A stretch of 64,000 nucleotides of DNA from an uncultured virus (IMG/VR IMGVR_UViG_3300046008_001858) (Duplodnaviria; Heunggongvirae; Uroviricota; Caudoviricetes). Positions 1 to 64,000 of this stretch are shown here, one piece after another. A program made the translations under genes and the position numbers. Below the pieces are notes generated by a model, which saw nothing but the letters and a program-made list of their open reading frames with translations, was not told the origin of the DNA and made no database searches. Numbering within the stretch: the first letter of the stretch is position 1; each line of letters begins with the position of its first letter. Where the stretch lies: IMG/VR virus record IMGVR_UViG_3300046008_001858, one strand, 5' to 3'.

Positions 1-1666
1 TTTCATCTAACAGTATTTCTAGTACCTTTTCTAATTCTTCATCTATTGAACAATCTAAGCGTTTTGACATTATTATATTTTTAATTTTTTTGTGAGTACT
101 AAATTTAGCAATAAAATCTTTAATATTAAGTTTTAAATCATTGAAATAACTGTTTAACTGTACTTCAAGATTTTGAAATTTTAATAAAAGTTTTTTATCA
201 TCTTCTAATTCACTTTCCCATTTTGCATATTTAAAAAAACAAGGTAAAACTGTATTTAATTTACGTGCATTATTTGGAGTAAAATTATCAATTTGTTTTC
301 CCATTCTTTCTGACGTTATATCTTGTAATACACCATCTCTATTTTCAATTACAGGAGTAGCTGTTGCTGATACATAAGATGCATGTGGAAACATTATTTT
401 TCTAACTGCAGCATAACCACTTATTAAATTTTGGTGTGTATGATTTTCATCTACTAAAAATAAATATTCCTGACTATTTTTAACCTCTTTTTTTATGTAA
501 TCGATAGAAGATTCCATTTTTTGAATATTTGTTAAATAAATTTTACATCCACTAACTTTTTCATTTATAGCTTTTTTAAATTCTGCTTTTGTTGTTATTT
601 CTTGATATGCTGTATTGTTAATAGTTATAAGTGTTTCTTTTAAATTATCCTTAACTGTTAAATCATGAGTAAGTATAATAATTTTTTTAAATTTTATTGA
701 ATTTTTTCTAACATATTCTAAAATTAATTTAAATGTATTTGATTTACCACTTCGAGTATGGTGTTTGAAATATACTGAAACAGGCTCTGTTTTCTTCAAT
801 TCTTCAATAATTTTTTTAGCAGCAAAATATTGTTGAACCCTTGCATTAATTAAATTGTTTTCACTTACAAATGTATAGTTTATAATATAGCTTAAAATAT
901 CTTCTTGTTTTGTAAAAAGTTCTGTTGCTAAGTCAAAAAAAGAATTTTCTGTTTTTTTATTATCACCATAAGATTCCCATAAAGGATTGTTTTTATTTTT
1001 ATAATTACTTGTTATAAATGTATTTTGTGTATCTGTTCCTACACAAAATAAAAATCTATGATAAGTTTTTTTATTTACGATATCTTCTATTGCTTCTGTA
1101 TATCCTGTACTTAAAGATTTTATTTCAATACAAACAGTTGGAATTCCGTTTAAATATATAGCAAAATCTGGATATTCAGTTTTTGCATTAGATTCTTTAA
1201 TTCTTTTTTCTTTAATAATTTGAAGAATATTTTGTTCAGGATTTGAAGTATTGAAAATAAAGTATGTTTCTATTATTTTTTCATTATTTTTATCTGTTAA
1301 TGTAAATTGACGATTATCATTGATTGTATATAATTCATAAAGATCTTTATTTGTTTTTGTTAAGTCATTTATTATTTTATCAAACTTTTGTATAAAATCA
1401 CTTATAATTAACATTGTAAGAGTTTCTACTGGTATATGATTGTGTCTTTGATACAATCCTTTGTTTCCGTTTTTAATTGCTTCTGTGAGGTCTTGTATAA
1501 GGAGATATGGATGAGCTTGAAGTTCGTCATCTCTGTCTGTTTTTTGTAATTCCTCATAAATTTCTTTTTTTTGAGAAATTCTAAAGAATTGACTTATTTT
1601 TGTTTGAATCTGTTTTTCGTTTAAACTTTTTTTTAGATCTTCTGCTAATTTTTCTATTTCTTTCAT
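1..1666 (-). CDS. hsdR: Type I restriction enzyme R subunit, partial (runs off window start; absent from ORF track)
   Basis: Manual translation from ATG at 1666 (MKEIEKLAEDL...) gives nuclease motif YPDFAIYLNGIPTVCIEIK, Walker A HHTRSGKS, DEAH-like LVDENH and motif III SATATP; follows hsdM-hsdS. Confidence 0.9.
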   Translation of the reverse strand, partial: MKEIEKLAEDLKKSLNEKQIQTKISQFFRISQKKEIYEELQKTDRDDELQAHPYLLIQDLTEAIKNGNKGLYQRHNHIPVETLTMLIISDFIQKFDKIINDLTKTNKDLYELYTINDNRQFTLTDKNNEKIIETYFIFNTSNPEQNILQIIKEKRIKESNAKTEYPDFAIYLNGIPTVCIEIKSLSTGYTEAIEDIVNKKTYHRFLFCVGTDTQNTFITSNYKNKNNPLWESYGDNKKTENSFFDLATELFTKQEDILSYIINYTFVSENNLINARVQQYFAAKKIIEELKKTEPVSVYFKHHTRSGKSNTFKLILEYVRKNSIKFKKIIILTHDLTVKDNLKETLITINNTAYQEITTKAEFKKAINEKVSGCKIYLTNIQKMESSIDYIKKEVKNSQEYLFLVDENHTHQNLISGYAAVRKIMFPHASYVSATATPVIENRDGVLQDITSERMGKQIDNFTPNNARKLNTVLPCFFKYAKWESELEDDKKLLLKFQNLEVQLNSYFNDLKLNIKDFIAKFSTHKKIKNIIMSKRLDCSIDEELEKVLEILLDE

Positions 1667-1686
1667 TTTTACATATTCTCCCTTGG

Positions 1687-3114
1687 TTATCTTGTTCTTA
1701 TTCTACCTGATAAAAGCTCTTGCTGAAAGAATTTAAATCTTTTTTCTTCTTTTTTTAGGTTTTGCTCTTCTTTTTCTATTAAATTGTCTGATTTAGTTAA
1801 TAATGTTGCTATTAGAGTTTGCTCTAATATGTTTTTTGTTAAAATTAGTTTTGAATTATTTAATGTTTTTTGATTCATTAATGGTGATCCAAAAGCATTT
1901 CTTCCTGCATTTAAGATTGAATATATTGGTAATATATAATAAAAATATTTTAAATTAACATTTTTATTAGTTTTATAATCAAATCCCATAATTGCTTCAT
2001 TTGTTACCATATTATCAAATTTTGTAAATCCAACCCTTCCAATTGACAATTTAAAGCTAAATAATAAACTATTTTTTGAAAGCATCTGTTTTTTATTACT
2101 TATAGTTGAAATGTTAATTGTTTTTTTATTTTCAACAATTATATCTTGTAAATCTGAAATATTAATCCATTTTACATTTCCAATATAATTATTATCTATT
2201 GCTGTTGAAGGAGTAAATCCTACTACACCAATTAAATTATCACTTAATTTTTCTACTTTCCAATCAATAGGAATTTCAAAAATTCGTCCATTAATTTTAA
2301 CTTCTTTCCAACTCAAATTTTTATAAAATTCAATTTTAGAATCAAAATCAATATTTAACCAATTTTCAAATTCTTCTTGCTTGCCGTCAACAATATCAAT
2401 TTTAACATCTTCAACCTTATCTTCCCCATAAACCATTGGTTCATTTTCAGCATTTAAAAGAATTTGTTCTAATAAACCTAAAGATAAAGCTTCACCAGTA
2501 GCTTTTTGTGTCAAACGAATTCTCAATCGGCCAGACAACAATTCTTGTTGAAAATATTTTCTTTGTTTTTTAAGTTTTGAAATTTTTTCTTTTGTGTGTT
2601 CAATTAAATCTTCTTGCTTTGTTAGGATGGATGCAATTCTTGTTTGTTCTTCGATTTCTGGTGTTAAAATATCTAAATTTTCAAAAGTATTCATTCTTAA
2701 AGAAGGAACTGTTGATCCAACAGCATTTCTTCTTAAAACTTCATTTAAAGAATTTAATTTATATTTCATAAAATGAATATTATCAATAAAATTAGACAAA
2801 GAATATGCTCTTTGGTGAAGATTATATTTACCACTTATATATCGTGGTCTAAAATTTTGACCTTCTCCTGGGAAAATTAAAGCTTCATTATCAAACAAAA
2901 ATTTATTACTTTTTTTTATCGACACTGATCTATCGAATAAAGGATAAATACCGTTTTCTTCATTATCTTCAGCATTAGCTTTTCCACTTTTTATAACTAC
3001 ATTTCCTTTTAATTTTTTAACATCCCAATCAACAGGAATAGAAACAACACTACCATTAACCTTCTCTTCCTTCCACTCTGTATTCCGATACAATCCCAAT
3101 TCACTTAAAGACAT
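1687..3114 (-). CDS. hsdS: Type I R-M specificity subunit
   Basis: Two TRD repeats (IPVDW/IPIDW, EQTRIASIL/EQTLIATLL, FQQELLSGR twice); lies between hsdM and hsdR. Confidence 0.93.
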   Translation of the reverse strand: MSLSELGLYRNTEWKEEKVNGSVVSIPVDWDVKKLKGNVVIKSGKANAEDNEENGIYPLFDRSVSIKKSNKFLFDNEALIFPGEGQNFRPRYISGKYNLHQRAYSLSNFIDNIHFMKYKLNSLNEVLRRNAVGSTVPSLRMNTFENLDILTPEIEEQTRIASILTKQEDLIEHTKEKISKLKKQRKYFQQELLSGRLRIRLTQKATGEALSLGLLEQILLNAENEPMVYGEDKVEDVKIDIVDGKQEEFENWLNIDFDSKIEFYKNLSWKEVKINGRIFEIPIDWKVEKLSDNLIGVVGFTPSTAIDNNYIGNVKWINISDLQDIIVENKKTINISTISNKKQMLSKNSLLFSFKLSIGRVGFTKFDNMVTNEAIMGFDYKTNKNVNLKYFYYILPIYSILNAGRNAFGSPLMNQKTLNNSKLILTKNILEQTLIATLLTKSDNLIEKEEQNLKKEEKRFKFFQQELLSGRIRTR

Positions 3115-3116
3115 AA

Positions 3117-5540
3117 TTAAACCTTTTCTTCTGTTATTTCCAAAACCAAGTCAAACAATCGATCCATTTCAGCAGTTTCAAACTCAATTTCGTTTCTGAT
3201 AACAATCATATCATCTTTAAGCTTAAACGGAGATATAATCTCTTCTGGTTCATCTTTAAATACATATCGCTGAACAGATAAATTAAAATCATTTTCAATA
3301 ATTTCGTCAAGTTCAACATAACGAGATAAACCTTCTTCTTCAATTCTTCCAAGATAATTAACATGAGTATTTTCTTCTTGCCACTCATTCAATACACCTT
3401 TTTTAATAAATTCAGAAGAAGAATTAACCATAAAGATCTTACCTTTATCACAATCTTTTTTGTTTTTATTTAAAATCCACATAACAACAGGAATCCCAGT
3501 TGTTTGGAACATATTTCCAGGAAGAACAACTAACCCTTCAATCAAATCTTCAGCAATTAAAGCTTTTCTAATTTTTTGTGTTGAATCTTTAAACAAAGTT
3601 CCCAAAGGTAGAACAACTCCAGCCTTACCATTTCTATTCAACAAATCAATAATTGTCAATAAAAAAGCAACATCGCCATCGCCTTTTTTAGGAACTCCAT
3701 ACTGCCAACGTCCAGTAGAACCATTTACTAATGACTCATTCAAAGCAAACTCATAGCCATAATCTTTCAATCCATAAGGAGGATTAGCAACAATACAATC
3801 AAACGTTCCTTTATGAGTTCCAATATTATCTTTATATTCTGTAATTGAATTAGCATGGTAAGAAATAGCATTTTGAATTTCTTTTAAAGATAAATTCAAT
3901 CCACCCATAATGTCTGCATTTTCACCAATTTCTTGTGAAACGATAGTAATTTTTTGATTCAAAATTCTCATTACGTCAGGATTAGATTTATCTGGATGCT
4001 CTGCAACATATTTCTTTTTCAATAAATCAAATGATTCAACTAGAAAAGATGCAGATCCTGCAGCTAAATCACCAATTTTAAAGTTTCCATTTTCTGGTAA
4101 TTCCAAATCCAATAAAGGTAACAATTTTTCAATTAGTTCTGTAGGTGTAAAGAATTCTCCACCTTTTTTACCTGCAGATTCAACAAATGTTTCAATAAAA
4201 TACATATATGCTTGAGAAAAAATATCTTGAGAAGCGTTTTCATACGTAAGTTCTAAGTTAGAGAAAATAGTACAAATATTAAGGAAAACATCTTCAGGAA
4301 CTTTTTTACCATCTTTAACTTTTCTAACAAAATCAAAAGTATCAAACATTTTTGTTACTAACGTAGAATTTGAATCTTCAGTTAAAGATTCAACAATTTC
4401 AATCAAAAACTCTGGTTTTGTTCGTGCAGATGTTTTTAACATTAATTCAGGAAATAAAGTTAAAGAAATTTCACGTTCTTCTCCAGAAGTATTTTCTGTA
4501 AATGTCATTAAATCATCCCAAGTAATACAATACCATTCAGTTCCTTTTTTAGTTTCAAAAAACTTATCCTCATTACGATAATCTTCAATTTTTTCAATAA
4601 ATGGATTTTTAATCCCAGACAAAAGATCATTATCAACATGATTATTCAATTCGTGTAAAATATATTCTTTTCTTAAGTCAATCATACGCTTAAGAAACAA
4701 GAATGGGATACCAAGACGTAGATAATCCATTGTATCATCTAATTTTGTTCGATCTCTAATTTCGTCAGCAACAGACCACAATAGATCAGTAATATCCTTT
4801 AAAGTAACGATATTAATTTCTTTTACTCCATCCAAAATTGTTTCTTTTAATTCAACATAAACAGAACCATCTAAAATTAGATTACTATTTTGAATAGAAT
4901 CTTTCTTAATATTTGTAGCTTTACCACTGTTAATAATTTTAATTGTTGAATCTTTCATTAAATAAACATTATTGAGATAGTCAACACCAAAAGATACCGT
5001 AGATTCTTCTTCATCTTCTTCATTTGGTTCAAATTGTGAGATACTATAATTATTAATAAAAAAAGTTTTATCTTGAATTGTATAATAATCTTCTGTAATT
5101 TTTGTAAGAATAACATCTTGTTTTTTTACTTTAATTACAATTCCTTCTGGAGTTACTTCAAATACTGAAATATTTGAACCTTTTTTCAAGGCAGATGTAA
5201 TATTAAATAACTCTTCATTATCCAACAAATAAAGAGATTCTGTATCTGAAATATAAATATTATTAATATCAATTTCTTTTTGGAGGATTTTACCAGAAAT
5301 AAATACAGGCTCTACAACAGTTACGAACGGCTGTTCTAATACATCTTCATATGAAAAAATTGAAAAAATTTCATTTTGGATAACTTCAACAGGTTCTTTT
5401 GTTTCTTTTGAAATAAAATTTGTTGCAGGAGTTTCTTGATAAGTAGTTAAGTCATCCCATACTTTTAAGATGATATTGTCATTTGAGTTATATGCTTTTT
5501 CAAAATAAATAGCATCTTTGGTTAAGAGGTTGATTGTCAT
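3117..5540 (-). CDS. hsdM: Type I R-M N6-adenine methyltransferase with long N-terminal extension
   Basis: LWSVADEIR, GEFFTP, motif I DLAAGSASFL, motif IV NPPY, C-terminal NDFNLSVQRY. Confidence 0.93.
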   Translation of the reverse strand: MTINLLTKDAIYFEKAYNSNDNIILKVWDDLTTYQETPATNFISKETKEPVEVIQNEIFSIFSYEDVLEQPFVTVVEPVFISGKILQKEIDINNIYISDTESLYLLDNEELFNITSALKKGSNISVFEVTPEGIVIKVKKQDVILTKITEDYYTIQDKTFFINNYSISQFEPNEEDEEESTVSFGVDYLNNVYLMKDSTIKIINSGKATNIKKDSIQNSNLILDGSVYVELKETILDGVKEINIVTLKDITDLLWSVADEIRDRTKLDDTMDYLRLGIPFLFLKRMIDLRKEYILHELNNHVDNDLLSGIKNPFIEKIEDYRNEDKFFETKKGTEWYCITWDDLMTFTENTSGEEREISLTLFPELMLKTSARTKPEFLIEIVESLTEDSNSTLVTKMFDTFDFVRKVKDGKKVPEDVFLNICTIFSNLELTYENASQDIFSQAYMYFIETFVESAGKKGGEFFTPTELIEKLLPLLDLELPENGNFKIGDLAAGSASFLVESFDLLKKKYVAEHPDKSNPDVMRILNQKITIVSQEIGENADIMGGLNLSLKEIQNAISYHANSITEYKDNIGTHKGTFDCIVANPPYGLKDYGYEFALNESLVNGSTGRWQYGVPKKGDGDVAFLLTIIDLLNRNGKAGVVLPLGTLFKDSTQKIRKALIAEDLIEGLVVLPGNMFQTTGIPVVMWILNKNKKDCDKGKIFMVNSSSEFIKKGVLNEWQEENTHVNYLGRIEEEGLSRYVELDEIIENDFNLSVQRYVFKDEPEEIISPFKLKDDMIVIRNEIEFETAEMDRLFDLVLEITEEKV

Positions 5541-5706
5541 TGTAAGTCCTTGTTACTTTTTATATGTATTATTTTAACTTAATAAACATAAAATGAAGCT
5601 TAAGATTATTGTAAATAGCATTAATTATTATATATTTCAATAGATTTAAACTTTTTATAAAAAGTGCGACAGTGTCGAACGTATTGAACTATTAAAAGAA
5701 AGACTT

Positions 5707-6768
5707 TTATTTCTTAGTTTCAATAAAATCTGAAACCATTTCAAACAACTCTTTGTTATGGATAATACATTCACATAATGCGTCAAAAGAACAAAAAGTT
5801 TTAGCATCTTTTGTTAATCCAAGAGTTAATCTTTGTGATTCTATATTTAAAATATGACGGATTGAATTATTATAATAACCATTGTCAAAAACTTGAAAGT
5901 AATTTTGTTTATGACCTTTTAAAATTTTTAAAAAATTATTAACTGATATTCTATCATAATTACCATTACCAGCATTAGGTAAAACACTCATTAATAAAGC
6001 CTTAAATTCTTCAATATCAGCCAACTCTTCTGATATTAATTCTTCTCCAAAAAAATCATTAATTAACATTGGCTCAAATGTTTTTGCTATATTAATTGAT
6101 ACACCCTCTTCACTTCGTTCGAGCCCTTGCGGTATTTCTCCAGAACAAAAATTAGCACTTAAGTAAATAATGTCTGATTGTAATGCATTTACTTTTGAAT
6201 ACATTGAAAAATATTTTTTTGACTTTTCCATTTTTTCATTTTGATAAGAAATATAATCATTAATTGAAATTCCTTCTAAATAATGATTTTTTGTCATTGA
6301 TATAGTTGTTCTATTTCCATCTTCATCTTCAACTATATAATCATTTTTTCTTTTGGAATTAGTAGTATCAAGCTCTTTAATAATATGATAAATATTATTA
6401 TGAGAAACTATACAATTATTATTTCTTATTTTTAATAAAAAATCATCTCTTTGATTCGATAAATAAGAATTCCAAGTATAATCAATTGAACTGTCTGAAA
6501 ATACTTCATCTCTATTATTTTCTATTTTAAGTAAAATAACTTTCATTTGTTTTTGAATTTTCAATATCTCTCGATATATTGCAATATTTCTTTCCGTAAA
6601 AGGATAAAAAGCATTCTCGGTATTATAAATTTCACATAGTGATCCGTCATTAATATAAGCAAAAACTTGTCTACCAAAATGATAATTTTTTATTGAATTA
6701 TGTAAAAATAGCATTGGTTCAGAACCTTGATTTTCAACATAAAATCCTTGTACTTTATCTGTAAACAT
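5707..6768 (-). CDS. Hypothetical protein, tandem paralogue of 6755..7825
   Basis: Shares MFTDKVQGFYVE, ISEELADIEE and ALCECIIHNK with neighbour. Confidence 0.85.
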   Translation of the reverse strand: MFTDKVQGFYVENQGSEPMLFLHNSIKNYHFGRQVFAYINDGSLCEIYNTENAFYPFTERNIAIYREILKIQKQMKVILLKIENNRDEVFSDSSIDYTWNSYLSNQRDDFLLKIRNNNCIVSHNNIYHIIKELDTTNSKRKNDYIVEDEDGNRTTISMTKNHYLEGISINDYISYQNEKMEKSKKYFSMYSKVNALQSDIIYLSANFCSGEIPQGLERSEEGVSINIAKTFEPMLINDFFGEELISEELADIEEFKALLMSVLPNAGNGNYDRISVNNFLKILKGHKQNYFQVFDNGYYNNSIRHILNIESQRLTLGLTKDAKTFCSFDALCECIIHNKELFEMVSDFIETKK

Positions 6769-7825
6769 TTATCACATCCTTCATTTTATTGTTTTTTTTA
6801 CAATATTCTATATAACTTGATACGTATTCAAATAATTTTTTATTATGAATAATACATTCACATAATGCATGAAAAGAACAAAATGCTTTAGCATCCTTGA
6901 TTAATCCATATGTTATTTTTTGATCTTCTGAATGTAATATTTGCCGCCTTGAATTATAATATTCTTTAACAAAAAGTTGATTATAATTTTGTGTATTACC
7001 CTCTAAATTAAATAAAAAACTACTAACTGATATTTGATTATAATGAAGACGATAAGGATTTGGTAAAATACTTATTAATTCAGCTTTAAGTTCTTCAATA
7101 TCAGCTAATTCTTCTGATATTATCTCTTCTTCTTCTAATAAATCATTTATATACATATATTCAAATGTTTTTGCATCCTCAAATGATAAACCTACTTCTC
7201 CAAGACAAAAATCAATACTTAAATCAATAACTTTTGTATTTAGTTTTTCAAATTCTGATTGCAGCTCAAAATATTCTTTATTATATTCTTCAAGTTTTAT
7301 TTGATAGTCAATACATTCTTGTAGTGATACATCTGGTAAAAAATATGTTTGAATCATACATATGCTTATTTTATCACCATTTATATCTTCACATATAAAA
7401 TCATTTTTTCTTTTTGGATTTGTTGTATCTTGTTTTTTAATAGTATAAAAATTACCATATTCAAAAACAAGGCAATTTTTCTTTTTTATTTTAGATAAAA
7501 ACGAATCTCTTTCTTTGGTATTATATAATGTCCAATTATAATCAGGATCTAATAATGATTTTTCATATTCATTATCATCCATTTGTAATAATAACTCATT
7601 TATTTTCTTTTCAATTTTCCAAATTTCACGATATTTAGCAATATTAGCTTCTGTGAATGGATAAAAGCCTGTATCTAAATTGTATGTTTCGCAATAAGAT
7701 CCGTCATTAAAAAAACCAAAAACTTTTCTACCAAAATGATAGTCTTTCAATGAATTATGTAAAAATAACATTGGTACATAATTGTGATCTTCTACATAAA
7801 ATCCTTGTACTTTATCTGTGAACAT
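6755..7825 (-). CDS. Hypothetical protein, tandem paralogue of 5707..6768
   Basis: Long ORF, AAGGA RBS, end-to-end similarity to neighbour. Confidence 0.85.
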   Translation of the reverse strand: MFTDKVQGFYVEDHNYVPMLFLHNSLKDYHFGRKVFGFFNDGSYCETYNLDTGFYPFTEANIAKYREIWKIEKKINELLLQMDDNEYEKSLLDPDYNWTLYNTKERDSFLSKIKKKNCLVFEYGNFYTIKKQDTTNPKRKNDFICEDINGDKISICMIQTYFLPDVSLQECIDYQIKLEEYNKEYFELQSEFEKLNTKVIDLSIDFCLGEVGLSFEDAKTFEYMYINDLLEEEEIISEELADIEELKAELISILPNPYRLHYNQISVSSFLFNLEGNTQNYNQLFVKEYYNSRRQILHSEDQKITYGLIKDAKAFCSFHALCECIIHNKKLFEYVSSYIEYCKKNNKMKDVINVYR

Positions 7826-7947
7826 TATGTATTTCCTTGATTAATATAATTTAATATTATTTTAACACATCTAATCTTATAAAAATATAAATTTTTTATT
7901 CTAAACCCGCAGGGCTGAATAAGCGTAGCTTATGAAGGGAGTTTATT

Positions 7948-8193
7948 ATGTCACCTGTTGATATAGTTGAATGTTATGTTAGTTGTTCATCTTCTGTTCC
8001 AAAAGAAATATTTGTAATTTTCAATAAAGTACAAGAGGTTTTTGAAACAGATGAATTTTATAGTTCCGAAATGGAATTAATTGTTTTTGGAGATTTTTTA
8101 ACTGAAATTGAAGAAAATTTATCGGACGATGAAATTTCTGAGCTTGATAAAGCTTGGGAAGATATTATTGATAAAATAGTTGAGAAAGATTAA
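7948..8193 (+). CDS. Small acidic hypothetical protein
   Basis: GGGAG RBS; D/E-rich 81 aa. Confidence 0.75.
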   Translation: MSPVDIVECYVSCSSSVPKEIFVIFNKVQEVFETDEFYSSEMELIVFGDFLTEIEENLSDDEISELDKAWEDIIDKIVEKD

Positions 8194-8451
8194 TTTCTTT
8201 TTCAACTCATAGCTTTTAGTTAATAAAAATATTAAAATGTAAACTGTTGGTTTATAAAATATACTTTATATAAATTAAATGTTTAACTATAACTATTATA
8301 GTTATCTTTATTGAGATTTCAATTTTAAAATGGAGCCTAAAATGGTATATCTATTTGCAAGAACCGATTCACGAGGTGTTATTTTAAAAAAAGTTGCTTT
8401 CATAAAAGCTAAAAATAAAGAAGAGGCACTCCAAAATCAGATTCTGAAATA

Positions 8452-9330
8452 GCAGAATTTATTTCTCAAATTTCGAGAGCATTACTTCACTTACCATCTT
8501 ATGTAATTACACCAAAAGAAGTTGAAGAATTAGAAATTACTATTATTAAAAATAATATTCAAAATTATGTTTATGTTGATAAAGATTCAGAAATAATTAG
8601 ACAAACAATTGCAAACAATATATTACTCGGTGATAATATATTATTGATTGCTCATTCTCAAGGAACTATATATGTCAATATAGTTTATGATAAATTAGTT
8701 GAACAAGATATTTCAACACTAAATAATACAAAGATATTATCTATAGCAGATGTTGCTGGATATATGCCAAATGGAGATTGGATATCTTCTTATGAGGATT
8801 ATGTAATAATAGCTGTAAAGGCTATATTTACATGTGTAGATTTTAATATATTTGAATTTACAAATCCTGGTCATTCATTAATAGGAACATATTTAAAAGA
8901 AGGTTCTTCAATTTTAACTGAATTTGAAAGAAAAGCGAAATTACTATTAGAAACATTTGAACAAAAACAGTTTGATAACACATTTACTTTTACATTTTAT
9001 GGATTATCTTCAACACAAAATCTTTCTGGAATGAGCATGCCATATATCAAAGATCTAAATAGAAGTAAAACATATTCTCAATTAAGTCCAGAGTTTAATA
9101 TAAGTGTATCAGGCGCTGATATGGTGTATAAACTAACATTGCCTACGAATCAAGACTTAAGTGGCGAATACCTACTTGAATGGACGTTTAATGACGTAAA
9201 TATAACTAAAGGTCAAATTCAATGTGGAAATAAAACAAAAGATATAAATGTTACAAAATATTTAGTAAATAATTTTGGTAAAATTGTTTTAACTAAAAAT
9301 TTAAATACTTATGATTGTAACTTTAAATAA
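8452..9330 (+). pseudogene. 5'-truncated paralogue of the lipase-like gene 13056..14207
   Basis: Homology (AEFISQ..ALLHLPSYV, AHSQG) starts at ~8452, upstream of the tracked start; signal peptide and ~90 aa missing; abuts an unrelated short ORF starting at 8342. Confidence 0.8.
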
Positions 9331-9344
9331 TTTTTCTTAAAAAG

Positions 9345-9393
9345 AATAACTACCCTGCTTTGCAGCCACTTCGTGGTGAAGAAGGTAGTTATT
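9345..9393. terminator. Branched hairpin between convergent genes
   Basis: AATAACTACC/GGTAGTTATT stem enclosing CTGC-TTT-GCAG and CCAC-TTC-GTGG. Confidence 0.6.
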
Positions 9394-9398
9394 AGAAA

Positions 9399-10358
9399 TT
9401 AAAATCTAAATTCACTTAAAATAGAAGAACTTAATTCTTTCATTTCTTCTTGAAAAATTTCTGATTTTTTTTCAAACTCAGAAATCGTAATTCCCTTATT
9501 TAAAATTTCAAAATCTTCTTCAGGAAGATAACATAAACCGACTTCTTCAAGTGTTCTCAAAGATGTAGCTATGTGAGTTAAAACTCTTAAATCAAATGCT
9601 TTCATATTCTCGTTAGATAACATTTTTATGGAAGCATTTCTATTCTCAATTACACTTGATATAATTGGAAACAAATCTGTACCATCTGTTTCGATAAAGA
9701 TAGTTTTCATTCCAGGAAGAAATGTATTACTTACACTGACATATCCGTAGACGCTGTCAGAAATAATGATACTAATTCCATTTACAGCAACAGGAACAAT
9801 TACTTCTTCAACAACCACTTGTGCAGCAACAGGAGCAATTACTTCTTCAACAACCACTTGCGTAGCAACAGGAGCAATTACTTCTTCAACAACTACTTGC
9901 GTAGCAACAGGAGCAACTACTTCTTCAACAATTACTTGCGTAACAACAGGAGCAATTACTTCTTCAACAACTACTTGAGCAGCAATATAAGGAATAACAT
10001 CTTTAAACGCTTTGTTAAAGCGAAAATTTCCTCTTTTAAATTCAACAAGAACTTCACGAAGTTTTCGATCTTCGATTCTTCCTTCGCCGAAATTATTGAC
10101 TAAAACCATTGTTTTAACAGGATCAATTCCACCTTTTTTACTAAAAAAAGTTTTATTTTCAATTTCTTGAATTTTTATTCCTTTTTTATTTTTATCTTCC
10201 AATAAATTGTGAAGAAAAGCAATTGCTGCTGTTAAAGACATAAACTCAGGGTTTTTGCCTCTACTATCACCTTCGGTGATTATTGACTCATCTCTCATAA
10301 TTGAATGATAATGAGCTTTTTTGACTATTGTAAATCCGTTAAATTCTCTTGAAGACAT
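9399..10358 (-). CDS. Hypothetical protein with internal 13-aa repeats
   Basis: GGGAG RBS; five copies of QVVVEEVIAPVAT-type repeat. Confidence 0.85.
   Translation of the reverse strand: MSSREFNGFTIVKKAHYHSIMRDESIITEGDSRGKNPEFMSLTAAIAFLHNLLEDKNKKGIKIQEIENKTFFSKKGGIDPVKTMVLVNNFGEGRIEDRKLREVLVEFKRGNFRFNKAFKDVIPYIAAQVVVEEVIAPVVTQVIVEEVVAPVATQVVVEEVIAPVATQVVVEEVIAPVAAQVVVEEVIVPVAVNGISIIISDSVYGYVSVSNTFLPGMKTIFIETDGTDLFPIISSVIENRNASIKMLSNENMKAFDLRVLTHIATSLRTLEEVGLCYLPEEDFEILNKGITISEFEKKSEIFQEEMKELSSSILSEFRF
9787..9981. repeat. 39-bp tandem repeat x5 (coding)
   Basis: Unit GCAACAGGAGCAATTACTTCTTCAACAACCACTTGCGTA with few substitutions. Confidence 0.95.
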
Positions 10359-10474
10359 GAGAACTCCCTTTAAAAGTTTGGCCTTAATTAAGACTCTTGA
10401 ATATGTTATAAGATTAAAATATCAATATATTTAAACACCTTTTAAATAAAAATAAAATATTTTTATAAAAACCC

Positions 10475-10503
10475 TTGACATTCATTTAAAAATATGATAG
10501 AAT
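10475..10503 (+). promoter_or_regulatory. Sigma70 promoter driving a non-coding region
   Basis: TTGACA-17 bp-TAGAAT with extended -10 TG. Confidence 0.85.
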
Positions 10504-10511
10504 TACCGAAT

Positions 10512-10598
10512 AAATATTCTCAAGCCAGCTTACCAAAGCTGTCTTTTGTTCTCGAAATAAAGAGCCATAACATTAAGTGTGTTGGCTTGAGCATATTT
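10512..10598 (+). ncRNA. Cloverleaf small RNA, C4/CI-like antisense candidate
   Basis: Outer stem CTCAAGCCAGC/GTTGGCTTGAG with three inner hairpins; 10527..10550 is 22/24 complementary to 10651..10674. Confidence 0.65.
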
Positions 10599-10734
10599 TA
10601 ATAGTTTTAAAAAAGTAAATTTTTATTTATTTATTTAAGATTATTAAGGAAACAAAAGACAGAATTGGTAAGCTACTTTTTTGTTTCCTCATTAAAAATC
10701 ATAATCTGACTTATAATTGTTAAAAACGATAGGC

Positions 10735-11220
10735 GTATAATATAGCGTCTGGTGAGAGTATCTTAAACGATGCAGCGACTTCTGATAAATTCGATGCACT
10801 ACAAAACCCGTTAAGAGAAAAAATAGTAGAAGTATATTCCGTACCCAAAATTTAGTGGATATGTGTTAAATTAAGCAAATCAAAGTAATTGAAAAACTTA
10901 AATTAATCGATAATCATTAAATTGCGAAAGCAAATGGCAGTTATAAAACTGGCGGTGTGAGCAAGCAAGAAATTGTGAAGCCAGAATCTCGACAATGGCG
11001 TCATGGAAAAGTAATCAGTAATTTCCCAAACACACATCTGTGATATCTAAACCTATATAGGCATGATATTAATTATTTACAGCGTGACCGAGGATATAAG
11101 GTGTGTTTAACGATACGGATCGATACTATGCGAAACGACGGATTGATAGGTTTGCGTTTTTCATTTTTTTGAAAAAAGCCAAACTTCTCCTCTTCTCTCC
11201 ACAGCTCGCTCTGGATTAAT
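10735..11220 (+). ncRNA. Candidate structured non-coding tract (ncRNA or origin-associated RNA)
   Basis: No ORF of 60 aa or more, visibly GC-richer than flanks, TTGC-GAAA-GCAA tetraloop, nested stems at 11028..11109. Confidence 0.5.
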
Positions 11221-11227
11221 ATATATA

Positions 11228-11608
11228 TTATTCTTGATAAATCAATCCTTGTCGTTGCTTTAAGATTCTTCCTTCATAATCAGTGCTTAATAAATCAATT
11301 AACCATCTTATTCTGAACTGACACGAAAATCGATCTGAAATATATTTTAAATCAGTTTCTATATTCTTATAACCGTAAGTTTCACGTCCAGTTCGTCTAT
11401 CAAATTCTTTTTTATCATAAAATTTCCAAAGAACTATTAACGACTTAAACTCTTTCAATAAAGAATCAATTGTTTCAACAATATTTTTATTAGTCATTGA
11501 CTCAAAAATTTTACTTATCTTAAAATAAGCAATATCAACTTTAACTGACTTATTTTTAATGTTATTTTTCTTAAAATAATTTTTTAAATTATTCGACCGT
11601 TTAATCAT
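11228..11608 (-). CDS. Basic hypothetical protein
   Basis: 126-aa ORF with AAGG RBS and upstream TATAAT. Confidence 0.55.
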   Translation of the reverse strand: MIKRSNNLKNYFKKNNIKNKSVKVDIAYFKISKIFESMTNKNIVETIDSLLKEFKSLIVLWKFYDKKEFDRRTGRETYGYKNIETDLKYISDRFSCQFRIRWLIDLLSTDYEGRILKQRQGLIYQE

Positions 11609-11910
11609 TTTTAACCTTTCAAATTTTTTAATTAAAAGATTATAATCTTATTTTGTTTAAACTTTCCTTAAAATTGATAAAAAGCTTTAAACTTAATAAT
11701 CCCAAGACAAAATGTCATACTTCATTAACTCAGTGTCACCACCGTCCATTATTTTTTAAAATAAATTAAGGCTTCTTTCTTAATGAGAATCACTTCACCC
11801 TTATCACAAACCATGCTTCGCAGCCATTATCACTTCGTTCAAGCCTCTTCAGCTAAAGCTTCGAGCCATTTCATGGAGAGCTGCGCTGTTTTCAGGCATG
11901 CGAATAAACT

Positions 11911-12566
11911 TATTATTAAAACTTAAATTAAGTTTAAAATTGATATAATAAACAAAAAAACAGCGTAGCTGCTTAAGCAAAGCGAAGAGGGTGATAAAAA
12001 TGTTTAAATTCATTTGCTCAGTACTATTTTTAGTATTAATTACAGGATGTAGCAACCACGCAGTGGCTGAGGCAAAGCTGAAGGGCACTGCTACTAATTT
12101 ACCAGCAGGATATACTCTTCCAGCAATGCCAGATGAGACACTTAATTCATCCACAATAGCTGGCGTAGATGCAAATGTAAATGGTGTCAGAGATGACATT
12201 GAGATCTTTATTTACACAAATTATTCAAAGCCAGAAGAACAAAAAGTTCAAATGCAAATGGCTAAAAATAATCAATATTCATTATTAAATGTAAAAACAA
12301 AAGAAGAAGTTCATAATTGGTTTAATGATATGGGAAATGCACAAGATTGTCAAATAAAAATATTCGGTTCAAATTCAAATGCATTAAAAGAAGATAATAT
12401 TTTAACAAGTAAAATATTAAATACAGTCGAGCGAGTTAAAGCAGATTTAAATATTAGTTTATTAATGTCAGGAGAAGTTTTCCCACTAATTCATAATGAT
12501 AACCCATGCGAAAAATTTTATTATTAAAACTTAAATTAAGTTTAAAGTTGATATAATAAACAAAAA
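11911..12566 (+). repeat. Duplicated ~48-bp promoter block (11911..11958 and 12519..12566)
   Basis: TATTATTAAAACTTAAATTAAGTTTAAA(A/G)TTGATATAATAAACAAAAA precedes both lipoprotein genes. Confidence 0.9.
12000..12527 (+). CDS. Lipoprotein with Ca-binding-like DxNxNGxRDD motif (copy 1)
   Basis: Lipobox LITGC; GVDANVNGVRDDIE; start set by alignment to paralogue. Confidence 0.85.
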   Translation: MFKFICSVLFLVLITGCSNHAVAEAKLKGTATNLPAGYTLPAMPDETLNSSTIAGVDANVNGVRDDIEIFIYTNYSKPEEQKVQMQMAKNNQYSLLNVKTKEEVHNWFNDMGNAQDCQIKIFGSNSNALKEDNILTSKILNTVERVKADLNISLLMSGEVFPLIHNDNPCEKFYY

Positions 12567-12579
12567 GAAGGTAATAAGA

Positions 12580-13065
12580 ATGTTTAAATTCGTTTGCTCA
12601 GTACTATTTTTAGTATTAATTACAGGATGTAGCGGCACTGCCACTAATTTACCAGCAGGATATACACTTCCAGCAATGCCAGATGAAACACTTAATTCAG
12701 CAACACTTGTTGGAATCGATGCAAATACAAATGGCGTAAGGGACGATGTAGAAATTTTTATTTATACAAATTATTCAAAGCCAGAAGAACAAAAAGTTCA
12801 AATGCAAATGGCTAAAAATATTCAAGAACGATTTTATAATGTAAAATCAAAAGCAGACGGTCATATTTGGTTTGAAAAAATGGGAAATGCGCAAGACTGT
12901 CAAGAAAAAGTATTTGGAACAATTGAAGATGGTTTGAAAGAAAGTAAAATACTCTACAGTAAAACATTAAATACAATGAATAGAGTTGAAGCTGACCTAA
13001 GAATTAGATTATTAATGTCAGGAGAAGTTTTCCCTCTTATTCAAAATGAGAATCCATGCGAATAA
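12580..13065 (+). CDS. Lipoprotein (copy 2)
   Basis: Lipobox LITGC; GIDANTNGVRDDVE; overlaps next gene. Confidence 0.85.
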   Translation: MFKFVCSVLFLVLITGCSGTATNLPAGYTLPAMPDETLNSATLVGIDANTNGVRDDVEIFIYTNYSKPEEQKVQMQMAKNIQERFYNVKSKADGHIWFEKMGNAQDCQEKVFGTIEDGLKESKILYSKTLNTMNRVEADLRIRLLMSGEVFPLIQNENPCE

Positions 13066-14207
13066 TTTTATTTACACTTATTTTTTGTTTATCAATTTTT
13101 GCTAGTGATACAAAAATATTTCATATAAATGGAATTAATACAGAAGAAAATGAAGCTAGAGCAAATTTAACAAAATTAAAAAATACATTAAAAAGTAATT
13201 ATAAAGATCAAAACCTAACATATATATTAGCATATAATGAAACAGGAGTTGGTTTCGCTGATATAATAGATTGTTACAATCAAAAAGTTGCTGAATATAG
13301 AAGAGGAAATCTTCCATATAATATTAGTTTGGCTGAATTCATTTCTCAAGTAACTCTAGCTTTATTTCACCTACCTTCTTATGTAATGACACCAGCAGAA
13401 GTTGAACAATTTGAAATTAATAACATTATTAATAATACACAAAATTATACGTATACAGATACAGATTCTAAAAATATCGTGAAAACTATATCCGATAATG
13501 TTTTACTCGGTAATAATATTTTTATTATTGCGCATTCTCAAGGAACTCTTTATGCAAATATAATTTATGATAAATTAGTTGAACAGAATATTTCAAATAC
13601 AAATAACACAAAAATATTATCTGTAGCAGACGTTGCAGCTTATATGCCAAACGGCGATTGGTTATCTTCAGAAGGTGATCCAGTTATAATAGGAGTGAAA
13701 ATATTTTTTACTTGTATGGATTTCAATTATCTTAAGTTTAATAATTTAGGTCATTCATTAATAGATGTTTATTTAAAAGTAGGTTCAGAGTTATTAACTG
13801 AATTTGAAAGAAAAGCTAAATTACTATTAGAAACATTTGAACAAAAACAGTTTGATAACACATTTACATTCACATTTTATGGATTAGCTCCAGTTACTAC
13901 ACCAGGGATGAGCATGCCATTTATAAAAGATGTAAATAGAAGTAAGTCATATTACGAATGGAGTCCTGAATTTAATGTAAGCGTATCAGGAGCTGATAAA
14001 ATATATAAACTAACATTGCCTACAGATCAAGATTTAAGTGGCGAATACCTGCTTGAATGGACGTTTAGTGACGTTAATATAACTAAGGGACAAATTCAAT
14101 GTGGAAATAAAGTTAAAGACATAAATGTTACAAAATATTTAGTAAATAATTTTGGTAAAATAATATTAAGTAAATCAGGTAATAGTTATGATTGCAATTT
14201 TCAATAA
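13056..14207 (+). CDS. Secreted alpha/beta-hydrolase (lipase-like)
   Basis: Signal peptide, HINGI oxyanion-type motif, AHSQG nucleophile elbow, later D and GHS. Confidence 0.75.
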   Translation: MRIILFTLIFCLSIFASDTKIFHINGINTEENEARANLTKLKNTLKSNYKDQNLTYILAYNETGVGFADIIDCYNQKVAEYRRGNLPYNISLAEFISQVTLALFHLPSYVMTPAEVEQFEINNIINNTQNYTYTDTDSKNIVKTISDNVLLGNNIFIIAHSQGTLYANIIYDKLVEQNISNTNNTKILSVADVAAYMPNGDWLSSEGDPVIIGVKIFFTCMDFNYLKFNNLGHSLIDVYLKVGSELLTEFERKAKLLLETFEQKQFDNTFTFTFYGLAPVTTPGMSMPFIKDVNRSKSYYEWSPEFNVSVSGADKIYKLTLPTDQDLSGEYLLEWTFSDVNITKGQIQCGNKVKDINVTKYLVNNFGKIILSKSGNSYDCNFQ

Positions 14208-14211
14208 AAAT

Positions 14212-14242
14212 CCCTGAAAGGGCTAGCACACTTGTGCTAGCT
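14212..14242. terminator. Double hairpin between convergent genes
   Basis: CCCT-GAA-AGGG then CTAGCAC-ACTT-GTGCTAG. Confidence 0.6.
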
Positions 14243-14732
14243 ATAAAACATCTGTAGTAAAAATAGAAAGCATATCAAAAGATGAATTTTCAGTTCTAAT
14301 TTCTTTAAAATATCGATCCTTTCTTAGAATTTCATTAAATACTTCTGAAGAATAATTAGCAAAAGAACTTGCTAAATTAGTACGATTCTTTCTATCAAGT
14401 TTTAAAAGAAAATTATAATATTTAACAATATTGCGTCCATTTATTTTAAATCTTAAATTTAACAACTCATTATAATCTTCCATTGATTTAGAATAAACAA
14501 TGACCCATTGAACTCGAGGATTATTTTTCTTAAAATCAATTAAATCAGCAGCAGTAACAATACTGTTATCACTTAAAAGATGTCCTGAAGGTAAGTAATC
14601 ATTAGATTTTTCAAACGCATCTTCAGGTACCTCTATTCTGTAATTAGAGTCATTTGTCCAATCACTAGCTTTACATAATCCATTAAAATATTCAACCAGT
14701 GTTCTTGTCTCAACATATTTAGCGAACGTCAT
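14241..14732 (-). CDS. Hypothetical protein
   Basis: AAGGA RBS before MTFAKY. Confidence 0.75.
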   Translation of the reverse strand: MTFAKYVETRTLVEYFNGLCKASDWTNDSNYRIEVPEDAFEKSNDYLPSGHLLSDNSIVTAADLIDFKKNNPRVQWVIVYSKSMEDYNELLNLRFKINGRNIVKYYNFLLKLDRKNRTNLASSFANYSSEVFNEILRKDRYFKEIRTENSSFDMLSIFTTDVL

Positions 14733-14884
14733 TTTTATTTCCTTCAAAATAATTTCCACACTTTCGAATGGATTACTAACTTTTATTATAGTTTATGAAA
14801 TATATTATATATAACAAAGCGTATATAAAAACCTGTAAAAACCCATAAAAAAGGTAAAAACATGTTAAAAATATTTTTATATAG

Positions 14885-16423
14885 CTACGTATTTTTATTA
14901 AATAAATTATAATAAATTATACGAATAAAGTCTTTACTCAATCCTTTTTTTACATTGTATTCACAATAAAAGGAATCAAAATCTAAAAAACTTTCTCGAA
15001 GAACATCTTCGATTAATACATTTTTTATATTTTTTCCTGAACTCACATCTGCATTAATTTCGTATCCACAATTCATACATATAAATTTTTCTTGTGTCTT
15101 CCTATTATTTTTACTTACATAGTGACATTTATTACACTTTTGAGATGTATATTCAGCTGGAACAAAACTAACTGAAACACCACGATTATGTCCTTGACGA
15201 CGAATTCTATTTTTAATAGAATCTAAATTTAAAAATGTTGCTAATCTTCCGTAACTTATTTCTAATTCCTTATTATTTACACGTAATCTACTCCCAACTA
15301 TACTTAAATCTTCTAATGCTATATGATTTATATTTTCACTAATGCAATAAGTTATTATTTCTGATATCTTTTTATCTACTTCGTAGATTAATCTATTTCT
15401 ACTTTTTTGCTTTATTCTTTTCATAAACTCTGTTTCTTTTCTTTTATCTGCTTTTTTTATTATTTTTATTGCTGATTCTTTTATTTCTTTTTCTATATCG
15501 AATGTTTTTAAATTTGATAATGCAAATAAATTGTGTTTAATATTTATATCTACACCAACTTTGAAATCATTATTACTAAAGTCAAATAAATTTTCCTTAG
15601 TTGTCGTTAAATCTATTCTAAATGTATATTCATTTATAAATGTTATTGAATAAGATTTTACATAATCGGCTTTATGATATTTTACAGTTTTTACAGGTAT
15701 ATGTATTTTTTTAGTATTATATGCGCCTAAATTTATAAAGCTTCTTATACATGACTGATTATTTTTATTTCTTCCTATTATTTCTTGATTTACTCTGCTT
15801 TGTGTTGAAAATGTTAATGAATTATACTCTATTTTCTTAGCCCAATATCGTGTAAAAATTCTTTTCGTTCTATTTTCTACTAATTTAAATATTCTTTCTA
15901 ACTTTTTTTGATCCATATTTTTTATTAATTCTAAATAATGTCTATATATTGTTTTTATTTTTTCTATTTCTTTAGCACTAAATTTTGAATTACCTTTTTC
16001 TAGATTTAGCACATAATTTATATGAATTTCTGCTGAGTTCTTATCAATTATATGCTTCTTTAGCAAAAAGTTTGTTAAATTTGTAATTGCTGTCTGCTTT
16101 TTTATATATTTATTTTTACTTTTTTTTAGTATAAAAAACTTCTCTATACCTTTTGTCTTTATTTTATTTATATAATTTGTATATACAGTTTTAATTGCGT
16201 ATTCCATATCCTTATTTATTAATCCTGGAATCTTCATCTTCGTTTCTTGTTTTATTATTTCAAACATATCTGGCAATTCTTTGTTTTCTATCAGATATTT
16301 ATATATAATTTCACTAATATAGTTTCGATATATTCTTAGTGTTGCTGCTTTTTTCTTAACACTATTAAACTTCTTTTTGTTTAATTTATCGGTATAAAAA
16401 AATTTACTTACTATTTCGTTCAT
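14885..16423 (-). CDS. tnpB: RNA-guided endonuclease TnpB family (512 aa)
   Basis: RuvC-I VGVDINIK, RuvC-II ALEDL, YTSQKC..C/C..C zinc ribbon, RuvC-III NADV. Confidence 0.9.
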   Translation of the reverse strand: MNEIVSKFFYTDKLNKKKFNSVKKKAATLRIYRNYISEIIYKYLIENKELPDMFEIIKQETKMKIPGLINKDMEYAIKTVYTNYINKIKTKGIEKFFILKKSKNKYIKKQTAITNLTNFLLKKHIIDKNSAEIHINYVLNLEKGNSKFSAKEIEKIKTIYRHYLELIKNMDQKKLERIFKLVENRTKRIFTRYWAKKIEYNSLTFSTQSRVNQEIIGRNKNNQSCIRSFINLGAYNTKKIHIPVKTVKYHKADYVKSYSITFINEYTFRIDLTTTKENLFDFSNNDFKVGVDINIKHNLFALSNLKTFDIEKEIKESAIKIIKKADKRKETEFMKRIKQKSRNRLIYEVDKKISEIITYCISENINHIALEDLSIVGSRLRVNNKELEISYGRLATFLNLDSIKNRIRRQGHNRGVSVSFVPAEYTSQKCNKCHYVSKNNRKTQEKFICMNCGYEINADVSSGKNIKNVLIEDVLRESFLDFDSFYCEYNVKKGLSKDFIRIIYYNLFNKNT

Positions 16424-16429
16424 TCTTTT

Positions 16430-16458
16430 ATTATATCATTTTTTTACTGATTTGTAAA
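16430..16458 (-). promoter_or_regulatory. tnpB1 promoter, probably leaderless
   Basis: TTTACA-17-TATAAT-6 nt-ATG; no SD. Confidence 0.75.
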
Positions 16459-16695
16459 TATATTTTATACTTTCTTTTCCAACTTCGTTAATCGTTATTT
16501 TAACGCAGCATCGAAGCTTGAACTTCGATTAGAACGCTCTGTTGATAGCTTTTTTACAAAATTTTATAGCTTTCTATATTAAGTATAATAGCCTTAAGTT
16601 AAGTTAAATCATCGTGATTTAACTCAAGGTGCATAATGCCAATCCCTGTATCAGATTTCTATCTGTTACTATTTAGAGTTTTAAAAGGACTTGTT

Positions 16696-16851
16696 ATGAA
16701 ATTTTTTGTATTTTTTATTTGTTTAATGATCTTTATTGGATCATTAGCTCCAGCTGCAAATGATACTGCTGCAACAATAGTTTTCGGATTATTGTCAGTA
16801 TTGACGTTCGCAAGCTTATTTGTGAGCGATGAAGAAGTTGAAAGAATTTAA
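16696..16851 (+). CDS. Small membrane protein
   Basis: AAGGA RBS before MKFFVFF; two hydrophobic stretches. Confidence 0.65.
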   Translation: MKFFVFFICLMIFIGSLAPAANDTAATIVFGLLSVLTFASLFVSDEEVERI

Positions 16852-16916
16852 GTTAAATCTCTATCGTTAAATCGATAGAGTAGTTATTCCATTTTGGATA
16901 GCTTTAATTAAAAATA

Positions 16917-17111
16917 TTATCTGACTCTTTTATTTGAACCAAAATAAACCAAAATAGGAACAATGATAAGAATAGGGATTAATGTTTCAAAATAAGTAAT
17001 ATTTACTGAAAAATATGAATTAATACCAAATCTTAATATTAGGAAAATAGGAATAAGAATAAGACCTATTAGCAAAGGAATTGTAAAAGGGTTGAATTGA
17101 TATTTATCCAT
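16917..17111 (-). CDS. Small membrane protein
   Basis: GGAG RBS; two TM segments. Confidence 0.65.
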   Translation of the reverse strand: MDKYQFNPFTIPLLIGLILIPIFLILRFGINSYFSVNITYFETLIPILIIVPILVYFGSNKRVR

Positions 17112-17208
17112 TATTTAATCTCCAATTTTTAATTGAAGAAGAATAATATCAAATTAAATTTATTTTGATTTAAAAAAGACTAAAAATGATTTAATAACTA
17201 TCAAATAT

Positions 17209-17589
17209 TTATCTAAAAAAGAAAAGAATAACTTTTTTTAAAAATGGAAACTTTTTTAATTTCAAAACAAGTTGAACATCTTCATCGACTAAAGAATCTA
17301 ATTTATCTTTAATATAACTATCACTTCTCCATTGAATCAAATATTCAACTGAATCATGAATTGCTAATGGAAGATGATAATCTCCATCTGAACGTTCAAT
17401 TAAGTGAATATGATTATAATTTACTCCAACTGTATCTGGAACACACAATTCAAATGGAACTCCATATTTTGCTGCTATTTCTGGAACGGAACATATAAAC
17501 ATAGGATTAAACCCAGAATCTCTCTTACTAATAAATAATTCTCTATCTTGATATTTAAAAATATCTGGATATGTTCCCAATGTTTTCAT
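17209..17589 (-). CDS. Hypothetical protein
   Basis: ORF with AAGGA RBS. Confidence 0.75.
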   Translation of the reverse strand: MKTLGTYPDIFKYQDRELFISKRDSGFNPMFICSVPEIAAKYGVPFELCVPDTVGVNYNHIHLIERSDGDYHLPLAIHDSVEYLIQWRSDSYIKDKLDSLVDEDVQLVLKLKKFPFLKKVILFFFR

Positions 17590-17686
17590 TTTTATTTTCC
17601 TTTAATTAACTTTTTATTTCTTATTTAATTATATATTAAATAATCTTAATATTTATTAAAACTAGGAATTACAACAAATAAAATTT

Positions 17687-18421
17687 TTAATTTAAATTCT
17701 TTCTCGTTTGAAAATTTTTATTTTTCTGTCTTTCAAAAAAGTTTTTCATATAATTTTTTATTGTTTCTTTAATATTATCACTTTTCGAAAATGAATCTAT
17801 CCTTGTTAAAAAATGTTTATCAAAAGTTCTTGAACTTAAAAAAGAATGAAATGTTTTAAAAAAAATATCTTCTTTTAATTCAACTACTTTTTCAGTCTCT
17901 GTTATTTTAGAATTCCCAAAACAATATTGATTTTTACCTGAAATTAAAATGAAGAAATCCTTTAGAAATAATTGATCAAATTCTTTTGTTGAAAACATTA
18001 AATTAAGAAAATATATAAACTCTGGTTCAAAAGTATTTGAAAAATCATTAATAAATTCTTTTTCTATTTCATGTATTTTTAAATAAGACAATCTATAAAC
18101 TTCATTAAATAAATATGTAGCATGGATTATATAGTTATAATAAAATAAAGTTTCAGCTTCACCATATTTTAATAAATCTTGATCACATTCAAAATTATAT
18201 TTCAACGAAAGCTTAAAAAGAATTGACGCAAATTGCTTATTTCTAGGAATATTTACAATAACTTCTTCTTTTTCATATTCTCGAGGAATATCAAAAAAAG
18301 ATGGTAAGTCTTTAAGTAAAGGTCTTTGTTTTGGAAAGGAAGGCAATGCTTCAGAAATAGATAGAACTGTATTTCCATTTGTTGGAAAAAACGATTTTGA
18401 ATTTGTTGTAATAATAGTCAT
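17687..18421 (-). CDS. Hypothetical protein
   Basis: ORF with AAGGAG RBS. Confidence 0.75.
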   Translation of the reverse strand: MTIITTNSKSFFPTNGNTVLSISEALPSFPKQRPLLKDLPSFFDIPREYEKEEVIVNIPRNKQFASILFKLSLKYNFECDQDLLKYGEAETLFYYNYIIHATYLFNEVYRLSYLKIHEIEKEFINDFSNTFEPEFIYFLNLMFSTKEFDQLFLKDFFILISGKNQYCFGNSKITETEKVVELKEDIFFKTFHSFLSSRTFDKHFLTRIDSFSKSDNIKETIKNYMKNFFERQKNKNFQTRKNLN

Positions 18422-18564
18422 AATTGAACTCCTTAAATTTTTAAGTATTTGTTTTGGTTTGGCCAGAAATAGAATTTTAACAGAAATAAAGTTTTAAATC
18501 TTTAATTGCTTAAGTAGCTAAAAGTACGTTATTTCTATATTATGGTTTCTCCAAAAAGGAGAGA

Positions 18565-18819
18565 TTAATGCCAGTTGACAGATATTAAATTATCATCTGC
18601 AACTGCATTAATTTGGGCTTTAACTGATTCAACTGTTTCAGTTAAAACAAACTCAAGTTTATTTTCTTTGGCTGAAGATATTTCTTCGGCCATGTTACTT
18701 TTAACTTTTCTAAAAAAGCTTCTAATAACAACATTTTCAGTAAGAACATCGAAGTTAAATAAAACTCTAACTCCATATATTTCTTTCATTTCTGGAACAA
18801 TAATTAAATCGCACTCCAT
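18565..18819 (-). CDS. Hypothetical protein
   Basis: AAGGAG RBS. Confidence 0.7.
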   Translation of the reverse strand: MECDLIIVPEMKEIYGVRVLFNFDVLTENVVIRSFFRKVKSNMAEEISSAKENKLEFVLTETVESVKAQINAVADDNLISVNWH

Positions 18820-18957
18820 AATAAACTCCTTTTAAAAATAAAATTTAATTCGTTATAAGACAATTTATTTATATTTTAATCTATAATGAAAAGATTTAAA
18901 CTAATATAAAGGAATATTCAATTATAATATTATTAATTAAAACAGCAAGGATCTAAA

Positions 18958-19278
18958 ATGATATCAACACAATTAATGAGTGAAGTATTAGGATTAAAAA
19001 TATACTCTGTTAAACAAAAAAGTGATACTGTAATTGAATATACTTTCGATGCTATAGGCGAAACAAGAACTTCAACAATTAATATTTATGAGTTAGCTTA
19101 TAAATGTAAAGAATGGGCCAGAAATAAATATCACCAAAGAATTATGTCCGAAAGCGCTGGAAGTTGCTATATAATTGAAAGCGACGATAAATATTTTTAT
19201 CATGATTCTGAACATGAAAGTGTTTTTAAAGCATGTCAATATATTTTAGAGAATAAAAAAGCAGTTAAAAATGATTAG
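18958..19278 (+). CDS. Array paralogue 1 (MIS-INIYE-EAIF family)
   Basis: MISTQLMSEVL / INIYELAYKCKEWA / ESVFKACQYIL. Confidence 0.9.
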   Translation: MISTQLMSEVLGLKIYSVKQKSDTVIEYTFDAIGETRTSTINIYELAYKCKEWARNKYHQRIMSESAGSCYIIESDDKYFYHDSEHESVFKACQYILENKKAVKND

Positions 19279-19615
19279 TCAAAAATTACTTGCTGAAGTA
19301 TTTAATGAAAATATTTCTACAGACATAAAAATAAAGTATGCTGAAATTGACGGCGTAAAAATGGAATGGAAAGAAGTATGGTTTAACTTTAAAAATTACC
19401 CATTGGATTTTGTTGCTCATAAGTGCAAAGAGTGGGCATTAGATAATAATTTACTTGAATATAAAATTCTTTCTTATAGTGAAAATAAAAGGTTTGTATC
19501 TATAAAATATATTTTTAAAAATCATGTTATTGAAGATTTTGGAATATATAAAACCGATATAAATAAGAGTCTTTTCAAACTTTGTGAATATATTTTAGAT
19601 ACTAAGGATTTATAA
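19271..19615 (+). CDS. Array paralogue 2
   Basis: MISQKLLAEVF / VAHKCKEWA / SLFKLCEYIL. Confidence 0.9.
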   Translation: MISQKLLAEVFNENISTDIKIKYAEIDGVKMEWKEVWFNFKNYPLDFVAHKCKEWALDNNLLEYKILSYSENKRFVSIKYIFKNHVIEDFGIYKTDINKSLFKLCEYILDTKDL

Positions 19616-19998
19616 TGAATATTAGTAAAGAACTATTTACAGCCGTTACTGGAATTAACCTTGGAACTCAAGAATCATTTCGTGACCAATTTGAAGAAAA
19701 AGTTTGGGTTGGTACTGGAGAATATTCTAATACTATTTATTATGGTGTTCAAGGTATTAAAACAACACATATAAATATTTATGAATTTGCTAATAAATGT
19801 AAAAAATGGGCCTTTAAAAATGGTTTTTATTTACCAATTGTTTATACTGGAGAAAATACACATTGTGGTATCTCTAAAACAGAAAGAGGATATATTTGGG
19901 GCATGAAAAGTACATTTATAGAATTGTCAGAGCCTGAAGCAATATTTAAGGCATGTGAATATATACTTAGTGAAATGAAAGAGGCAAAAAATGATTAG
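19615..19998 (+). CDS. Array paralogue 3
   Basis: ISKELF / INIYEFANKCKKWA / EPEAIFKACEYIL. Confidence 0.9.
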   Translation: MNISKELFTAVTGINLGTQESFRDQFEEKVWVGTGEYSNTIYYGVQGIKTTHINIYEFANKCKKWAFKNGFYLPIVYTGENTHCGISKTERGYIWGMKSTFIELSEPEAIFKACEYILSEMKEAKND

Positions 19999-20527
19999 TC
20001 AAGAATTATTAAGTAAAATAATTACCGTAGATTGTTATGAGATTGGTATTTCAAGAAACATGTTGAAATATCAATTGGTAGAAGGATGTCGAACTGAGAT
20101 TAACATCTATGAACTTATTCATAAATGTAAAGAATGGGCGATTTCAAAAGATTATTCTCTTTTAAGTGGGTTTGACAAAGAAACTAACATGCCAACATGT
20201 TTTATAAATTTAGGTTATGGAATAACTGAATGTAATATGGATGTTTGGTGGGATGAGGAATTTACAGCATCTACTGAAGAAGAAGCTATTATAATGGCTT
20301 GTGAATATATTTTAAAAATGATTGATAAAAAGCTATTAAGTGAAGTCCTTGAATGGCAATGGGAAGAGAAATACGACGGTTCTAGTATGGTAGGATATTC
20401 AGATGCTTGGAGAAATTTTCAAAAATTATCAGATGAATATTTTACAGAAGAAGAAGCTAACAAGAAATTTTATCATAGAGAATGTCAAATGAGATCAATA
20501 AAAGAAACAGAAAGGATTAGAAAATGA
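19991..20527 (+). CDS. Array paralogue 4, fused to a second chimeric module from 20318
   Basis: Complete unit, then MIDKKLLSEVL followed by an unrelated EWQWEEK tail. Confidence 0.88.
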   Translation: MISQELLSKIITVDCYEIGISRNMLKYQLVEGCRTEINIYELIHKCKEWAISKDYSLLSGFDKETNMPTCFINLGYGITECNMDVWWDEEFTASTEEEAIIMACEYILKMIDKKLLSEVLEWQWEEKYDGSSMVGYSDAWRNFQKLSDEYFTEEEANKKFYHRECQMRSIKETERIRK

Positions 20528-20889
20528 TTAATAAAAAATTATTCGAAACTGTTATTGGGTTTGAAGTAGTTGAATTTGAACAAAATATCAATACAATACG
20601 ATATTATCCAGCTTCATATCCAAGGGCGAAATGTATTGATTGGAAACCTGATTTAATAAGTATTAATATTTATGAATTAGCGCACAAGTGTAAAGAATGG
20701 GCTAAAAATTTAGAGTATGATTTATATAGTTCTTGTAATGGAATTTGTGCCTTATCTTTTGGTGAATATAGAGGTGTTTGGAATAATTTTCCAACAGCAG
20801 AATTTTATGTTAAAGACAACGAATTAGAATCTATATTTGAAGCATGTGAATTTATTATAGATAATAAAAAAGGAGTAAAAAATGATTAG
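20524..20889 (+). CDS. Array paralogue 5
   Basis: Three conserved motifs present. Confidence 0.9.
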   Translation: MINKKLFETVIGFEVVEFEQNINTIRYYPASYPRAKCIDWKPDLISINIYELAHKCKEWAKNLEYDLYSSCNGICALSFGEYRGVWNNFPTAEFYVKDNELESIFEACEFIIDNKKGVKND

Positions 20890-21277
20890 TAATGAATTAT
20901 TAAGTGCAATATTAGGTAAAAATTGTATTGTCAATCAAATTATTGATACAAATATTCAATATCAAGCGTGGACAACAGTGTCAGAAGAAGACTCAAAAAG
21001 ATTTAATCCTCCATTAGAAAGTGGATATGAATTATTTGAACATATTAATATTTATGAACTTGCTCACAAGGCTAAACAATGGGCCTTGAATAATGGGTAT
21101 TTCTCAATAACAATGTTTAGAGCAGATGAATTATTTTCTTGTGATATTGGACCTACTTCTAGTGGCGAGTGGGATAGATGGGAAGAGTGCTTTATTGAAG
21201 AAACTGAAAATGAAGCTATTTTTAAAGCTTGTCAATTTATATTAGATGAACAAAAAGGACAGAACTTAAATGATTAG
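20882..21277 (+). CDS. Array paralogue 6
   Basis: Three conserved motifs present. Confidence 0.9.
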   Translation: MISNELLSAILGKNCIVNQIIDTNIQYQAWTTVSEEDSKRFNPPLESGYELFEHINIYELAHKAKQWALNNGYFSITMFRADELFSCDIGPTSSGEWDRWEECFIEETENEAIFKACQFILDEQKGQNLND

Positions 21278-21644
21278 TAAAAATTTATTTCAAGCTGTTA
21301 TATTAGATCCTCAAGAAAAAGATCTTGAGATGCATAATGATCCAGTAATAATTTATGGTCCATACAATTCTTTGGTTGTGTCATATAAATTTGGTTATAG
21401 AGGTTATTATCCAAAAGGATTTGATCAAACAATTAATATTTATGAATTAGCTCATAAATGTAAAGAATATGCAATGAATAATGACTATTGTTTAAATTCA
21501 TTTACAGATTATAATGGAACATGGTTTTCATATGCTAATAATGTAGGTAGCGCCAAACAATTTTCAGCAGAAACTGAATATGAAGCTATTTTTAAAGCCT
21601 GTCAATTTATATTAGATGAACAAAAAGGACTGGAAAATGAATAA
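21270..21644 (+). CDS. Array paralogue 7
   Basis: Three conserved motifs present. Confidence 0.9.
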   Translation: MISKNLFQAVILDPQEKDLEMHNDPVIIYGPYNSLVVSYKFGYRGYYPKGFDQTINIYELAHKCKEYAMNNDYCLNSFTDYNGTWFSYANNVGSAKQFSAETEYEAIFKACQFILDEQKGLENE

Positions 21645-21701
21645 TAAAACTAAATTTAAATTGCATTTAGGCTTTATTTGGAGCTATAAAAGGAATAAAC
21701 A

Positions 21702-22343
21702 ATGAAAGCATTAGAAATTGCTGAGCTTGAAGAAGAACTAAAAACTTTAAAATCAGATTTAGAAGAAACTAAATCAAGACATATATATCTAAAACATATC
21801 GAAGGAGAAGCAGAGTTGCTTCATAATCTTCTTGATAAAGCCAAAGAAGATTATAAATCTTTGGATCTTGATTATAGAAAGCAAGTTGATCTAGCAATGT
21901 CATTATCATATGAAATTGAAACACTAAAAACAACAGAGTTTAATAGAGGTGTAAAGGAATGTTTTGATTTTATAACTGGAATCGCTGCAAATACAGATGA
22001 TATTATTAAATCTACTATTATTCAAGATACAGCAGAATATATGCTTGAAACATTGTCGCCAACATTTCATATAAAATGGAAAGATATCTTAGAATTACAA
22101 AAACAATTAGAAGTAATGAAAACAAAATGTGAAGAAATAAACAAATTGAGACAAGTACCAAAAAACTGTGAATCTTGTAAATATAAAGTTATTGGTTCTG
22201 AAGAATGCAATAATATTTTAATGCAACAATCTTGGTTTTCTGAAACAGATGCAGATGTAGTTTATGAAACATTTAAAATACCATGCTCAGGGTTCTATTG
22301 TAGTCAACATGAAACAAAAAGTGAGGGGAATAAAAATGATTAG
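21702..22343 (+). CDS. Coiled-coil protein with C-terminal Cys cluster
   Basis: MKALEIAELE, KNCESCKY; related to 23069. Confidence 0.8.
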   Translation: MKALEIAELEEELKTLKSDLEETKSRHIYLKHIEGEAELLHNLLDKAKEDYKSLDLDYRKQVDLAMSLSYEIETLKTTEFNRGVKECFDFITGIAANTDDIIKSTIIQDTAEYMLETLSPTFHIKWKDILELQKQLEVMKTKCEEINKLRQVPKNCESCKYKVIGSEECNNILMQQSWFSETDADVVYETFKIPCSGFYCSQHETKSEGNKND

Positions 22344-22725
22344 TAAAGAATTGTTAAGCAAACTATTAAATAAAAAAGTAACAGAAGTAAGTACTTCAGA
22401 TCGAGAAGCAAGGGAACGAGGTTATCACACTATATCTGGTATTTTTATAATATTTGAAGATAATAGAGATGTTATGATTAATATCTATGAACTTGCTCAT
22501 AAGTGCAAAGAGTGGGCATTCATAAATGGATTTGTTCTATCAAGCTATAAACAATTTGAAGATGATAATGAACCAATTCATTGGATTTGTGAATGGTATT
22601 CTAATGAATCAAAAGTATGTTTTGAATGTTCTTCACATGAATATTCATGGAAAGAAGCTTCTTCAGAACCAGCAGCAATATTTAAAGCATGCCAATGGAT
22701 ATTGGATAATAAGGATAGTAAATGA
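22336..22725 (+). CDS. Array paralogue 8
   Basis: True start MISKELL at 22336 (GAGGGG RBS); three motifs. Confidence 0.9.
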   Translation: MISKELLSKLLNKKVTEVSTSDREARERGYHTISGIFIIFEDNRDVMINIYELAHKCKEWAFINGFVLSSYKQFEDDNEPIHWICEWYSNESKVCFECSSHEYSWKEASSEPAAIFKACQWILDNKDSK

Positions 22726-23066
22726 TTAGCAAAGAATTACTAGGTGAAGTTTTAAATCGCCCTATCAATGAAATTAACTACAAAAATGAAGGTGTATTTG
22801 CTACAACTATAAGATATTGGGAAACACCAAATCATCTAGCAATGCCTAATCTAATTAATATCTACGAACTTGCTCATAAATGTAAAGAATGGTCAATGAA
22901 ACATGATTATTCTTTAAATTCATTTTTAGATTATAACGGAGTTTGGTTCTCATATGCTAATAACGTAATAGCTGGAAATGCTAAGCAATTTACTGACGTT
23001 ACAGAATATGAAGCTATTTTTAAAGCTTGTCAATACATCTTAGACACTCTAACTGAATTGGAGTAA
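22722..23066 (+). CDS. Array paralogue 9
   Basis: Three conserved motifs present. Confidence 0.9.
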   Translation: MISKELLGEVLNRPINEINYKNEGVFATTIRYWETPNHLAMPNLINIYELAHKCKEWSMKHDYSLNSFLDYNGVWFSYANNVIAGNAKQFTDVTEYEAIFKACQYILDTLTELE

Positions 23067-23068
23067 GA

Positions 23069-23404
23069 ATGAACGCATTAATGAACGCATTAAAAATACT
23101 AAAACAAGTGTCTGCTAATAAGATTCCTACATTTTATACAACACAAGAATTTGTTACATATGTAAATGAAGTAAATGAAGCAATTGCAGAACTTGAAGAT
23201 TTAGAATTAAATTATAACAGACAAGTTAATTCAGCTAAGTTACAATCTTCTGAACTACAAGAACAGAAAACTTGTAATAAATGCATTTATGCTATTCATT
23301 GTGAAGAAACAGATGAATACAGCTACAATCATAAAGATCAAAACTGTAAAGACTGCTACAGAAGCGGATGGACAGATAACTACAATACAGGAGAACAAAA
23401 ATGA
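23069..23404 (+). CDS. Coiled-coil protein with Cys cluster
   Basis: AIAELEDLELNYNRQV, KTCNKCIY. Confidence 0.8.
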   Translation: MNALMNALKILKQVSANKIPTFYTTQEFVTYVNEVNEAIAELEDLELNYNRQVNSAKLQSSELQEQKTCNKCIYAIHCEETDEYSYNHKDQNCKDCYRSGWTDNYNTGEQK

Positions 23405-23865
23405 GAGAAATTAGAATGAGTGGTGAAGATATATCAGATCTTAAAAGTGGTGTTAAGTTTATATTAGAAAATCCTCAATATAATAAAGAAAATAAAACAA
23501 AAATCACACATATTAAGATTGATAAAAATATCTTAACAGCATATTCATTGCCTGATAGCGACTTTTTTAAAACGCATAAGGATTATAAAGATTTCGCATT
23601 AAGCTTTCCTATTTCAATCGATACATTTACGTCCATGGCCAGCGAATGGTTTGAAAGCGCTCAAATTCCTTTAGAAGTAGAAGAACCAGATAATGACGGG
23701 ACAACAAAAGAGGGTTTTATTTTAATATATGGAAAGGATTGGGGGTCTTTTGATTGGCAATGTGATTTTGGTCAAGATTCATATGGTAATGACAATACTG
23801 TTATTAAAATGGATAATATATATTCAATAATGATCATTAAAAATTATCAAGTCTATGGAAAATAA
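23401..23865 (+). CDS. Hypothetical protein
   Basis: AGGAG RBS, coupled to previous gene. Confidence 0.8.
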   Translation: MREIRMSGEDISDLKSGVKFILENPQYNKENKTKITHIKIDKNILTAYSLPDSDFFKTHKDYKDFALSFPISIDTFTSMASEWFESAQIPLEVEEPDNDGTTKEGFILIYGKDWGSFDWQCDFGQDSYGNDNTVIKMDNIYSIMIIKNYQVYGK

Positions 23866-23982
23866 TTTAAATATTTTTTAATTTTAAATAAAGTAAATTT
23901 TAGTTAAAATTATATAAACAAAAAACATGAGCCTGAAAGGCATCGTAGATGGGTGCCAAGTGCAGCGAAGGGGAATTTTAAA

Positions 23983-24360
23983 ATGATTTCAATAGAATTA
24001 TTAGGTGAAGTACTAGGTAAAAGAGTAATTGAAATAATTAAAGATCAAAGTAATATACAAATATTACCTGTTGTGGTAATCGAAGTATTTGAGCGAAGAG
24101 GTTTGAACTTAGCAAGAGAAGAGGAACATTGTTTCAACATCTACGAACTTGCTCATAAATGTAAAGAATGGGCTAATAAAAAAGGATATATTTTATCTTC
24201 AACATTACATAATAATCAAGGATATTGTGAAATAAAAAAAGAAACACCTGAGAGAATTAAATCAATTGCTTGGTGTCCAATGGATTTCAATACAGAAGTT
24301 GAAGCTATTTTTAGTGCTTGCCAATATATTCTTGATAATCAATCAAAAGTTGAGGAATAA
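23983..24360 (+). CDS. Array paralogue 10
   Basis: True start MISIELLGEVL; three motifs. Confidence 0.9.
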   Translation: MISIELLGEVLGKRVIEIIKDQSNIQILPVVVIEVFERRGLNLAREEEHCFNIYELAHKCKEWANKKGYILSSTLHNNQGYCEIKKETPERIKSIAWCPMDFNTEVEAIFSACQYILDNQSKVEE

Positions 24361-24365
24361 ATCAA

Positions 24366-24698
24366 ATGAATGGTGTAAATAGACTAACTGATTTAATAAA
24401 TGATTGTTTACTTGAACCTTATGTTCATAATCAAATTTCTGCGGCAATAGAAGAAATTCAAAAACAGTTAGTAGAACATAGCAAGATTGCTGAGCGTACA
24501 TTATCTATTGGGGCAGACGAGGGTTGGTTTGAATGGAAAGATGAGAGTGACGGTGCTTATATTTCGTTACATAAAGATCTAGAAAAAATTAGAGATTTGA
24601 AAGAAGTGCAAGATTATATAAGACTTCAAAATATGTATATTGATTCATTAAAATTAAAAATTACAGATTTAAGTGAACACGAAAGGAATAAAAAATGA
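24366..24698 (+). CDS. Hypothetical protein
   Basis: GAGGA RBS, in operon. Confidence 0.75.
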   Translation: MNGVNRLTDLINDCLLEPYVHNQISAAIEEIQKQLVEHSKIAERTLSIGADEGWFEWKDESDGAYISLHKDLEKIRDLKEVQDYIRLQNMYIDSLKLKITDLSEHERNKK

Positions 24699-25027
24699 TT
24701 AGTCAAGATCTTCTTAGTGAAATATTAAATGTAGATTGTTACGAGGTTGGTGTTTCAAAAAATATATTTACGTATCAATTAGTAAAAGGATGTAAAAGCG
24801 AAATTAATATTTATGAACTTGTTCATAAATGCAAAGAATGGGCCATGAGTAAAGGATTTATAGTTCTTACATATGGTGAAGCTTATTACAATGTAGATGT
24901 CCATTACCATAGTAATAAATCAAAATTTGGCAATTTAGCTTTTAGTGACACTGCACAAGAAGAACCTGAAGCAATGTTTAAAGGTTGTCAATATATTCTA
25001 GATCAAATTAAAGTATTAAAAATTTAA
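24695..25027 (+). CDS. Array paralogue 11
   Basis: Three conserved motifs present. Confidence 0.9.
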   Translation: MISQDLLSEILNVDCYEVGVSKNIFTYQLVKGCKSEINIYELVHKCKEWAMSKGFIVLTYGEAYYNVDVHYHSNKSKFGNLAFSDTAQEEPEAMFKGCQYILDQIKVLKI

Positions 25028-25042
25028 ATTAAGGGGAAAACA

Positions 25043-25486
25043 ATGATAACTAAAGAACTATTTGAATTAATTACAGGAATTTTTGTTGATCCAACAAAAA
25101 AGTTTAAACCAAAAATAAAAAATAACATTTTAAAAATAAGTGTTGTTACAGAATGGTTTACAGAGAAAGATATCGGCGAAGAAATTGATCAAGAAGAATA
25201 TAATGAAATGATTGAAGAATACGGAGTTGCCTGGGCCGTTTGTGAAGTAAAATCTTTTAACATGTATGAATTAGTTCATAAATGCAAAGTATTCGCTGAA
25301 GCTAAAGGTTGGGGCACTAAAATGGCATATTTCAATGACGTTTGTTCAACTGTAACTTTATTTGATATCTATTGGTCTCCGTCAAAAAAGAAAGAATATA
25401 CATTTGAAGACGAAGATGAAGTTGAGGCCATGTTTAAAGCGTGTCAATGGATTATAAATACAAATAACGCTGCAAGAGACATATAA
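25043..25486 (+). CDS. Array paralogue 12
   Basis: MITKELF / NMYELVHKCK / EAMFKACQWII. Confidence 0.9.
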   Translation: MITKELFELITGIFVDPTKKFKPKIKNNILKISVVTEWFTEKDIGEEIDQEEYNEMIEEYGVAWAVCEVKSFNMYELVHKCKVFAEAKGWGTKMAYFNDVCSTVTLFDIYWSPSKKKEYTFEDEDEVEAMFKACQWIINTNNAARDI

Positions 25487-25508
25487 AACAAAAAAAGGAT
25501 GGATTAAA

Positions 25509-25895
25509 ATGTTAATTATAGATTTAGAATTAGAAACTTATAAAGAAAAATATGAATTTATCACTAAGAGCCTTTGTTCTCTTGATAGAAATAAAGGTAT
25601 TGGAATTTATCTTGTTCCAAAAGTAGATATTATTTATACAAATGAAAAGATAAAATATGAAGAAGATTTTGAAGCAATTGACGATTGTATTAATGCTATT
25701 AAAAATTTCGCAATTGAAGATTTATATTATGTTTCTGCATATGAAGCTGAAAACTTTTTTATCTTAAAAAATAAAACATATCAAAAAGTTTCAAAAATTG
25801 AAGATGCAAGAGATTTTATGTATAAAACAGTATCTTTTGATTTAAGTAATTTTGATACGAAAGATTGTGTATTAATTTTTGATTTAAATCATTAA
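25509..25895 (+). CDS. Hypothetical protein
   Basis: ORF with RBS. Confidence 0.75.
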   Translation: MLIIDLELETYKEKYEFITKSLCSLDRNKGIGIYLVPKVDIIYTNEKIKYEEDFEAIDDCINAIKNFAIEDLYYVSAYEAENFFILKNKTYQKVSKIEDARDFMYKTVSFDLSNFDTKDCVLIFDLNH

Positions 25896-25916
25896 TTTCC
25901 CTTTAGAGGGATATAG

Positions 25917-26269
25917 TTTTAATTAAAAAACTATATCTAAGATGCTGCAAAATTTACTCCTAAAAAGGAGTATATTCTTCTTTAGCTATTGAATATGGAT
26001 CTATATCCCCATAATTTTTAACTATAAATTCTAAAGGTATTTTTTTATTTGAAGCCCAGTAACAAAAGTAATTACTTGTTATTAACCCAACTCTCTGTAT
26101 CTTATCAAACTTTGAATTTTCTTTATTTTCCGTTTCAATAAAATCTAAGAATTCATCCGTCAATAGAATAATATCTCCATGATTTACATTGATCTTTATT
26201 CCTGAATTTAGTGTAATTTCCATTACATATCCTTTTTAATTAAAAAACTATATCTAAGATGCTGCAAAA
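25917..26269. repeat. Perfect 36-bp direct repeat (25917..25952, 26234..26269) flanking one small gene
   Basis: TTTTAATTAAAAAACTATATCTAAGATGCTGCAAAA twice. Confidence 0.9.
25960..26223 (-). CDS. Hypothetical protein
   Basis: AAGGA RBS. Confidence 0.7.
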   Translation of the reverse strand: MEITLNSGIKINVNHGDIILLTDEFLDFIETENKENSKFDKIQRVGLITSNYFCYWASNKKIPLEFIVKNYGDIDPYSIAKEEYTPF

Positions 26270-26707
26270 ACAACAAACATCTTTTTTGTGAATCAAATCA
26301 ACACCATAAGTAACATCTAGCGTATCTGTATCATTAATGATAATGTAGCTGTCAGTTCCAATAATTCCTTGACTTAAAATATCTCCGAGTTTGAAAATAA
26401 CTGATTTTCCTAGTGGTAAATTAACTATTTCAATAAATGAATAATCAGGTCTTTGACCTAACTCAAAAATTGTTTTATCTAAAATACTACTTTCAGCAGA
26501 TTTTTCAGAAAAATAGATATTTTCTTCCTTAATATTATTAAATTTATAAATATCATCTACTTCAAGACTATATTTATTATTCTTAAACATACGATCTAAC
26601 CCAAGAGTTACATTCATAACTTTGCCTTTTAAAACTTCGTTATTACTAACAAAGAAAACTTCTGAGCCTATATTAATATAGCGCAATGCTGTTTTTTCAA
26701 AATTCAT
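26240..26707 (-). CDS. Hypothetical protein
   Basis: Coupled to paralogue 13. Confidence 0.75.
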   Translation of the reverse strand: MNFEKTALRYINIGSEVFFVSNNEVLKGKVMNVTLGLDRMFKNNKYSLEVDDIYKFNNIKEENIYFSEKSAESSILDKTIFELGQRPDYSFIEIVNLPLGKSVIFKLGDILSQGIIGTDSYIIINDTDTLDVTYGVDLIHKKDVCCFCSILDIVF

Positions 26708-27117
26708 TTTGTTTCCTTATTATCTAAAATCCATTGACAAGCTTTAAATATTGCTTCTGGCTCTGTATCACATATAAATTCATTAGTTAATGTATTTGCT
26801 GGATTACCAGTATAAACATACCCTATTGCTTCCCAATCGTCTGTATAATCTGATTGATTATCTGATAATGATATTTTTTTCCATGATCTATGGTTTTTTG
26901 AAACAATCATTCCATTATTTTTGTAAGCCCATTCTTTACACTTATGAGCAAACTCATAAATATTTATTTCATTGTGTTCAGACATTCTATCCCAACAAAT
27001 ATAACTTGTTGATTGAGTATCATCTATCCAAAGTCTTTCTTCTGTTAAAATATCTCCACAATAATATGTACCAATTTTAACTCCCATTACAGAACTAAAT
27101 AATTCTTTCGTAATCAT
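26704..27117 (-). CDS. Array paralogue 13 (opposite strand)
   Basis: MITKELF / INIYEFAHKCKEWA / TEPEAIFKACQWIL. Confidence 0.9.
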   Translation of the reverse strand: MITKELFSSVMGVKIGTYYCGDILTEERLWIDDTQSTSYICWDRMSEHNEINIYEFAHKCKEWAYKNNGMIVSKNHRSWKKISLSDNQSDYTDDWEAIGYVYTGNPANTLTNEFICDTEPEAIFKACQWILDNKETK

Positions 27118-27127
27118 CTCAAAGCCT

Positions 27128-27427
27128 TTACTTAAACATATTTTTAAAAGCTGTTAATAAAGAACAACCTTTTTGATCAGCAAAACTTTTTTGTTTTGCA
27201 CCAACATTTACTTTATACCAATCAGGCATAGCACTCAAAACAGTAACTTCACCACTTTTTAATGAATCAAAATCTTTTGAATCAATAATTAAATCTCGTG
27301 AAAAAGCATGATTACTACAAATAATAGTTTCTTTGCAATAAAATGTATTCAAAACATTCTTTTTATCGAGAACAATCTCAATAACCTCAATAACACCTTC
27401 AAACCCTTTAATGGATAAAGTCTCCAT
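27128..27427 (-). CDS. Hypothetical protein
   Basis: AAGGAG RBS. Confidence 0.7.
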   Translation of the reverse strand: METLSIKGFEGVIEVIEIVLDKKNVLNTFYCKETIICSNHAFSRDLIIDSKDFDSLKSGEVTVLSAMPDWYKVNVGAKQKSFADQKGCSLLTAFKNMFK

Positions 27428-27566
27428 AATAACTCCTTTTAAATAATTTCATTAACTGAAATATAATTTGTTATATTGCCCAACAATGATAATTTAAAAG
27501 ATATTTATTTTCAGCTAGTATTAATTAAATACTAGCTATTATTATATAAAATAAGAGGGTATTCAA

Positions 27567-27950
27567 ATGGAAATCAAACTAGAAGTAGCAAATATCAAAG
27601 ATTTTTTAAGTGTTTTAGAAAATTTTATGAATGAAAAAAGTATAAATAAAGATCAACTAAAAATTGATAATAAATCAATTGAATCATTTAAAGCAACAAT
27701 TGCAAAAGAATATTCAACTGAAGAAATAATTCAAATGAATTCAAAAATATTTTTATCAGAAGCTTGTGTTAAAAAATTAGATATGTATTACTGCGGCTGG
27801 GAATGTGATATTGAATCTTGGATTTTAGAAGATGGAAGAATGTTTACGACAAATCATGGAAGTATTTCTGAATTTAGAAAAGAAGATTTTGATTTGTATA
27901 AAAAAGGAATAATTGATTATGCAGAATCTTTAAAAAATATTGTATATTAA
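27567..27950 (+). CDS. Hypothetical protein
   Basis: GAGGG RBS. Confidence 0.75.
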   Translation: MEIKLEVANIKDFLSVLENFMNEKSINKDQLKIDNKSIESFKATIAKEYSTEEIIQMNSKIFLSEACVKKLDMYYCGWECDIESWILEDGRMFTTNHGSISEFRKEDFDLYKKGIIDYAESLKNIVY

Positions 27951-27971
27951 TTAAACAAAAAAGGATTATTC

Positions 27972-28538
27972 ATGAAATTTTTAAAAACAATCTATAATGA
28001 TAGACTTAATATAGCACACATGACTAAGTTTAGTGTAAAAAAAGGTGATTTTGATATAGAAAAATTATATTGTTGTTGTTCTAACGGTAGCGAGTATACT
28101 TGTTTTAATTTTGATCAAGGTATAAATATAAATTATGATAAATTTATTACATTTATTTTTGAAGAAATAGAAAAGAGTTCAGAAACAATTTTTTGTATAA
28201 AAGAGTTGTTTCGTAATTATATTCAAGAAACAGAATATGCTGCTTATTCAGAAATAGATTCTTTTATTGATACAATAGTTGTACAGACATATAAATTAAA
28301 GGATCAAAAAGATGTTAGAATTAATAAACTTATTAATGAATATATACCAACTTTAAAGTCTCAATTTCTTATAATGAGTGAAAATGAACGTGAAATACAA
28401 TATCCTTCATTTATATCTATTTTAGAGGAATCTAAAAAAGAAATTGAATTAAAAATTGAAGAAGAATCTAAAGAAACGTCGCATTTATTTTCTAGACAAA
28501 TTTCAATTATTCAAAGTATTGTATTTCAAAAAAAATGA
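27972..28538 (+). CDS. Hypothetical protein
   Basis: AAGGA RBS. Confidence 0.75.
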   Translation: MKFLKTIYNDRLNIAHMTKFSVKKGDFDIEKLYCCCSNGSEYTCFNFDQGININYDKFITFIFEEIEKSSETIFCIKELFRNYIQETEYAAYSEIDSFIDTIVVQTYKLKDQKDVRINKLINEYIPTLKSQFLIMSENEREIQYPSFISILEESKKEIELKIEEESKETSHLFSRQISIIQSIVFQKK

Positions 28539-28604
28539 TTTGTTTTATATAATTAAAATTAACCAGCAAGCATTAGCTTTAGCTACGAATATAAGGAAAA
28601 ATAA

Positions 28605-28994
28605 ATGAAAGATCCAGAAATATTAGTATTTGTATATGGTACATTAAAAAAAGGCTTTTCAAATGATAAATTTTTAGAATCAAGTGAATTTATTGGAAAA
28701 GCTTATACAAAAAATAAATTTCCAATGTATATATATAAGAATGGACCATATCCATTTCCTTATATGTTAAATAAAATAGGTGAAAATAAAATTATTGGCG
28801 AAGTATATAAAATTTCGAAAGAAACATTAGAAAAATTAGATTGGCTTGAAGGTTGTCCAGATTTTTATTTTAGAAAAGAAATTAAAGTAATTGTTGACAC
28901 TAAAGATGAAGAAACAATTATGACAGCATTCTGTTATTTTTTAACAAAAGAAAATGAACCATTTGACCAAATGCCTATTCCAGAATTTAATTAA
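28605..28994 (+). CDS. Gamma-glutamylcyclotransferase (AIG2/GGCT-like)
   Basis: VFVYGTLKKG, IIGEVY, LDWLEG. Confidence 0.88.
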   Translation: MKDPEILVFVYGTLKKGFSNDKFLESSEFIGKAYTKNKFPMYIYKNGPYPFPYMLNKIGENKIIGEVYKISKETLEKLDWLEGCPDFYFRKEIKVIVDTKDEETIMTAFCYFLTKENEPFDQMPIPEFN

Positions 28995-29076
28995 AAAATG
29001 AGAATAAAAAATGAAAGTTGATAGTATTTTTTCTATAATGAATCTTAGTTAATAAATATATTTCTTCTTTTAGAAA

Positions 29077-29475
29077 TCATTTTTCAACAAAATATTTTTT
29101 AATAATATAATTTGCAATATCTAAAATTAAAATAGTAAGAATAAATCCTGTGATCATAACATAGATATTATGTTCTTCAATTGAGCATTGTTTTGATAAA
29201 AACAATGGCATAAAAATTAACCATCCATAAATAGCTCTAAAATTAAACTTAAATGTAAATTTTATTTTTTCTATATAAGAAATAATTAACATTATAGATA
29301 TAAATGCTATGCCAGCTCCATAATTTATCATTTCTTTTCTTGATAAATCATCTGTAAAAAATTTACTTAAAAAATAAATTGCTATTAATATAAATAGTGG
29401 TTTAATTAATTTATCTATTTTTTCTTTACAAGATAAATTACATTTATTATTATCATTTTTACATGTATCATTCAT
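29077..29475 (-). CDS. Membrane protein
   Basis: AAGGAG RBS; ~4 TM segments. Confidence 0.7.
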   Translation of the reverse strand: MNDTCKNDNNKCNLSCKEKIDKLIKPLFILIAIYFLSKFFTDDLSRKEMINYGAGIAFISIMLIISYIEKIKFTFKFNFRAIYGWLIFMPLFLSKQCSIEEHNIYVMITGFILTILILDIANYIIKKYFVEK

Positions 29476-29548
29476 TTTATTAACTCCTTATTTAGATTTA
29501 TATTATAACATAAAACCTAAAAGATATAGACAGGCCGTAGCCTGCTCT

Positions 29549-29917
29549 TTAAATTGGACGTTTAGGACTTATAAACATTCCAAATAACATATTGAAAAAT
29601 CCATTAACAACAGTTTTTCTCATATCATCTGCTGAATCATAAAGAACTTCATTAAAAAATGAATATGCTGTAATAAAAAGACAAGAAAACGCAAATACTA
29701 AATGCATATAGACATTTACTTTAAAATCTGATATAATACCAGATAGCAAAAGAGTGTATATGAAAATATATACAACTACATTTGGGAATTGCCCCGTCAA
29801 GAACGATCCTACAAATGTTTCTTTGCTACCTAGTAACAAATATTTAAATCTAAATTTCATACAAAGCTTTTTCAAACTCACCAAAATAGTATTCCTACTA
29901 AACATTATTTCTGACAT
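29549..29917 (-). CDS. Membrane protein
   Basis: AAGGAGG RBS; hydrophobic. Confidence 0.65.
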   Translation of the reverse strand: MSEIMFSRNTILVSLKKLCMKFRFKYLLLGSKETFVGSFLTGQFPNVVVYIFIYTLLLSGIISDFKVNVYMHLVFAFSCLFITAYSFFNEVLYDSADDMRKTVVNGFFNMLFGMFISPKRPI

Positions 29918-30089
29918 AACTTACCTCCTTAACTGGGCAAACAGCACTCTATTCGGTATTTTCAATATATTAATATTTAAATCAAAAGATAAAAATTCAT
30001 TAAACGCCTTGAAGAATAGATTATTAAGTTATATTTAGATTTAAGCTTAAATTTGATATAATTAAATAAATAAAAAACACAAAAAGGAT

Positions 30090-30383
30090 TTGAAAATGGA
30101 AAACTTAGTTATGCTTAAATTAGATTTCGGCCTTAGAAATGCATTTGGAGAAGAAATTATTGTTTTAACACAAGCGCAATATGATACATTGAACAATAAT
30201 ATTGGAACAGAAATTTATATTGGTGAATGGGAAGGAAAGCATTCTGAAGTTTCTGGAACAATTGAAAAAGAAGACTTTAAAGTTATTGAATGTAGTCAAG
30301 AATTTAAAATTGAATTTTTGAAACTTTTTAAAAATGGTTTTGGTTTACCAATTTTTAATGCTTTTGAAGAATCTATAAAGTAA
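30090..30383 (+). CDS. Hypothetical protein
   Basis: AAGGA RBS; GEWEGKHSEVSG motif. Confidence 0.75.
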   Translation: MKMENLVMLKLDFGLRNAFGEEIIVLTQAQYDTLNNNIGTEIYIGEWEGKHSEVSGTIEKEDFKVIECSQEFKIEFLKLFKNGFGLPIFNAFEESIK

Positions 30384-30394
30384 AAAATAATTTT

Positions 30395-30607
30395 ATGACA
30401 AAAGTTGAACAATTAAGTTTATTTGAAAAGTTAAGTGATTCCAGATATACTGATAAACTTATAAAAGCATTGGACATTAAACTTTCATCTAAATCATTTT
30501 GGAAAGAAGATGAAATTAGATACATAGAATTGCAAAAAAAACTTACAAAAGAACATAAATTGATAGAAATGAGTCATGAAAAGCTTCACCAACAATTTAC
30601 AATTTAA
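30395..30607 (+). CDS. Hypothetical protein
   Basis: Short ORF in operon. Confidence 0.6.
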   Translation: MTKVEQLSLFEKLSDSRYTDKLIKALDIKLSSKSFWKEDEIRYIELQKKLTKEHKLIEMSHEKLHQQFTI

Positions 30608-30684
30608 AATTGCTAATTTAGCTCATGGTTAGAATATAAATAATTAAAAACTCGCTGAAAAGCGTTAAAGCGAAAGGAATAAAA

Positions 30685-30885
30685 ATGGAAAATAAAATCC
30701 CAAAAGATAAAGTGATCTTAATTAATGTAGATTCAGGGTGGACAGTTGCTCGTTACAATAAAGTTGAAAATAAATTTGTTTATGCTATGCCACAAACAGA
30801 TTTATATAAAGGAGAGTGGCAAGATCATTACTTTGAAAATGAATGGATTGAAGAATCTGAAATTAAAGAATGGAAAAATCTTTAA
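30685..30885 (+). CDS. Hypothetical protein
   Basis: AAGGA RBS. Confidence 0.7.
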   Translation: MENKIPKDKVILINVDSGWTVARYNKVENKFVYAMPQTDLYKGEWQDHYFENEWIEESEIKEWKNL

Positions 30886-30898
30886 TTTCTAATTTATA

Positions 30899-31225
30899 TT
30901 AGGTATGTAATATCTTCTTACTTTTTTGAGTAAGAGATACTCTTCCTTTTTCTACTCTTAAATATCCACTTCCAATAGCATATGTATAAATTGTATCAGC
31001 AAGAGATATAGCGGCAATATCTTTTATTTTTGTTGATTGCGCAACACTTAAACAAAATTTTTCTACAGCAGAAATTTGTTCAGATTTATTAATTTTATTT
31101 TCTACTGATTTTGATAAAAGTTTAATAACTTCTATTATTAATTCGTCAGCACCTTCTCCATGATAACGTTTTTTATCTATATATTTTATATCTCTATTGT
31201 TTGCTTTAATATTTTTTGAACTCAT
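30899..31225 (-). CDS. Hypothetical protein
   Basis: AAGGAG RBS. Confidence 0.7.
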   Translation of the reverse strand: MSSKNIKANNRDIKYIDKKRYHGEGADELIIEVIKLLSKSVENKINKSEQISAVEKFCLSVAQSTKIKDIAAISLADTIYTYAIGSGYLRVEKGRVSLTQKSKKILHT

Positions 31226-31452
31226 ATTTATCTCCTTTATTAAGTAAATTATAGCTGATTATAATAATTTATTTAATAAAAATACTATAATTATCAATAA
31301 AAATACTGGACAATAAAATGAATAAAACAACATACATTCTTCTTAGAGATAAATTACTTGCCGAAGGTCATGATAAAGATTATATTTATTTTAATAGGTA
31401 TATATTTGAATAGTAAATCTATGAAATTAATAGAAAAATTATAAAAAATACT

Positions 31453-32874
31453 TTAATCTCGAAAATAATCATTAAAATAAGGATTACCATCTAAGAATTC
31501 AGCCAACCTATAGTGGCGTGGATCATCCTTATTATTTAAATAAGGATGGCGTAGCGAAAAATTAGAAGTAAATAAATAAAGTCTAATCTTCAGTACAGTT
31601 TTTCGATTTAGAAACACATTCGAACTCTCACACGAACTTCGTGCATAAATAATTCTCGAAGCGTTTATGTCTGCGTTGAGTTTTAAGCCACAACACAGAC
31701 ATAAAAACTTACTCTGCTTCCTTCTATTCTCTTTATCTATATAACTACAAGATGAGCATTCTTGAGATGTGTATGCAGGATTTATTTCTAAACATATAAT
31801 TCCATATTCTTCAGTCAATCGTTTAAATTTATCATTAATTACTTTTTTACCGTAATTTGATAATATTCTATTCATTCTTTTTGATAGTTTTGGTGATTGA
31901 AAATTTAAACGCTCAATAACTATTTCTCTTGGACTTTCTTTTTCTACTAATTGATTTAATACACGATTTACTTCATTTTTTATATAACTTTTTAATTTAT
32001 TTACTAATTTATCATAACGTTTTGATCTTACTTTCAAGCCTTGTTTCTGACGATTTTTTGCTATTTTAACTATTATTTTATCCATTTTCTCTATTGGTTC
32101 TTTAAAATTTCTTCCATACAAATTCCCTGTACTGCTTGCGAATAAATTATTTAATCCAAAATCTAAACCAATTTTATCTACTTTACTAATATATTTTAGT
32201 CTTTGCTCATCGATACTTAATTTTTTATAATCTTTTTCTTCCTTTATAAAGCATACACTCAAATTATTGTCACTATCAATATTTATTTGACTAAATCTCT
32301 TTTGTATTCCTTTTCCTTCTTCGTAATATCCATTACTTACTATCGGTATTAATATTGGTTTTCCAGCTTCTAATGTTGATAACTTTATCCAGTAATCATA
32401 TTTACCTTGAACACTATCTGCTATTTTTGCAACTTTCTCATCGAGATTCATATTAATTTTACTAAGATTTGGCTTTCTTTTTATTAAATGTTTCATTATT
32501 TTTCTATATAGTTTTTGTGTTTCTTCAGGAAATTTAGTTTTATCATAACTACGATTAATTTGATAAAGTTCTTTTCTTCGTTCATCTGATAATTTTGATT
32601 TTGTTATTGTATCTCTGAATTCATTTTTCTTGTTTGAATAATAACTTTCTAACAACCCTACAACTTGGTATTGACAAGTTTGTAAATATCGTGCTGATAG
32701 TTTTGAAGAGATATTTATTTTTGATTGTTTATTGAATTTATTTGTTAAATTAAAATTGTGCCACTGTGCTTTTGCTAATTTTTTTGCTGCTTTTCTATAC
32801 TCTTTTAATACAGCTTTTACTTTTGCTGTTTTATTTTTATTTTCTTCTGATTTTATCTTATATGTCTTTATCAT
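31453..32874 (-). CDS. tnpB: RNA-guided endonuclease TnpB family (473 aa)
   Basis: RuvC-I IGLDFGL, RuvC-II VIERL, YTSQECSSC/CLCC zinc ribbon, RuvC-III NADINAS. Confidence 0.92.
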   Translation of the reverse strand: MIKTYKIKSEENKNKTAKVKAVLKEYRKAAKKLAKAQWHNFNLTNKFNKQSKINISSKLSARYLQTCQYQVVGLLESYYSNKKNEFRDTITKSKLSDERRKELYQINRSYDKTKFPEETQKLYRKIMKHLIKRKPNLSKINMNLDEKVAKIADSVQGKYDYWIKLSTLEAGKPILIPIVSNGYYEEGKGIQKRFSQINIDSDNNLSVCFIKEEKDYKKLSIDEQRLKYISKVDKIGLDFGLNNLFASSTGNLYGRNFKEPIEKMDKIIVKIAKNRQKQGLKVRSKRYDKLVNKLKSYIKNEVNRVLNQLVEKESPREIVIERLNFQSPKLSKRMNRILSNYGKKVINDKFKRLTEEYGIICLEINPAYTSQECSSCSYIDKENRRKQSKFLCLCCGLKLNADINASRIIYARSSCESSNVFLNRKTVLKIRLYLFTSNFSLRHPYLNNKDDPRHYRLAEFLDGNPYFNDYFRD

Positions 32875-32880
32875 CTTTTT

Positions 32881-32909
32881 ATTATATCTTATATACTGTA
32901 ATTTGTCAA
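32881..32909 (-). promoter_or_regulatory. tnpB2 promoter, probably leaderless
   Basis: Perfect TTGACA-17-TATAAT-6 nt-ATG; no SD. Confidence 0.85.
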
Positions 32910-33535
32910 CACTTTTTTATGTAATGTTTTTCATATTTCCCTTCGCTAAGCTCGGCCATACAGGCTACATGTTTTTTCATAATTCTTCATGATCGTTGAA
33001 TAATACCTCACGTCTTTGTAGAGATTCTGATCAATTCTTTTCAATTTATACTTTTGTAGTATGTAACAGCGGAATGAAAGCACAAATTGCAGGACCTATT
33101 TTTAATCGTATAATTGATTGTTTAAATAATGGTGGAGATATTTCTTCTGTATTTGGACATAAATTAAAAGTTAAAGCGATTAAAGAAGTTTTAGCTAATA
33201 GACATGAGTTATTTGCTTCGTTCTGTGAAACACAATTTGAAGATACAAATGCTATCCTCGATTTTTGTGAAAGTCTTCCCCATATTGGTGGAATAACTAA
33301 ATATCATCTAGCAAAAGATTTAGGATGCGATGTTGCAAAGCCAGATCGTCATTTAGTTAGAATATCCGCTAAATATGATATGACAACAGAAGAACTTTGT
33401 GAAAAACTTTCGAATGAAACTGGAGATAGTATTGCAGCTGTTGATTTTATTTTATGGCGAGCAGCTAATTTAGGAATTTTATAAAAATTTTATAAAAATA
33501 AGATATAATTTTAAAAATTAGAAAAGGAGTTATTT

Positions 33536-33949
33536 ATGAATATATACTCAAAACCAGGTGAAAAAGTAATTTTTTCTTATCCAACGGCAGGACATAAACA
33601 TGATCAAGATAAGGCTTCAAAATATTTAAAAGTAGATGAAATATATACTGTTAGTGAATTAGATGTTGGAAGTTATAATACAGATGTTTTTCTTGAAGAA
33701 TTTCCAGATATTGCTTTTAATTCTGTTCATTTTACAAATAAAGATTCAATCGAATCAAATATTGATTTTGAATCTTCTGATATAGAAATTGTTTCTAAAA
33801 TTGATTATCTAAAAGAATTAGCAACTGAACGAGGATTTATAATTAGAAGCGGAGAAAATAAGGCATTTATTTTTCAGATGGTTGCAGTAGCTGAAGGAGA
33901 TACAGAATTAGAAGCTGTGGAAAAAGCTATAGGATATATTTTTAATTAA
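33536..33949 (+). CDS. Hypothetical protein; C-terminus weakly resembles array family
   Basis: AAGGAG RBS; LKELATERGF...TELEAVEKAIGYIF. Confidence 0.75.
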   Translation: MNIYSKPGEKVIFSYPTAGHKHDQDKASKYLKVDEIYTVSELDVGSYNTDVFLEEFPDIAFNSVHFTNKDSIESNIDFESSDIEIVSKIDYLKELATERGFIIRSGENKAFIFQMVAVAEGDTELEAVEKAIGYIFN

Positions 33950-33971
33950 AATAAAATTTCATAAAATCAGT

Positions 33972-34241
33972 TCAATTAGAACTGACTTTTTTATGCATTA
34001 AACTCATAAAACAAAATTGGAATGAACAAATTGTTTCTCCGTAAGATACTCCTTCGCTATTTTCATAGCCGTTTATTTTATTTTTTAAAGCTTTTGCCAT
34101 TTTAGAAATAGCTTCTTTTTCTGTATAACCTAAATGCTTTAGAATTAAAACTGTATTATTAATTTCTTCTTGCAATCTTTTTGATTGAGAAGAAATTGCT
34201 AATTTTTTAGTATTTTTAACTGTTAACCAAGCCCATGCCAT
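33972..34241 (-). CDS. Hypothetical protein
   Basis: AAGGA RBS. Confidence 0.65.
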   Translation of the reverse strand: MAWAWLTVKNTKKLAISSQSKRLQEEINNTVLILKHLGYTEKEAISKMAKALKNKINGYENSEGVSYGETICSFQFCFMSLMHKKVSSN

Positions 34242-34253
34242 CTTTAATCCTTT

Positions 34254-34805
34254 TTAGTTTCTAGTAAATACTAGCATATTTTCATTTTCTCGGTTCAATG
34301 AGAATTTTTTAAAAGCTTTTTTATAAAAACTTTTTAATTGTTCTTCTTCTTTTAACACAGTTTGAAAAAATACAAGATCAGTTGGATCTTTATAAGACAC
34401 TAACCAGTTAATAATTTCAGAACCAAATCCTTGTCCTCTATATTCTTTATTAATGATCAAGCTATGAAGATAAATATCTCCATATTCTAGATCTTGATTA
34501 AATAAAGAAGCAACAACACTAAGATCATTTGATTCTGGATCAAATAATTCAAACAACTCTTCTGCTGATAACTCTGTATTAGATTGAAAAAATTTCATTT
34601 CTCCAACCTCTTCAAATGAAGATTCATAATCTTCTTCTGAAATAACTTCTTTGTAAAAAGTAGCAGTACTCATAATAAAATCTTCATTATCATATGAAGA
34701 ATCTGGAGTTAATAATTCTACCCATAACTCAGTATTTGTATTACAATCACATAATTTTTTAGCTTTTCCAGCTTTAAAAATCATGTTATCTTCGAAATGT
34801 TGCAT
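34254..34805 (-). CDS. GNAT-family acetyltransferase
   Basis: Acetyl-CoA motif A LIINKEYRGQGFGSEI; SFYKK. Confidence 0.75.
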   Translation of the reverse strand: MQHFEDNMIFKAGKAKKLCDCNTNTELWVELLTPDSSYDNEDFIMSTATFYKEVISEEDYESSFEEVGEMKFFQSNTELSAEELFELFDPESNDLSVVASLFNQDLEYGDIYLHSLIINKEYRGQGFGSEIINWLVSYKDPTDLVFFQTVLKEEEQLKSFYKKAFKKFSLNRENENMLVFTRN

Positions 34806-34899
34806 AGTAAACTCACCTTTGGTTCTACGAGTGAACCGTTAAAAATTTTATCTTTCGATAATGAGTTTGTTATATTGTTTTATATCTCAAAAATATTAA

Positions 34900-35112
34900 T
34901 TATCTTAAAAATTTCTTTAATAAAAATATTATTAAAAAATATAAAATTAAAATAATAGGAATTAAAAATAAATATGAAATATTATGTGTATTATTATAAT
35001 TTATAAATAAGCTCATAATAAATATTAAAGCCATAGGCCAGATAATTATTGCTATTATTAATGTCGGACTTATTTTTTCTAAGCTTCGTTTACCTGCGGT
35101 TATTTTTTTCAT
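34900..35112 (-). CDS. Small membrane protein
   Basis: GGAGG RBS; two TM segments. Confidence 0.6.
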   Translation of the reverse strand: MKKITAGKRSLEKISPTLIIAIIIWPMALIFIMSLFINYNNTHNISYLFLIPIILILYFLIIFLLKKFLR

Positions 35113-35232
35113 TAATTTTATCCTCCTATATTGATTTTAAAACTCAATAAAGTTATAGATTGTTAAGCAGTTTTAATATTATATTAATCAAATTAAAGAT
35201 ACAATTATAAAAATAATATAAATAGGAAAAAT

Positions 35233-36348
35233 ATGTTTAAAATAACAACAAGTAAAAAAAATAAACGAAAAGATGATCTTATTTTAGAACAAGAGAAAAG
35301 AATAAAAGAACTTGAAGAACAAAATAAAAGATTATTAAATGAACATAAATCATTAAAAGAAGAAAAAGAAAATCTTTTAATAAATAGTTCTAAATTAGAT
35401 TTATTTAAACAATTGGATGATAAGTTATCAGATGGTGTAAGTATTGATTTAAAATCAATGCAAAAAGGATTAGGAGTAATTGTTTCTGATTTGGAATTAA
35501 TTGAAGAAAAAAACATAAGTAATAGTAAAGAATTGGAATTGATTTCTGATATATCTAAAGATATGATTAAAACTCAAGAAACATTGTTAGATTTAACAAG
35601 TGAAAATTTTAAATCTATGAATGAATTAGATCAGATCGTATCAACAATAACAAATGTACTTTTATTTATTAAAGATATTTCTAATCAGACTAATCTATTA
35701 GCTCTAAATGCTGCAATAGAAGCAGCAAGAGCAGGAGAACATGGACGTGGATTTGCTGTTGTTGCAGATGAAGTAAGAAAACTTTCAGAAAAAACTGAAA
35801 AAGCTACTCAAGAAATTGCTATAAATATTCAATCTTTATCACAATCTTCAAAAGAGGTTTGTGAACGTTCAGAAGAAATGGAGAAAATAGCTAAAATTTC
35901 AAATAATTATTTGATTAAAATGGAAAGTCAATTTAGATTATTTGATAATGATATGAAAATTATGTCAAAAAATTCACGAAATATTTTAAATTCTGTATTT
36001 ATTTCTTTAGTTGAAATAGATCATATTATTTTTAGATTAGATGGTTATCAACATATTATTCAAAATAAAAAGTTTTCTGAAATAAAAGATCACCATAATT
36101 GTAGAATGGGTAAATGGTATGACACAGGATTAGGCAATGAACTCTTTAAAGAATATAAATCATTTAAAGATCTTATTCATCCTCATAAAAAAATCCATGA
36201 ATCAATAAAAGAGGCCGTTAAATGTGTAGAAGCAGATTCATGTATTATTGATTCAAAAAGAATTCTAAATTATTTTGATACTGCAGAAACATCCAGTCGT
36301 GAAATATTTAAGTTGTTTGAATTATTACTACTAGAGTCAAAAAAATAA
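35233..36348 (+). CDS. Cytoplasmic methyl-accepting chemotaxis protein with CZB domain (TlpD-like)
   Basis: [36 protein letters not shown] ligands [19 protein letters not shown]; no TM. Confidence 0.93.
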
Positions 36349-36408
36349 TTTATATTAAATTAAGAAATTTCGTGTTAAAATTATTCCATTAATACAAAAG
36401 GATTAAAA

Positions 36409-37071
36409 ATGACAGCACTACATATGGGACCATTACATTATGAGTTTTTAACAGGGTTTGTTCGAGCAAAATTAACGGATAAATATCCAGAATTAAAAGC
36501 TGAGTTTGGTCCAGAGAGAAGTTCTGAACGAGAAGGTCGTAATTTTTATCATAATGGATATGATTATGTTGAAGGAACATTAACTTCAGAATATGATTCA
36601 GAGAAAAAATGTTTTGTACATAAAGATCGAAGACGTGTAACAAAAGAAGAATTTGAAGATTTTTATAAAAATGAAATTGCTAAAAAATGTTCTATTGAAT
36701 TAGAAAGCATTAGAGATAAACTAATTCGTGAAGAAAGACGAAAAGTAAAAGAAATTATCAGAATTAGAGAAATGAATTCTCATAATAGAAATATTAAACG
36801 AACGCCAAGTTATTTTTGTTCAAAATACATGGATAAATACTATGTCTATAATGGAGGAATTCACCAAATTGTAAGAGCTAGTAAAGTTGGTCTTAATGGT
36901 ATTCATTTAAAAATTGAAAAACCATCTGGTAAGCTAACAGAATTTACTTTAGAATTATCATCTTTTGACGCTAATAGAAAATTATTTATGTCTTACGAAG
37001 AAGCAAAAGATTTTTTGCTAAATACTTGTGTTGAAGAAGGCCTAATTCCAAGAGTTATGAAAAGTAAATAA
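36409..37071 (+). CDS. Hypothetical protein
   Basis: AAGGA RBS. Confidence 0.8.
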   Translation: MTALHMGPLHYEFLTGFVRAKLTDKYPELKAEFGPERSSEREGRNFYHNGYDYVEGTLTSEYDSEKKCFVHKDRRRVTKEEFEDFYKNEIAKKCSIELESIRDKLIREERRKVKEIIRIREMNSHNRNIKRTPSYFCSKYMDKYYVYNGGIHQIVRASKVGLNGIHLKIEKPSGKLTEFTLELSSFDANRKLFMSYEEAKDFLLNTCVEEGLIPRVMKSK

Positions 37072-37086
37072 TATTAAGGAAAAACA

Positions 37087-37434
37087 ATGACCACTCCTAT
37101 GCAATATTTAAATTTTTGGTTTATAAAAAACAAACTTGAAAACAATTTTCCAAAAGAAACAACCGCTATTTTAGCGTGTACTTGTCGATCAATAGATGGT
37201 GAGATTTTAAATAGAATAAGAGGAGATAGAAGAGGAGAAATAGCGAACATAAGAGACTTATATCTAGACTATTTTTGTTCATTTCCAAATTTCAATGCTT
37301 TAGTTTTTGATTTAGGGTTTAAATTAGATGATTATTATGTTCAAGTTGTTGCGCCAATATTTGATCAAAAATTTCCGATGGAAAGATCTAAACTTCAAAA
37401 AATGTGGAATTTAAAACCAAAAGGAATTAGTTAA
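37087..37434 (+). CDS. Hypothetical protein
   Basis: AAGGA RBS. Confidence 0.7.
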   Translation: MTTPMQYLNFWFIKNKLENNFPKETTAILACTCRSIDGEILNRIRGDRRGEIANIRDLYLDYFCSFPNFNALVFDLGFKLDDYYVQVVAPIFDQKFPMERSKLQKMWNLKPKGIS

Positions 37435-38218
37435 ATATTTTTTGTAACCCATTTAAAGCACTTTCTTGTAATGAAAGGTTTGCATTTCCTTGGCATTCGA
37501 AAAGATTTATTCTAACAAAAAAAGAACCACCTATAGTTCTTTTTAAAGTTTCTGAATAATTTCTTATAAATGGTAATGCTGTCCCTGCACCAATTTCTAT
37601 AATCAATGTTTCATTTTCAATATTTTTAATAAATTCTTTAAGTTTTTTTTCTTGTAAATCATAAAAAGATGAATTCCATTGGTGATCTCCAAACATCTGA
37701 ATATTTGGCCTTAATGCGCATCCACAATCACAAATTGGAACATCTCCTGTATATTTTTCATTTTTATAAGAATTAAAACATCCTAATTCATAAAAAAGAC
37801 CATTAACTTTTGTGCACTGTAAGGTAAATAAATTGCCATGCATTTCATAAATTTTATTTGAATCGAATTCTGCTTTTTGAAACATATTATCAATGTTAGA
37901 TGTAATTATAAAATGATTTTTATCAGATACAAAATCTTTCAATAAATAAAATCCCTTATGAGGAATAGCTTTTTTGTAGAGATTAGTTCTATATCCATAA
38001 AACATCCAAGCCTCTTGTGGATCTATTCTAAACCAGCTAGGCATAGCAGAATCTTCAAATGAAATTCCCATTTCTTTAGCCATAGGAAATTCTTTCCAAA
38101 AGCCTTCTTTGCTTCTGTAATCAGGTAATCCTGAATCAACTCCCATACCTGCTCCAGTTAGTATTATTACATTTTTAAAATCTTTATTTTTAATCTTCTC
38201 TTTTAATAATCTTATCAT
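37427..38218 (-). CDS. Sir2-family NAD-dependent protein deacylase
   Basis: GAGMGVDSGLPDYR, TSNID, EMHG, Zn Cys, LRPN. Confidence 0.92.
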   Translation of the reverse strand: MIRLLKEKIKNKDFKNVIILTGAGMGVDSGLPDYRSKEGFWKEFPMAKEMGISFEDSAMPSWFRIDPQEAWMFYGYRTNLYKKAIPHKGFYLLKDFVSDKNHFIITSNIDNMFQKAEFDSNKIYEMHGNLFTLQCTKVNGLFYELGCFNSYKNEKYTGDVPICDCGCALRPNIQMFGDHQWNSSFYDLQEKKLKEFIKNIENETLIIEIGAGTALPFIRNYSETLKRTIGGSFFVRINLFECQGNANLSLQESALNGLQKIFN

Positions 38219-38236
38219 TATTTAAAATACTAATAA

Positions 38237-38536
38237 TTATCGAACAACAGAAACGTTATTAGAGTACTTTCCATGTGATTGTGAAAATGAAAGTCCTTTG
38301 TCAGCTAAAATATGACCATCTTTATCACAAAAAACATATATGGTTTGAGATATTTTTGCACCAGTATTTGTTTCTCCTAGGTCAAGAATAACTCCTTTAA
38401 TAAAAACATTTTTATCTATTTCAAATATATTATTTGTTGCTTCAACTTTATCAAAATTATCAGTAATATTATTACTTGAACAACCAATAAAAAATATTGA
38501 CGAAACCAATATGGCTGCTATTGTCTTTTTATTCAT
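38237..38536 (-). CDS. Lipoprotein
   Basis: Lipobox FIGC; AGGAG RBS. Confidence 0.75.
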   Translation of the reverse strand: MNKKTIAAILVSSIFFIGCSSNNITDNFDKVEATNNIFEIDKNVFIKGVILDLGETNTGAKISQTIYVFCDKDGHILADKGLSFSQSHGKYSNNVSVVR

Positions 38537-38611
38537 TTTAATCTCCTAACACCTATGTGTTGTTTCTTTTTTATAATTTTAACTAAAATAATCTTTTAAA
38601 TCAATTATCAA

Positions 38612-38671
38612 TAATAGCTAATATATTAGCTATTAATAGTACTTTTTATCTATAAAAGCTAATATATTAGC
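38612..38671. promoter_or_regulatory. Repeated palindromic operator-like sites
   Basis: Perfect 24-bp palindrome at 38612..38635; its 14-bp core GCTAATATATTAGC recurs at 38658..38671. Confidence 0.55.
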
Positions 38672-38948
38672 AATTACCAATATATTATTAATTAACACGA
38701 TTTTAGTGCTATTTTAATGATTAATTAACAAAATATTAGTAATTGCAATATTCGTTTAAGGTTTCGTAAAATAATTCAATTATCAATTATTTTACGGAAA
38801 AAACAATTTTTTTTATACAATTTACCTATAGGCATTTATTATTTTTTATAATAATACAAAAATATATAATTAAGTAATCATATAAGCAATATATAAGGTT
38901 CTATTTTGTATAATATGTATAGAAAAATAAGCTAAAAAAGGATTTACC

Positions 38949-40217
38949 ATGGGAATTCAAAAAGAAGATATGTTGATTTTTGTTGATAGTCAAAACAATA
39001 ATAATAAATTTTATCATATGAAGTTAAATGACGATGGTTCAATTGATATCGAATATGGTAGAGTAGGAAATGGTGGACAAAAAACACGTAAAACTGGTGG
39101 AGAAAGAGAATATCAAAAAGTTATGAGAGAAAAAACTAACAAAGGTTATGAAATCTCAAATATCTCACTAGAAAATTCAAAAACAACAAAAAATCTTGAT
39201 TTACTAGATTTGGCAATGTCTCAAATTGAACACTCAGATCAAAAAGTAAAAGATTTAATTAATCGTCTTGTGACAAAAAATATTCACAATATTACAACCT
39301 CAACTAAAATTTCTTTTAATAAAGATAGTAATTTATTTATGACACCTTTGGGCCCAGTAACTAATGAAGGGATTACAAAAGCAAAAGATATTTTAGGGAG
39401 TATTTCTGTAATTCTTCCAAAATTAAAAGAACCAACAGATGATAAACAATTTGTAAAATTAAATGAAGATTTCTTTAAAATTATTCCAACTAAAATTAGT
39501 AATTTGCGTGTAAAATCTGCATACATGTTGATTACACAAGAAAAAATTGACGAGCAATTTAATATTTGTGATACATTAGAACAAACATTACAATTAATGG
39601 TAACTCAAAAGGATCTATCTAAAGATAAACCTGAAGTAAAACGTGAAGAAGTATTTAAGGTTAAGATTAATTTAGTAGAAGATAAAAAGATTATTAAAAA
39701 AATTACAGAAAAATTTAATGGTTCAAAAAATAGCGCACATGGTGGTTCAGTAAATAATTTAACAATTGAAAATATTTATGAAGTTTCTTTAGGAAAAGAA
39801 GAAGAAAATTTCAGAAAAGATTTATCAAATGTTATGGAACTATGGCATGGAACAAAAGTTGTTAACTTATTGTCAATTTTAAAATCAGGATTATTAATGC
39901 CAAAAGAAACTCCAGGGAAAACAACTGGAGCAATGTTTTCAACAGGATTGTATTTTAGTGATCAATCAACTAAATCTTTAAATTATTGTGACGGAATGCT
40001 TTGGAACAATAGTTCTAAACAAGATAAGGTTTATATGTTTTTAGCTGAAGTCGCAATGGGTAATTATCAGGTCCCTAGAGGGCCTACAAGCAAAAAACCT
40101 GATAAAGGCTATGATAGTTATTATGCAAAGGCGGGAACGTCAGGAGTCCGTAATAATGAAATGATTGTTTTTGATACAAATCAAATTAAATTAAAATATA
40201 TTTTGGAGATTAAATAA
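38949..40217 (+). CDS. WGR-domain poly(ADP-ribose) polymerase-like ADP-ribosyltransferase
   Basis: WGR domain (NNNKFY, YGRVG, EKTNKGY), helical region, catalytic H-Y-E triad LWHGT / GLYFSD / NNEMIV. Confidence 0.92.
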   Translation: MGIQKEDMLIFVDSQNNNNKFYHMKLNDDGSIDIEYGRVGNGGQKTRKTGGEREYQKVMREKTNKGYEISNISLENSKTTKNLDLLDLAMSQIEHSDQKVKDLINRLVTKNIHNITTSTKISFNKDSNLFMTPLGPVTNEGITKAKDILGSISVILPKLKEPTDDKQFVKLNEDFFKIIPTKISNLRVKSAYMLITQEKIDEQFNICDTLEQTLQLMVTQKDLSKDKPEVKREEVFKVKINLVEDKKIIKKITEKFNGSKNSAHGGSVNNLTIENIYEVSLGKEEENFRKDLSNVMELWHGTKVVNLLSILKSGLLMPKETPGKTTGAMFSTGLYFSDQSTKSLNYCDGMLWNNSSKQDKVYMFLAEVAMGNYQVPRGPTSKKPDKGYDSYYAKAGTSGVRNNEMIVFDTNQIKLKYILEIK

Positions 40218-40498
40218 TGTTTTATTTAAAATTATTCTCATTTTTTCATGAAAAAGATATTGACGAAGATTATATTAAAAAAAATAAAATTTTAAAATAT
40301 TTTTCTAAACCAAAATTAAAAAAATATATTGCAGAAGATACAGTTGAGACTCTTTTAAATCATTTCCTAAAAGAAGGGCAAATTTTAAATGAAAATGATA
40401 TAGTCAGCATTAATTATGCTGTAAATTATGATAAAAAAATGAAACGTCTAGTTCTTGAAGGAAGTGTATTTATTCGAGGAACATTTAGAGGAAGATAG
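40217..40498 (+). CDS. Hypothetical protein coupled to PARP gene
   Basis: TAATG overlap, GGAG RBS. Confidence 0.65.
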   Translation: MFYLKLFSFFHEKDIDEDYIKKNKILKYFSKPKLKKYIAEDTVETLLNHFLKEGQILNENDIVSINYAVNYDKKMKRLVLEGSVFIRGTFRGR

Positions 40499-40574
40499 AA
40501 ATAATTAAAGCTATATTTAATGTTTAAAATAGTATAATTATATATATAAAAATAATACAAAACAGGAGAAAGAC

Positions 40575-40922
40575 ATGGAAAAGATTGCAGTAGTAACAGT
40601 AGGTGATTTAGCTCGAACAATGGAACAAAATATTGGTTCTTTTATTGTACGAACTATCGATAAATCTCATTTTGGATTTGACGAATGTGAAGATGAAGGA
40701 TTTAATGATTGTGAAGATTTTGTTTTTGATTTTGACCTTTATGATCGAGATCAAATTAATGCTAAATTGCGAGGTAAAAATAAGAAAAAACTTGCAAAAA
40801 TTACATTTGCAGGAGCAGAATTGTATAAAGTTGTAATGTCATTTGATATTAAAATCAATCGAAATGCATTTACTTGTTTAGCTTTCTTGAAAGATCTTAA
40901 TGAAGGACACAAAAGCCTTTAA
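40575..40922 (+). CDS. Hypothetical protein
   Basis: AGGAG RBS, TATAAT upstream. Confidence 0.75.
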   Translation: MEKIAVVTVGDLARTMEQNIGSFIVRTIDKSHFGFDECEDEGFNDCEDFVFDFDLYDRDQINAKLRGKNKKKLAKITFAGAELYKVVMSFDIKINRNAFTCLAFLKDLNEGHKSL

Positions 40923-41078
40923 TGGCTTTTAAATAGCAGTTATAGCTATTAAAAAAAATAACTCTCCCTTAAGAATATTTAATTGTATAATAGCGATTTG
41001 TTATCTAATAGGGCTGCAGAGCAGGGTGCCGTGCGCAAATACGATAATTTTGTAATTTTAAATTACGAAGGATTCAAA

Positions 41079-41486
41079 ATGAAAAACGGTTTATTAAAAA
41101 AAGGTTCTTTTATAAAATGTGGAAATTCTGTTTATATGATAGCAGGAATTTTAGATAGTGACTATAGAAATGCAGAGGCTTTTCTTGGAATTCAAGTTAA
41201 AACAAAAAATGGAAGATTTATTTTTAACTCAAAAAGAGTTAAATCTATTTCTCAATTAAAAGAGCAAAAAGGTTATAGTTATGAAATTTTAAATGAAGTT
41301 ATTATCGATAAAAGAGATCAAGTTATTTTTAACGAATTTATTGATTATGTTAATAATTTTGAATTTAAATTTGAAAGTAAATGTCAAGAATATAATTATA
41401 AAAAAGAAACATATTATGTTCATTGGGCATTAAGAATAGTCAATGGAAATTTGAAAAAATTTAAAGATTATTCGAAAAATATATAA
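41079..41486 (+). CDS. Hypothetical protein
   Basis: AAGGA RBS before MKNGLL. Confidence 0.7.
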   Translation: MKNGLLKKGSFIKCGNSVYMIAGILDSDYRNAEAFLGIQVKTKNGRFIFNSKRVKSISQLKEQKGYSYEILNEVIIDKRDQVIFNEFIDYVNNFEFKFESKCQEYNYKKETYYVHWALRIVNGNLKKFKDYSKNI

Positions 41487-41592
41487 TCCCTATATTATTG
41501 GGATTATTTATCTACATTATATATCTATTTTAGATATTATCTGCTTATAACAAACTCATAGCAATCGCTAAATAAAACTCAAGGTGTTCAAA

Positions 41593-41949
41593 ATGTCAAA
41601 TGTTACTACAACTGGTTTAACCAAGGCTCAAGTATTAGCTGCACTTTACAATAACAGTAAAGTTCAAGGTTTAGGAGTTCTTCACGCTACAGGCGTTGAA
41701 ATGAGCATTGAAGAAGCAGATGAATTGTTAAAAGATAGTTATCGTTTTGATTATCTTCACGGAAAGGTAATGAAAATTTCATTAGAAGCACAAGGAGAAT
41801 TTAATCCTTCTCTTTATGATCGTGATAACGGACAAGGTGCTGCGCAACGTGTAATTAATAACTTGTATGCTACTGGATCAGTTTCTTCAATGAAACCTGA
41901 AGGTTCTGATATAGCTGAGATATTACAAGCTCTTGCAATGTTTCACTAA
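41593..41949 (+). CDS. Hypothetical protein
   Basis: AAGGTG RBS; VLAALYN, FDYLHGKVMK, LYDRDNG motifs. Confidence 0.8.
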   Translation: MSNVTTTGLTKAQVLAALYNNSKVQGLGVLHATGVEMSIEEADELLKDSYRFDYLHGKVMKISLEAQGEFNPSLYDRDNGQGAAQRVINNLYATGSVSSMKPEGSDIAEILQALAMFH

Positions 41950-42072
41950 TAAAAAATAAATGCTTTAAAAAGCATTTATTAAGCTTTTAGCTTGTATAAT
42001 TTTTTAATAAAAATGTAAAGCATTAAAATATACCATGAAGGTTTATTGTTTACGAATGAAAAGGAATTTATT

Positions 42073-42765
42073 ATGAAAATTTTATCAAAATTTACAGATT
42101 ATTATGATTATTCTTGTGGATATAATTCATTTGAAACAACATATGATAGAAAATTAATTAATGAAGAAAATGTTGATTTTTTAAATAAAACTTTAAGGGT
42201 TTTTAATAAAAGTCTTCCAAATTCAAATTATAGAAATAGAGGAGATAATGAAGAATATTTTTATACTTATGGATATATTGTTGTTGCAAATGTAGCATAT
42301 CCTTTTATTAAAATAATAAAAAATGAATATACCAGAATGGCTGAACGTAGTGAAGGGATCAATTATTCATGGAAAAAAATAGTTGATAAATATTTTTATG
42401 AATTTAATGAAGAGTTAAAAACATTTTTCGATCAATATACACATAAATATATCGAAGATTTTTTTAAAAATATTCCATTATTTAATTTTAAATATCCAAT
42501 TGCATTAATTCAAACAAAATCTATTGATATCGATAACTCATTAGCTGATAATTCAGATTATAAATTTAGTAATAAAAAATTAATTTATAACATAAGATTG
42601 AAAGATTATAAATTTCCAATAGACGGAAAATTTGTTCTTCAAGAAATTGAAGTTTTCTTAAATAAAGAAAAAGATGAATTGAAAGATATTATTAAAGATG
42701 ATAAAATATTACTTCATGCAAAAGGATTTGATTCAAATTCTTTCAAACATATGAAGAACACTTAA
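42073..42765 (+). CDS. Hypothetical protein
   Basis: AAGGA RBS before MKILSKFTDYYDY. Confidence 0.8.
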   Translation: MKILSKFTDYYDYSCGYNSFETTYDRKLINEENVDFLNKTLRVFNKSLPNSNYRNRGDNEEYFYTYGYIVVANVAYPFIKIIKNEYTRMAERSEGINYSWKKIVDKYFYEFNEELKTFFDQYTHKYIEDFFKNIPLFNFKYPIALIQTKSIDIDNSLADNSDYKFSNKKLIYNIRLKDYKFPIDGKFVLQEIEVFLNKEKDELKDIIKDDKILLHAKGFDSNSFKHMKNT

Positions 42766-42956
42766 AAATAAAGGATGTAAATAAGATGAATGATTATCAA
42801 AATGCGTTAAATATAATTGAATTATTAAAAAATTTAGGTGATTTTAATTTTTACTTAGATGAGGTCATGGAATTATCTACTGAAGAAGTAGATGGGGCAA
42901 TCAAGTTATTAGAAGAATCTTTAATTAAAAATAGTAATCAATCTTAAAAAGATTGA

Positions 42957-44018
42957 TTAATAGTTTGTAACATTTCCATTAGAAGATGCCAAATTAACAT
43001 TAGTTATTGGAAATAAACGGTTTGGTCCAAAAATTATACGAACAGCACCAATTCCACCGCCGCCACCGCCAAATTTAGATCCAACGCCACCAGAACCTGG
43101 TGCTCCAGCTGTTGCTCCAGTCACTCCTTGGCCATATATTCCAACACCACCACCGCCTGCTCCTGAGTTGCTCATCCCAGCTCCACTACCACCAGTTCCA
43201 GCTATTATTGTTGCATTATCAGTACCATTTCCACCATTTCCAGAATATCCTCCTGCACCGCCAGAACCAGCTGCATGACCATTTCCATAAGATCCTGATC
43301 CACTACCACCAAAACCTCCTCCATCGCCAATAAATGTTCCACCTGTTGAAGTTCCAGTTACAACTCCACAACCAGCTGCACCTCCTTTTCCAGCAACAAC
43401 TGTTAATCCTGAAAAATAAGAATTTCCACCAGTATTTCCGCATCCAGCAACTCCACAGGTAGCATCTACAATACTGTTTCCAACAACGATTGGTATTATT
43501 TGTCCTGGATTTACAGCTATATTATTTTTCCACCCAAGACCGCCGCCACCGCCACCGCAGTTATTTCCATTTGAACGACTTCCACCACCACCGACGGCAA
43601 CAACTGAAACATTATAAACACCTGCTGGAACAGTCCAATTATAAGAACCTACTTTAGAATACAATACTTCACCAACTGTTGATATTAGTCCACTATTAGT
43701 ATTATTCAAAATACTATTAGCCAACTGAACATCTAATGAAGGTGCAGAGGTTGTTGCTAAAACTTGATCAACAATATTATTGTTATTAGCTTTCGCTACT
43801 TCTCCATACTTTATAGTTAATATATTCATAGCTGAATTATCTGTAGCCACACCTGGCTTATCAATTAATTCAGCTCCAATACCATCTTTATATGCATCGA
43901 TTGCCTGCTTTGTACCTCCATTATCAATTGCTTTAACAGAACTTGGTAATGGATTTGTAAATGTATCAGCAAATGATATTGCTGAAATTAAACTTAATAC
44001 TAATATTGAATATTTCAC
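42957..44018 (-). CDS. Secreted protein: constant N-domain plus glycine-rich domain
   Basis: Signal peptide; NPL..IDNGG..AIDAYKDGIGA domain; WTVPAGVYNVSVVAVGGGG Gly-rich tail-fibre-type domain. Confidence 0.85.
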   Translation of the reverse strand: MKYSILVLSLISAISFADTFTNPLPSSVKAIDNGGTKQAIDAYKDGIGAELIDKPGVATDNSAMNILTIKYGEVAKANNNNIVDQVLATTSAPSLDVQLANSILNNTNSGLISTVGEVLYSKVGSYNWTVPAGVYNVSVVAVGGGGSRSNGNNCGGGGGGLGWKNNIAVNPGQIIPIVVGNSIVDATCGVAGCGNTGGNSYFSGLTVVAGKGGAAGCGVVTGTSTGGTFIGDGGGFGGSGSGSYGNGHAAGSGGAGGYSGNGGNGTDNATIIAGTGGSGAGMSNSGAGGGGVGIYGQGVTGATAGAPGSGGVGSKFGGGGGGIGAVRIIFGPNRLFPITNVNLASSNGNVTNY

Positions 44019-44055
44019 TTTATTTTCCTCATTGTTATTTTATATAATTGATCGT

Positions 44056-44496
44056 TCAAAATGAAAGATCAAATATTTGCTTTGGTGTTTCTTTACAAGA
44101 TGATATATCTGTTTGTTTTAAACATTCCGCTGAATATGGAAATTGCTGATAAGAAAGTAATGTAGCTTTTTCTTCTTCTGTTTGATATCTATATTTTCCT
44201 TTTTCAACGGCTTTACTCATATTTAAAAGAAGACTATGTATTTGTTTTTTTGATTCCTCAAGCTTTTCTTCTGAAATAGAAAATTCATTTTTCATCGTTA
44301 TTGCTAAACATGGAAATATTGTAACAAAAGCCATTTCTGTTTGTTCATCTTTATTTGTCCACATTATACCTGAATCAGACATTAATTTAACTGTACAAGT
44401 AAATATTTCTGCTCTTTGTATGTTAGTAATCTCTTCTCTTGCAAATAAAGATGAAGCTGAAAATAATAACAAAAAGATATTTTTTTTATAATTCAT
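44056..44496 (-). CDS. Secreted hypothetical protein
   Basis: Signal peptide ending SLFA. Confidence 0.75.
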   Translation of the reverse strand: MNYKKNIFLLLFSASSLFAREEITNIQRAEIFTCTVKLMSDSGIMWTNKDEQTEMAFVTIFPCLAITMKNEFSISEEKLEESKKQIHSLLLNMSKAVEKGKYRYQTEEEKATLLSYQQFPYSAECLKQTDISSCKETPKQIFDLSF

Positions 44497-44664
44497 TTAA
44501 TAAACCTCACGAAATTAATTTTTGATTATAACATAGATAATGATAAATCTTATTTGATTTAATATATAAAATTAAAAAATATGATATTATTTTAATAATA
44601 AAAAATAACAGCTTTTAAATTATTATTTAAAATATATATATGAATTAAGTATAAGGGTGATAAA

Positions 44665-46611
44665 ATGTTGAAATCATTAAATGAATTTTTAGAAATTGGT
44701 GTATTAGAAACTGATTCAGATGACGAAAAACTTGCAAAAAAAATGGTAACATTTTTACCAATAGGTATTGGTGTATTAGCCGTTTTTTGGAGTTCAATAT
44801 ATTTCTATTTAGGTCATTATCTATCAGCATTAATTCCTTTTATATACGCAGTCATATCAATGATTAGTGTATGGAGAATATCTATTACTAAAAGATTAGA
44901 AACTATTCAACTAACACAATTGACATTGGTATTAATATTACCATTTGTATTAATGTGGACGCTTGGAGGCTATGAAGCAGGAAGTTTTGTTTTAATTTGG
45001 GCTTTCTTTGCACCAGTAGCTGCATTATCACTCGGAAAAGAAAGGAGTATTTATTGGTTTTTTGCTTTTTTAATCTTAACTTTAATTTCGGCAGTAATAG
45101 ACAATCATTTAAAAGAAACTGTTGAGAGAATCCCGTCAATATGGATCCATTCATTCTTTTTATTAAATACTTTCTGTGGGTTTACAGGGATTTATTTAAT
45201 GTTAAAATATTATGTAAAAAGTAGAAATGAAAGTACACAAAAAATATTAGAAAGAGAACATAAATTACTTTTAGAAAAAAGTGAAGAACTACAAATCTCA
45301 GTTGAAAGAGATCATTTAACAGGATTATATAATAGATTATCATTATTAGAACGTATAAATAATATTTTATCTGAAGATAAAAATAAAAAATTTGCACTTG
45401 GATTTATTGATTTGGATAAATTTAAACAAATAAATGATACTTTGGGCCATAATATCGGTGACGATGTATTAATTCATGTCGCTGAAACATTATCTAAATC
45501 CGTAAGAGAAAATGATATTGTTTGCAGGTTGGGTGGAGATGAGTTTGTAATATTATTTGAAGATATTCAAAACTCAGAAGCATTATTTATAATTGTTCAA
45601 AGAATTGTCGAATCATTAAGACACTTAATTAATTTTGGTGGAATGGATCTACAAATATCATGCAGCTTAGGAGTTTCAATATATCCAGATGATCTAACAG
45701 AAGAAGAAAAACTATTAGATCCCAAATTAATAGCTAATTTAATTCTTAGAAATGCAGATACTGCAATGTATAAAGTAAAAGAAATTGGAAGAGATGATTT
45801 TATGTTTTATCATGAAGATATGTATAATGAAAAAATGGATGAAATCTTAATGGAAAATGATTTAAGAACTGCATTAAAAAACGATGAATTTGAAGTTTAT
45901 TATCAACCACAAATAAATATTTTAAATAATTCAATAATAGGAATGGAAGCATTAGTTAGATGGAATCATCCAGAAAAAGGTATTGTATCTCCTATTGATT
46001 TTATTCCTATTGCTGAAAAGAATGGGTTAATTGTTAGTATAGATAGAAGTGTAATGAAAAAATCAATGAAAAATATAACTATGTGGAATGAAATGCAATT
46101 ATCACCAGGTATAGTTTCACTAAATTTATCAGCTAGACAATTAGAACAAGATGATTTTATTGTTTTTGTACAAGATATTTTAAAAGAAACTGGATGTAGA
46201 GCTGAATGGATTGAATTAGAAGTTACAGAAAGTCATATTATGAAAGATCCTGAAAAAGCAGTGACAGTTTTAAAAGAATTAGGTTTATTAGGGATAAAAA
46301 TATCTATTGACGATTTTGGAGTCGGTTATTCATCTTTAACATATTTAAAAAGATTACCTATAGATAAATCATTTGTAGATGGATTACCAAATGATAAAGG
46401 AGATGTAACTATTGTTAAGGCCATAATCGGTATGGCAAAAGGGTTGGGATTAGGAATTATTGCTGAGGGTGTAGAAAATGAAGAGCAAAGTAAATTTTTA
46501 TCTTCTATAGGTTGTAATTTAATGCAAGGTTATTTATGTTCAAAACCTTTAAATTCTACTGATTTTGAAGAATTTCTAAAACACGGATGTCAATATAAAA
46601 ATAAAAGTTAA
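44665..46611 (+). CDS. Membrane GGDEF-EAL protein
   Basis: N-terminal TM helices, RLGGDEF, EALVRW, DDFGVGYSS, AEGVE. Confidence 0.93.
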   Translation: MLKSLNEFLEIGVLETDSDDEKLAKKMVTFLPIGIGVLAVFWSSIYFYLGHYLSALIPFIYAVISMISVWRISITKRLETIQLTQLTLVLILPFVLMWTLGGYEAGSFVLIWAFFAPVAALSLGKERSIYWFFAFLILTLISAVIDNHLKETVERIPSIWIHSFFLLNTFCGFTGIYLMLKYYVKSRNESTQKILEREHKLLLEKSEELQISVERDHLTGLYNRLSLLERINNILSEDKNKKFALGFIDLDKFKQINDTLGHNIGDDVLIHVAETLSKSVRENDIVCRLGGDEFVILFEDIQNSEALFIIVQRIVESLRHLINFGGMDLQISCSLGVSIYPDDLTEEEKLLDPKLIANLILRNADTAMYKVKEIGRDDFMFYHEDMYNEKMDEILMENDLRTALKNDEFEVYYQPQINILNNSIIGMEALVRWNHPEKGIVSPIDFIPIAEKNGLIVSIDRSVMKKSMKNITMWNEMQLSPGIVSLNLSARQLEQDDFIVFVQDILKETGCRAEWIELEVTESHIMKDPEKAVTVLKELGLLGIKISIDDFGVGYSSLTYLKRLPIDKSFVDGLPNDKGDVTIVKAIIGMAKGLGLGIIAEGVENEEQSKFLSSIGCNLMQGYLCSKPLNSTDFEEFLKHGCQYKNKS

Positions 46612-46859
46612 TTTATTCACATTTTAAGTAATATAACAAATAAGTTCTTCAACTGAAGACAAATTTAAGGAAAGGTTGAAATATGAGTATTTTTCAAGCT
46701 TCACGGAATAATCAAATTACAGCAGAATACTATTTCTGTTTGGTAGGACAAATCAATCGAGGAACGTGCTCTAAAAAAGTACAAAAAATAACTAGACGCA
46801 ATGGCAGTCATAATTATGAGACTTATCATTTGATAAGTGAAAGATGAGAAAGGTTAAAA

Positions 46860-47216
46860 ATGTTTGAAATTAAACTTCTTGAAGATGAACGAGGACGGTT
46901 TTTTGTAATCTCGTATAGTTCTGAACTTCTTGGTACCGCAATAAAAGTAGGTTTAGATGACTTTATCGAACAACTTAAAAGTTTGAATAAAAATGTATCC
47001 TTAGAAATAATAAATCTGGATAAAAATGTCTCTATTCACTTAATGGATAAAGACGGAATTCTATCAATTTTTGAATTTGACTCTTTTTCGATTGAGACAA
47101 GTGATCCAATAGATAAAATTAATAATTGGTTTTATCAACTGAAAGCAATTCGAGAAAAAATTCTATACAATAGAGATTTTTCTAAAAAACAACTTTTAAA
47201 TGTATATTCATTTTAA
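46860..47216 (+). CDS. Hypothetical protein
   Basis: AAGG RBS. Confidence 0.7.
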   Translation: MFEIKLLEDERGRFFVISYSSELLGTAIKVGLDDFIEQLKSLNKNVSLEIINLDKNVSIHLMDKDGILSIFEFDSFSIETSDPIDKINNWFYQLKAIREKILYNRDFSKKQLLNVYSF

Positions 47217-47336
47217 AGTTCAACCACTTTTAGTGGTTGTTATAGAAATACCTAAATTAAGTACTTTATAAGCCGAGTTAGTATATAATATCAAAAAAAT
47301 TTTTGATAAATTTGCTAAATAGGAGTTAAAATATTA

Positions 47337-47756
47337 ATGGATGAGTTAAATTTTTTATATAGAAAAGCTGAAGAACCGTCAAAAGACATGTCTGAATATT
47401 GGAAATATACTATTTCTAAAAATGAATATCCAAAACATACAGAATATGGTGGAAAATGGCTAATTTTTTGTGATAAAAAAACAGTTGACAATACTTGGAT
47501 ACGATTGCAGGATATTCAACAAAAAGGTATGCTTGGAAATGTAATGAAAGTAGCAACAGCACTATCAGCAATGCGCTTTAATGGACAACATGTAATTTGT
47601 ATATATACTTATGACTCTCGAGATAATAATGACGTAATACGTGTCAGAGATAGTTTAAAATCGATTGGATTTAAGGACCCATTAAACTATAAAAGAGATA
47701 TCGAGACAAAGAATGGAGTTTATGGAAATGAAAATGAATTTTTCTTAACAATTTAA
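47337..47756 (+). CDS. DUF1917-like (Bles03/eIF4E-like fold) protein
   Basis: GKWLIF, KVAT, VICIYTYD, YKRD..T..GVY. Confidence 0.7.
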   Translation: MDELNFLYRKAEEPSKDMSEYWKYTISKNEYPKHTEYGGKWLIFCDKKTVDNTWIRLQDIQQKGMLGNVMKVATALSAMRFNGQHVICIYTYDSRDNNDVIRVRDSLKSIGFKDPLNYKRDIETKNGVYGNENEFFLTI

Positions 47757-47931
47757 ACAAAAAGATAAAGGTCTCTCATTTCCTTTTTAAATCTGTTCTA
47801 ATTATTAATTAGCGATACTGCCGAGAGGTTCACAGCGTTATTCTTTTTGTTAAAAGATATTATACATTAATATTCATATATTATCAGATATAATTATAAA
47901 AGTAATTATTAAATAAAACGGGGAAACAGTT

Positions 47932-49017
47932 ATGAAAAAAGTACTATTATTAAATTTAATTTCTATAAATTTAATTTTTGGATCTGATACATTTATTAAT
48001 CCATTACCTACTTCTGTTAAGTCTATAGATAATGGTGGAACTTTACAGGCTATAGATGCCTATAAAGATGGCATTGGAGCTGAATTAATGGATAAACCAG
48101 GTGTAGCTACAGATAATAGTGCATTTAACACTCTTTCTTTAAAATATGGTGAGGCAGCCAAGACAAATAATACAACAATAGTTGATCAAGTTATTAATGG
48201 AACTGGTTCAGCTGCAGATAAAATTATTGCTGGTAAATTAACATTAAATGGATCAGCATGTAATGACAGTAATGCTGCAACAACTGGTGAAACATGGTTA
48301 AATGGATCATGTCAAGGTGGAACAAATACAAATGGTAATCCTTGTAACGACGGAAATTCGCAAACTATTAATGATATTTACACCAATGGTATTTGTGCAG
48401 GAGCAATTCCATTATCATGTAATGAAATAAAAATCGCATTACCATCTTCAATTACAGGAAACTATACAATTGATCCAGATGGTTCAGGTGGTAATAGTCC
48501 ATTTGTAGCTTCTTGTGATATGACTACAAATGGCGGTGGATGGACTTTAGTTTTTTATTCAAATAGTGATAATGTTTCAAGAGCGACAATTTCTAGTGGA
48601 GATTGGAATAATGGGCCAGCAATTAATTTTTCTCGTTTATGGTCAATGAGAAATATAAAAAATAATGGGGTTTATGAATTTTATGTAAAAGATAGTTCTA
48701 TAATAGGAAGAGATATTTGGTTTACGCAAACCAATTCTTATATCTCTAATCCAATTGGAAATAATTTCTTACAATTGGGAGGAAATTTATATTATTCTAG
48801 TCAAACAGATGGAACAACATGGCAAGGACTATCAACTGGTAATTATGGAAATACAGCATTTCAAGCAAGTTGTACATTAGCTATGGCGTCAGAAGGTCAT
48901 TCTTGGACATATTGTTTACAAGATCAATTAACAGGTAGCTATAATACTGGACCTTGGTTTTATAATGGTGGATATGACGCAGGCTCACAACAATGGGTTC
49001 AAGTTTGGCAAAAATAG
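47932..49017 (+). CDS. Secreted protein: constant N-domain, Cys repeats, fibrinogen-like domain
   Basis: Shared N-domain; CND..T..W.NG.CQGG repeats; SCNEI..GNYTIDPDG..CDMTTNGGGWTLV. Confidence 0.87.
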   Translation: MKKVLLLNLISINLIFGSDTFINPLPTSVKSIDNGGTLQAIDAYKDGIGAELMDKPGVATDNSAFNTLSLKYGEAAKTNNTTIVDQVINGTGSAADKIIAGKLTLNGSACNDSNAATTGETWLNGSCQGGTNTNGNPCNDGNSQTINDIYTNGICAGAIPLSCNEIKIALPSSITGNYTIDPDGSGGNSPFVASCDMTTNGGGWTLVFYSNSDNVSRATISSGDWNNGPAINFSRLWSMRNIKNNGVYEFYVKDSSIIGRDIWFTQTNSYISNPIGNNFLQLGGNLYYSSQTDGTTWQGLSTGNYGNTAFQASCTLAMASEGHSWTYCLQDQLTGSYNTGPWFYNGGYDAGSQQWVQVWQK

Positions 49018-49096
49018 TATTTTTTTATTTAAAAATACTATAACAAAATAATACTTTTCATTTTATTGAATTGTAATTTTAACAAAAGGATTTATT

Positions 49097-49312
49097 ATGA
49101 GTGAATTAGACACTTTAAATAAAGAAGTCATGGAAAGAATTGAGTTACTAGCAGATTCTTATTGTTTATTACTTAAACAAAAACAAAAAGAAGAAGCAGT
49201 TAAAATGTCTGAAATTATTAAGTTTTTTTCAGATTTATATAAATGCGCAGATAAAAACAATAAAGAAGAATTGCAATCAATTTTAAATGAATTAATTGCA
49301 AATGAAAGCTAA
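49097..49312 (+). CDS. Hypothetical protein
   Basis: AAGGA RBS; followed by GTCAGACA/TGTCTGAC hairpin. Confidence 0.7.
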   Translation: MSELDTLNKEVMERIELLADSYCLLLKQKQKEEAVKMSEIIKFFSDLYKCADKNNKEELQSILNELIANES

Positions 49313-49388
49313 CGTCAGACATTTTTGTCTGACTAAAATTCTTATAGAATATAAACTTATTTTAAGAATAATTAAATATAATTCGATT

Positions 49389-50190
49389 GAGTTGATCATC
49401 TCGTTTAAAATGATATCCTTTGTAAAGCCTACTAAAAGTTTAGTTAGGTCGATAATATAGATTAAGGATCGGAAAACTGTTCGGTCGAGGATTCTATTAT
49501 ATAGTGGCGAAAGATAGACGCAAATTAATAATTGATAGTGAATTAACACAAGTCTGTGTAAAGTTGTAGTTCCTGTGTGGGTAATGCTAAATCATAGACA
49601 TACTACCAAAATTGGTAGTAAAAACTTTTATTAATTCCTACAATTTATAGGTGGTAGGCCTATAGCTATATTAATTAAATTAATATCTGGTTCGATTCCA
49701 GTTGGTGGAAGTAACTTCGTGCGTACTCAAATGCTATTCCATGGTGGAAAATTTTTTTAATAATGAAGTGGCGGAATATAGACGCTAATCAGGATAGGTG
49801 CAGAGTTTGAGTTGTACAACACAAAATAACTCGTTTCAATCGTGGCAAGGGGATGTACACCTGGCAATGTCAAAAAGAGCACTTTTCATGCAACGAAAGT
49901 TGATCAAGAATTTTATTCGAAGATGGTGAAAGTCCCATGACTTCATAAGTTTACAAAAGTAAACCGTTTTGAACATTACGAAAAATGTCTATCGAGGTGC
50001 TAGAACCAGCGTAGCAAACTAGAAGTAATTTAACACTGAATAAATCGGGTTTAAATTATAGTTTACTGTCTTAACAGGGATTGTGGCTTGAGAGCAAGGT
50101 AGCCGAGAAAACTTCTTGCAGAGTAGATTATCAATCATCTACCAGAGTTGAATAACTCAATAAAATTCCTACAGACGTGTAGGTAATTTT
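49389..50190 (+). ncRNA. Large structured ncRNA, ~800 nt, GOLLD-like candidate
   Basis: TATAAT at 49377..49382, terminal hairpin at 50162..50190, no credible ORF, dense stems, two D-arm/T-arm mimics; family assignment unverified. Confidence 0.75.
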
Positions 50191-50274
50191 ACCTTTATTA
50201 TGTTGATTAAATATTTTTATTAAGATAAATATCTAACTAATTTTTAAGTTACTACTCATTTATATTCTCTTTAA

Positions 50275-50745
50275 TTACTTAATTTGTATTCCTAATGATT
50301 TAAATATAAAAGTTATTATTAATCCAATAATAATCGCTATAATAATAGATATTATTATTCCAACAATAACGCTACCAGCAGATTGCTTCATATCATTATT
50401 TTCGATTGTTTTAAAAAATTTACCTTTAATTTTAATATTATTATCATTTAAATAAATTATTGTGTATTGATAAAGTCCAAATCCTAATCCCATAACTAAA
50501 AATTGTGTCATTTTAAAATCGACATAAGTCATTATTGACATAATAATTAGTATTGAAATAAATCCTATAGCATAAGTAATATTTCTTTTTTTGTAATCTC
50601 CCATAGATTCATAATTTTTTGCACAAAAGTACATTCCAGCCGCTAAACCACCAATAACTGTTCCGAACACTATTTGTGTTGGAGAAAAGAACTTACCTTT
50701 AGGGGTTATATTATTTTCAGATACTTCTTTAATATTATTTACCAT
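50275..50745 (-). CDS. Membrane protein
   Basis: GAGGA RBS; 4 TM segments. Confidence 0.75.
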   Translation of the reverse strand: MVNNIKEVSENNITPKGKFFSPTQIVFGTVIGGLAAGMYFCAKNYESMGDYKKRNITYAIGFISILIIMSIMTYVDFKMTQFLVMGLGFGLYQYTIIYLNDNNIKIKGKFFKTIENNDMKQSAGSVIVGIIISIIIAIIIGLIITFIFKSLGIQIK

Positions 50746-51057
50746 CTAATTTTATTCCTCCATATTGAATTATATTATGATCGACAGCAAATAAACTTGC
50801 TATTAATAATCTTTTTGTCATTATTTTCTCCTGTTTTATGGCCGTTTTACGGTTATAGTATTTATCGAAGTTGAAGTATATCTTATTTTTTTAATAAAAA
50901 TATATTTTGCATGGTTATTATATTTATTTATACAATGATAAGTCAAATTTTAACATTTTTTATAATTATTGCGGATATTTTTACGGCCATTAAATCCCAG
51001 AATATTGGGACTTAAATGAATATATGTACTTAAATATTGCTGATATTTTTGCTGATA

Positions 51058-51540
51058 TTAAATAACTGTAAGATGCTGATATTTTGATTTCAATCTTAAA
51101 TACTCGTCATATTCTTTTTTTTCAGATTCATTTTCTAATTTATTGAAAACCATTCTATTTAAATATAGTTTTATACTTTGATTTCCACTTAAATAAGTAA
51201 AAGAATTCTTAACAGAATTCAAAATATAAGGATAAACTTTATTTGATTCTTTTCTATGTAAATCATTATAAGATTCGAAATTTAAATCAATATCTTTAAT
51301 ATAAGATATCAATCCTTCCTTTTGATTATATTTATTAAAAACTCTTTCTTTAATAGAACTAATTAATGATTCTAAACATTCTTTAATAATATTTTCATCT
51401 GCATATTCATTTAAAATAATACTTTTTGAATAAGACTCAAAAGATTCTTCAAAATAACCATCTTCATTTCTTAAATCAAAATCTCCATCTGTTTCAATTT
51501 GAATATTAATTTCTAATGCTTTTTCTACTTTCATGATCAA
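51058..51540 (-). CDS. Hypothetical protein
   Basis: AAGGGG RBS. Confidence 0.75.
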   Translation of the reverse strand: MIMKVEKALEINIQIETDGDFDLRNEDGYFEESFESYSKSIILNEYADENIIKECLESLISSIKERVFNKYNQKEGLISYIKDIDLNFESYNDLHRKESNKVYPYILNSVKNSFTYLSGNQSIKLYLNRMVFNKLENESEKKEYDEYLRLKSKYQHLTVI

Positions 51541-51662
51541 ACCCCTTATTTGGTACTATTTATTTGTAATAATTAATATAATTATAATCAAATTAAACTT
51601 AAAGTTACCAATGAACTGATATTTTTTGTTATAATTATATCAATATAACAGGAGAATTAAAA

Positions 51663-52037
51663 ATGAAAAAAATATTATTATTAAGTATTCTATACTCTTT
51701 ATCTTTTGCATCGTTTAAAGAAATATCATACAGAGAAGCAACAAAAAATACTGATAAAGCAATTTGGATGCTAGATAGACATAAATGTGTGACTTCTGTT
51801 GAGCATGTAAAAGAAGCACTTGGAAATGAAGATATAAAAACAAAAGAAGCTATCAAAATTATTTTTGAGGATTATTATGCAGCAGGAAAACTTTATGATT
51901 CTCAAACATCCTTTTTTATAGATAAAAATAAAAATAAAATAAAAGTTATCAGTGATTCTGGAGTACATTTATTTTTTAAAAATAAAAAAGATTGTAAAAA
52001 ATTAGAAAAACCATTAAAAAATAGTATTTTTTTATAA
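51663..52037 (+). CDS. Secreted hypothetical protein
   Basis: Signal peptide ending LSFA; AGGAG RBS. Confidence 0.75.
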   Translation: MKKILLLSILYSLSFASFKEISYREATKNTDKAIWMLDRHKCVTSVEHVKEALGNEDIKTKEAIKIIFEDYYAAGKLYDSQTSFFIDKNKNKIKVISDSGVHLFFKNKKDCKKLEKPLKNSIFL

Positions 52038-52079
52038 AATAATCATATTACTTAGTAATTTTTATACTAAGGATTTATA

Positions 52080-52256
52080 ATGACACGTCTAAACAATGTT
52101 CCTACAGCGGATTATATGGGCTTTTACTTTACTGACGGTACTAAGTATTACTTTGGTGGTACATCTAATATCGAAGGTGAAGTTGCAGAACAAGACATGG
52201 AAATCATGTGGCGCAATTTACGTGCAGCATGGTATCTCGAATCAAAACGGAAGTAA
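52080..52256 (+). CDS. Small protein, 58 aa (below ORF-track cutoff)
   Basis: AAGGA RBS; MTRLNNVPTADYMGFYFTDG... Confidence 0.7.
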   Translation: MTRLNNVPTADYMGFYFTDGTKYYFGGTSNIEGEVAEQDMEIMWRNLRAAWYLESKRK

Positions 52257-52545
52257 TTCCGTTTTACTTTTAGTAAAATGATTTTAATTTATCTATTATT
52301 GGCAATAAAGTTATTATTACTAAAATAATCGTAATGAATATTCTTATTGTAATTTCTTTTTTTGACATAAATGTCTCCTTTAATAAAAATATTAGATTAA
52401 ATATTTAAATATAACTATAACATAATTAATTATTTCAATTTTATACATATATAAAAGCTTTAAGCTTAATATAATAAAGTATAAGATATGATTTAAAATC
52501 TAAAAAATAAAAAGCGCTTTAAAATAGCAGCTAGAGGACAAAAAA

Positions 52546-54567
52546 ATGCAAAAAAATATTTTAATTTCTTCATTAAGTTTGATTACATTCTTAACGATTG
52601 AAAGCAATGCTTCCAACTTATCTGTGTCTTCAAATGAAGATCAAAATATTTCACTTGAATTAAGTGCTGCTCCAAAACCTGGCGTCGATTATACAAGAAC
52701 ATCTCAATTTCTTCAAACAAGATACACAACATCTCAATTATCACAAATTAATGCACAAGTAGCTCATAATAATGGCTTTACAGGTGGTAATCTATCTAAA
52801 ACATTATCATATACAAAAGTTGCTTCTGATACATCTAATAGAAATTTGCAGACAGTTGTTGCGGTATTAGATAGTGGAATCAATGCAACACACGATGATT
52901 TAAAATCAGTAGGTAAAATTGAAGCATTTAAAGATTTTACAAGTACACAAACAGTTGCTTATGATAATTTTGGACATGGAACAATGGTTTCTTCTATTAT
53001 TGCTGGAGATCGTCAAAGTGCTACAGATCCTTTTTATGGTATTGCTTATGGAGCTAATTTAATTGAAGGCCAAATCATAACATCTAGTGGAGGAACTAAC
53101 AATATTCTTTTACAACAAGGAATTGATTGGGTTGTACAACAAAAAACATTGTTAGATAAACCTAATGTTAAACAAGTTGTTTCTTTAAATCTTAGCTTAG
53201 GAACTAATGATTCTAGTTTTATTAATACTAGTTTTAAAAATTCATTATTAAATGCATTAAATTCAGGATTATCAATTGTTTCAGCTGCTGGTAATGAAGG
53301 ACTTGATTGTAAGGATACAGGAACAGGAATTAATGGTAAATGTAGTTTCCCAGCTGCAGCACCTTGGGTTAATTCTGCAGATACAGCTTCTTATTTAAAT
53401 AAAAGCGGAGCTTGGGTTGTTGTTGGTTCTGTTGATAGAACAAATAAAATATCAGCATTTAGTAATAGAGCTGGAGTATCAAAAAGTAATTACATTGTAG
53501 CTCCTGGTGAAAATTTAATTGGTGACTCTAATACTGTTAATAATGGATATGTAGTTGGTTCAGGAACATCTTTTGCTGCACCACTTGTCTCAGGTGCTTT
53601 AGCTTTATTCGCTCAAAAATGGCCATATTTACAAGGAAGACAACATGCACAAATCATGTTTGATACAGCAACAGATCTTGGTACACCAGGAATTGACGAT
53701 ATATATGGTAACGGATTGTTAAATTTAACAAAAGCTTTTAATCCTGTTGGAGTTATTGCAATTCCTACTGGTACAAAAAGTGTATTTTCAAAATCAATAC
53801 AAACAACAAACAATACATCTTTAAAAACAAGTACAGCAATATCTTTAAAATCATTAACTTTGGATAATAGTATTGTAGTAGATTCTTATAATAGAGATTT
53901 TTCCGTAAGTTTAAATAATGCGGTATCAACAACAGGTTCAAGTCCTGTTGATTTTAAAAATTTCATGACATTTAATTATGGTGATATGCTTTTTGGTGTT
54001 GATCAAAGTCGAGATATGTTAATGGTTGGATATAAATTCAATGATAGCTCAAAACTAAAAGTTTCTTATGACAATACGTTTTTAGGAACTCAATCAGATG
54101 GAGCCTTATCTATTGGTAGTGCAAATAGTATTTATGTAAATTATGATAAAAACGTAGTTAGTTATAATGATTTCGTACTAAATGTTAATGGAACATATGC
54201 ATATGCTGAAGCAAATACAGCAAATAATAGTGTTATTACAGATTTATCATCTGCTCAAGCTATTGGTGGTGAAATTACAGCTATGTATAAAGATTTTGGA
54301 TTAGGATATGAAATTCCATTAAGAACTATTAATGGAAGTGCTTCTTTAAATACAGCAACTTCTGTTGATTTAGATGGCAATCTTATTTATACTCAAGATA
54401 AAACAAGCTTAAATCCAGATTCATTTCAACAAGTTTATTCAGTGTTTTATCAAAAACAAATGCAAAATTTATATTTCCAAACAAAACTAAGTAGAACAAA
54501 TGACGCTTATGGTATTAATAATCTTGCGAGTAATGATATTAAAGTAATGTTAAATTATTTTTACTAA
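52546..54567 (+). CDS. S8 subtilisin-like serine protease with probable C-terminal beta-barrel
   Basis: VLDSG, FGHGT, AAGNE, GTSFAAP; ends in alternating pattern LNYFY. Confidence 0.92.
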   Translation: MQKNILISSLSLITFLTIESNASNLSVSSNEDQNISLELSAAPKPGVDYTRTSQFLQTRYTTSQLSQINAQVAHNNGFTGGNLSKTLSYTKVASDTSNRNLQTVVAVLDSGINATHDDLKSVGKIEAFKDFTSTQTVAYDNFGHGTMVSSIIAGDRQSATDPFYGIAYGANLIEGQIITSSGGTNNILLQQGIDWVVQQKTLLDKPNVKQVVSLNLSLGTNDSSFINTSFKNSLLNALNSGLSIVSAAGNEGLDCKDTGTGINGKCSFPAAAPWVNSADTASYLNKSGAWVVVGSVDRTNKISAFSNRAGVSKSNYIVAPGENLIGDSNTVNNGYVVGSGTSFAAPLVSGALALFAQKWPYLQGRQHAQIMFDTATDLGTPGIDDIYGNGLLNLTKAFNPVGVIAIPTGTKSVFSKSIQTTNNTSLKTSTAISLKSLTLDNSIVVDSYNRDFSVSLNNAVSTTGSSPVDFKNFMTFNYGDMLFGVDQSRDMLMVGYKFNDSSKLKVSYDNTFLGTQSDGALSIGSANSIYVNYDKNVVSYNDFVLNVNGTYAYAEANTANNSVITDLSSAQAIGGEITAMYKDFGLGYEIPLRTINGSASLNTATSVDLDGNLIYTQDKTSLNPDSFQQVYSVFYQKQMQNLYFQTKLSRTNDAYGINNLASNDIKVMLNYFY

Positions 54568-54638
54568 AAGTTCTTTTTTAATTTTATTTTAAATTTATTC
54601 TGATAAAATAACATAATTAAAATAAAAAGAGAGAATCC

Positions 54639-56723
54639 ATGAAACAAAAAATTCTATTATCGTCATTAAGCTTAATTGCATTTTCATTAGTTGGTTGTAG
54701 TGGTGGAGGTGGAGGTGGCCCTTCAGTTCCAACACAAGTAATCATTCCTCCACCAACAGATACTAATACAAGTACTGAAACAAATACTACAACACCTCCT
54801 GTAGTTCCTCCTCCATCTGGTCCTGGCGTTGATTATACAGATCCGTCACAATTTGTTCAAACAACAAACATTCCTTTACAATTATCACAAATTAATGCTC
54901 AAGTAGCTTATAATAATGGTTTTACTGGTGGTAATCTATCTGAATCTACAACATATACAACTGTTGCTTCTGATACGTCAAATAGAAATCTACAAACAAT
55001 TATTGCGGTATTAGATAGTGGAATCAATGCAAATCATGAAGATTTAAATTCAACAGGTAAAATAGAAGCTTTTAAAGATTTTACAGCAACAAATAGTGTA
55101 ACTCCTTATGATAATTTTGGACATGGAACAATGGTTTCTTCTATTTTAGCAGGAACAAGACAAGATGTTAATGATACATATTACGGTGTAGCATACGGTG
55201 CACACTTAATTGAAGGTCAAATTATTACCTCTGCTGGAACAACTGATAATATTATATTGAAGAATGCGATTGACTGGGCAGTTCAACAAAAATTAGCACT
55301 AGATGTAGCAAATGTTAAGCAAGTTGTTGCATTAAATTTAAGTCTAGGAACTACTGATTCAAGTTTTGTAAATACAACATTTAAAAATTCATTATTAGCA
55401 GCATTGAATACAGGAATGTCAATTGTATCAGCGGCAGGAAATGAAGGTCTTGATTGTTTGGATACAGGCACTGGAATTAATGGAAAATGTAGTTTCCCAG
55501 CTGCCGCACCTTGGGTTAATCCTGCTGATACAGCATCTTATTTAACAAATAATGGTGGATGGGTTGTTGTTGGATCTGTTGATTCAAATAATAATATTTC
55601 TGCATTTAGTAATAAAGCAGGTGTAACAAAAAGTAATTATATTGTTGCTCCTGGTGAAAATCTTATAGGAGCTGCTTATAATCAAAATGACGGCTATAGA
55701 GTCGGATCAGGAACATCTTTTGCAGCACCATTAGTATCTGGAGCTTTAGCTTTATTTACTCAAAAATGGCCTCACTTATCAGGAAGACAACATTCTCAAA
55801 TTATGTTTGATACTGCAACTGATCTTGGTGCTCCAGGAATTGACGATGTATATGGAAATGGGTTATTAGACTTAAGTAAAGCATTTAATCCAGTTGGAAC
55901 AGTTGCTATTCCTACTGGATTAACAAATGTTTTTAATGGTCAATCAACACAAAATGTTGTTAATACATCTTTTAAAACAAGTTCAAGTATTCTTTCATTA
56001 AAATCTTTAACTTATTTGAACAATACAATTGGAGTTGACTCTTATAATAGAGATTTCACAATGAACTTAACAAATTCAATTTCTACTACTGGTACAAGTC
56101 CTGTAGATTTTAAAAATTTCATGACCTTTAATTATGGAGATGTTCTTTTTGGTGTAGATTCAGCTAGAAATATGCCTTTAGTAGGATATAAATTTAATGA
56201 TAACTCAAAAATAAAAGTTTCTTATGATAATACATTCCTCGGGACTCAATCAGAAGGTGCTTTGTCAATTGGTAATTCTAATACAATTTATGTTAATTAT
56301 GAAAAAGTTTTAGTTAATGAAGAAAATTTTAAATTGAATTTTAGTGGAAATTATGCTTATGGTAAAGCAAACACAGCTGCAAATAGTATTATTACTGATA
56401 TTGATTCTGTACAGGCTATCGGTGGTGAAGTAACAGCTATGTATAAAGATTTTGGTGTTGGCTATGAAATTCCTTTGCGTGCTGTAAGTGGTTCTATGTC
56501 TTTTAATACACCTACAAGTATTGATAATAGTGGAAATATTATTTACACTCAAAATACTTCTAGTTTGAATCCAGATACATTTCAACAAGTATATTCTATG
56601 TTTTATCAAAAACAAATGAATGATTTTTATTTACAAACAAAATTAAGCCATACAAACGATGCTTATGGTATTAATAATCTTATTAGTAATGATTTAAAAG
56701 TTAGCTTAAATTATTTCTATTAA
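54639..56723 (+). CDS. S8 protease paralogue with lipoprotein signal (SphB1/NalP-like layout)
   Basis: LVGC-SGGGGGG lipobox, Pro/Thr linker, same catalytic triad. Confidence 0.92.
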   Translation: MKQKILLSSLSLIAFSLVGCSGGGGGGPSVPTQVIIPPPTDTNTSTETNTTTPPVVPPPSGPGVDYTDPSQFVQTTNIPLQLSQINAQVAYNNGFTGGNLSESTTYTTVASDTSNRNLQTIIAVLDSGINANHEDLNSTGKIEAFKDFTATNSVTPYDNFGHGTMVSSILAGTRQDVNDTYYGVAYGAHLIEGQIITSAGTTDNIILKNAIDWAVQQKLALDVANVKQVVALNLSLGTTDSSFVNTTFKNSLLAALNTGMSIVSAAGNEGLDCLDTGTGINGKCSFPAAAPWVNPADTASYLTNNGGWVVVGSVDSNNNISAFSNKAGVTKSNYIVAPGENLIGAAYNQNDGYRVGSGTSFAAPLVSGALALFTQKWPHLSGRQHSQIMFDTATDLGAPGIDDVYGNGLLDLSKAFNPVGTVAIPTGLTNVFNGQSTQNVVNTSFKTSSSILSLKSLTYLNNTIGVDSYNRDFTMNLTNSISTTGTSPVDFKNFMTFNYGDVLFGVDSARNMPLVGYKFNDNSKIKVSYDNTFLGTQSEGALSIGNSNTIYVNYEKVLVNEENFKLNFSGNYAYGKANTAANSIITDIDSVQAIGGEVTAMYKDFGVGYEIPLRAVSGSMSFNTPTSIDNSGNIIYTQNTSSLNPDTFQQVYSMFYQKQMNDFYLQTKLSHTNDAYGINNLISNDLKVSLNYFY

Positions 56724-57058
56724 TTAGAATCACTATCTGGTTCAGATTCTAAGTCTGAATAAAAATCTTCAGTTAATTCTGAATCTAATTTATTCATATA
56801 TGAATAATCAGATTTAGAATTAGCATAATCGCTATTCATAACAGTCTTAATTATATCAAATTCTGTATTATTAATACCTATATTTCCACTTCCTAAACTA
56901 TCATGTATGTTTCCTACATCTAAATTATTAGAACTATTTGAAGACATTAAATAAAAAATATTCTTTAAACTTATTGGATTATCAGAAAGACTTGATATAA
57001 AAAACATTAGAAGAAAAAATGCTCCTAAAAATATTGCGTATATAATATAATCACCCAT
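56720..57058 (-). CDS. Single-TM hypothetical protein
   Basis: GAGG RBS. Confidence 0.6.
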   Translation of the reverse strand: MGDYIIYAIFLGAFFLLMFFISSLSDNPISLKNIFYLMSSNSSNNLDVGNIHDSLGSGNIGINNTEFDIIKTVMNSDYANSKSDYSYMNKLDSELTEDFYSDLESEPDSDSN

Positions 57059-57166
57059 TTTTAAAACCTCTGCTATTTATTTTTTATAATTATAACGAGT
57101 TATTTATATTTAAGTTTAAGTAATGTATAATTACATATTATTAAAATAGCAATAAAGGAATAAAAA

Positions 57167-57574
57167 ATGCCAAGTTTGACTAAAATTGAAATTAAAAATT
57201 ATTCAATGGAAGCGCACGTTCAAGGTGAAGATTTTATTGAAGGATATGGATATGTTATTGAATTAGATGACGATAATCCAACTAAATTTAATACTTCTCA
57301 CGTAAGAAAAGTTCTTCCAACTAAATTAAAACTTTATTACAGAAATATGCAAAAGTTGGAATTTAATATTATAAAAGATGGAAGAGAATTAAGAAAAACT
57401 ATTCCTTTTGATTTATCTTATAAACCTTCATTGAAATTCTTTTTTGACAAAGATGAATGTTTAGAATCATATGCTAAAGATAAAGATCGTGCTATTCAAA
57501 TTTTAAAAAATAAATATGAAGCATTAAATTCTCTTCAAGAAGAGTTAAATGCAAATTATCAATATTTAGCATAA
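57167..57574 (+). CDS. Hypothetical protein
   Basis: AAGGA RBS. Confidence 0.75.
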   Translation: MPSLTKIEIKNYSMEAHVQGEDFIEGYGYVIELDDDNPTKFNTSHVRKVLPTKLKLYYRNMQKLEFNIIKDGRELRKTIPFDLSYKPSLKFFFDKDECLESYAKDKDRAIQILKNKYEALNSLQEELNANYQYLA

Positions 57575-57585
57575 AAGGATAAAAA

Positions 57586-57762
57586 ATGGCAATAAAAGTA
57601 GAATGTGAATGGGATCTAGGTGTTGGTTTGATTTCGTCATGGGATTCGAAAGAAGATGCAGAAGAATTCTTTAAAAAAACAATGAAAGATTATGAAGATG
57701 AACTTCAATATACATATGAAGAAGCAATTCAAGATGGAATGATTACTTATTCTGAAAATTAG
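57586..57762 (+). CDS. Small acidic protein, 58 aa (below cutoff)
   Basis: AAGGA RBS; MAIKVECEWDLGVG... Confidence 0.7.
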   Translation: MAIKVECEWDLGVGLISSWDSKEDAEEFFKKTMKDYEDELQYTYEEAIQDGMITYSEN

Positions 57763-57873
57763 TATATAACTATATAATTTTGTTATTGGAACAAAAGATT
57801 TTAAAGGTGTCTTTAAGACTTTACTTGCTAATTTTATAGCTAAAAGTCCACTTAGTGGCGAAAGGATTTTGAA

Positions 57874-58161
57874 ATGGCGAAAATATATATTCAAACACTA
57901 GAAAATACTGGTGAAGTAAGAGTTACAGGATCTAAAAAAATTAGATCGTATTTAAAAGATACGTTAAGAGCATTGGAAGATTCTGGAATTTCAACGGAAG
58001 ATGCACACAATAGAATTGCAAAATATATAAAAAGTTTTTTTATATGTGATTCAAAAGTTGATTTTTTTGACGAAAAATTTAGTCAAGCGGATATGGTAAC
58101 ATTGGCAACATATAAAGCTCATAAAGATTTATTTCTTGACGCTTTAACAGATTTGATTTAA
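57874..58161 (+). CDS. Hypothetical protein
   Basis: AAGGA RBS within CCAC-N3-GTGG leader. Confidence 0.75.
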   Translation: MAKIYIQTLENTGEVRVTGSKKIRSYLKDTLRALEDSGISTEDAHNRIAKYIKSFFICDSKVDFFDEKFSQADMVTLATYKAHKDLFLDALTDLI

Positions 58162-58189
58162 AAATCCACAAAGTGGTGAAAGGTTTATT

Positions 58190-58642
58190 ATGAAATTCGA
58201 ATTTGAAGTAAGCAGAACTTACGTATTTAAAGGAACTGTTTGCGTTGAAGCTGATTCAGAAGAAGAAGCAAAAGAAAAAGCATTTGATATGATTGGTGAT
58301 ACTAATCTATCTATTAGTTATGCTATTGACGGTGAAGACCGTGTTGAAGGTGATAATTATGGTGAATTTTTACAATCAGTTGATATTGATCAACTTAATA
58401 TAAAAATTTTAAGAGAATGGGCAGAATCTTATGGATATCTATTGCCATCTCATAAAAATACTGCTTTTGAAAAAGATAAATATAATTGTTATCTAAAAAC
58501 AAAAACTATGTCAGAAGATAAATGTGTTAAAGCATTTGTCTATAATACTGAATTTGAAGCCATTGAAGCAGCATGTAAATGGCTATTCAATACTTACAAA
58601 AAAATTACAACTTATCCTGTGTTAATTGAAAAAGGAGTTTAA
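58190..58642 (+). CDS. Hypothetical protein; C-terminal half resembles array family
   Basis: VEADSEEEAKEKA N-domain; LREWAESYGY...TEFEAIEAACKWLF. Confidence 0.8.
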   Translation: MKFEFEVSRTYVFKGTVCVEADSEEEAKEKAFDMIGDTNLSISYAIDGEDRVEGDNYGEFLQSVDIDQLNIKILREWAESYGYLLPSHKNTAFEKDKYNCYLKTKTMSEDKCVKAFVYNTEFEAIEAACKWLFNTYKKITTYPVLIEKGV

Positions 58643-58643
58643 A

Positions 58644-59051
58644 ATGCGAATTTTAGGTTTAGATAAAAGAAAAACATCTGCTAAGTTTTATGGGAATCAT
58701 CCGACAAATCCAACAGAAATTTTTATTAATATTAATTATTCTAGAAATGGAATTGAAGGATTTGTTGAATTAACTGAAAGATATGTTTATCAAATGAAAT
58801 TGAAATATGATAGACCTGTTATGTATAAGGGGTTAAATCTTCATTGTAAAGACTTTGATCGTCATTCCACACAAGATATCGTATTAACAGAATCAGTAAT
58901 TGCTGATATGCTTAAAATGCTTCTAACTGGCGATGTTATTATTGAGGATGGTTGTTATGTTGTAAATTTCCTATTAAATAAATGTGGAGATAGATATTCA
59001 ATGCAACTTTTAACTCATAGAGAAGTTCAAGAGTTGATAAGAAATTCTTAG
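58644..59051 (+). CDS. Hypothetical protein
   Basis: AAGGAG RBS before MRILG. Confidence 0.75.
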   Translation: MRILGLDKRKTSAKFYGNHPTNPTEIFININYSRNGIEGFVELTERYVYQMKLKYDRPVMYKGLNLHCKDFDRHSTQDIVLTESVIADMLKMLLTGDVIIEDGCYVVNFLLNKCGDRYSMQLLTHREVQELIRNS

Positions 59052-59113
59052 TGTCGTAAAGACTAAAATAAGCTAATTAGCTTTAAAACCACATTGTGGT
59101 GAAAGGGTTTATT

Positions 59114-59542
59114 ATGGAATATTCAATTAAATATCCAAAAATCATATATACTGATCAATTTACAGTTGAAGGTAATTATGAAGAATATATTGAAGGTTAT
59201 AATAAAAATTGTGTAGGTGAAAATATTAGAAAAGGAACTTATGAAATTCTTATTGATAAAAATGATATTAACACTATTTTAAGTGAATATAAATTTTTCA
59301 TGTATTGCTCTGATCAAAAATATATTAATTATGTTTCTGATTTAACTTTTTATAAATATTTTATTAAATTTTTCGAAAATATTGATTATAGATATATTTC
59401 AAATCAAGTTTTTTACTATTATAATGAATATGGAATAAAAGGTGTTCTTGAAATTTCTTACACAAAAGAAGAAGATCAAGAATTTAAATTAAAGATGGAT
59501 GCTTTAAATTTAATTATTCAAGCACAAAAAATGTCTTTTTGA
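59114..59542 (+). CDS. Hypothetical protein
   Basis: AAGGG RBS before MEYSIK. Confidence 0.75.
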   Translation: MEYSIKYPKIIYTDQFTVEGNYEEYIEGYNKNCVGENIRKGTYEILIDKNDINTILSEYKFFMYCSDQKYINYVSDLTFYKYFIKFFENIDYRYISNQVFYYYNEYGIKGVLEISYTKEEDQEFKLKMDALNLIIQAQKMSF

Positions 59543-59597
59543 ACCCTTTGGGTTCTTTTTATTGTAAAATAATAAAAAAGATCAGAGGTTTATTTTT

Positions 59598-60008
59598 ATG
59601 AATAAAAAAATTATATTTATACTATTAATTTTTGCTTCCACATGTTTCGCAAAAGCATATTATAAACCTACTTATAATTATCATAAAAACTCAATAACAA
59701 AAGTTGAGCCAATAGGACAGAAAAAATATCAACCAAATAATACTGATTTAAAAAATATAAACAATCAACAAATAAGACCTGTAATAAATAATTACAATAC
59801 TGGATTTGTAAGATCAATGGTAGGGACTATGGCAGGAATGTATTTATTTAATTCATTAGCTAATGAAAACGAATTAAATAATTTAAGTTATGAAAACTCA
59901 AATGAAAGTAGTTTAGGAATTATTTTTGGATATATATTATCATTTTTAATAATATTGTTATTCATCTATATTTTTTATAGAATATTAAAATTATTCTTTA
60001 AAATATAG
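59598..60008 (+). CDS. Secreted/membrane hypothetical protein
   Basis: Signal peptide, C-terminal TM. Confidence 0.7.
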   Translation: MNKKIIFILLIFASTCFAKAYYKPTYNYHKNSITKVEPIGQKKYQPNNTDLKNINNQQIRPVINNYNTGFVRSMVGTMAGMYLFNSLANENELNNLSYENSNESSLGIIFGYILSFLIILLFIYIFYRILKLFFKI

Positions 60009-60026
60009 ATATTACTTGTTATTATT

Positions 60027-61190
60027 TTAATAACAAACTTTTGATTTTGTTATGTATGCTGGTTTATATCCAGTACTTGTAGATTGCATATATTTTAATT
60101 TTATACCGCCTGTACAAATAGGACTGTCAGCTCTTATTTTTACAGCATAATCCTTATTATCAAAAATAATTGTTTGATCATAAGTGGTATTCTGATTGTG
60201 GAAACTAGTTCCTCCAGGAAGAATAGTTGTAACTCCATTAAGACCACTAATATCTGTTAATTTAGGATTATCATTTAAATATACACTACCAGGAAGTGTT
60301 TTTAAATTAGCCAAACCATTAAGATTTGTTAATTGATACATCCTTACTAAAAAAATACTACTATAATTAACACCTGTAACATTAATTAAATTATCAATAT
60401 TAGTTAAAGTAAATTGATTAGTAATCCATAATAATCTGATTGGTCCAACTAAACTTAAATAGGTTGAAGGTAATGATTGTCCTAATATTTTTCCAGAAGT
60501 GTTATCCCCACTACATTGTATTATCAATCCTGTACTATAAGTAAATCCTCCATTACAAGTATTATTTGGTGTTGAAATAACAGGTATTGTTCCAGCGCAA
60601 ACATTATTTGTATAAACGTCATTTATTGTTTCTGTATTACCATCGTCACAAGAAGTTCCATCTACAAAAGATGTTCCTACATAAGTTACTAAACCACCTT
60701 GGCATACGTCATTTAACCATGTTTCACCTGTTGTTGCAGGATTTCCATCGTCACATGTAATACCATTTCTATAAACATTATCTATTCCACCTTGACATGT
60801 ATTGTTTAACCATGTTTCTCCGTGTGTTGAAGGATCACCATCGTCACATAATGTTCCATCGGCATGAAGTAAAGTTGAGGCTAAGATTAAATCTGTTGAA
60901 GTTGGATTTGAATTCCCATTTAATACTTGATTGACTATTGTTGTATTATTCGCTTTAGCAACTTCTCCATACTTAAGAGTAAGAGTATTCATAGCTGTAT
61001 TATTTACAGAATCAATACTTAAATTACTTAATACATAAGCCCCAATTCCATCTTGATATGCATCTATTGCTGACATAGAGGAACCACCATTGTCTATTGC
61101 TCTATTAGTAATTGATAATGGGTTTATGTATACAGTTCCAGCTAAAACCACCGAAGAACAGAATATACTTAATTTAAATATTTTTTTCAT
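60027..61190 (-). CDS. Secreted protein: constant N-domain, Cys repeats, LRR-like domain
   Basis: Shared N-domain; three CDDG repeats; LTNIDNL/LTNLNGL/LTDISGL. Confidence 0.85.
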   Translation of the reverse strand: MKKIFKLSIFCSSVVLAGTVYINPLSITNRAIDNGGSSMSAIDAYQDGIGAYVLSNLSIDSVNNTAMNTLTLKYGEVAKANNTTIVNQVLNGNSNPTSTDLILASTLLHADGTLCDDGDPSTHGETWLNNTCQGGIDNVYRNGITCDDGNPATTGETWLNDVCQGGLVTYVGTSFVDGTSCDDGNTETINDVYTNNVCAGTIPVISTPNNTCNGGFTYSTGLIIQCSGDNTSGKILGQSLPSTYLSLVGPIRLLWITNQFTLTNIDNLINVTGVNYSSIFLVRMYQLTNLNGLANLKTLPGSVYLNDNPKLTDISGLNGVTTILPGGTSFHNQNTTYDQTIIFDNKDYAVKIRADSPICTGGIKLKYMQSTSTGYKPAYITKSKVCY

Positions 61191-61380
61191 TTAATGCCTC
61201 TTATATATTATATAGTAGACATTATATCTTCTTTTGATTAACTTTATTTTTTATATCAATTAAATTGTTCATTTCTTTTACGATTAATTTTTGCAGTTAT
61301 TTCCCCATGTTTTTTAAACTCTGAATAATTATTTTCCATTGTTCCTGAAAAAGCGTTTAAAAGTCCAAATAAAAATGCTT

Positions 61381-61917
61381 TCATAAAATCAAATCTCCTT
61401 TAAATAAATTTCCTTCATATTTATTCTCAATTATAGCTTTTTTAATGCAATCTGACGTTCCTATTGAATCAAATAAATGATAAGAATAAATTTCATCTGA
61501 ATTATCAACAATAAATTGATTTCTTTTGTTAAAAACTAATAGAGAATCTTCATCTTTTTCAACTTCAATAATTTTTATTAAGTTTTTATAACTTAAAATT
61601 AAATTATAATTCAATGCTTGAGCTTTTCCGAATTTTGAATGAACTTTTAAATTTTTATGCCACTCTACACTTCCTGGAACACAAATGATTAAATCTAAAT
61701 TTAATTTCATAGCTACTAATGCAAAGATTTCATCTACACCTCTAGCCATACCGCAACAACAAGTTACTTGCCCTTTAGATTTTAAGAATTTTTCTAAATC
61801 TGCAAAAATTTTTTTAAAAACGTCCATATCATATATATTTGGATCATATTTTCTGTTAAAAGGAAATTCTATATTGGCATGACCAGTTATTCCTATAACA
61901 GTCTTCTTTTTAATCAT
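61381..61917 (-). CDS. SLOG-superfamily (YspA-like) protein
   Basis: IGITGH, GMARGVD, RNQFIVDNSD, GT..C. Confidence 0.8.
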   Translation of the reverse strand: MIKKKTVIGITGHANIEFPFNRKYDPNIYDMDVFKKIFADLEKFLKSKGQVTCCCGMARGVDEIFALVAMKLNLDLIICVPGSVEWHKNLKVHSKFGKAQALNYNLILSYKNLIKIIEVEKDEDSLLVFNKRNQFIVDNSDEIYSYHLFDSIGTSDCIKKAIIENKYEGNLFKGDLIL

Positions 61918-62215
61918 CTTCTTCATCTTCTTCTTCGTCACACAATTCTTCAAAATAAACATCTGCATAATCTTTAACTGTATCTATAGCTGAACATTTT
62001 AAATCTTCGAGTGTATCTAAATCAACTGAATCTAATTCAATTGTATTTAATCCTGAATCTAATTGAATTTTATATCTTTTTAAAAAATCTGCTTTTGACT
62101 TGGATGCTAAAAGATAATTTAGATTATGATTGTAAAGATTAAAAGATGAATTTTTATTATCAATATCATCCATAACTGCCTCTAAATTTTTAAGTGATTT
62201 TGTTATTTTATTCAT
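61910..62215 (-). CDS. Acidic hypothetical protein
   Basis: AAGGA RBS; D/E tail. Confidence 0.7.
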   Translation of the reverse strand: MNKITKSLKNLEAVMDDIDNKNSSFNLYNHNLNYLLASKSKADFLKRYKIQLDSGLNTIELDSVDLDTLEDLKCSAIDTVKDYADVYFEELCDEEEDEEDD

Positions 62216-62233
62216 AATTTAATTCCTTTTATT

Positions 62234-62653
62234 TTAGTTTATTTTTTTTAAAAATTTATTATACTCTTTCAATATTTTTTCTACGCTTATTTTTTCATTA
62301 AAGATTACAATCTTATTTAAATTAAAAAAAATATTTTTATTTGCAAGAACTTGCTTACAGATAAAATCAATATGTATTGAATGCAAGTATAAATTTTGAT
62401 CTTTATATCTTGTAAGAGGAGATAAATTAATATAGTCCTCATTATTATCATTTTGTAAAACACTATATTCATTTCCACTTACAGAAATTTTTTTACCAAA
62501 TGAATCAATAAATATAAATGTATATTCATTGAAAGTCATTATTTTTCTTCCTCTAAAATTACAAACATAATTTATATTAAAATTACCATGTATTTTAGAT
62601 GGGGATTTTTTAATATTAGAATGAATATGTTGATCAAAATGTATTGAATTCAT
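62234..62653 (-). CDS. Hypothetical protein, paralogue of 62703..63089
   Basis: GNFNINYVCNFRGRKI vs GNLNISYICDFRDRKI. Confidence 0.7.
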   Translation of the reverse strand: MNSIHFDQHIHSNIKKSPSKIHGNFNINYVCNFRGRKIMTFNEYTFIFIDSFGKKISVSGNEYSVLQNDNNEDYINLSPLTRYKDQNLYLHSIHIDFICKQVLANKNIFFNLNKIVIFNEKISVEKILKEYNKFLKKIN

Positions 62654-62702
62654 AATAATACCCCCAATTTTTTATCTTATTTTATAATAAATCATCTTAA
62701 AA

Positions 62703-63089
62703 TTACATTAAAATATTTTTTAAATACCTTAAATGTTTTGCTTTAAATGAAGTTAAACTTATGGGTTTATTAATAATTAGTAATTTATTAATACGATAAT
62801 GCTCTTCATTGTTATCGACAAAATAAACACACACAATATCCATTGTTATAGATATTAATTTAAATGACATATCATTTATTTCATTGAAAAAATTAAAGTC
62901 AAGATAGTGCAATCCAGATTTTGATTTAACAATATTTTTATTAGTTATTGGAATTGATAAAATTTCATTCTTAGAATTTTTAAATGTTAATAAGTATTTA
63001 TTTATATTTACTATTTTTCTATCTCTAAAATCACAAATATAAGAAATATTTAAATTTCCACTAAGAATTTGTACTTTTGTTGAAAACAT
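62703..63089 (-). CDS. Hypothetical protein, paralogue of 62234..62653
   Basis: AAGGA RBS; similarity to neighbour. Confidence 0.7.
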   Translation of the reverse strand: MFSTKVQILSGNLNISYICDFRDRKIVNINKYLLTFKNSKNEILSIPITNKNIVKSKSGLHYLDFNFFNEINDMSFKLISITMDIVCVYFVDNNEEHYRINKLLIINKPISLTSFKAKHLRYLKNILM

Positions 63090-63278
63090 TTTTAAATCCT
63101 TTATAATAAATATATTTATTATATCAATTTTATTATTAAATGATTATTAGATTTATTTTTATATATAAAAAACTTCTTTTTAAGTTATAAAAACATATAA
63201 TATATCTATAACAATAAGATCCATCTAATGGAAATTTAACTGGTTTTTACTTTTGTAAAAACAAAAAAGGTGTTTAAA

Positions 63279-63935
63279 ATGTCTGTAGAATCTGTTAAAA
63301 ACGATATTCAATCTGTATTGAATCGTGTCAATAGAATTGAACTTGCTCATGGTGGTTGTAATTGTTATCATGGAGATAATAAATTTAAAACTAATTCAAC
63401 TATTAGTTCAGTTGAAAAAGATAATCACGGTGGTTATTATCTTAATATGTATAATGACAATTTAAAAATTGGCGGAGAAGATGACGATGACGAAAACGAT
63501 TCAACTCTAGAAGATAGTTTATTTTCAGCCATAAGAAAAGAAGTTGTAAGTGTCAATAAAGATATTGAAATTATTGAAATTTATGGTCAAGAAAAAGGTT
63601 ATTTTTCTATAAGACTTGCATTAAAAAGTGAGGCTTCAAAAAATAAATCATTGAAAAGTATTAATGAAAAAATTCTTAAATTAGAATTAAAATTAAGAGA
63701 ATTCAATAAAGAAGTTGCTATTAAAATTAGCCAACAAAAATCTAAAAAGAAGACATGTACACATTGTGATAGTAATGTGAATATTGATTTTATAAAAGAT
63801 TCATATAATGCGAGATCTCATTTGTGTCCAGTATGTCATAAACCGATGTACACGGATACGGAATTGAAGAAGCTTAAATCAATAACTGATAAAATCAGTG
63901 AATTGAAAAGTGAAATACAAAAAATTATAGCATAA
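63279..63935 (+). CDS. Hypothetical protein with CxxC...CxxC zinc ribbon in a coiled coil
   Basis: CTHC, CPVC. Confidence 0.75.
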   Translation: MSVESVKNDIQSVLNRVNRIELAHGGCNCYHGDNKFKTNSTISSVEKDNHGGYYLNMYNDNLKIGGEDDDDENDSTLEDSLFSAIRKEVVSVNKDIEIIEIYGQEKGYFSIRLALKSEASKNKSLKSINEKILKLELKLREFNKEVAIKISQQKSKKKTCTHCDSNVNIDFIKDSYNARSHLCPVCHKPMYTDTELKKLKSITDKISELKSEIQKIIA

Positions 63936-64000
63936 AGGGCTAAACATGTTTTTTAAAAAAGAGGAACAAAGTTTTGAAGATATAATGGCATCTATTGAGA

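Follow-up and report, generated by a model that had tools for sequence, protein, structure and literature searches.

A candidate self-pairing leader RNA with a terminator-like end upstream of a conserved noncoding block

An 870-nt gap between two genes (10359-11227) in the 64,000-nt stretch of DNA analysed here (the window) houses a region with a strongly structured predicted RNA. We tentatively read this region as the 5' part of a plus-strand noncoding transcription unit, a self-pairing structured small RNA (sRNA) or leader with an intrinsic terminator, and we hold this to be a possible reading with somewhat less than an even chance of being right. Transcription would start near 10510 from a sigma-70-type promoter at 10475-10503. 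Two complementary arms, called guide and target in the preliminary description of the locus, would pair within the same molecule, and their helix would close a composite hairpin of 148 nt. This helix, followed by the U-run ACUUUUUUGUUU, would have the layout of an intrinsic terminator and would give an sRNA or leader of about 175 nt ending near 10683-10688. The same tentative explanation places the window in an uncultured AT-rich (26% G+C) freshwater bacterium. The strand, the transcript ends and the function in this reading rest on sequence logic and folding energies. The features on which it is built are collected in Table 1.

Table 1. Coordinates of the features in and around the gap, in positions of the window.
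Feature	Position	Strand	Remarks
319-aa gene	9399-10358	-	Orphan; left flank of the gap
Sigma-70-type promoter-like site, TTGACA, 17-nt spacer, TG, TAGAAT	10475-10503	+	11/12 match
Opposite-strand promoter-like site, TTGAGA-18-TATCAT	10494-10523	-	10/12 match; faces the 319-aa gene
35-aa frame	10494-10601	+	Reads SLPKLSFV
P1 domain (earlier "cloverleaf")	10512-10598	+	16-bp closing stem 10512-10527/10583-10598; irregular interior
Small hairpin CAGCUU-ACCA-AAGCUG, then UCUUUUGUU	10526-10550	+	6 pairs, 3 of them G-C; inside the 5' arm
5' arm of the long inverted repeat (earlier "guide")	10527-10560, core 10527-10550	+	From inverted-repeat search and folding
AU-rich apical hairpin	10598-10647	+	Has G-U pairs with no counterpart on the opposite strand
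21-aa frame	10627-10692	-	Reads SLPILSFV after MRKQK
3' arm of the long inverted repeat (earlier "target")	10641-10674, core 10651-10674	+	Pair probabilities of about 1
Hairpin 2	10647-10689 (10647-10659/10677-10689)	+	13 pairs, -11.3 kcal/mol
U-run ACUUUUUUGUUU	10675-10686	+	Directly after the long helix, which ends at 10674; predicted 3' end
Conserved noncoding block (about 500 nt)	10701-11199		G+C 36-42%, above its surroundings
Hairpin near the right edge of the block	11148-11185		16-nt arms, 81%; the block ends 14 nt beyond it
126-aa gene	11228-11608	-	Orphan; right flank of the gap; convergent with the plus-strand leader unit

Results

Two arms close one composite hairpin on the plus strand

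The complementarity of the two 24-nt segments that had been described as guide and target was borne out: the cores of the two arms are complementary at 22 of 24 positions. At 82% the repeat can be followed over 34 nt, and only one of the 70 inverted repeats that the window has within 250 nt is longer; among the 25 listed, the remaining long repeats look AT-rich by eye. The two segments are the only two matches in the 64 kb at three or fewer mismatches, and two or more matches were found in none of 100 shuffles. The 64-kb window holds no further copy of the repeat, and the exact arm pattern occurred at no locus in the viral, genome and metagenome contigs.

When 10509-10700 was folded as plus-strand RNA, it formed one composite hairpin of -57.6 kcal/mol (z -8.21; 0 of 200 shuffles). 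This hairpin spans 148 nt, with the two arms as its closing helix and, as its interior, a three-way junction with an AU-rich arm. The arms pair in cis with a probability of about 1 once position 10674 has been transcribed; 22 of the 24 positions are then paired at 0.68-1.0, and the P1 stem stands at 0. The plus strand folds better than the minus strand. Over 10510-10688 it forms 57 pairs, including 6 G-U pairs, at -57.6 kcal/mol, versus 54 pairs, including 2 G-U pairs, at -44.7 kcal/mol on the minus strand; over the inner stretch 10540-10659 the energies are -33.0 (z -5.2) and -17.5 kcal/mol (z -2.5), respectively. A sliding fold scan across the 870-nt gap gave a single contiguous signal, at 10480-10720, which was also the strongest and peaked on the plus strand; two further windows at 10810-10959 reached z -2.7 to -3.8.

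A promoter-like site precedes the structure and a U-run follows it

A near-consensus promoter had also been claimed for this locus. The site is present and matches the consensus at 11 of 12 positions, but a match of this quality taken alone occurs at chance frequency: the window contains nine matches of 11/12 or better versus 7.8 +/- 2.4 in block shuffles. The site lies on the plus strand about 24 nt upstream of the structure, with a predicted start near 10510, and it gains weight from this position just upstream of the structure and on the better-folding strand. Two other strong promoter matches (11/12 or 12/12), at 16458-16430 and 32909-32881, are found directly upstream of TnpB-like genes, suggesting that this consensus is in use here. 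At the 10/12 level, to which the opposite-strand site of Table 1 belongs, matches are at chance frequency, with 146 found versus 144.9 expected. The plus-strand and minus-strand sites diverge and their -10 boxes overlap; they could be mutually exclusive if both are real.

The U-run comes right after the helix on the plus strand only, and the equivalent position on the minus strand carries no U-run. The complementarity of guide and target is more simply explained as the closing stem of one hairpin that runs straight into a U-run. The locus has a stable stem followed by a U-run on the putative transcribed strand, as in an intrinsic terminator or attenuator, together with a mutually exclusive fold of comparable stability. 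Simple terminator-like sites are enriched in positions 1-20000 of the window (13 versus 3.7 +/- 2.3 expected), suggesting that the organism probably uses intrinsic terminators. A simple scanner for such sites considers loops of 3-8 only; it is blind to the long helix, and at the locus it reports only the small hairpin 10526-10541. As a counterpoint to the terminator reading, a terminator stem that closes a 148-nt insert is unusual, and the same palindrome would be compatible with a function in the DNA itself or with an RNA made from the opposite strand.

Two mutually exclusive folds lie close in energy

The preliminary description had pictured an RNA of about 87 nt, a multibranch cloverleaf with an exposed guide segment. 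An 87-nt domain closed by a stem (P1) was indeed found, with a folding energy of -26.2 kcal/mol (z -4.06; 0 of 200 shuffles) and a closing inverted repeat of 16 nt at 94%, but the cloverleaf itself had no support in the minimum free energy fold. The guide core, 10527-10550, is exposed in part, with a mean unpaired probability of 0.45 in the short RNA. The small hairpin at 10526-10541 reaches -7.8 kcal/mol at a transcript length of 36 and amounts to a weak terminator-like site. The alternative hairpin at the target was recovered as described (hairpin 2, Table 1); it takes up the U-run along with part of the 3' arm, and so excludes the long helix.

Stepwise folding from 10510 gave the hairpin at 10526-10541, then P1 (by 10600), then the AU hairpin at 10598-10647 and then the long helix, which forms as soon as 10668-10674 are available. 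At equilibrium the probability of the long helix is about 1 and that of P1 falls to 0. State A, composed of P1, the AU hairpin and hairpin 2, has an energy of -51.6 kcal/mol versus -57.6 kcal/mol for state B, the long hairpin. The two states thus differ by only 6 kcal/mol, and the findpath saddle between them lies at -19.3 kcal/mol, about 32 kcal/mol above state A. Since the alternative state stands behind such a high barrier, an attenuator-type switch between states A and B is plausible in the folding model. Calculation, or the sequence itself, gave the helices with their energies and showed that they exclude one another; the difference between the strands and the U-run have the same basis.

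In the terminator reading, the 87-nt P1 would fold first during transcription and would hold the 5' arm inside. If P1 persisted, the 3' arm would join the U-run in hairpin 2, no terminator would form, and transcription would read through into 10701-11199. State B would terminate and state A would not, which would make the region a bistable attenuator-type leader. It is from the computed features that we infer promoter activity, the transcript ends, the terminator function and any switching, along with its trigger if there is one.

A conserved noncoding block lies downstream

The product downstream of the leader had been proposed to be noncoding, and this held. No ORF was found on the plus strand after the leader that we regard as credible, and the block at 10701-11199 has no conserved ORF. 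Single-base indels at 10756 and 11007 within the block argue against coding. Its open frames gave nothing above threshold in Pfam, the block itself matched no Rfam family, and its predicted folding is not unusual (z -0.60 and +0.17). It is purine-rich on the plus strand, like the sense strand of the genes here. The hairpin near its right edge could terminate either the plus-strand RNA or the convergent 126-aa gene.

The block is 95-99% identical in other contig types from lake metagenomes and metatranscriptomes, with sharp limits at both ends beyond which the flanks diverge, and it is better kept than the neighbouring protein genes. These contig types align to the window in three stretches only. 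Over 10701-10789 there were 4 differences and 1 gap in the other contig type (DNA runs X2 and X5), and over 10987-11052 there were 3 differences and 1 gap (RNA run X16). A contig of RNA run X23 has at most one difference over 11088-11199 and, beyond the block, at least 9 differences and 17 gap positions over 11200-11329. RNA-library contigs sit at 10764-10966, 10987-11052 and 11088-11329; the one at 10764-10966 is identical to the window, and DNA carry-over is possible for it. In X2 the other contig type has about 1.0 times the depth of the window-type contigs; for X5 the ratio is about 1.8. The other contig types may be paralogous copies or may come from related organisms. Two patterns drawn from the block found no locus in the viral contigs.

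At the 3' end of the leader, 15 of 17 letters of 10674-10689 (the helix end, the U-run and the 3' arm of hairpin 2) are kept in a second contig type, in an alignment made by eye; left of 10701 this contig type shows just 30 loose letters. The letters adjoining 10701 differ, with an indel. In the one RNA run that carries this organism, contigs lie on both sides of 10389-10763; no contig from the two RNA runs compared falls within it, which is not evidence of absence.

The gap lies between orphan genes in an AT-rich window

The G+C content is 23-31% across the whole window, and the standard bacterial code reads the window sensibly. Alternative genetic codes were tried and rejected, as they did not open the gap sensibly. 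The genes on both sides of the gap are minus-strand orphans. A search of 5.8 billion proteins gave two homologues of the 319-aa protein and three of the 126-aa protein, at 60-76% identity. For one homologue of each, the longest contig has the same length (15,751 nt), and the two probably share it. Alignment to metagenome contigs and viral contigs gave no relatives of the 319-aa family, and alignment to viral contigs gave none of the 126-aa family. The predicted structure of the 126-aa protein is all-helical (pLDDT 73.3), with no matches in the PDB at E<=0.001; the model of the 319-aa protein is unusable (pLDDT 32.6). A protein atlas gave no usable match for the neighbouring proteins. Within the 319-aa gene, a 39-nt tandem repeat at 9785-9985 (5.2 copies, 92% matches) encodes repeats rich in V, E, A and P, and this is the sole strongly variable part of the protein compared with its two homologues.

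Genes for type I restriction-modification, two TnpB/Cas12f-like proteins, an MCP, a GGDEF-EAL protein, a PARP-WGR protein and a SIR2 protein are found in the window, together with many orphan and paralogous genes. Searched against Pfam, PADLOC and PHROGs, 12 neighbouring proteins had no significant match except the TnpB-like transposase, and none looked plasmid-like. The 319-aa protein hit phrog_4247, "virion structural protein", in the phage library at E 0.0017, a weak match at chance level, and the other weak match among the neighbouring proteins was to Csx19 (E 0.0054). A blastn search with 10359-11227 gave no match among plasmids or phages. The context of the locus is neither phage nor plasmid.

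Parts of the 801-base stretch 10400-11200 were found in 24 listed runs, which belong to 21 studies and include a possible source of the window. Most are metagenomes of lake water or freshwater; sediment, soil and biofilm are represented by one run each. In runs X2 and X5, contigs agree with the window letter for letter across hundreds of bases. A scan of genome contigs with the GGDEF-EAL protein gave 80 loci in assorted bacteria, at 30-43% identity only.

The locus contains no tRNA or tmRNA, and there is no CRISPR or tandem array near it. The gap has no paralogue elsewhere in the 64-kb window. That it could be a pseudogene of a window protein was considered and rejected, the best tblastn match (E 6.6e-4 in an 869-nt database with 246 queries) being not significant. 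A replication origin was rejected as well: the gap holds no DnaA box, and the 23 boxes of the window, versus 23.0 expected, form no cluster.

Discussion

The region is best read as a structured sRNA or attenuator leader of a known kind that belongs to no family. It resembles terminator attenuators and leader switches, as well as terminator-ended bacterial sRNAs, in having a structured leader behind a predicted promoter. As in attenuators, the helix is followed at once by a U-run, and both an earlier structure and a later hairpin exclude the helix. Unlike in attenuators, the stem closes a 148-nt insert and not a short loop, the locus has no ORF, leader peptide or known aptamer, and a noncoding block instead of a gene lies downstream. 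6S RNA is similar in its length of about 175 nt, in its ends paired as a long closing stem, and in its position behind a strong promoter-like site; however, 6S RNA has a central bubble, whereas the locus has a three-way junction with an AU-rich arm. We rejected 6S RNA because of this architecture and because no 6S model matched at E<=10.

The C4 RNA of phages P1 and P7 and the CI RNA of satellite P4 are antisense RNAs that arise by processing and target complementary sites in the transcript of their own operon. The preliminary description had seen this logic at the locus and had proposed control of copy number, incompatibility or immunity. The locus does combine a small structured RNA with a complementary site some 120 nt away on the same strand, with an alternative structure at the target, and the antisense segment has a single site of 22/24 complementarity in its own transcript. 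By such a mechanism, a P1 RNA of about 90-100 nt ending at AUAUUUUAAUAGUUUU would be released and would pair in trans with 10651-10674, opening hairpin 2 on read-through transcripts, and the downstream noncoding RNA would be stopped or altered. Besides the real complementarity, this agrees with the U-rich stretch after P1, with a 5' arm that is about 45% unpaired in the short RNA, with a favourable trans duplex (-47.3 kcal/mol in the cofold versus -38.1 kcal/mol apart), with the kinetic separation of the alternative state, and with a downstream product that is noncoding and conserved. C4 and P4 CI are also hairpin-like, and passages of PMC5499578 cite them as RNase P substrates, matured by this enzyme from a longer precursor. 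However, Rfam gave no matches at the gathering threshold over the window, and the 7 matches at E<=10 over 10300-11300 were at chance level, none of them to C4, a related family or 6S. The best of these, to a plant miRNA-precursor model (E 0.045), merely reflects the long hairpin. The locus does not look like part of a prophage or satellite immunity region placed upstream of genes under its control, and there is no controlled ORF such as icd/ant; neither phage nor plasmid genes were recognised among the 12 neighbours, the searches of plasmid and phage DNA were negative, and the 64 kb contain no further target site. Pairing in cis within one transcript competes directly with pairing in trans, dominates at equilibrium and explains the complementarity. 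The architecture and a possible trans pairing thus survive from the earlier proposal, but the family assignment and the phage or plasmid context do not, and we consider a riboregulator of the C4/CI kind decidedly unlikely. With no C4 model, no such context and a simpler explanation in cis, control of copy number, incompatibility or immunity is unsupported, if conceivable. A bolder version, which we regard as very unlikely, would make the leader a self-targeting riboregulator, an RNA-based switch for immunity or incompatibility that draws its specificity from the guide/target pair and governs the strongly conserved noncoding RNA 10701-11199. The 319-aa gene, leader, block and 126-aa gene would then be a module that recurs in related lake bacteria or as paralogues, an unrecognised selfish or regulatory element with an RNA core.

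The palindrome could serve at the DNA level, as a pair of inverted protein-binding sites, as a cruciform or recombination site, or as the relic of a small inverted-repeat element beside overlapping divergent promoters. We think this unlikely, although the first arm holds AGCTT-N4-AAGCT, the arm centres are 124 bp apart, arms of 24-34 bp surround an AT-rich spacer, the minus-strand promoter-like site overlaps the plus-strand one, and the island is made of orphan, paralogous and mobile genes (type I restriction-modification, two TnpB-like). A strand asymmetry in folding energy that comes from G-U pairs and a one-sided U-run would be unexpected for a pure DNA site, and there is no cluster of DnaA boxes. 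No second copy was found in the window or the scanned collections and no target-site duplication was seen at the arm ends, and on these grounds a MITE or other small inverted-repeat mobile element was rejected. Somewhat less likely still is a functional transcript on the minus strand. The hairpin would then be the 3' end or insulator of a minus-strand RNA covering the block (e.g. a long 3' UTR of the 126-aa gene), or it would belong to a long 5' UTR of the 319-aa gene, perhaps accompanied by a plus-strand RNA as cis-antisense. Both flanking genes are on the minus strand, this strand also folds well (-46.4 kcal/mol, z -3.98), and one RNA contig from a relative continues past the right edge of the block into the end of the 126-aa gene. 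Nevertheless, the minus-strand fold is 13 kcal/mol weaker than that of the plus strand, its helix has no U-run after it, the only strong promoter match faces the opposite way, and the purine skew of the block is that of a plus-strand unit. A functionless palindrome, left by a local inverted duplication in decaying intergenic DNA, would suit a neighbourhood of orphan proteins and the lack of a family match; we find it improbable in view of three separate helices beyond chance, a well-placed promoter match and U-run, and a 3' end that is partly kept in a second copy. Finally, two short ORFs (Table 1) read the arms in the same frame, and in the 21-aa peptide a basic part precedes a hydrophobic one, as if the arms were diverged convergent copies of one small ORF or a type I toxin-antitoxin pair. 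This would surprise us greatly: neither start has a Shine-Dalgarno sequence by eye, whereas the flanking genes have one, the 35-aa ORF begins inside the -10 box, and in the by-eye alignment the second contig type seems to lack the ATG of the 21-aa ORF.

If the terminator-ended leader is the right reading, an uncultured lineage contributes a further example of a structured sRNA or attenuator leader, which has value for annotation without being a surprise. The block merits more attention than the leader, being conserved, present in lake RNA libraries, and without a match in Rfam or Pfam. A bistable leader gating such a block, if true, would be a compact system for the RNA-controlled expression of a noncoding product.

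Other observations in the window

The two TnpB/Cas12f-like genes, at 14885-16423 and 31453-32874, both on the minus strand, encode a Cas12f1-like TNB domain (E 1.5e-12 and 3.7e-14, respectively) and have no CRISPR array nearby. Three pairs of paralogous orphan genes, none with a Pfam match, lie at 5707-7825, at 11991-13065, and at 8644-9330 and 13056-14207. They encode proteins of 353 and 356 aa, lipoprotein-like proteins of 178 and 161 aa, and proteins of 228 and 383 aa with a common C-terminal domain. A SIR2-family protein is encoded close to a WGR-PARP_reg-PARP protein at 37427-40217, and this set of PARP domains appears unusual for a bacterium. Upstream of a lipoprotein-like gene, the stretch 11780-11990 is G+C-rich (up to 47%) and has no convincing ORF; it contains a terminator-like hairpin on the minus strand at 11974-11958.

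Follow-up and report, generated by a model that had tools for sequence, protein, structure and literature searches.

What does an array of 13 small paralogous genes, each alternating constant and variable segments, do in a 64,000-nt stretch of DNA (the whole stretch analyzed, hereafter the window), and are its variable segments being reshuffled? We favor, with a little more confidence than doubt, the reading that this array is a nin-like operon of 13 old, diverged paralogues encoding putative dimeric protein-binding modules of phage-host or phage-phage conflict.

Organization of the paralogue array

A 13-member profile was compared with all six-frame ORFs of the window. It recovered the 13 intact small paralogues proposed in the initial annotation (E = 2.7e-22 to 1.9e-37), 12 of them on the plus strand within 18958-25486 and one on the minus strand at 26704-27117, followed by a match at 58190-58642 (E = 1.3e-5) and then by nothing better than 0.57. 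The layout described for each unit, C1-V1-C2-V2-C3, was also borne out for the paralogues, with the constant motifs MISKELL (C1), INIYELAHKCKEWA and EPEAIFKACQWIL. The genes are listed below; family-consistent starts (22336 and 23983) were taken instead of the longer ORF starts (22264 and 23953).

18958..19278, plus strand: paralogue 1, 106 aa; opens the plus-strand cluster, preceded by an AT-rich gap of 138 nt
19271..19615, plus strand: paralogue 2, 114 aa; most divergent copy (E = 2.7e-22), with YPLDFVAHKCKEWA as C2
19615..19998, plus strand: paralogue 3 (g19615), 127 aa
19991..20527, plus strand: paralogue 4 (g19991), 178 aa; V1 common to g24695
20524..20889, plus strand: paralogue 5, 121 aa; V2 weakly like those of g21270 and g22722 (Z 4.3-4.9)
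20882..21277, plus strand: paralogue 6 (g20882), 131 aa; C3 tract common to g21270
21270..21644, plus strand: paralogue 7 (g21270), 124 aa; C2, V2 and C3 common to g22722, V1 not
21702..22343, plus strand: non-family gene, 213 aa, no family match; stop inside the ATGATTAG start of paralogue 8
22336..22725, plus strand: paralogue 8, 129 aa, family-consistent start
22722..23066, plus strand: paralogue 9 (g22722), 114 aa
23069..23865, plus strand: two non-family genes, 111 aa and 154 aa, no significant family match
23983..24360, plus strand: paralogue 10 (g23983), 125 aa, family-consistent start
24366..24698, plus strand: interspersed non-family gene, 110 aa
24695..25027, plus strand: paralogue 11 (g24695), 110 aa, three-way mosaic
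25043..25486, plus strand: paralogue 12, 147 aa; V1 of 59 aa
25509..25972 including hairpins, plus strand: last plus-strand gene, 128 aa, non-family
26240-26707, minus strand: non-family gene, 155 aa, downstream of paralogue 13 with a 4-nt overlap
26704-27117, minus strand: paralogue 13 (g26704), 137 aa, convergent to the plus-strand cluster
58190..58642, plus strand: distant 14th member, 150 aa, matching profile positions 40-113

The plus-strand cluster (18958-25895) comprises 17 genes, which overlap at 10 of their 16 junctions (by 8 nt at five, 4 nt at four and 1 nt at one) and are separated by at most 15 nt at three others. AAATGATTAG was found seven times, each time at a family start, which agrees with the translational coupling through a short junction sequence noted earlier. 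Two terminator-like hairpins (25898-25911 and 25955-25972) lie behind the last plus-strand gene, and the transcription unit likely ends there. RNA-library contigs map to 26230-26398 and 26698-27171, in the region of paralogue 13. The carrier of the array is described as a lake-water microbe, and its replicon looks cellular.

In addition to the 13 paralogues, our analysis identified a decayed copy and the distant 14th member. The former is part of g19991, in which a full copy (residues 1-113) is fused in frame to the remains of another (residues 114-178); a second profile match places profile positions 1-25 at residues 114-138, a C1-like N-terminal stub (IDKKLLSEVLE). In the 14th member the recognizable part is C2-V2-C3 only, and the N-terminal part is unrelated. 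From the conserved ATGATTAG junctions and the KND tails, we infer that a unit reaching from one start to the next was duplicated in tandem to give the array, and that long divergence with few segmental exchanges would have followed.

Predicted structure, genomic context and candidate roles

The AlphaFold model of paralogue 1 (pLDDT 86.4, pTM 0.78) has an a-bbb-a-bbb-a topology. Its three helices correspond to the constant part of the array proteins, and both beta segments vary in sequence as well as in length (V1, 20-101 aa; V2, 30-75 aa). The best full-length PDB match, ranked first of 48,161 chains, was 1r7l_B, to whose three-layer a/b/a fold the model aligned with a Z of 8.0 (rmsd 2.8; 86 of 109 aligned, model residues 1-100, 13% identity), a best Z of 7-8 being typical of this search even for models without relatives. 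The second full-length match was 4pup_A (Z 5.2), and a Foldseek search of PDB and BFVD returned nothing at E ≤ 1e-3. The 1r7l_B match and the structural neighbors in the Atlas, which include PF18066 and NinX clusters, support the ABA-sandwich-like fold suggested in the initial annotation; the predicted fold class is that of 1r7l, a phage ABA-sandwich protein, and probably that of P22 NinX.

Homodimer prediction was performed with g22722, which is also the reference for residue numbering and for the family alignment A2. The prediction reached an ipSAE of 0.74 (best control, 0.00), a mark that was attained by 20 of 30 proteins whose solved structures are pairs of one chain and by 1 of 23 with single-chain structures; contacts agreed between runs by at least 91%, with a partner pLDDT of at least 88. 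The predicted symmetric interface comprises a helix-2 face (N46, Y48, E49, H52, K55 and E56), E95 and strand b4. The helix-2 positions and E95 are retained in 10-13 of the 13 paralogues (positions 46, 49 and 95 are altered in paralogue 2), and strand b4 is variable. Natural fused doubles also occur in the family (P0001, P0002, P0018 and P0151). Family proteins are therefore predicted, from these models, to homodimerize through the conserved helix-2 face.

No Pfam, PHROG, NCBIfam or PADLOC model matches the family, which is nevertheless very large and mostly phage-borne, with 2486 representatives at 50% identity (E ≤ 1e-3; 1448 at E ≤ 1e-10). Among 62 viral loci that carry it, 49 have one copy, 12 have two and one has four. 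In nine annotated phage loci the family gene stands among phage replication or early genes: in L005, L008 and L024 it has replication genes (O/DnaD, DnaB) on one side and RusA on the other, and in L013 and L051 it adjoins an N4-type RNAP, DNA polymerase or primase. As for the window, phage structural or integration genes were not found in its scanned ORFs.

Taken with the predicted dimer, this context suggests that the paralogues, all of them acidic (pI 4.3-6.1 across the 13; family median, 5.2), are most likely putative dimeric binders engaged in phage-host conflict. As dimeric modules that bind other proteins, they would serve as inhibitors or adaptors in conflicts of phages with hosts or with other phages, with the constant helices providing the fold and dimerization and the variable sheets providing target specificity.

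The same interface admits a host-side reading, in which a domesticated chromosomal repertoire would heterodimerize through helix 2 with the homologue of an infecting phage and poison it, as a dominant-negative defense. The retention of the helix-2 residues in the array and across the family is consistent with such decoys, as are the lack of phage structural genes in the window, the type I R-M system, Sir2 and PARP genes close to the array, and the scarcity of this otherwise phage-borne family in sampled bacteria (one match apiece in 5 of 184 genomes from one bacterial family). However, strand b4 of the predicted interface differs among paralogues, no cluster gene matches a PADLOC model, and phage-like DNA carries multi-copy sets as well: L001, a phage-like contig listed with a Campylobacterales MAG, has seven copies, out of 10 in the whole genome. 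We regard this reading as unlikely.

Tandem arrays of small divergent paralogues are typical of immunity genes, and small, acidic, divergent proteins on a constant scaffold could form a poly-immunity locus against polymorphic toxins, like SUKH- or Imm-type arrays. Yet toxin, Rhs, CDI and secretion-system domains are absent from the 21 genes of 18958-27427 and from 27 larger ORFs of the window, so that an immunity array with an adjacent toxin or secretion context was rejected for the scanned ORFs. Pfam and NCBIfam immunity families gave no match either, and most family members are single genes among phage genes, with the replication or early flanks described above. A protective role against toxins is thus quite improbable.

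Similarly poor prospects attach to nucleic-acid or ribosome binding by the C-terminal a-bbb-a half as a dsRBD or hibernation-factor-like module. Model residues 42-106 do resemble dsRBDs (Z 5-6.4, with 50-65 residues aligned at an rmsd of 2.0-3.4) as well as HPF/RaiA (Z 5-6.3), values in the range of common arrangements, and helix 2 carries a conserved K53/K55 pair; but K55 pairs with E95 in the dimer interface as predicted, and each of the 13 paralogues is acidic (net charge -1.3 to -14.3), as is most of the family (pI < 6 in 75%). Membership in the dsRBD family was rejected on this acidity, on a topology confined to the C-terminal half, and on the lack of any match to dsrm or another RNA-binding Pfam model at E ≤ 0.1.

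Segment sharing within the array and among phage relatives

The V segments of the array differ through wholesale replacement and length, not through point changes. As first noticed, g19991 and g24695 have a common V1 (Z 20.5; 152 nt at 79.6%) and differing V2 segments (Z 3.5-3.8, weakly similar), whereas g21270 and g22722 share C2, V2 and C3 (192 nt at 78.6%; V2 Z 20.8) and not V1 (Z -0.4). The near-identical C3 stretch of g20882 and g21270, put at about 50 bp, extends over 62 nt at 96.8%. The V2 of g24695 is in turn 86% identical over 37 aa to that of a metagenomic protein (P0191), whose V1 differs. The looser V1 similarity claimed for g19615 and g26704 did not hold up (Z 1.5, equalled by 9.5% of 1000 shuffles). 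Among the 78 paralogue pairs, V1 is common in one and V2 in one (Z ≥ 5), and the remaining V segments are unique.

At identical residues, the share of same codons is close to that expected from codon usage in C2 (0.61 vs. 0.66 expected) and C3 (0.63 vs. 0.64); synonymous sites of C1 are somewhat above expectation. Rearrangement between strains, proposed as a check, was not seen in the contig pieces listed from three other metagenomes, which are colinear with the window with 0-1 differences. It should be noted that Logan contigs are interrupted at C2 in both g22722 and g23983, and therefore the way V1, C2 and V2 are joined in the window is taken from the original assembly.

Exchange is found, instead, mainly among phage relatives. 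Two phage contigs (L023 and L030) share about 96% identity across the upstream region, C1, V1 and C2, have V2 segments that are unrelated over about 130 nt, and become near-identical again from C3. Such alignments show phage populations apparently replacing a whole V1 or V2 between near-identical genes, with breakpoints placed in constant helix-coding DNA. Among 198 pairs with a common V segment, 35 combine V1 identity ≥ 50% with V2 identity ≤ 25% and 39 show the reverse, while both segments reach ≥ 50% in 20, a count that is too low, since the protein sets contain one representative per cluster (50% or 90% identity) and close pairs with both V segments alike are thereby collapsed. Random pairs have a median V-segment identity of 18-21%. 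Metagenome assembly could generate some chimeras at the conserved C2. Family-wide, the exchange of cassettes is clear.

The combinatorial shuffling read into the array thus overstates what the array itself shows. Likewise, of the recombination-diversified repertoire, recombination of V segments at constant segments stands, and an actively shuffling array does not: with only two mosaic pairs, their common halves at about 79% nucleotide identity, the sequences do not support a currently active device. A programmed device (DGR-, shufflon- or gene-conversion-driven) that reshuffles the V cassettes could draw on those pairs, the near-identical tract between neighboring genes, the inverted copy g26704, which could in principle support inversions, and an "opposite strands" joint (21466/26964) that contigs from two runs contain, its sides being no longer than 30-35 nt, but it is highly improbable given the diverged halves, the codon shares, the colinear contigs, remaining joints with sides of 21-23 nt that are often due to repeats or other organisms, and the absence of a reverse transcriptase with template repeat, invertase or integrase from the 21 cluster genes and 27 larger ORFs, on which a DGR or shufflon was rejected.

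Comparison with NinX and other phage proteins

The preferred reading, a nin-like operon of putative binders, has its closest parallel in NinX of P22 (PF10765, formerly DUF2591), whose architecture and cassette behavior mirror those of this large though uncurated family, so that the suggestion of an undescribed system was not upheld. NinX is of similar size (~110-130 aa) and has the same five parts, with constant N-terminal, middle and C-terminal helices around V1 and V2. The order of the helices is alike, and in the NinX model the strands of V2 (pLDDT < 50) are not resolved. The two folds were compared through common full-length PDB matches, 4pup_A (Z 8.1) and 1r7l_B (Z 5.9) being the only ones of 48,161 chains with Z ≥ 5 for the NinX model (pLDDT 81); the TM of the family model to a NinX cluster in the Atlas is 0.60. 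V1 and V2 also reassort among NinX alleles: in 1711 pairs, V1 identity ≥ 70% is combined with V2 identity ≤ 25% in 151 and the reverse holds in 187, with both common in 36. Both families are found in the same kind of place in lambdoid-type phages, a nin-like early-right position flanked by replication genes and by RusA or Q; by comparison with the P22 map, this is true of L005, L008 and L024, the window itself being without phage replication or late genes.

In sequence the two families differ, NinX having the constant motifs MDYSKLSDFEINK, FDPCNNPADAWPII and NPLRAAMIVFLMMQ in the places of MISKELL, INIYELAHKCKEWA and EPEAIFKACQWIL. P22 NinX itself matches PF10765 with 108 bits, whereas neither PF10765 nor PF18066 matched the 13 paralogues (E ≤ 0.1) or 34 representatives (E ≤ 0.01), and neither appears in the list of 25 families obtained with 128 members at E ≤ 1, a list that leaves aside 31 other families of a single member each. 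In hhalign, A2 (128 family members) gave probabilities of 0.04% against P22 NinX and 0.13% (E 0.44) against 56 NinX homologues, and membership in NinX by sequence homology was rejected. To our knowledge, NinX has been reported as one gene per phage and never in arrays.

The best full-length structural match, 1r7l, is a Bacillus cereus phage protein that we take to be the founding structure of PF18066 (Phage ABA sandwich domain), and clusters neighboring the family model in the Atlas (TM 0.58-0.65) carry PF18066 in 32-41% of their members. A PF18066 search of two genomes (G001 and G090) returned only sub-threshold matches in unrelated long ORFs, and membership by Pfam model was rejected, with no match above the gathering score.

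T7 Gp1.2 (7u65_G), the E. coli dGTPase inhibitor, is unrelated in sequence and partially alike in fold (Z 6.2, tied with many dsRBD and HPF matches; rmsd 2.9, 65 aligned of 83), the alignment spanning model residues 22-103 and not the whole protein. As a small phage early protein that binds and blocks a host enzyme, it serves as an example of the type of role proposed here.

Finally, one account of lambdoid phages, which terms the functions of nin-region genes "largely unknown", describes an exceptionally dense packing of these regions, in which ATGA overlaps occur (PMC8022706), and the array shares this tight, overlapping arrangement of genes.

The paralogue array and its surroundings

A profile built from the 13 paralogues and searched against all six-frame ORFs returned E values of 2.7e-22 to 1.9e-37; the array proposed in the initial annotation is real and largely as described. 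In the alignment of these paralogues, named here by start coordinate (as in g19991), constant helix segments (C) alternate with variable beta-sheet segments (V) in the order C1 (MISKELL..) - V1 - C2 (INIYELAHKCKEWA) - V2 - C3 (EPEAIFKACQYIL). The same search gave one more, partial hit in g19991 (aa 114-138), which is the stub left by a decayed copy that is fused to it in frame, and one distant member; no further ORF had an E value below 0.57. The loci are:

18958-25895, + strand: 17 genes, overlapping or with very short gaps, 12 of them family paralogues
26704-27117: paralogue 13, within a convergent four-gene cluster
58190-58642: distant member (E = 1.3e-5), with C2-V2-C3 alone recognisable after an unrelated N-terminal part
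57167-59542, + strand: second cluster of small ORFans, to which 58190-58642 belongs

The motif AAATGATTAG occurs seven times, each at a family start. Junction overlaps measure 8 nt at five sites, 4 nt at four and 1 nt at one, the five longest arising because the TAG stop falls within ATGATTAG. The last + strand gene is followed by two terminator-like hairpins; a promoter scan (80 matches against 66.5 expected) was uninformative in this AT-rich DNA (GC 21-32%). RNA-library contigs map to parts of the gene cluster, which does not imply its transcription because such libraries can contain DNA.

The public runs that contain this stretch are lake-water and freshwater metagenomes. Its gene content includes a type I restriction-modification system, a chemoreceptor and a GGDEF-EAL protein (top identity of 50% among 301 Campylobacterota genomes), and a search for tRNA and phage structural genes across the window found none. 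Megablast of 18000-28000 against plasmids gave no match, and relatives of the cluster's non-family genes were absent from the 66 loci compared. Several other features were observed in the window:

5707-7825: two ORFans of 353 and 356 aa, 52.5% identical
8644-9330 and 13056-14207: proteins of 228 and 383 aa, the shorter 77% identical to the C-terminal part of the longer
11991-13065: ORFan pair of 161 and 178 aa, 72.5% identical
14885-16423 and 31453-32874, both - strand: TnpB/Cas12f-like genes, 27% identical over 207 aa, bracketing a ~15-kb stretch of small ORFan genes that includes the array
32996-33484: 162-aa protein with a match to PADLOC model 'OGG' (E = 2.4e-29), immediately past the second TnpB gene
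37427-38218, - strand: Sir2-family gene, about 0.7 kb from the PARP-like gene
38949-40217, + strand: complete bacterial PARP-like gene encoding WGR, PARP regulatory and PARP catalytic domains
42957-44018, 47932-49017 and 60027-61190: three glycine-rich-domain proteins, a paralogue set
52546-56723: two subtilases, 68% identical

The Sir2 and PARP-like genes, an NAD-linked pair, might constitute a conflict system; neither gene is covered by a PADLOC model.

Family distribution and exchange of variable segments

Our searches identified 2486 representatives of the family at 50% identity with E<=1e-3 (1448 at E<=1e-10) and 2437 family matches in the 90% collection, where all of the matches listed are annotated as 'hypothetical' and none carries a Pfam domain. 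No model of Pfam, PHROGs, PADLOC or NCBIfam matches the family, and the single match of the phage tblastn search is a hypothetical protein of Thiohalocapsa phage LS06-2018-MD03. Within the sequenced stretches of IMG/VR, 62 loci encode the family (49 with one copy, 12 with two and 1 with four). Seven interspersed copies occur on a phage-like contig assigned to a Campylobacterales MAG (ten matches in that genome), and in a sample of one bacterial family 5 of 184 genomes have one match each; the 13-gene array of the window is the largest family set in this survey. In nine annotated loci the family gene is located among early or replication genes: in three viral loci (L005, L008 and L024) it separates O/DnaD and DnaB from RusA, and in other annotated loci it adjoins genes for N4-type RNA polymerase, DNA polymerase, primase or NAMPT.

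In the 128-sequence family alignment (g22722 numbering), K55 is invariant and 21 more columns are at least 90% conserved, every one of them inside the three constant segments. For comparison of the variable segments, 236 of the 295 sequences collected were divisible at the constant motifs, which, minus four window duplicates (232) and with the 13 window paralogues, gave 245 members, whose V1 spans 20-101 aa and V2 30-75 aa. We used segment-wise pair tests in place of V1 and V2 trees and GARD/RDP because most V segments are unalignable, at a random-level identity of 18-21% (median of random pairs; 95th percentile 28-30%).

The initial annotation had proposed that a constant scaffold carries reassorting variable segments, and across the family this is strongly borne out. 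At least one V segment is common to 198 pairs; in 35 of these V1 is at least 50% identical with V2 at 25% or less, in 39 the reverse holds and in 20 both are shared, counts that refer to cluster representatives, from which concordant close pairs have been removed. Among the collected proteins, P0033, P0212 and P0189 combine one V1 with a different V2 each, the V2 of P0033 recurs in P0167, and P0040/P0181 and P0062/P0154 are additional mosaic cases. The window paralogue g24695 has V1 in common with g19991, while over 37 aa its V2 shows 86% identity with metagenomic protein P0191, whose V1 differs. The cleanest exchange case is seen in the DNA of two viral loci, L023 and L030, which are about 96% identical over the upstream region, C1, V1 and C2, unrelated for ~130 nt across V2, with near-identity resuming at C3. 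Chimeric assembly at C2 is conceivable.

Inside the array, the same shuffling is only marginally visible and not active. Among the 78 paralogue pairs, one shares V1 (g19991/g24695, Z 20.5), one shares V2 (g21270/g22722, Z 20.8) and none shares both at Z>=5, and the V1 likeness previously noted for g19615/g26704 is non-significant (Z 1.5). DNA identity across the shared halves is about 79%; a recent tract joins the neighbours g20882 and g21270 (62 nt, 96.8%). The share of identical residues encoded by the same codon is at the level predicted from the window's codon usage in C2 (0.61 vs 0.66) and C3 (0.63 vs 0.64), so that general homogenisation is absent and the copies are old; in C1 it is somewhat above prediction (0.61 vs 0.48). 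A check for strain-level rearrangement likewise spoke against ongoing shuffling, as contig pieces from three other metagenome runs (X2, X3 and X4) are colinear with the region and show 0-1 differences, with the reservation that these contigs may represent the same population and conceal rare variants.

Contig joints were not counted as rearrangements, their shorter sides being 21-35 nt and lying within repeated C2 sequence. One of them, at 21466/26964, was observed in contigs of two independent runs, X2 and X3, as an 'opposite strands' joint linking C2 of g21270 (+) to C2 of g26704 (-), with shorter sides of 30-35 nt. Either the repeat's effect on the assembly graph or an infrequent inversion between paralogues in inverted orientation could account for it.

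Fold and predicted dimer

AlphaFold, given the 13-sequence alignment, produced a model with pLDDT 86.4, pTM 0.78 and the topology H-EEE-H-EEE-H. Foldseek of this model against PDB and BFVD gave nothing at E<=1e-3, and sequence searches of PDB gave one chance match (E 0.45) with alignment A1 and none at E<=10 with the 128-member alignment A2. In an exhaustive VIA-align comparison with 48,161 chains, the Bacillus cereus phage ABA-sandwich protein 1r7l_B ranked first and was the sole chain with Z>=8 (Z 8.0, rmsd 2.8, 86 residues over model residues 1-100), a match that is evidence of fold class only because a best Z of 7-8 is common. Another full-length match is 4pup_A (Z 5.2); T7 Gp1.2 reaches Z 6.2, and the C-terminal half, taken by itself, is similar to dsRBDs and hibernation factors (Z 5-6.4). 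Independently, structural neighbours in the ESM Atlas include clusters carrying PF18066 or PF10765 NinX (TM 0.58-0.65), and its feature neighbours are 75-92% viral.

A homodimer was predicted with ipSAE 0.74 (best control 0.00), a mark that 20 of 30 one-chain pairs of known structure attain, as against 1 of 23 proteins solved as single chains; contacts agree by at least 91% between runs and partner pLDDT is at least 88. The predicted interface comprises a face of helix 2 (46, 48, 49, 51, 52, 55, 56, 58), residues 59 and 62, strand b4 (64-71) and E95/96; 10-13 of the 13 paralogues retain E95 and the interface positions of helix 2. Such a dimer would account for the conservation of helix 2 on both its core and partner sides. 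Four collected proteins (P0001, P0002, P0018 and P0151) were observed to be natural tandem fusions, with two complete family domains per 230-278 aa; these doubles fit a dimeric unit and would represent the predicted dimer in covalently linked form. Each of the 13 window proteins is acidic (pI 4.3-6.1; family median 5.2).

Interpretation and comparison with NinX

For the array, the best reading is that an uncurated phage family of the ABA-sandwich/NinX fold class underwent tandem expansion long ago. Based on the phage early-region context, the hypervariability bounded by conserved segments, and the acidity and predicted dimer, we infer that the family most likely serves as a dimeric, acidic protein-binding module in phage-host conflict.

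A more far-reaching joint reading, which we consider improbable as a whole, would unite this family, NinX and the ABA-sandwich proteins as a phage 'cassette scaffold' of wide occurrence. In this small dimer the helices would stay constant because they serve folding and also act as landing pads for recombination, and phages would swap two beta-sheet cassettes to retarget binding in phage-host conflict, a modular specificity system so far undescribed by anyone. The 13-gene operon would then be a co-expressed repertoire, whose common helix-2 interface could allow up to 91 homo- and heterodimers with different variable-face pairs.

Accessory early regions of many phages contain NinX-type small proteins, and an uncurated family of >2,400 clusters has their five-part architecture and appears to be of their fold class. 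The exchange of whole beta-sheet segments exactly at constant helices, between otherwise near-identical phage genes, is the pattern that diversifying selection on binding specificity would be expected to leave. Cassette-swap alleles, the predicted dimer interface and the natural 13-member panel provide a testable handle; should the family target proteins of defence or host takeover, it would offer specific inhibitors from a large new source.

The closest known system is NinX of phage P22 (ninX at L086:8249-8587 matches PF10765 at 4e-31). Passages of one study describe nin gene functions as largely unknown, nin regions as exceptionally tightly packed with ATGA overlaps, and ninX as one of the nin genes that differ more strongly from phage L to phage P22 (70.9% DNA identity; PMC8022706). 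In the literature searched, no functional study of NinX, no description of its cassette mosaicism and no work on PF18066 was found; DUF2591, the former name of PF10765, led to phage-genome papers and 'ABA sandwich' with phage to nothing relevant.

An alignment of 56 NinX homologues has the same five-part plan, MDYSKLSDFEINK - V1 - FDPCNNPADAWPII - V2 - NPLRAAMIVFLMMQ, and one V2 type is paired with at least five different V1 types. The patterns used cut 59 of 120 sequences (A6, P0220-P0339), and among the resulting 1711 pairs V1 is at least 70% identical with V2 at 25% or less in 151, the reverse holds in 187 and both are shared in 36. NinX of enterobacterial lambdoid phages is an intragenic cassette mosaic, in which V1 and V2 reassort between three constant helices. 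In its model (pLDDT 81, V2 poorly resolved) the only matches with Z>=5 are 4pup_A (Z 8.1) and 1r7l_B (Z 5.9), the two entries to which the window family aligns along its full length. The window family is not assignable as a NinX member because hhalign detects no sequence relation (probability 0.04% with P22 NinX and 0.13% with the 56-sequence alignment); it resembles NinX in build and probably in working.
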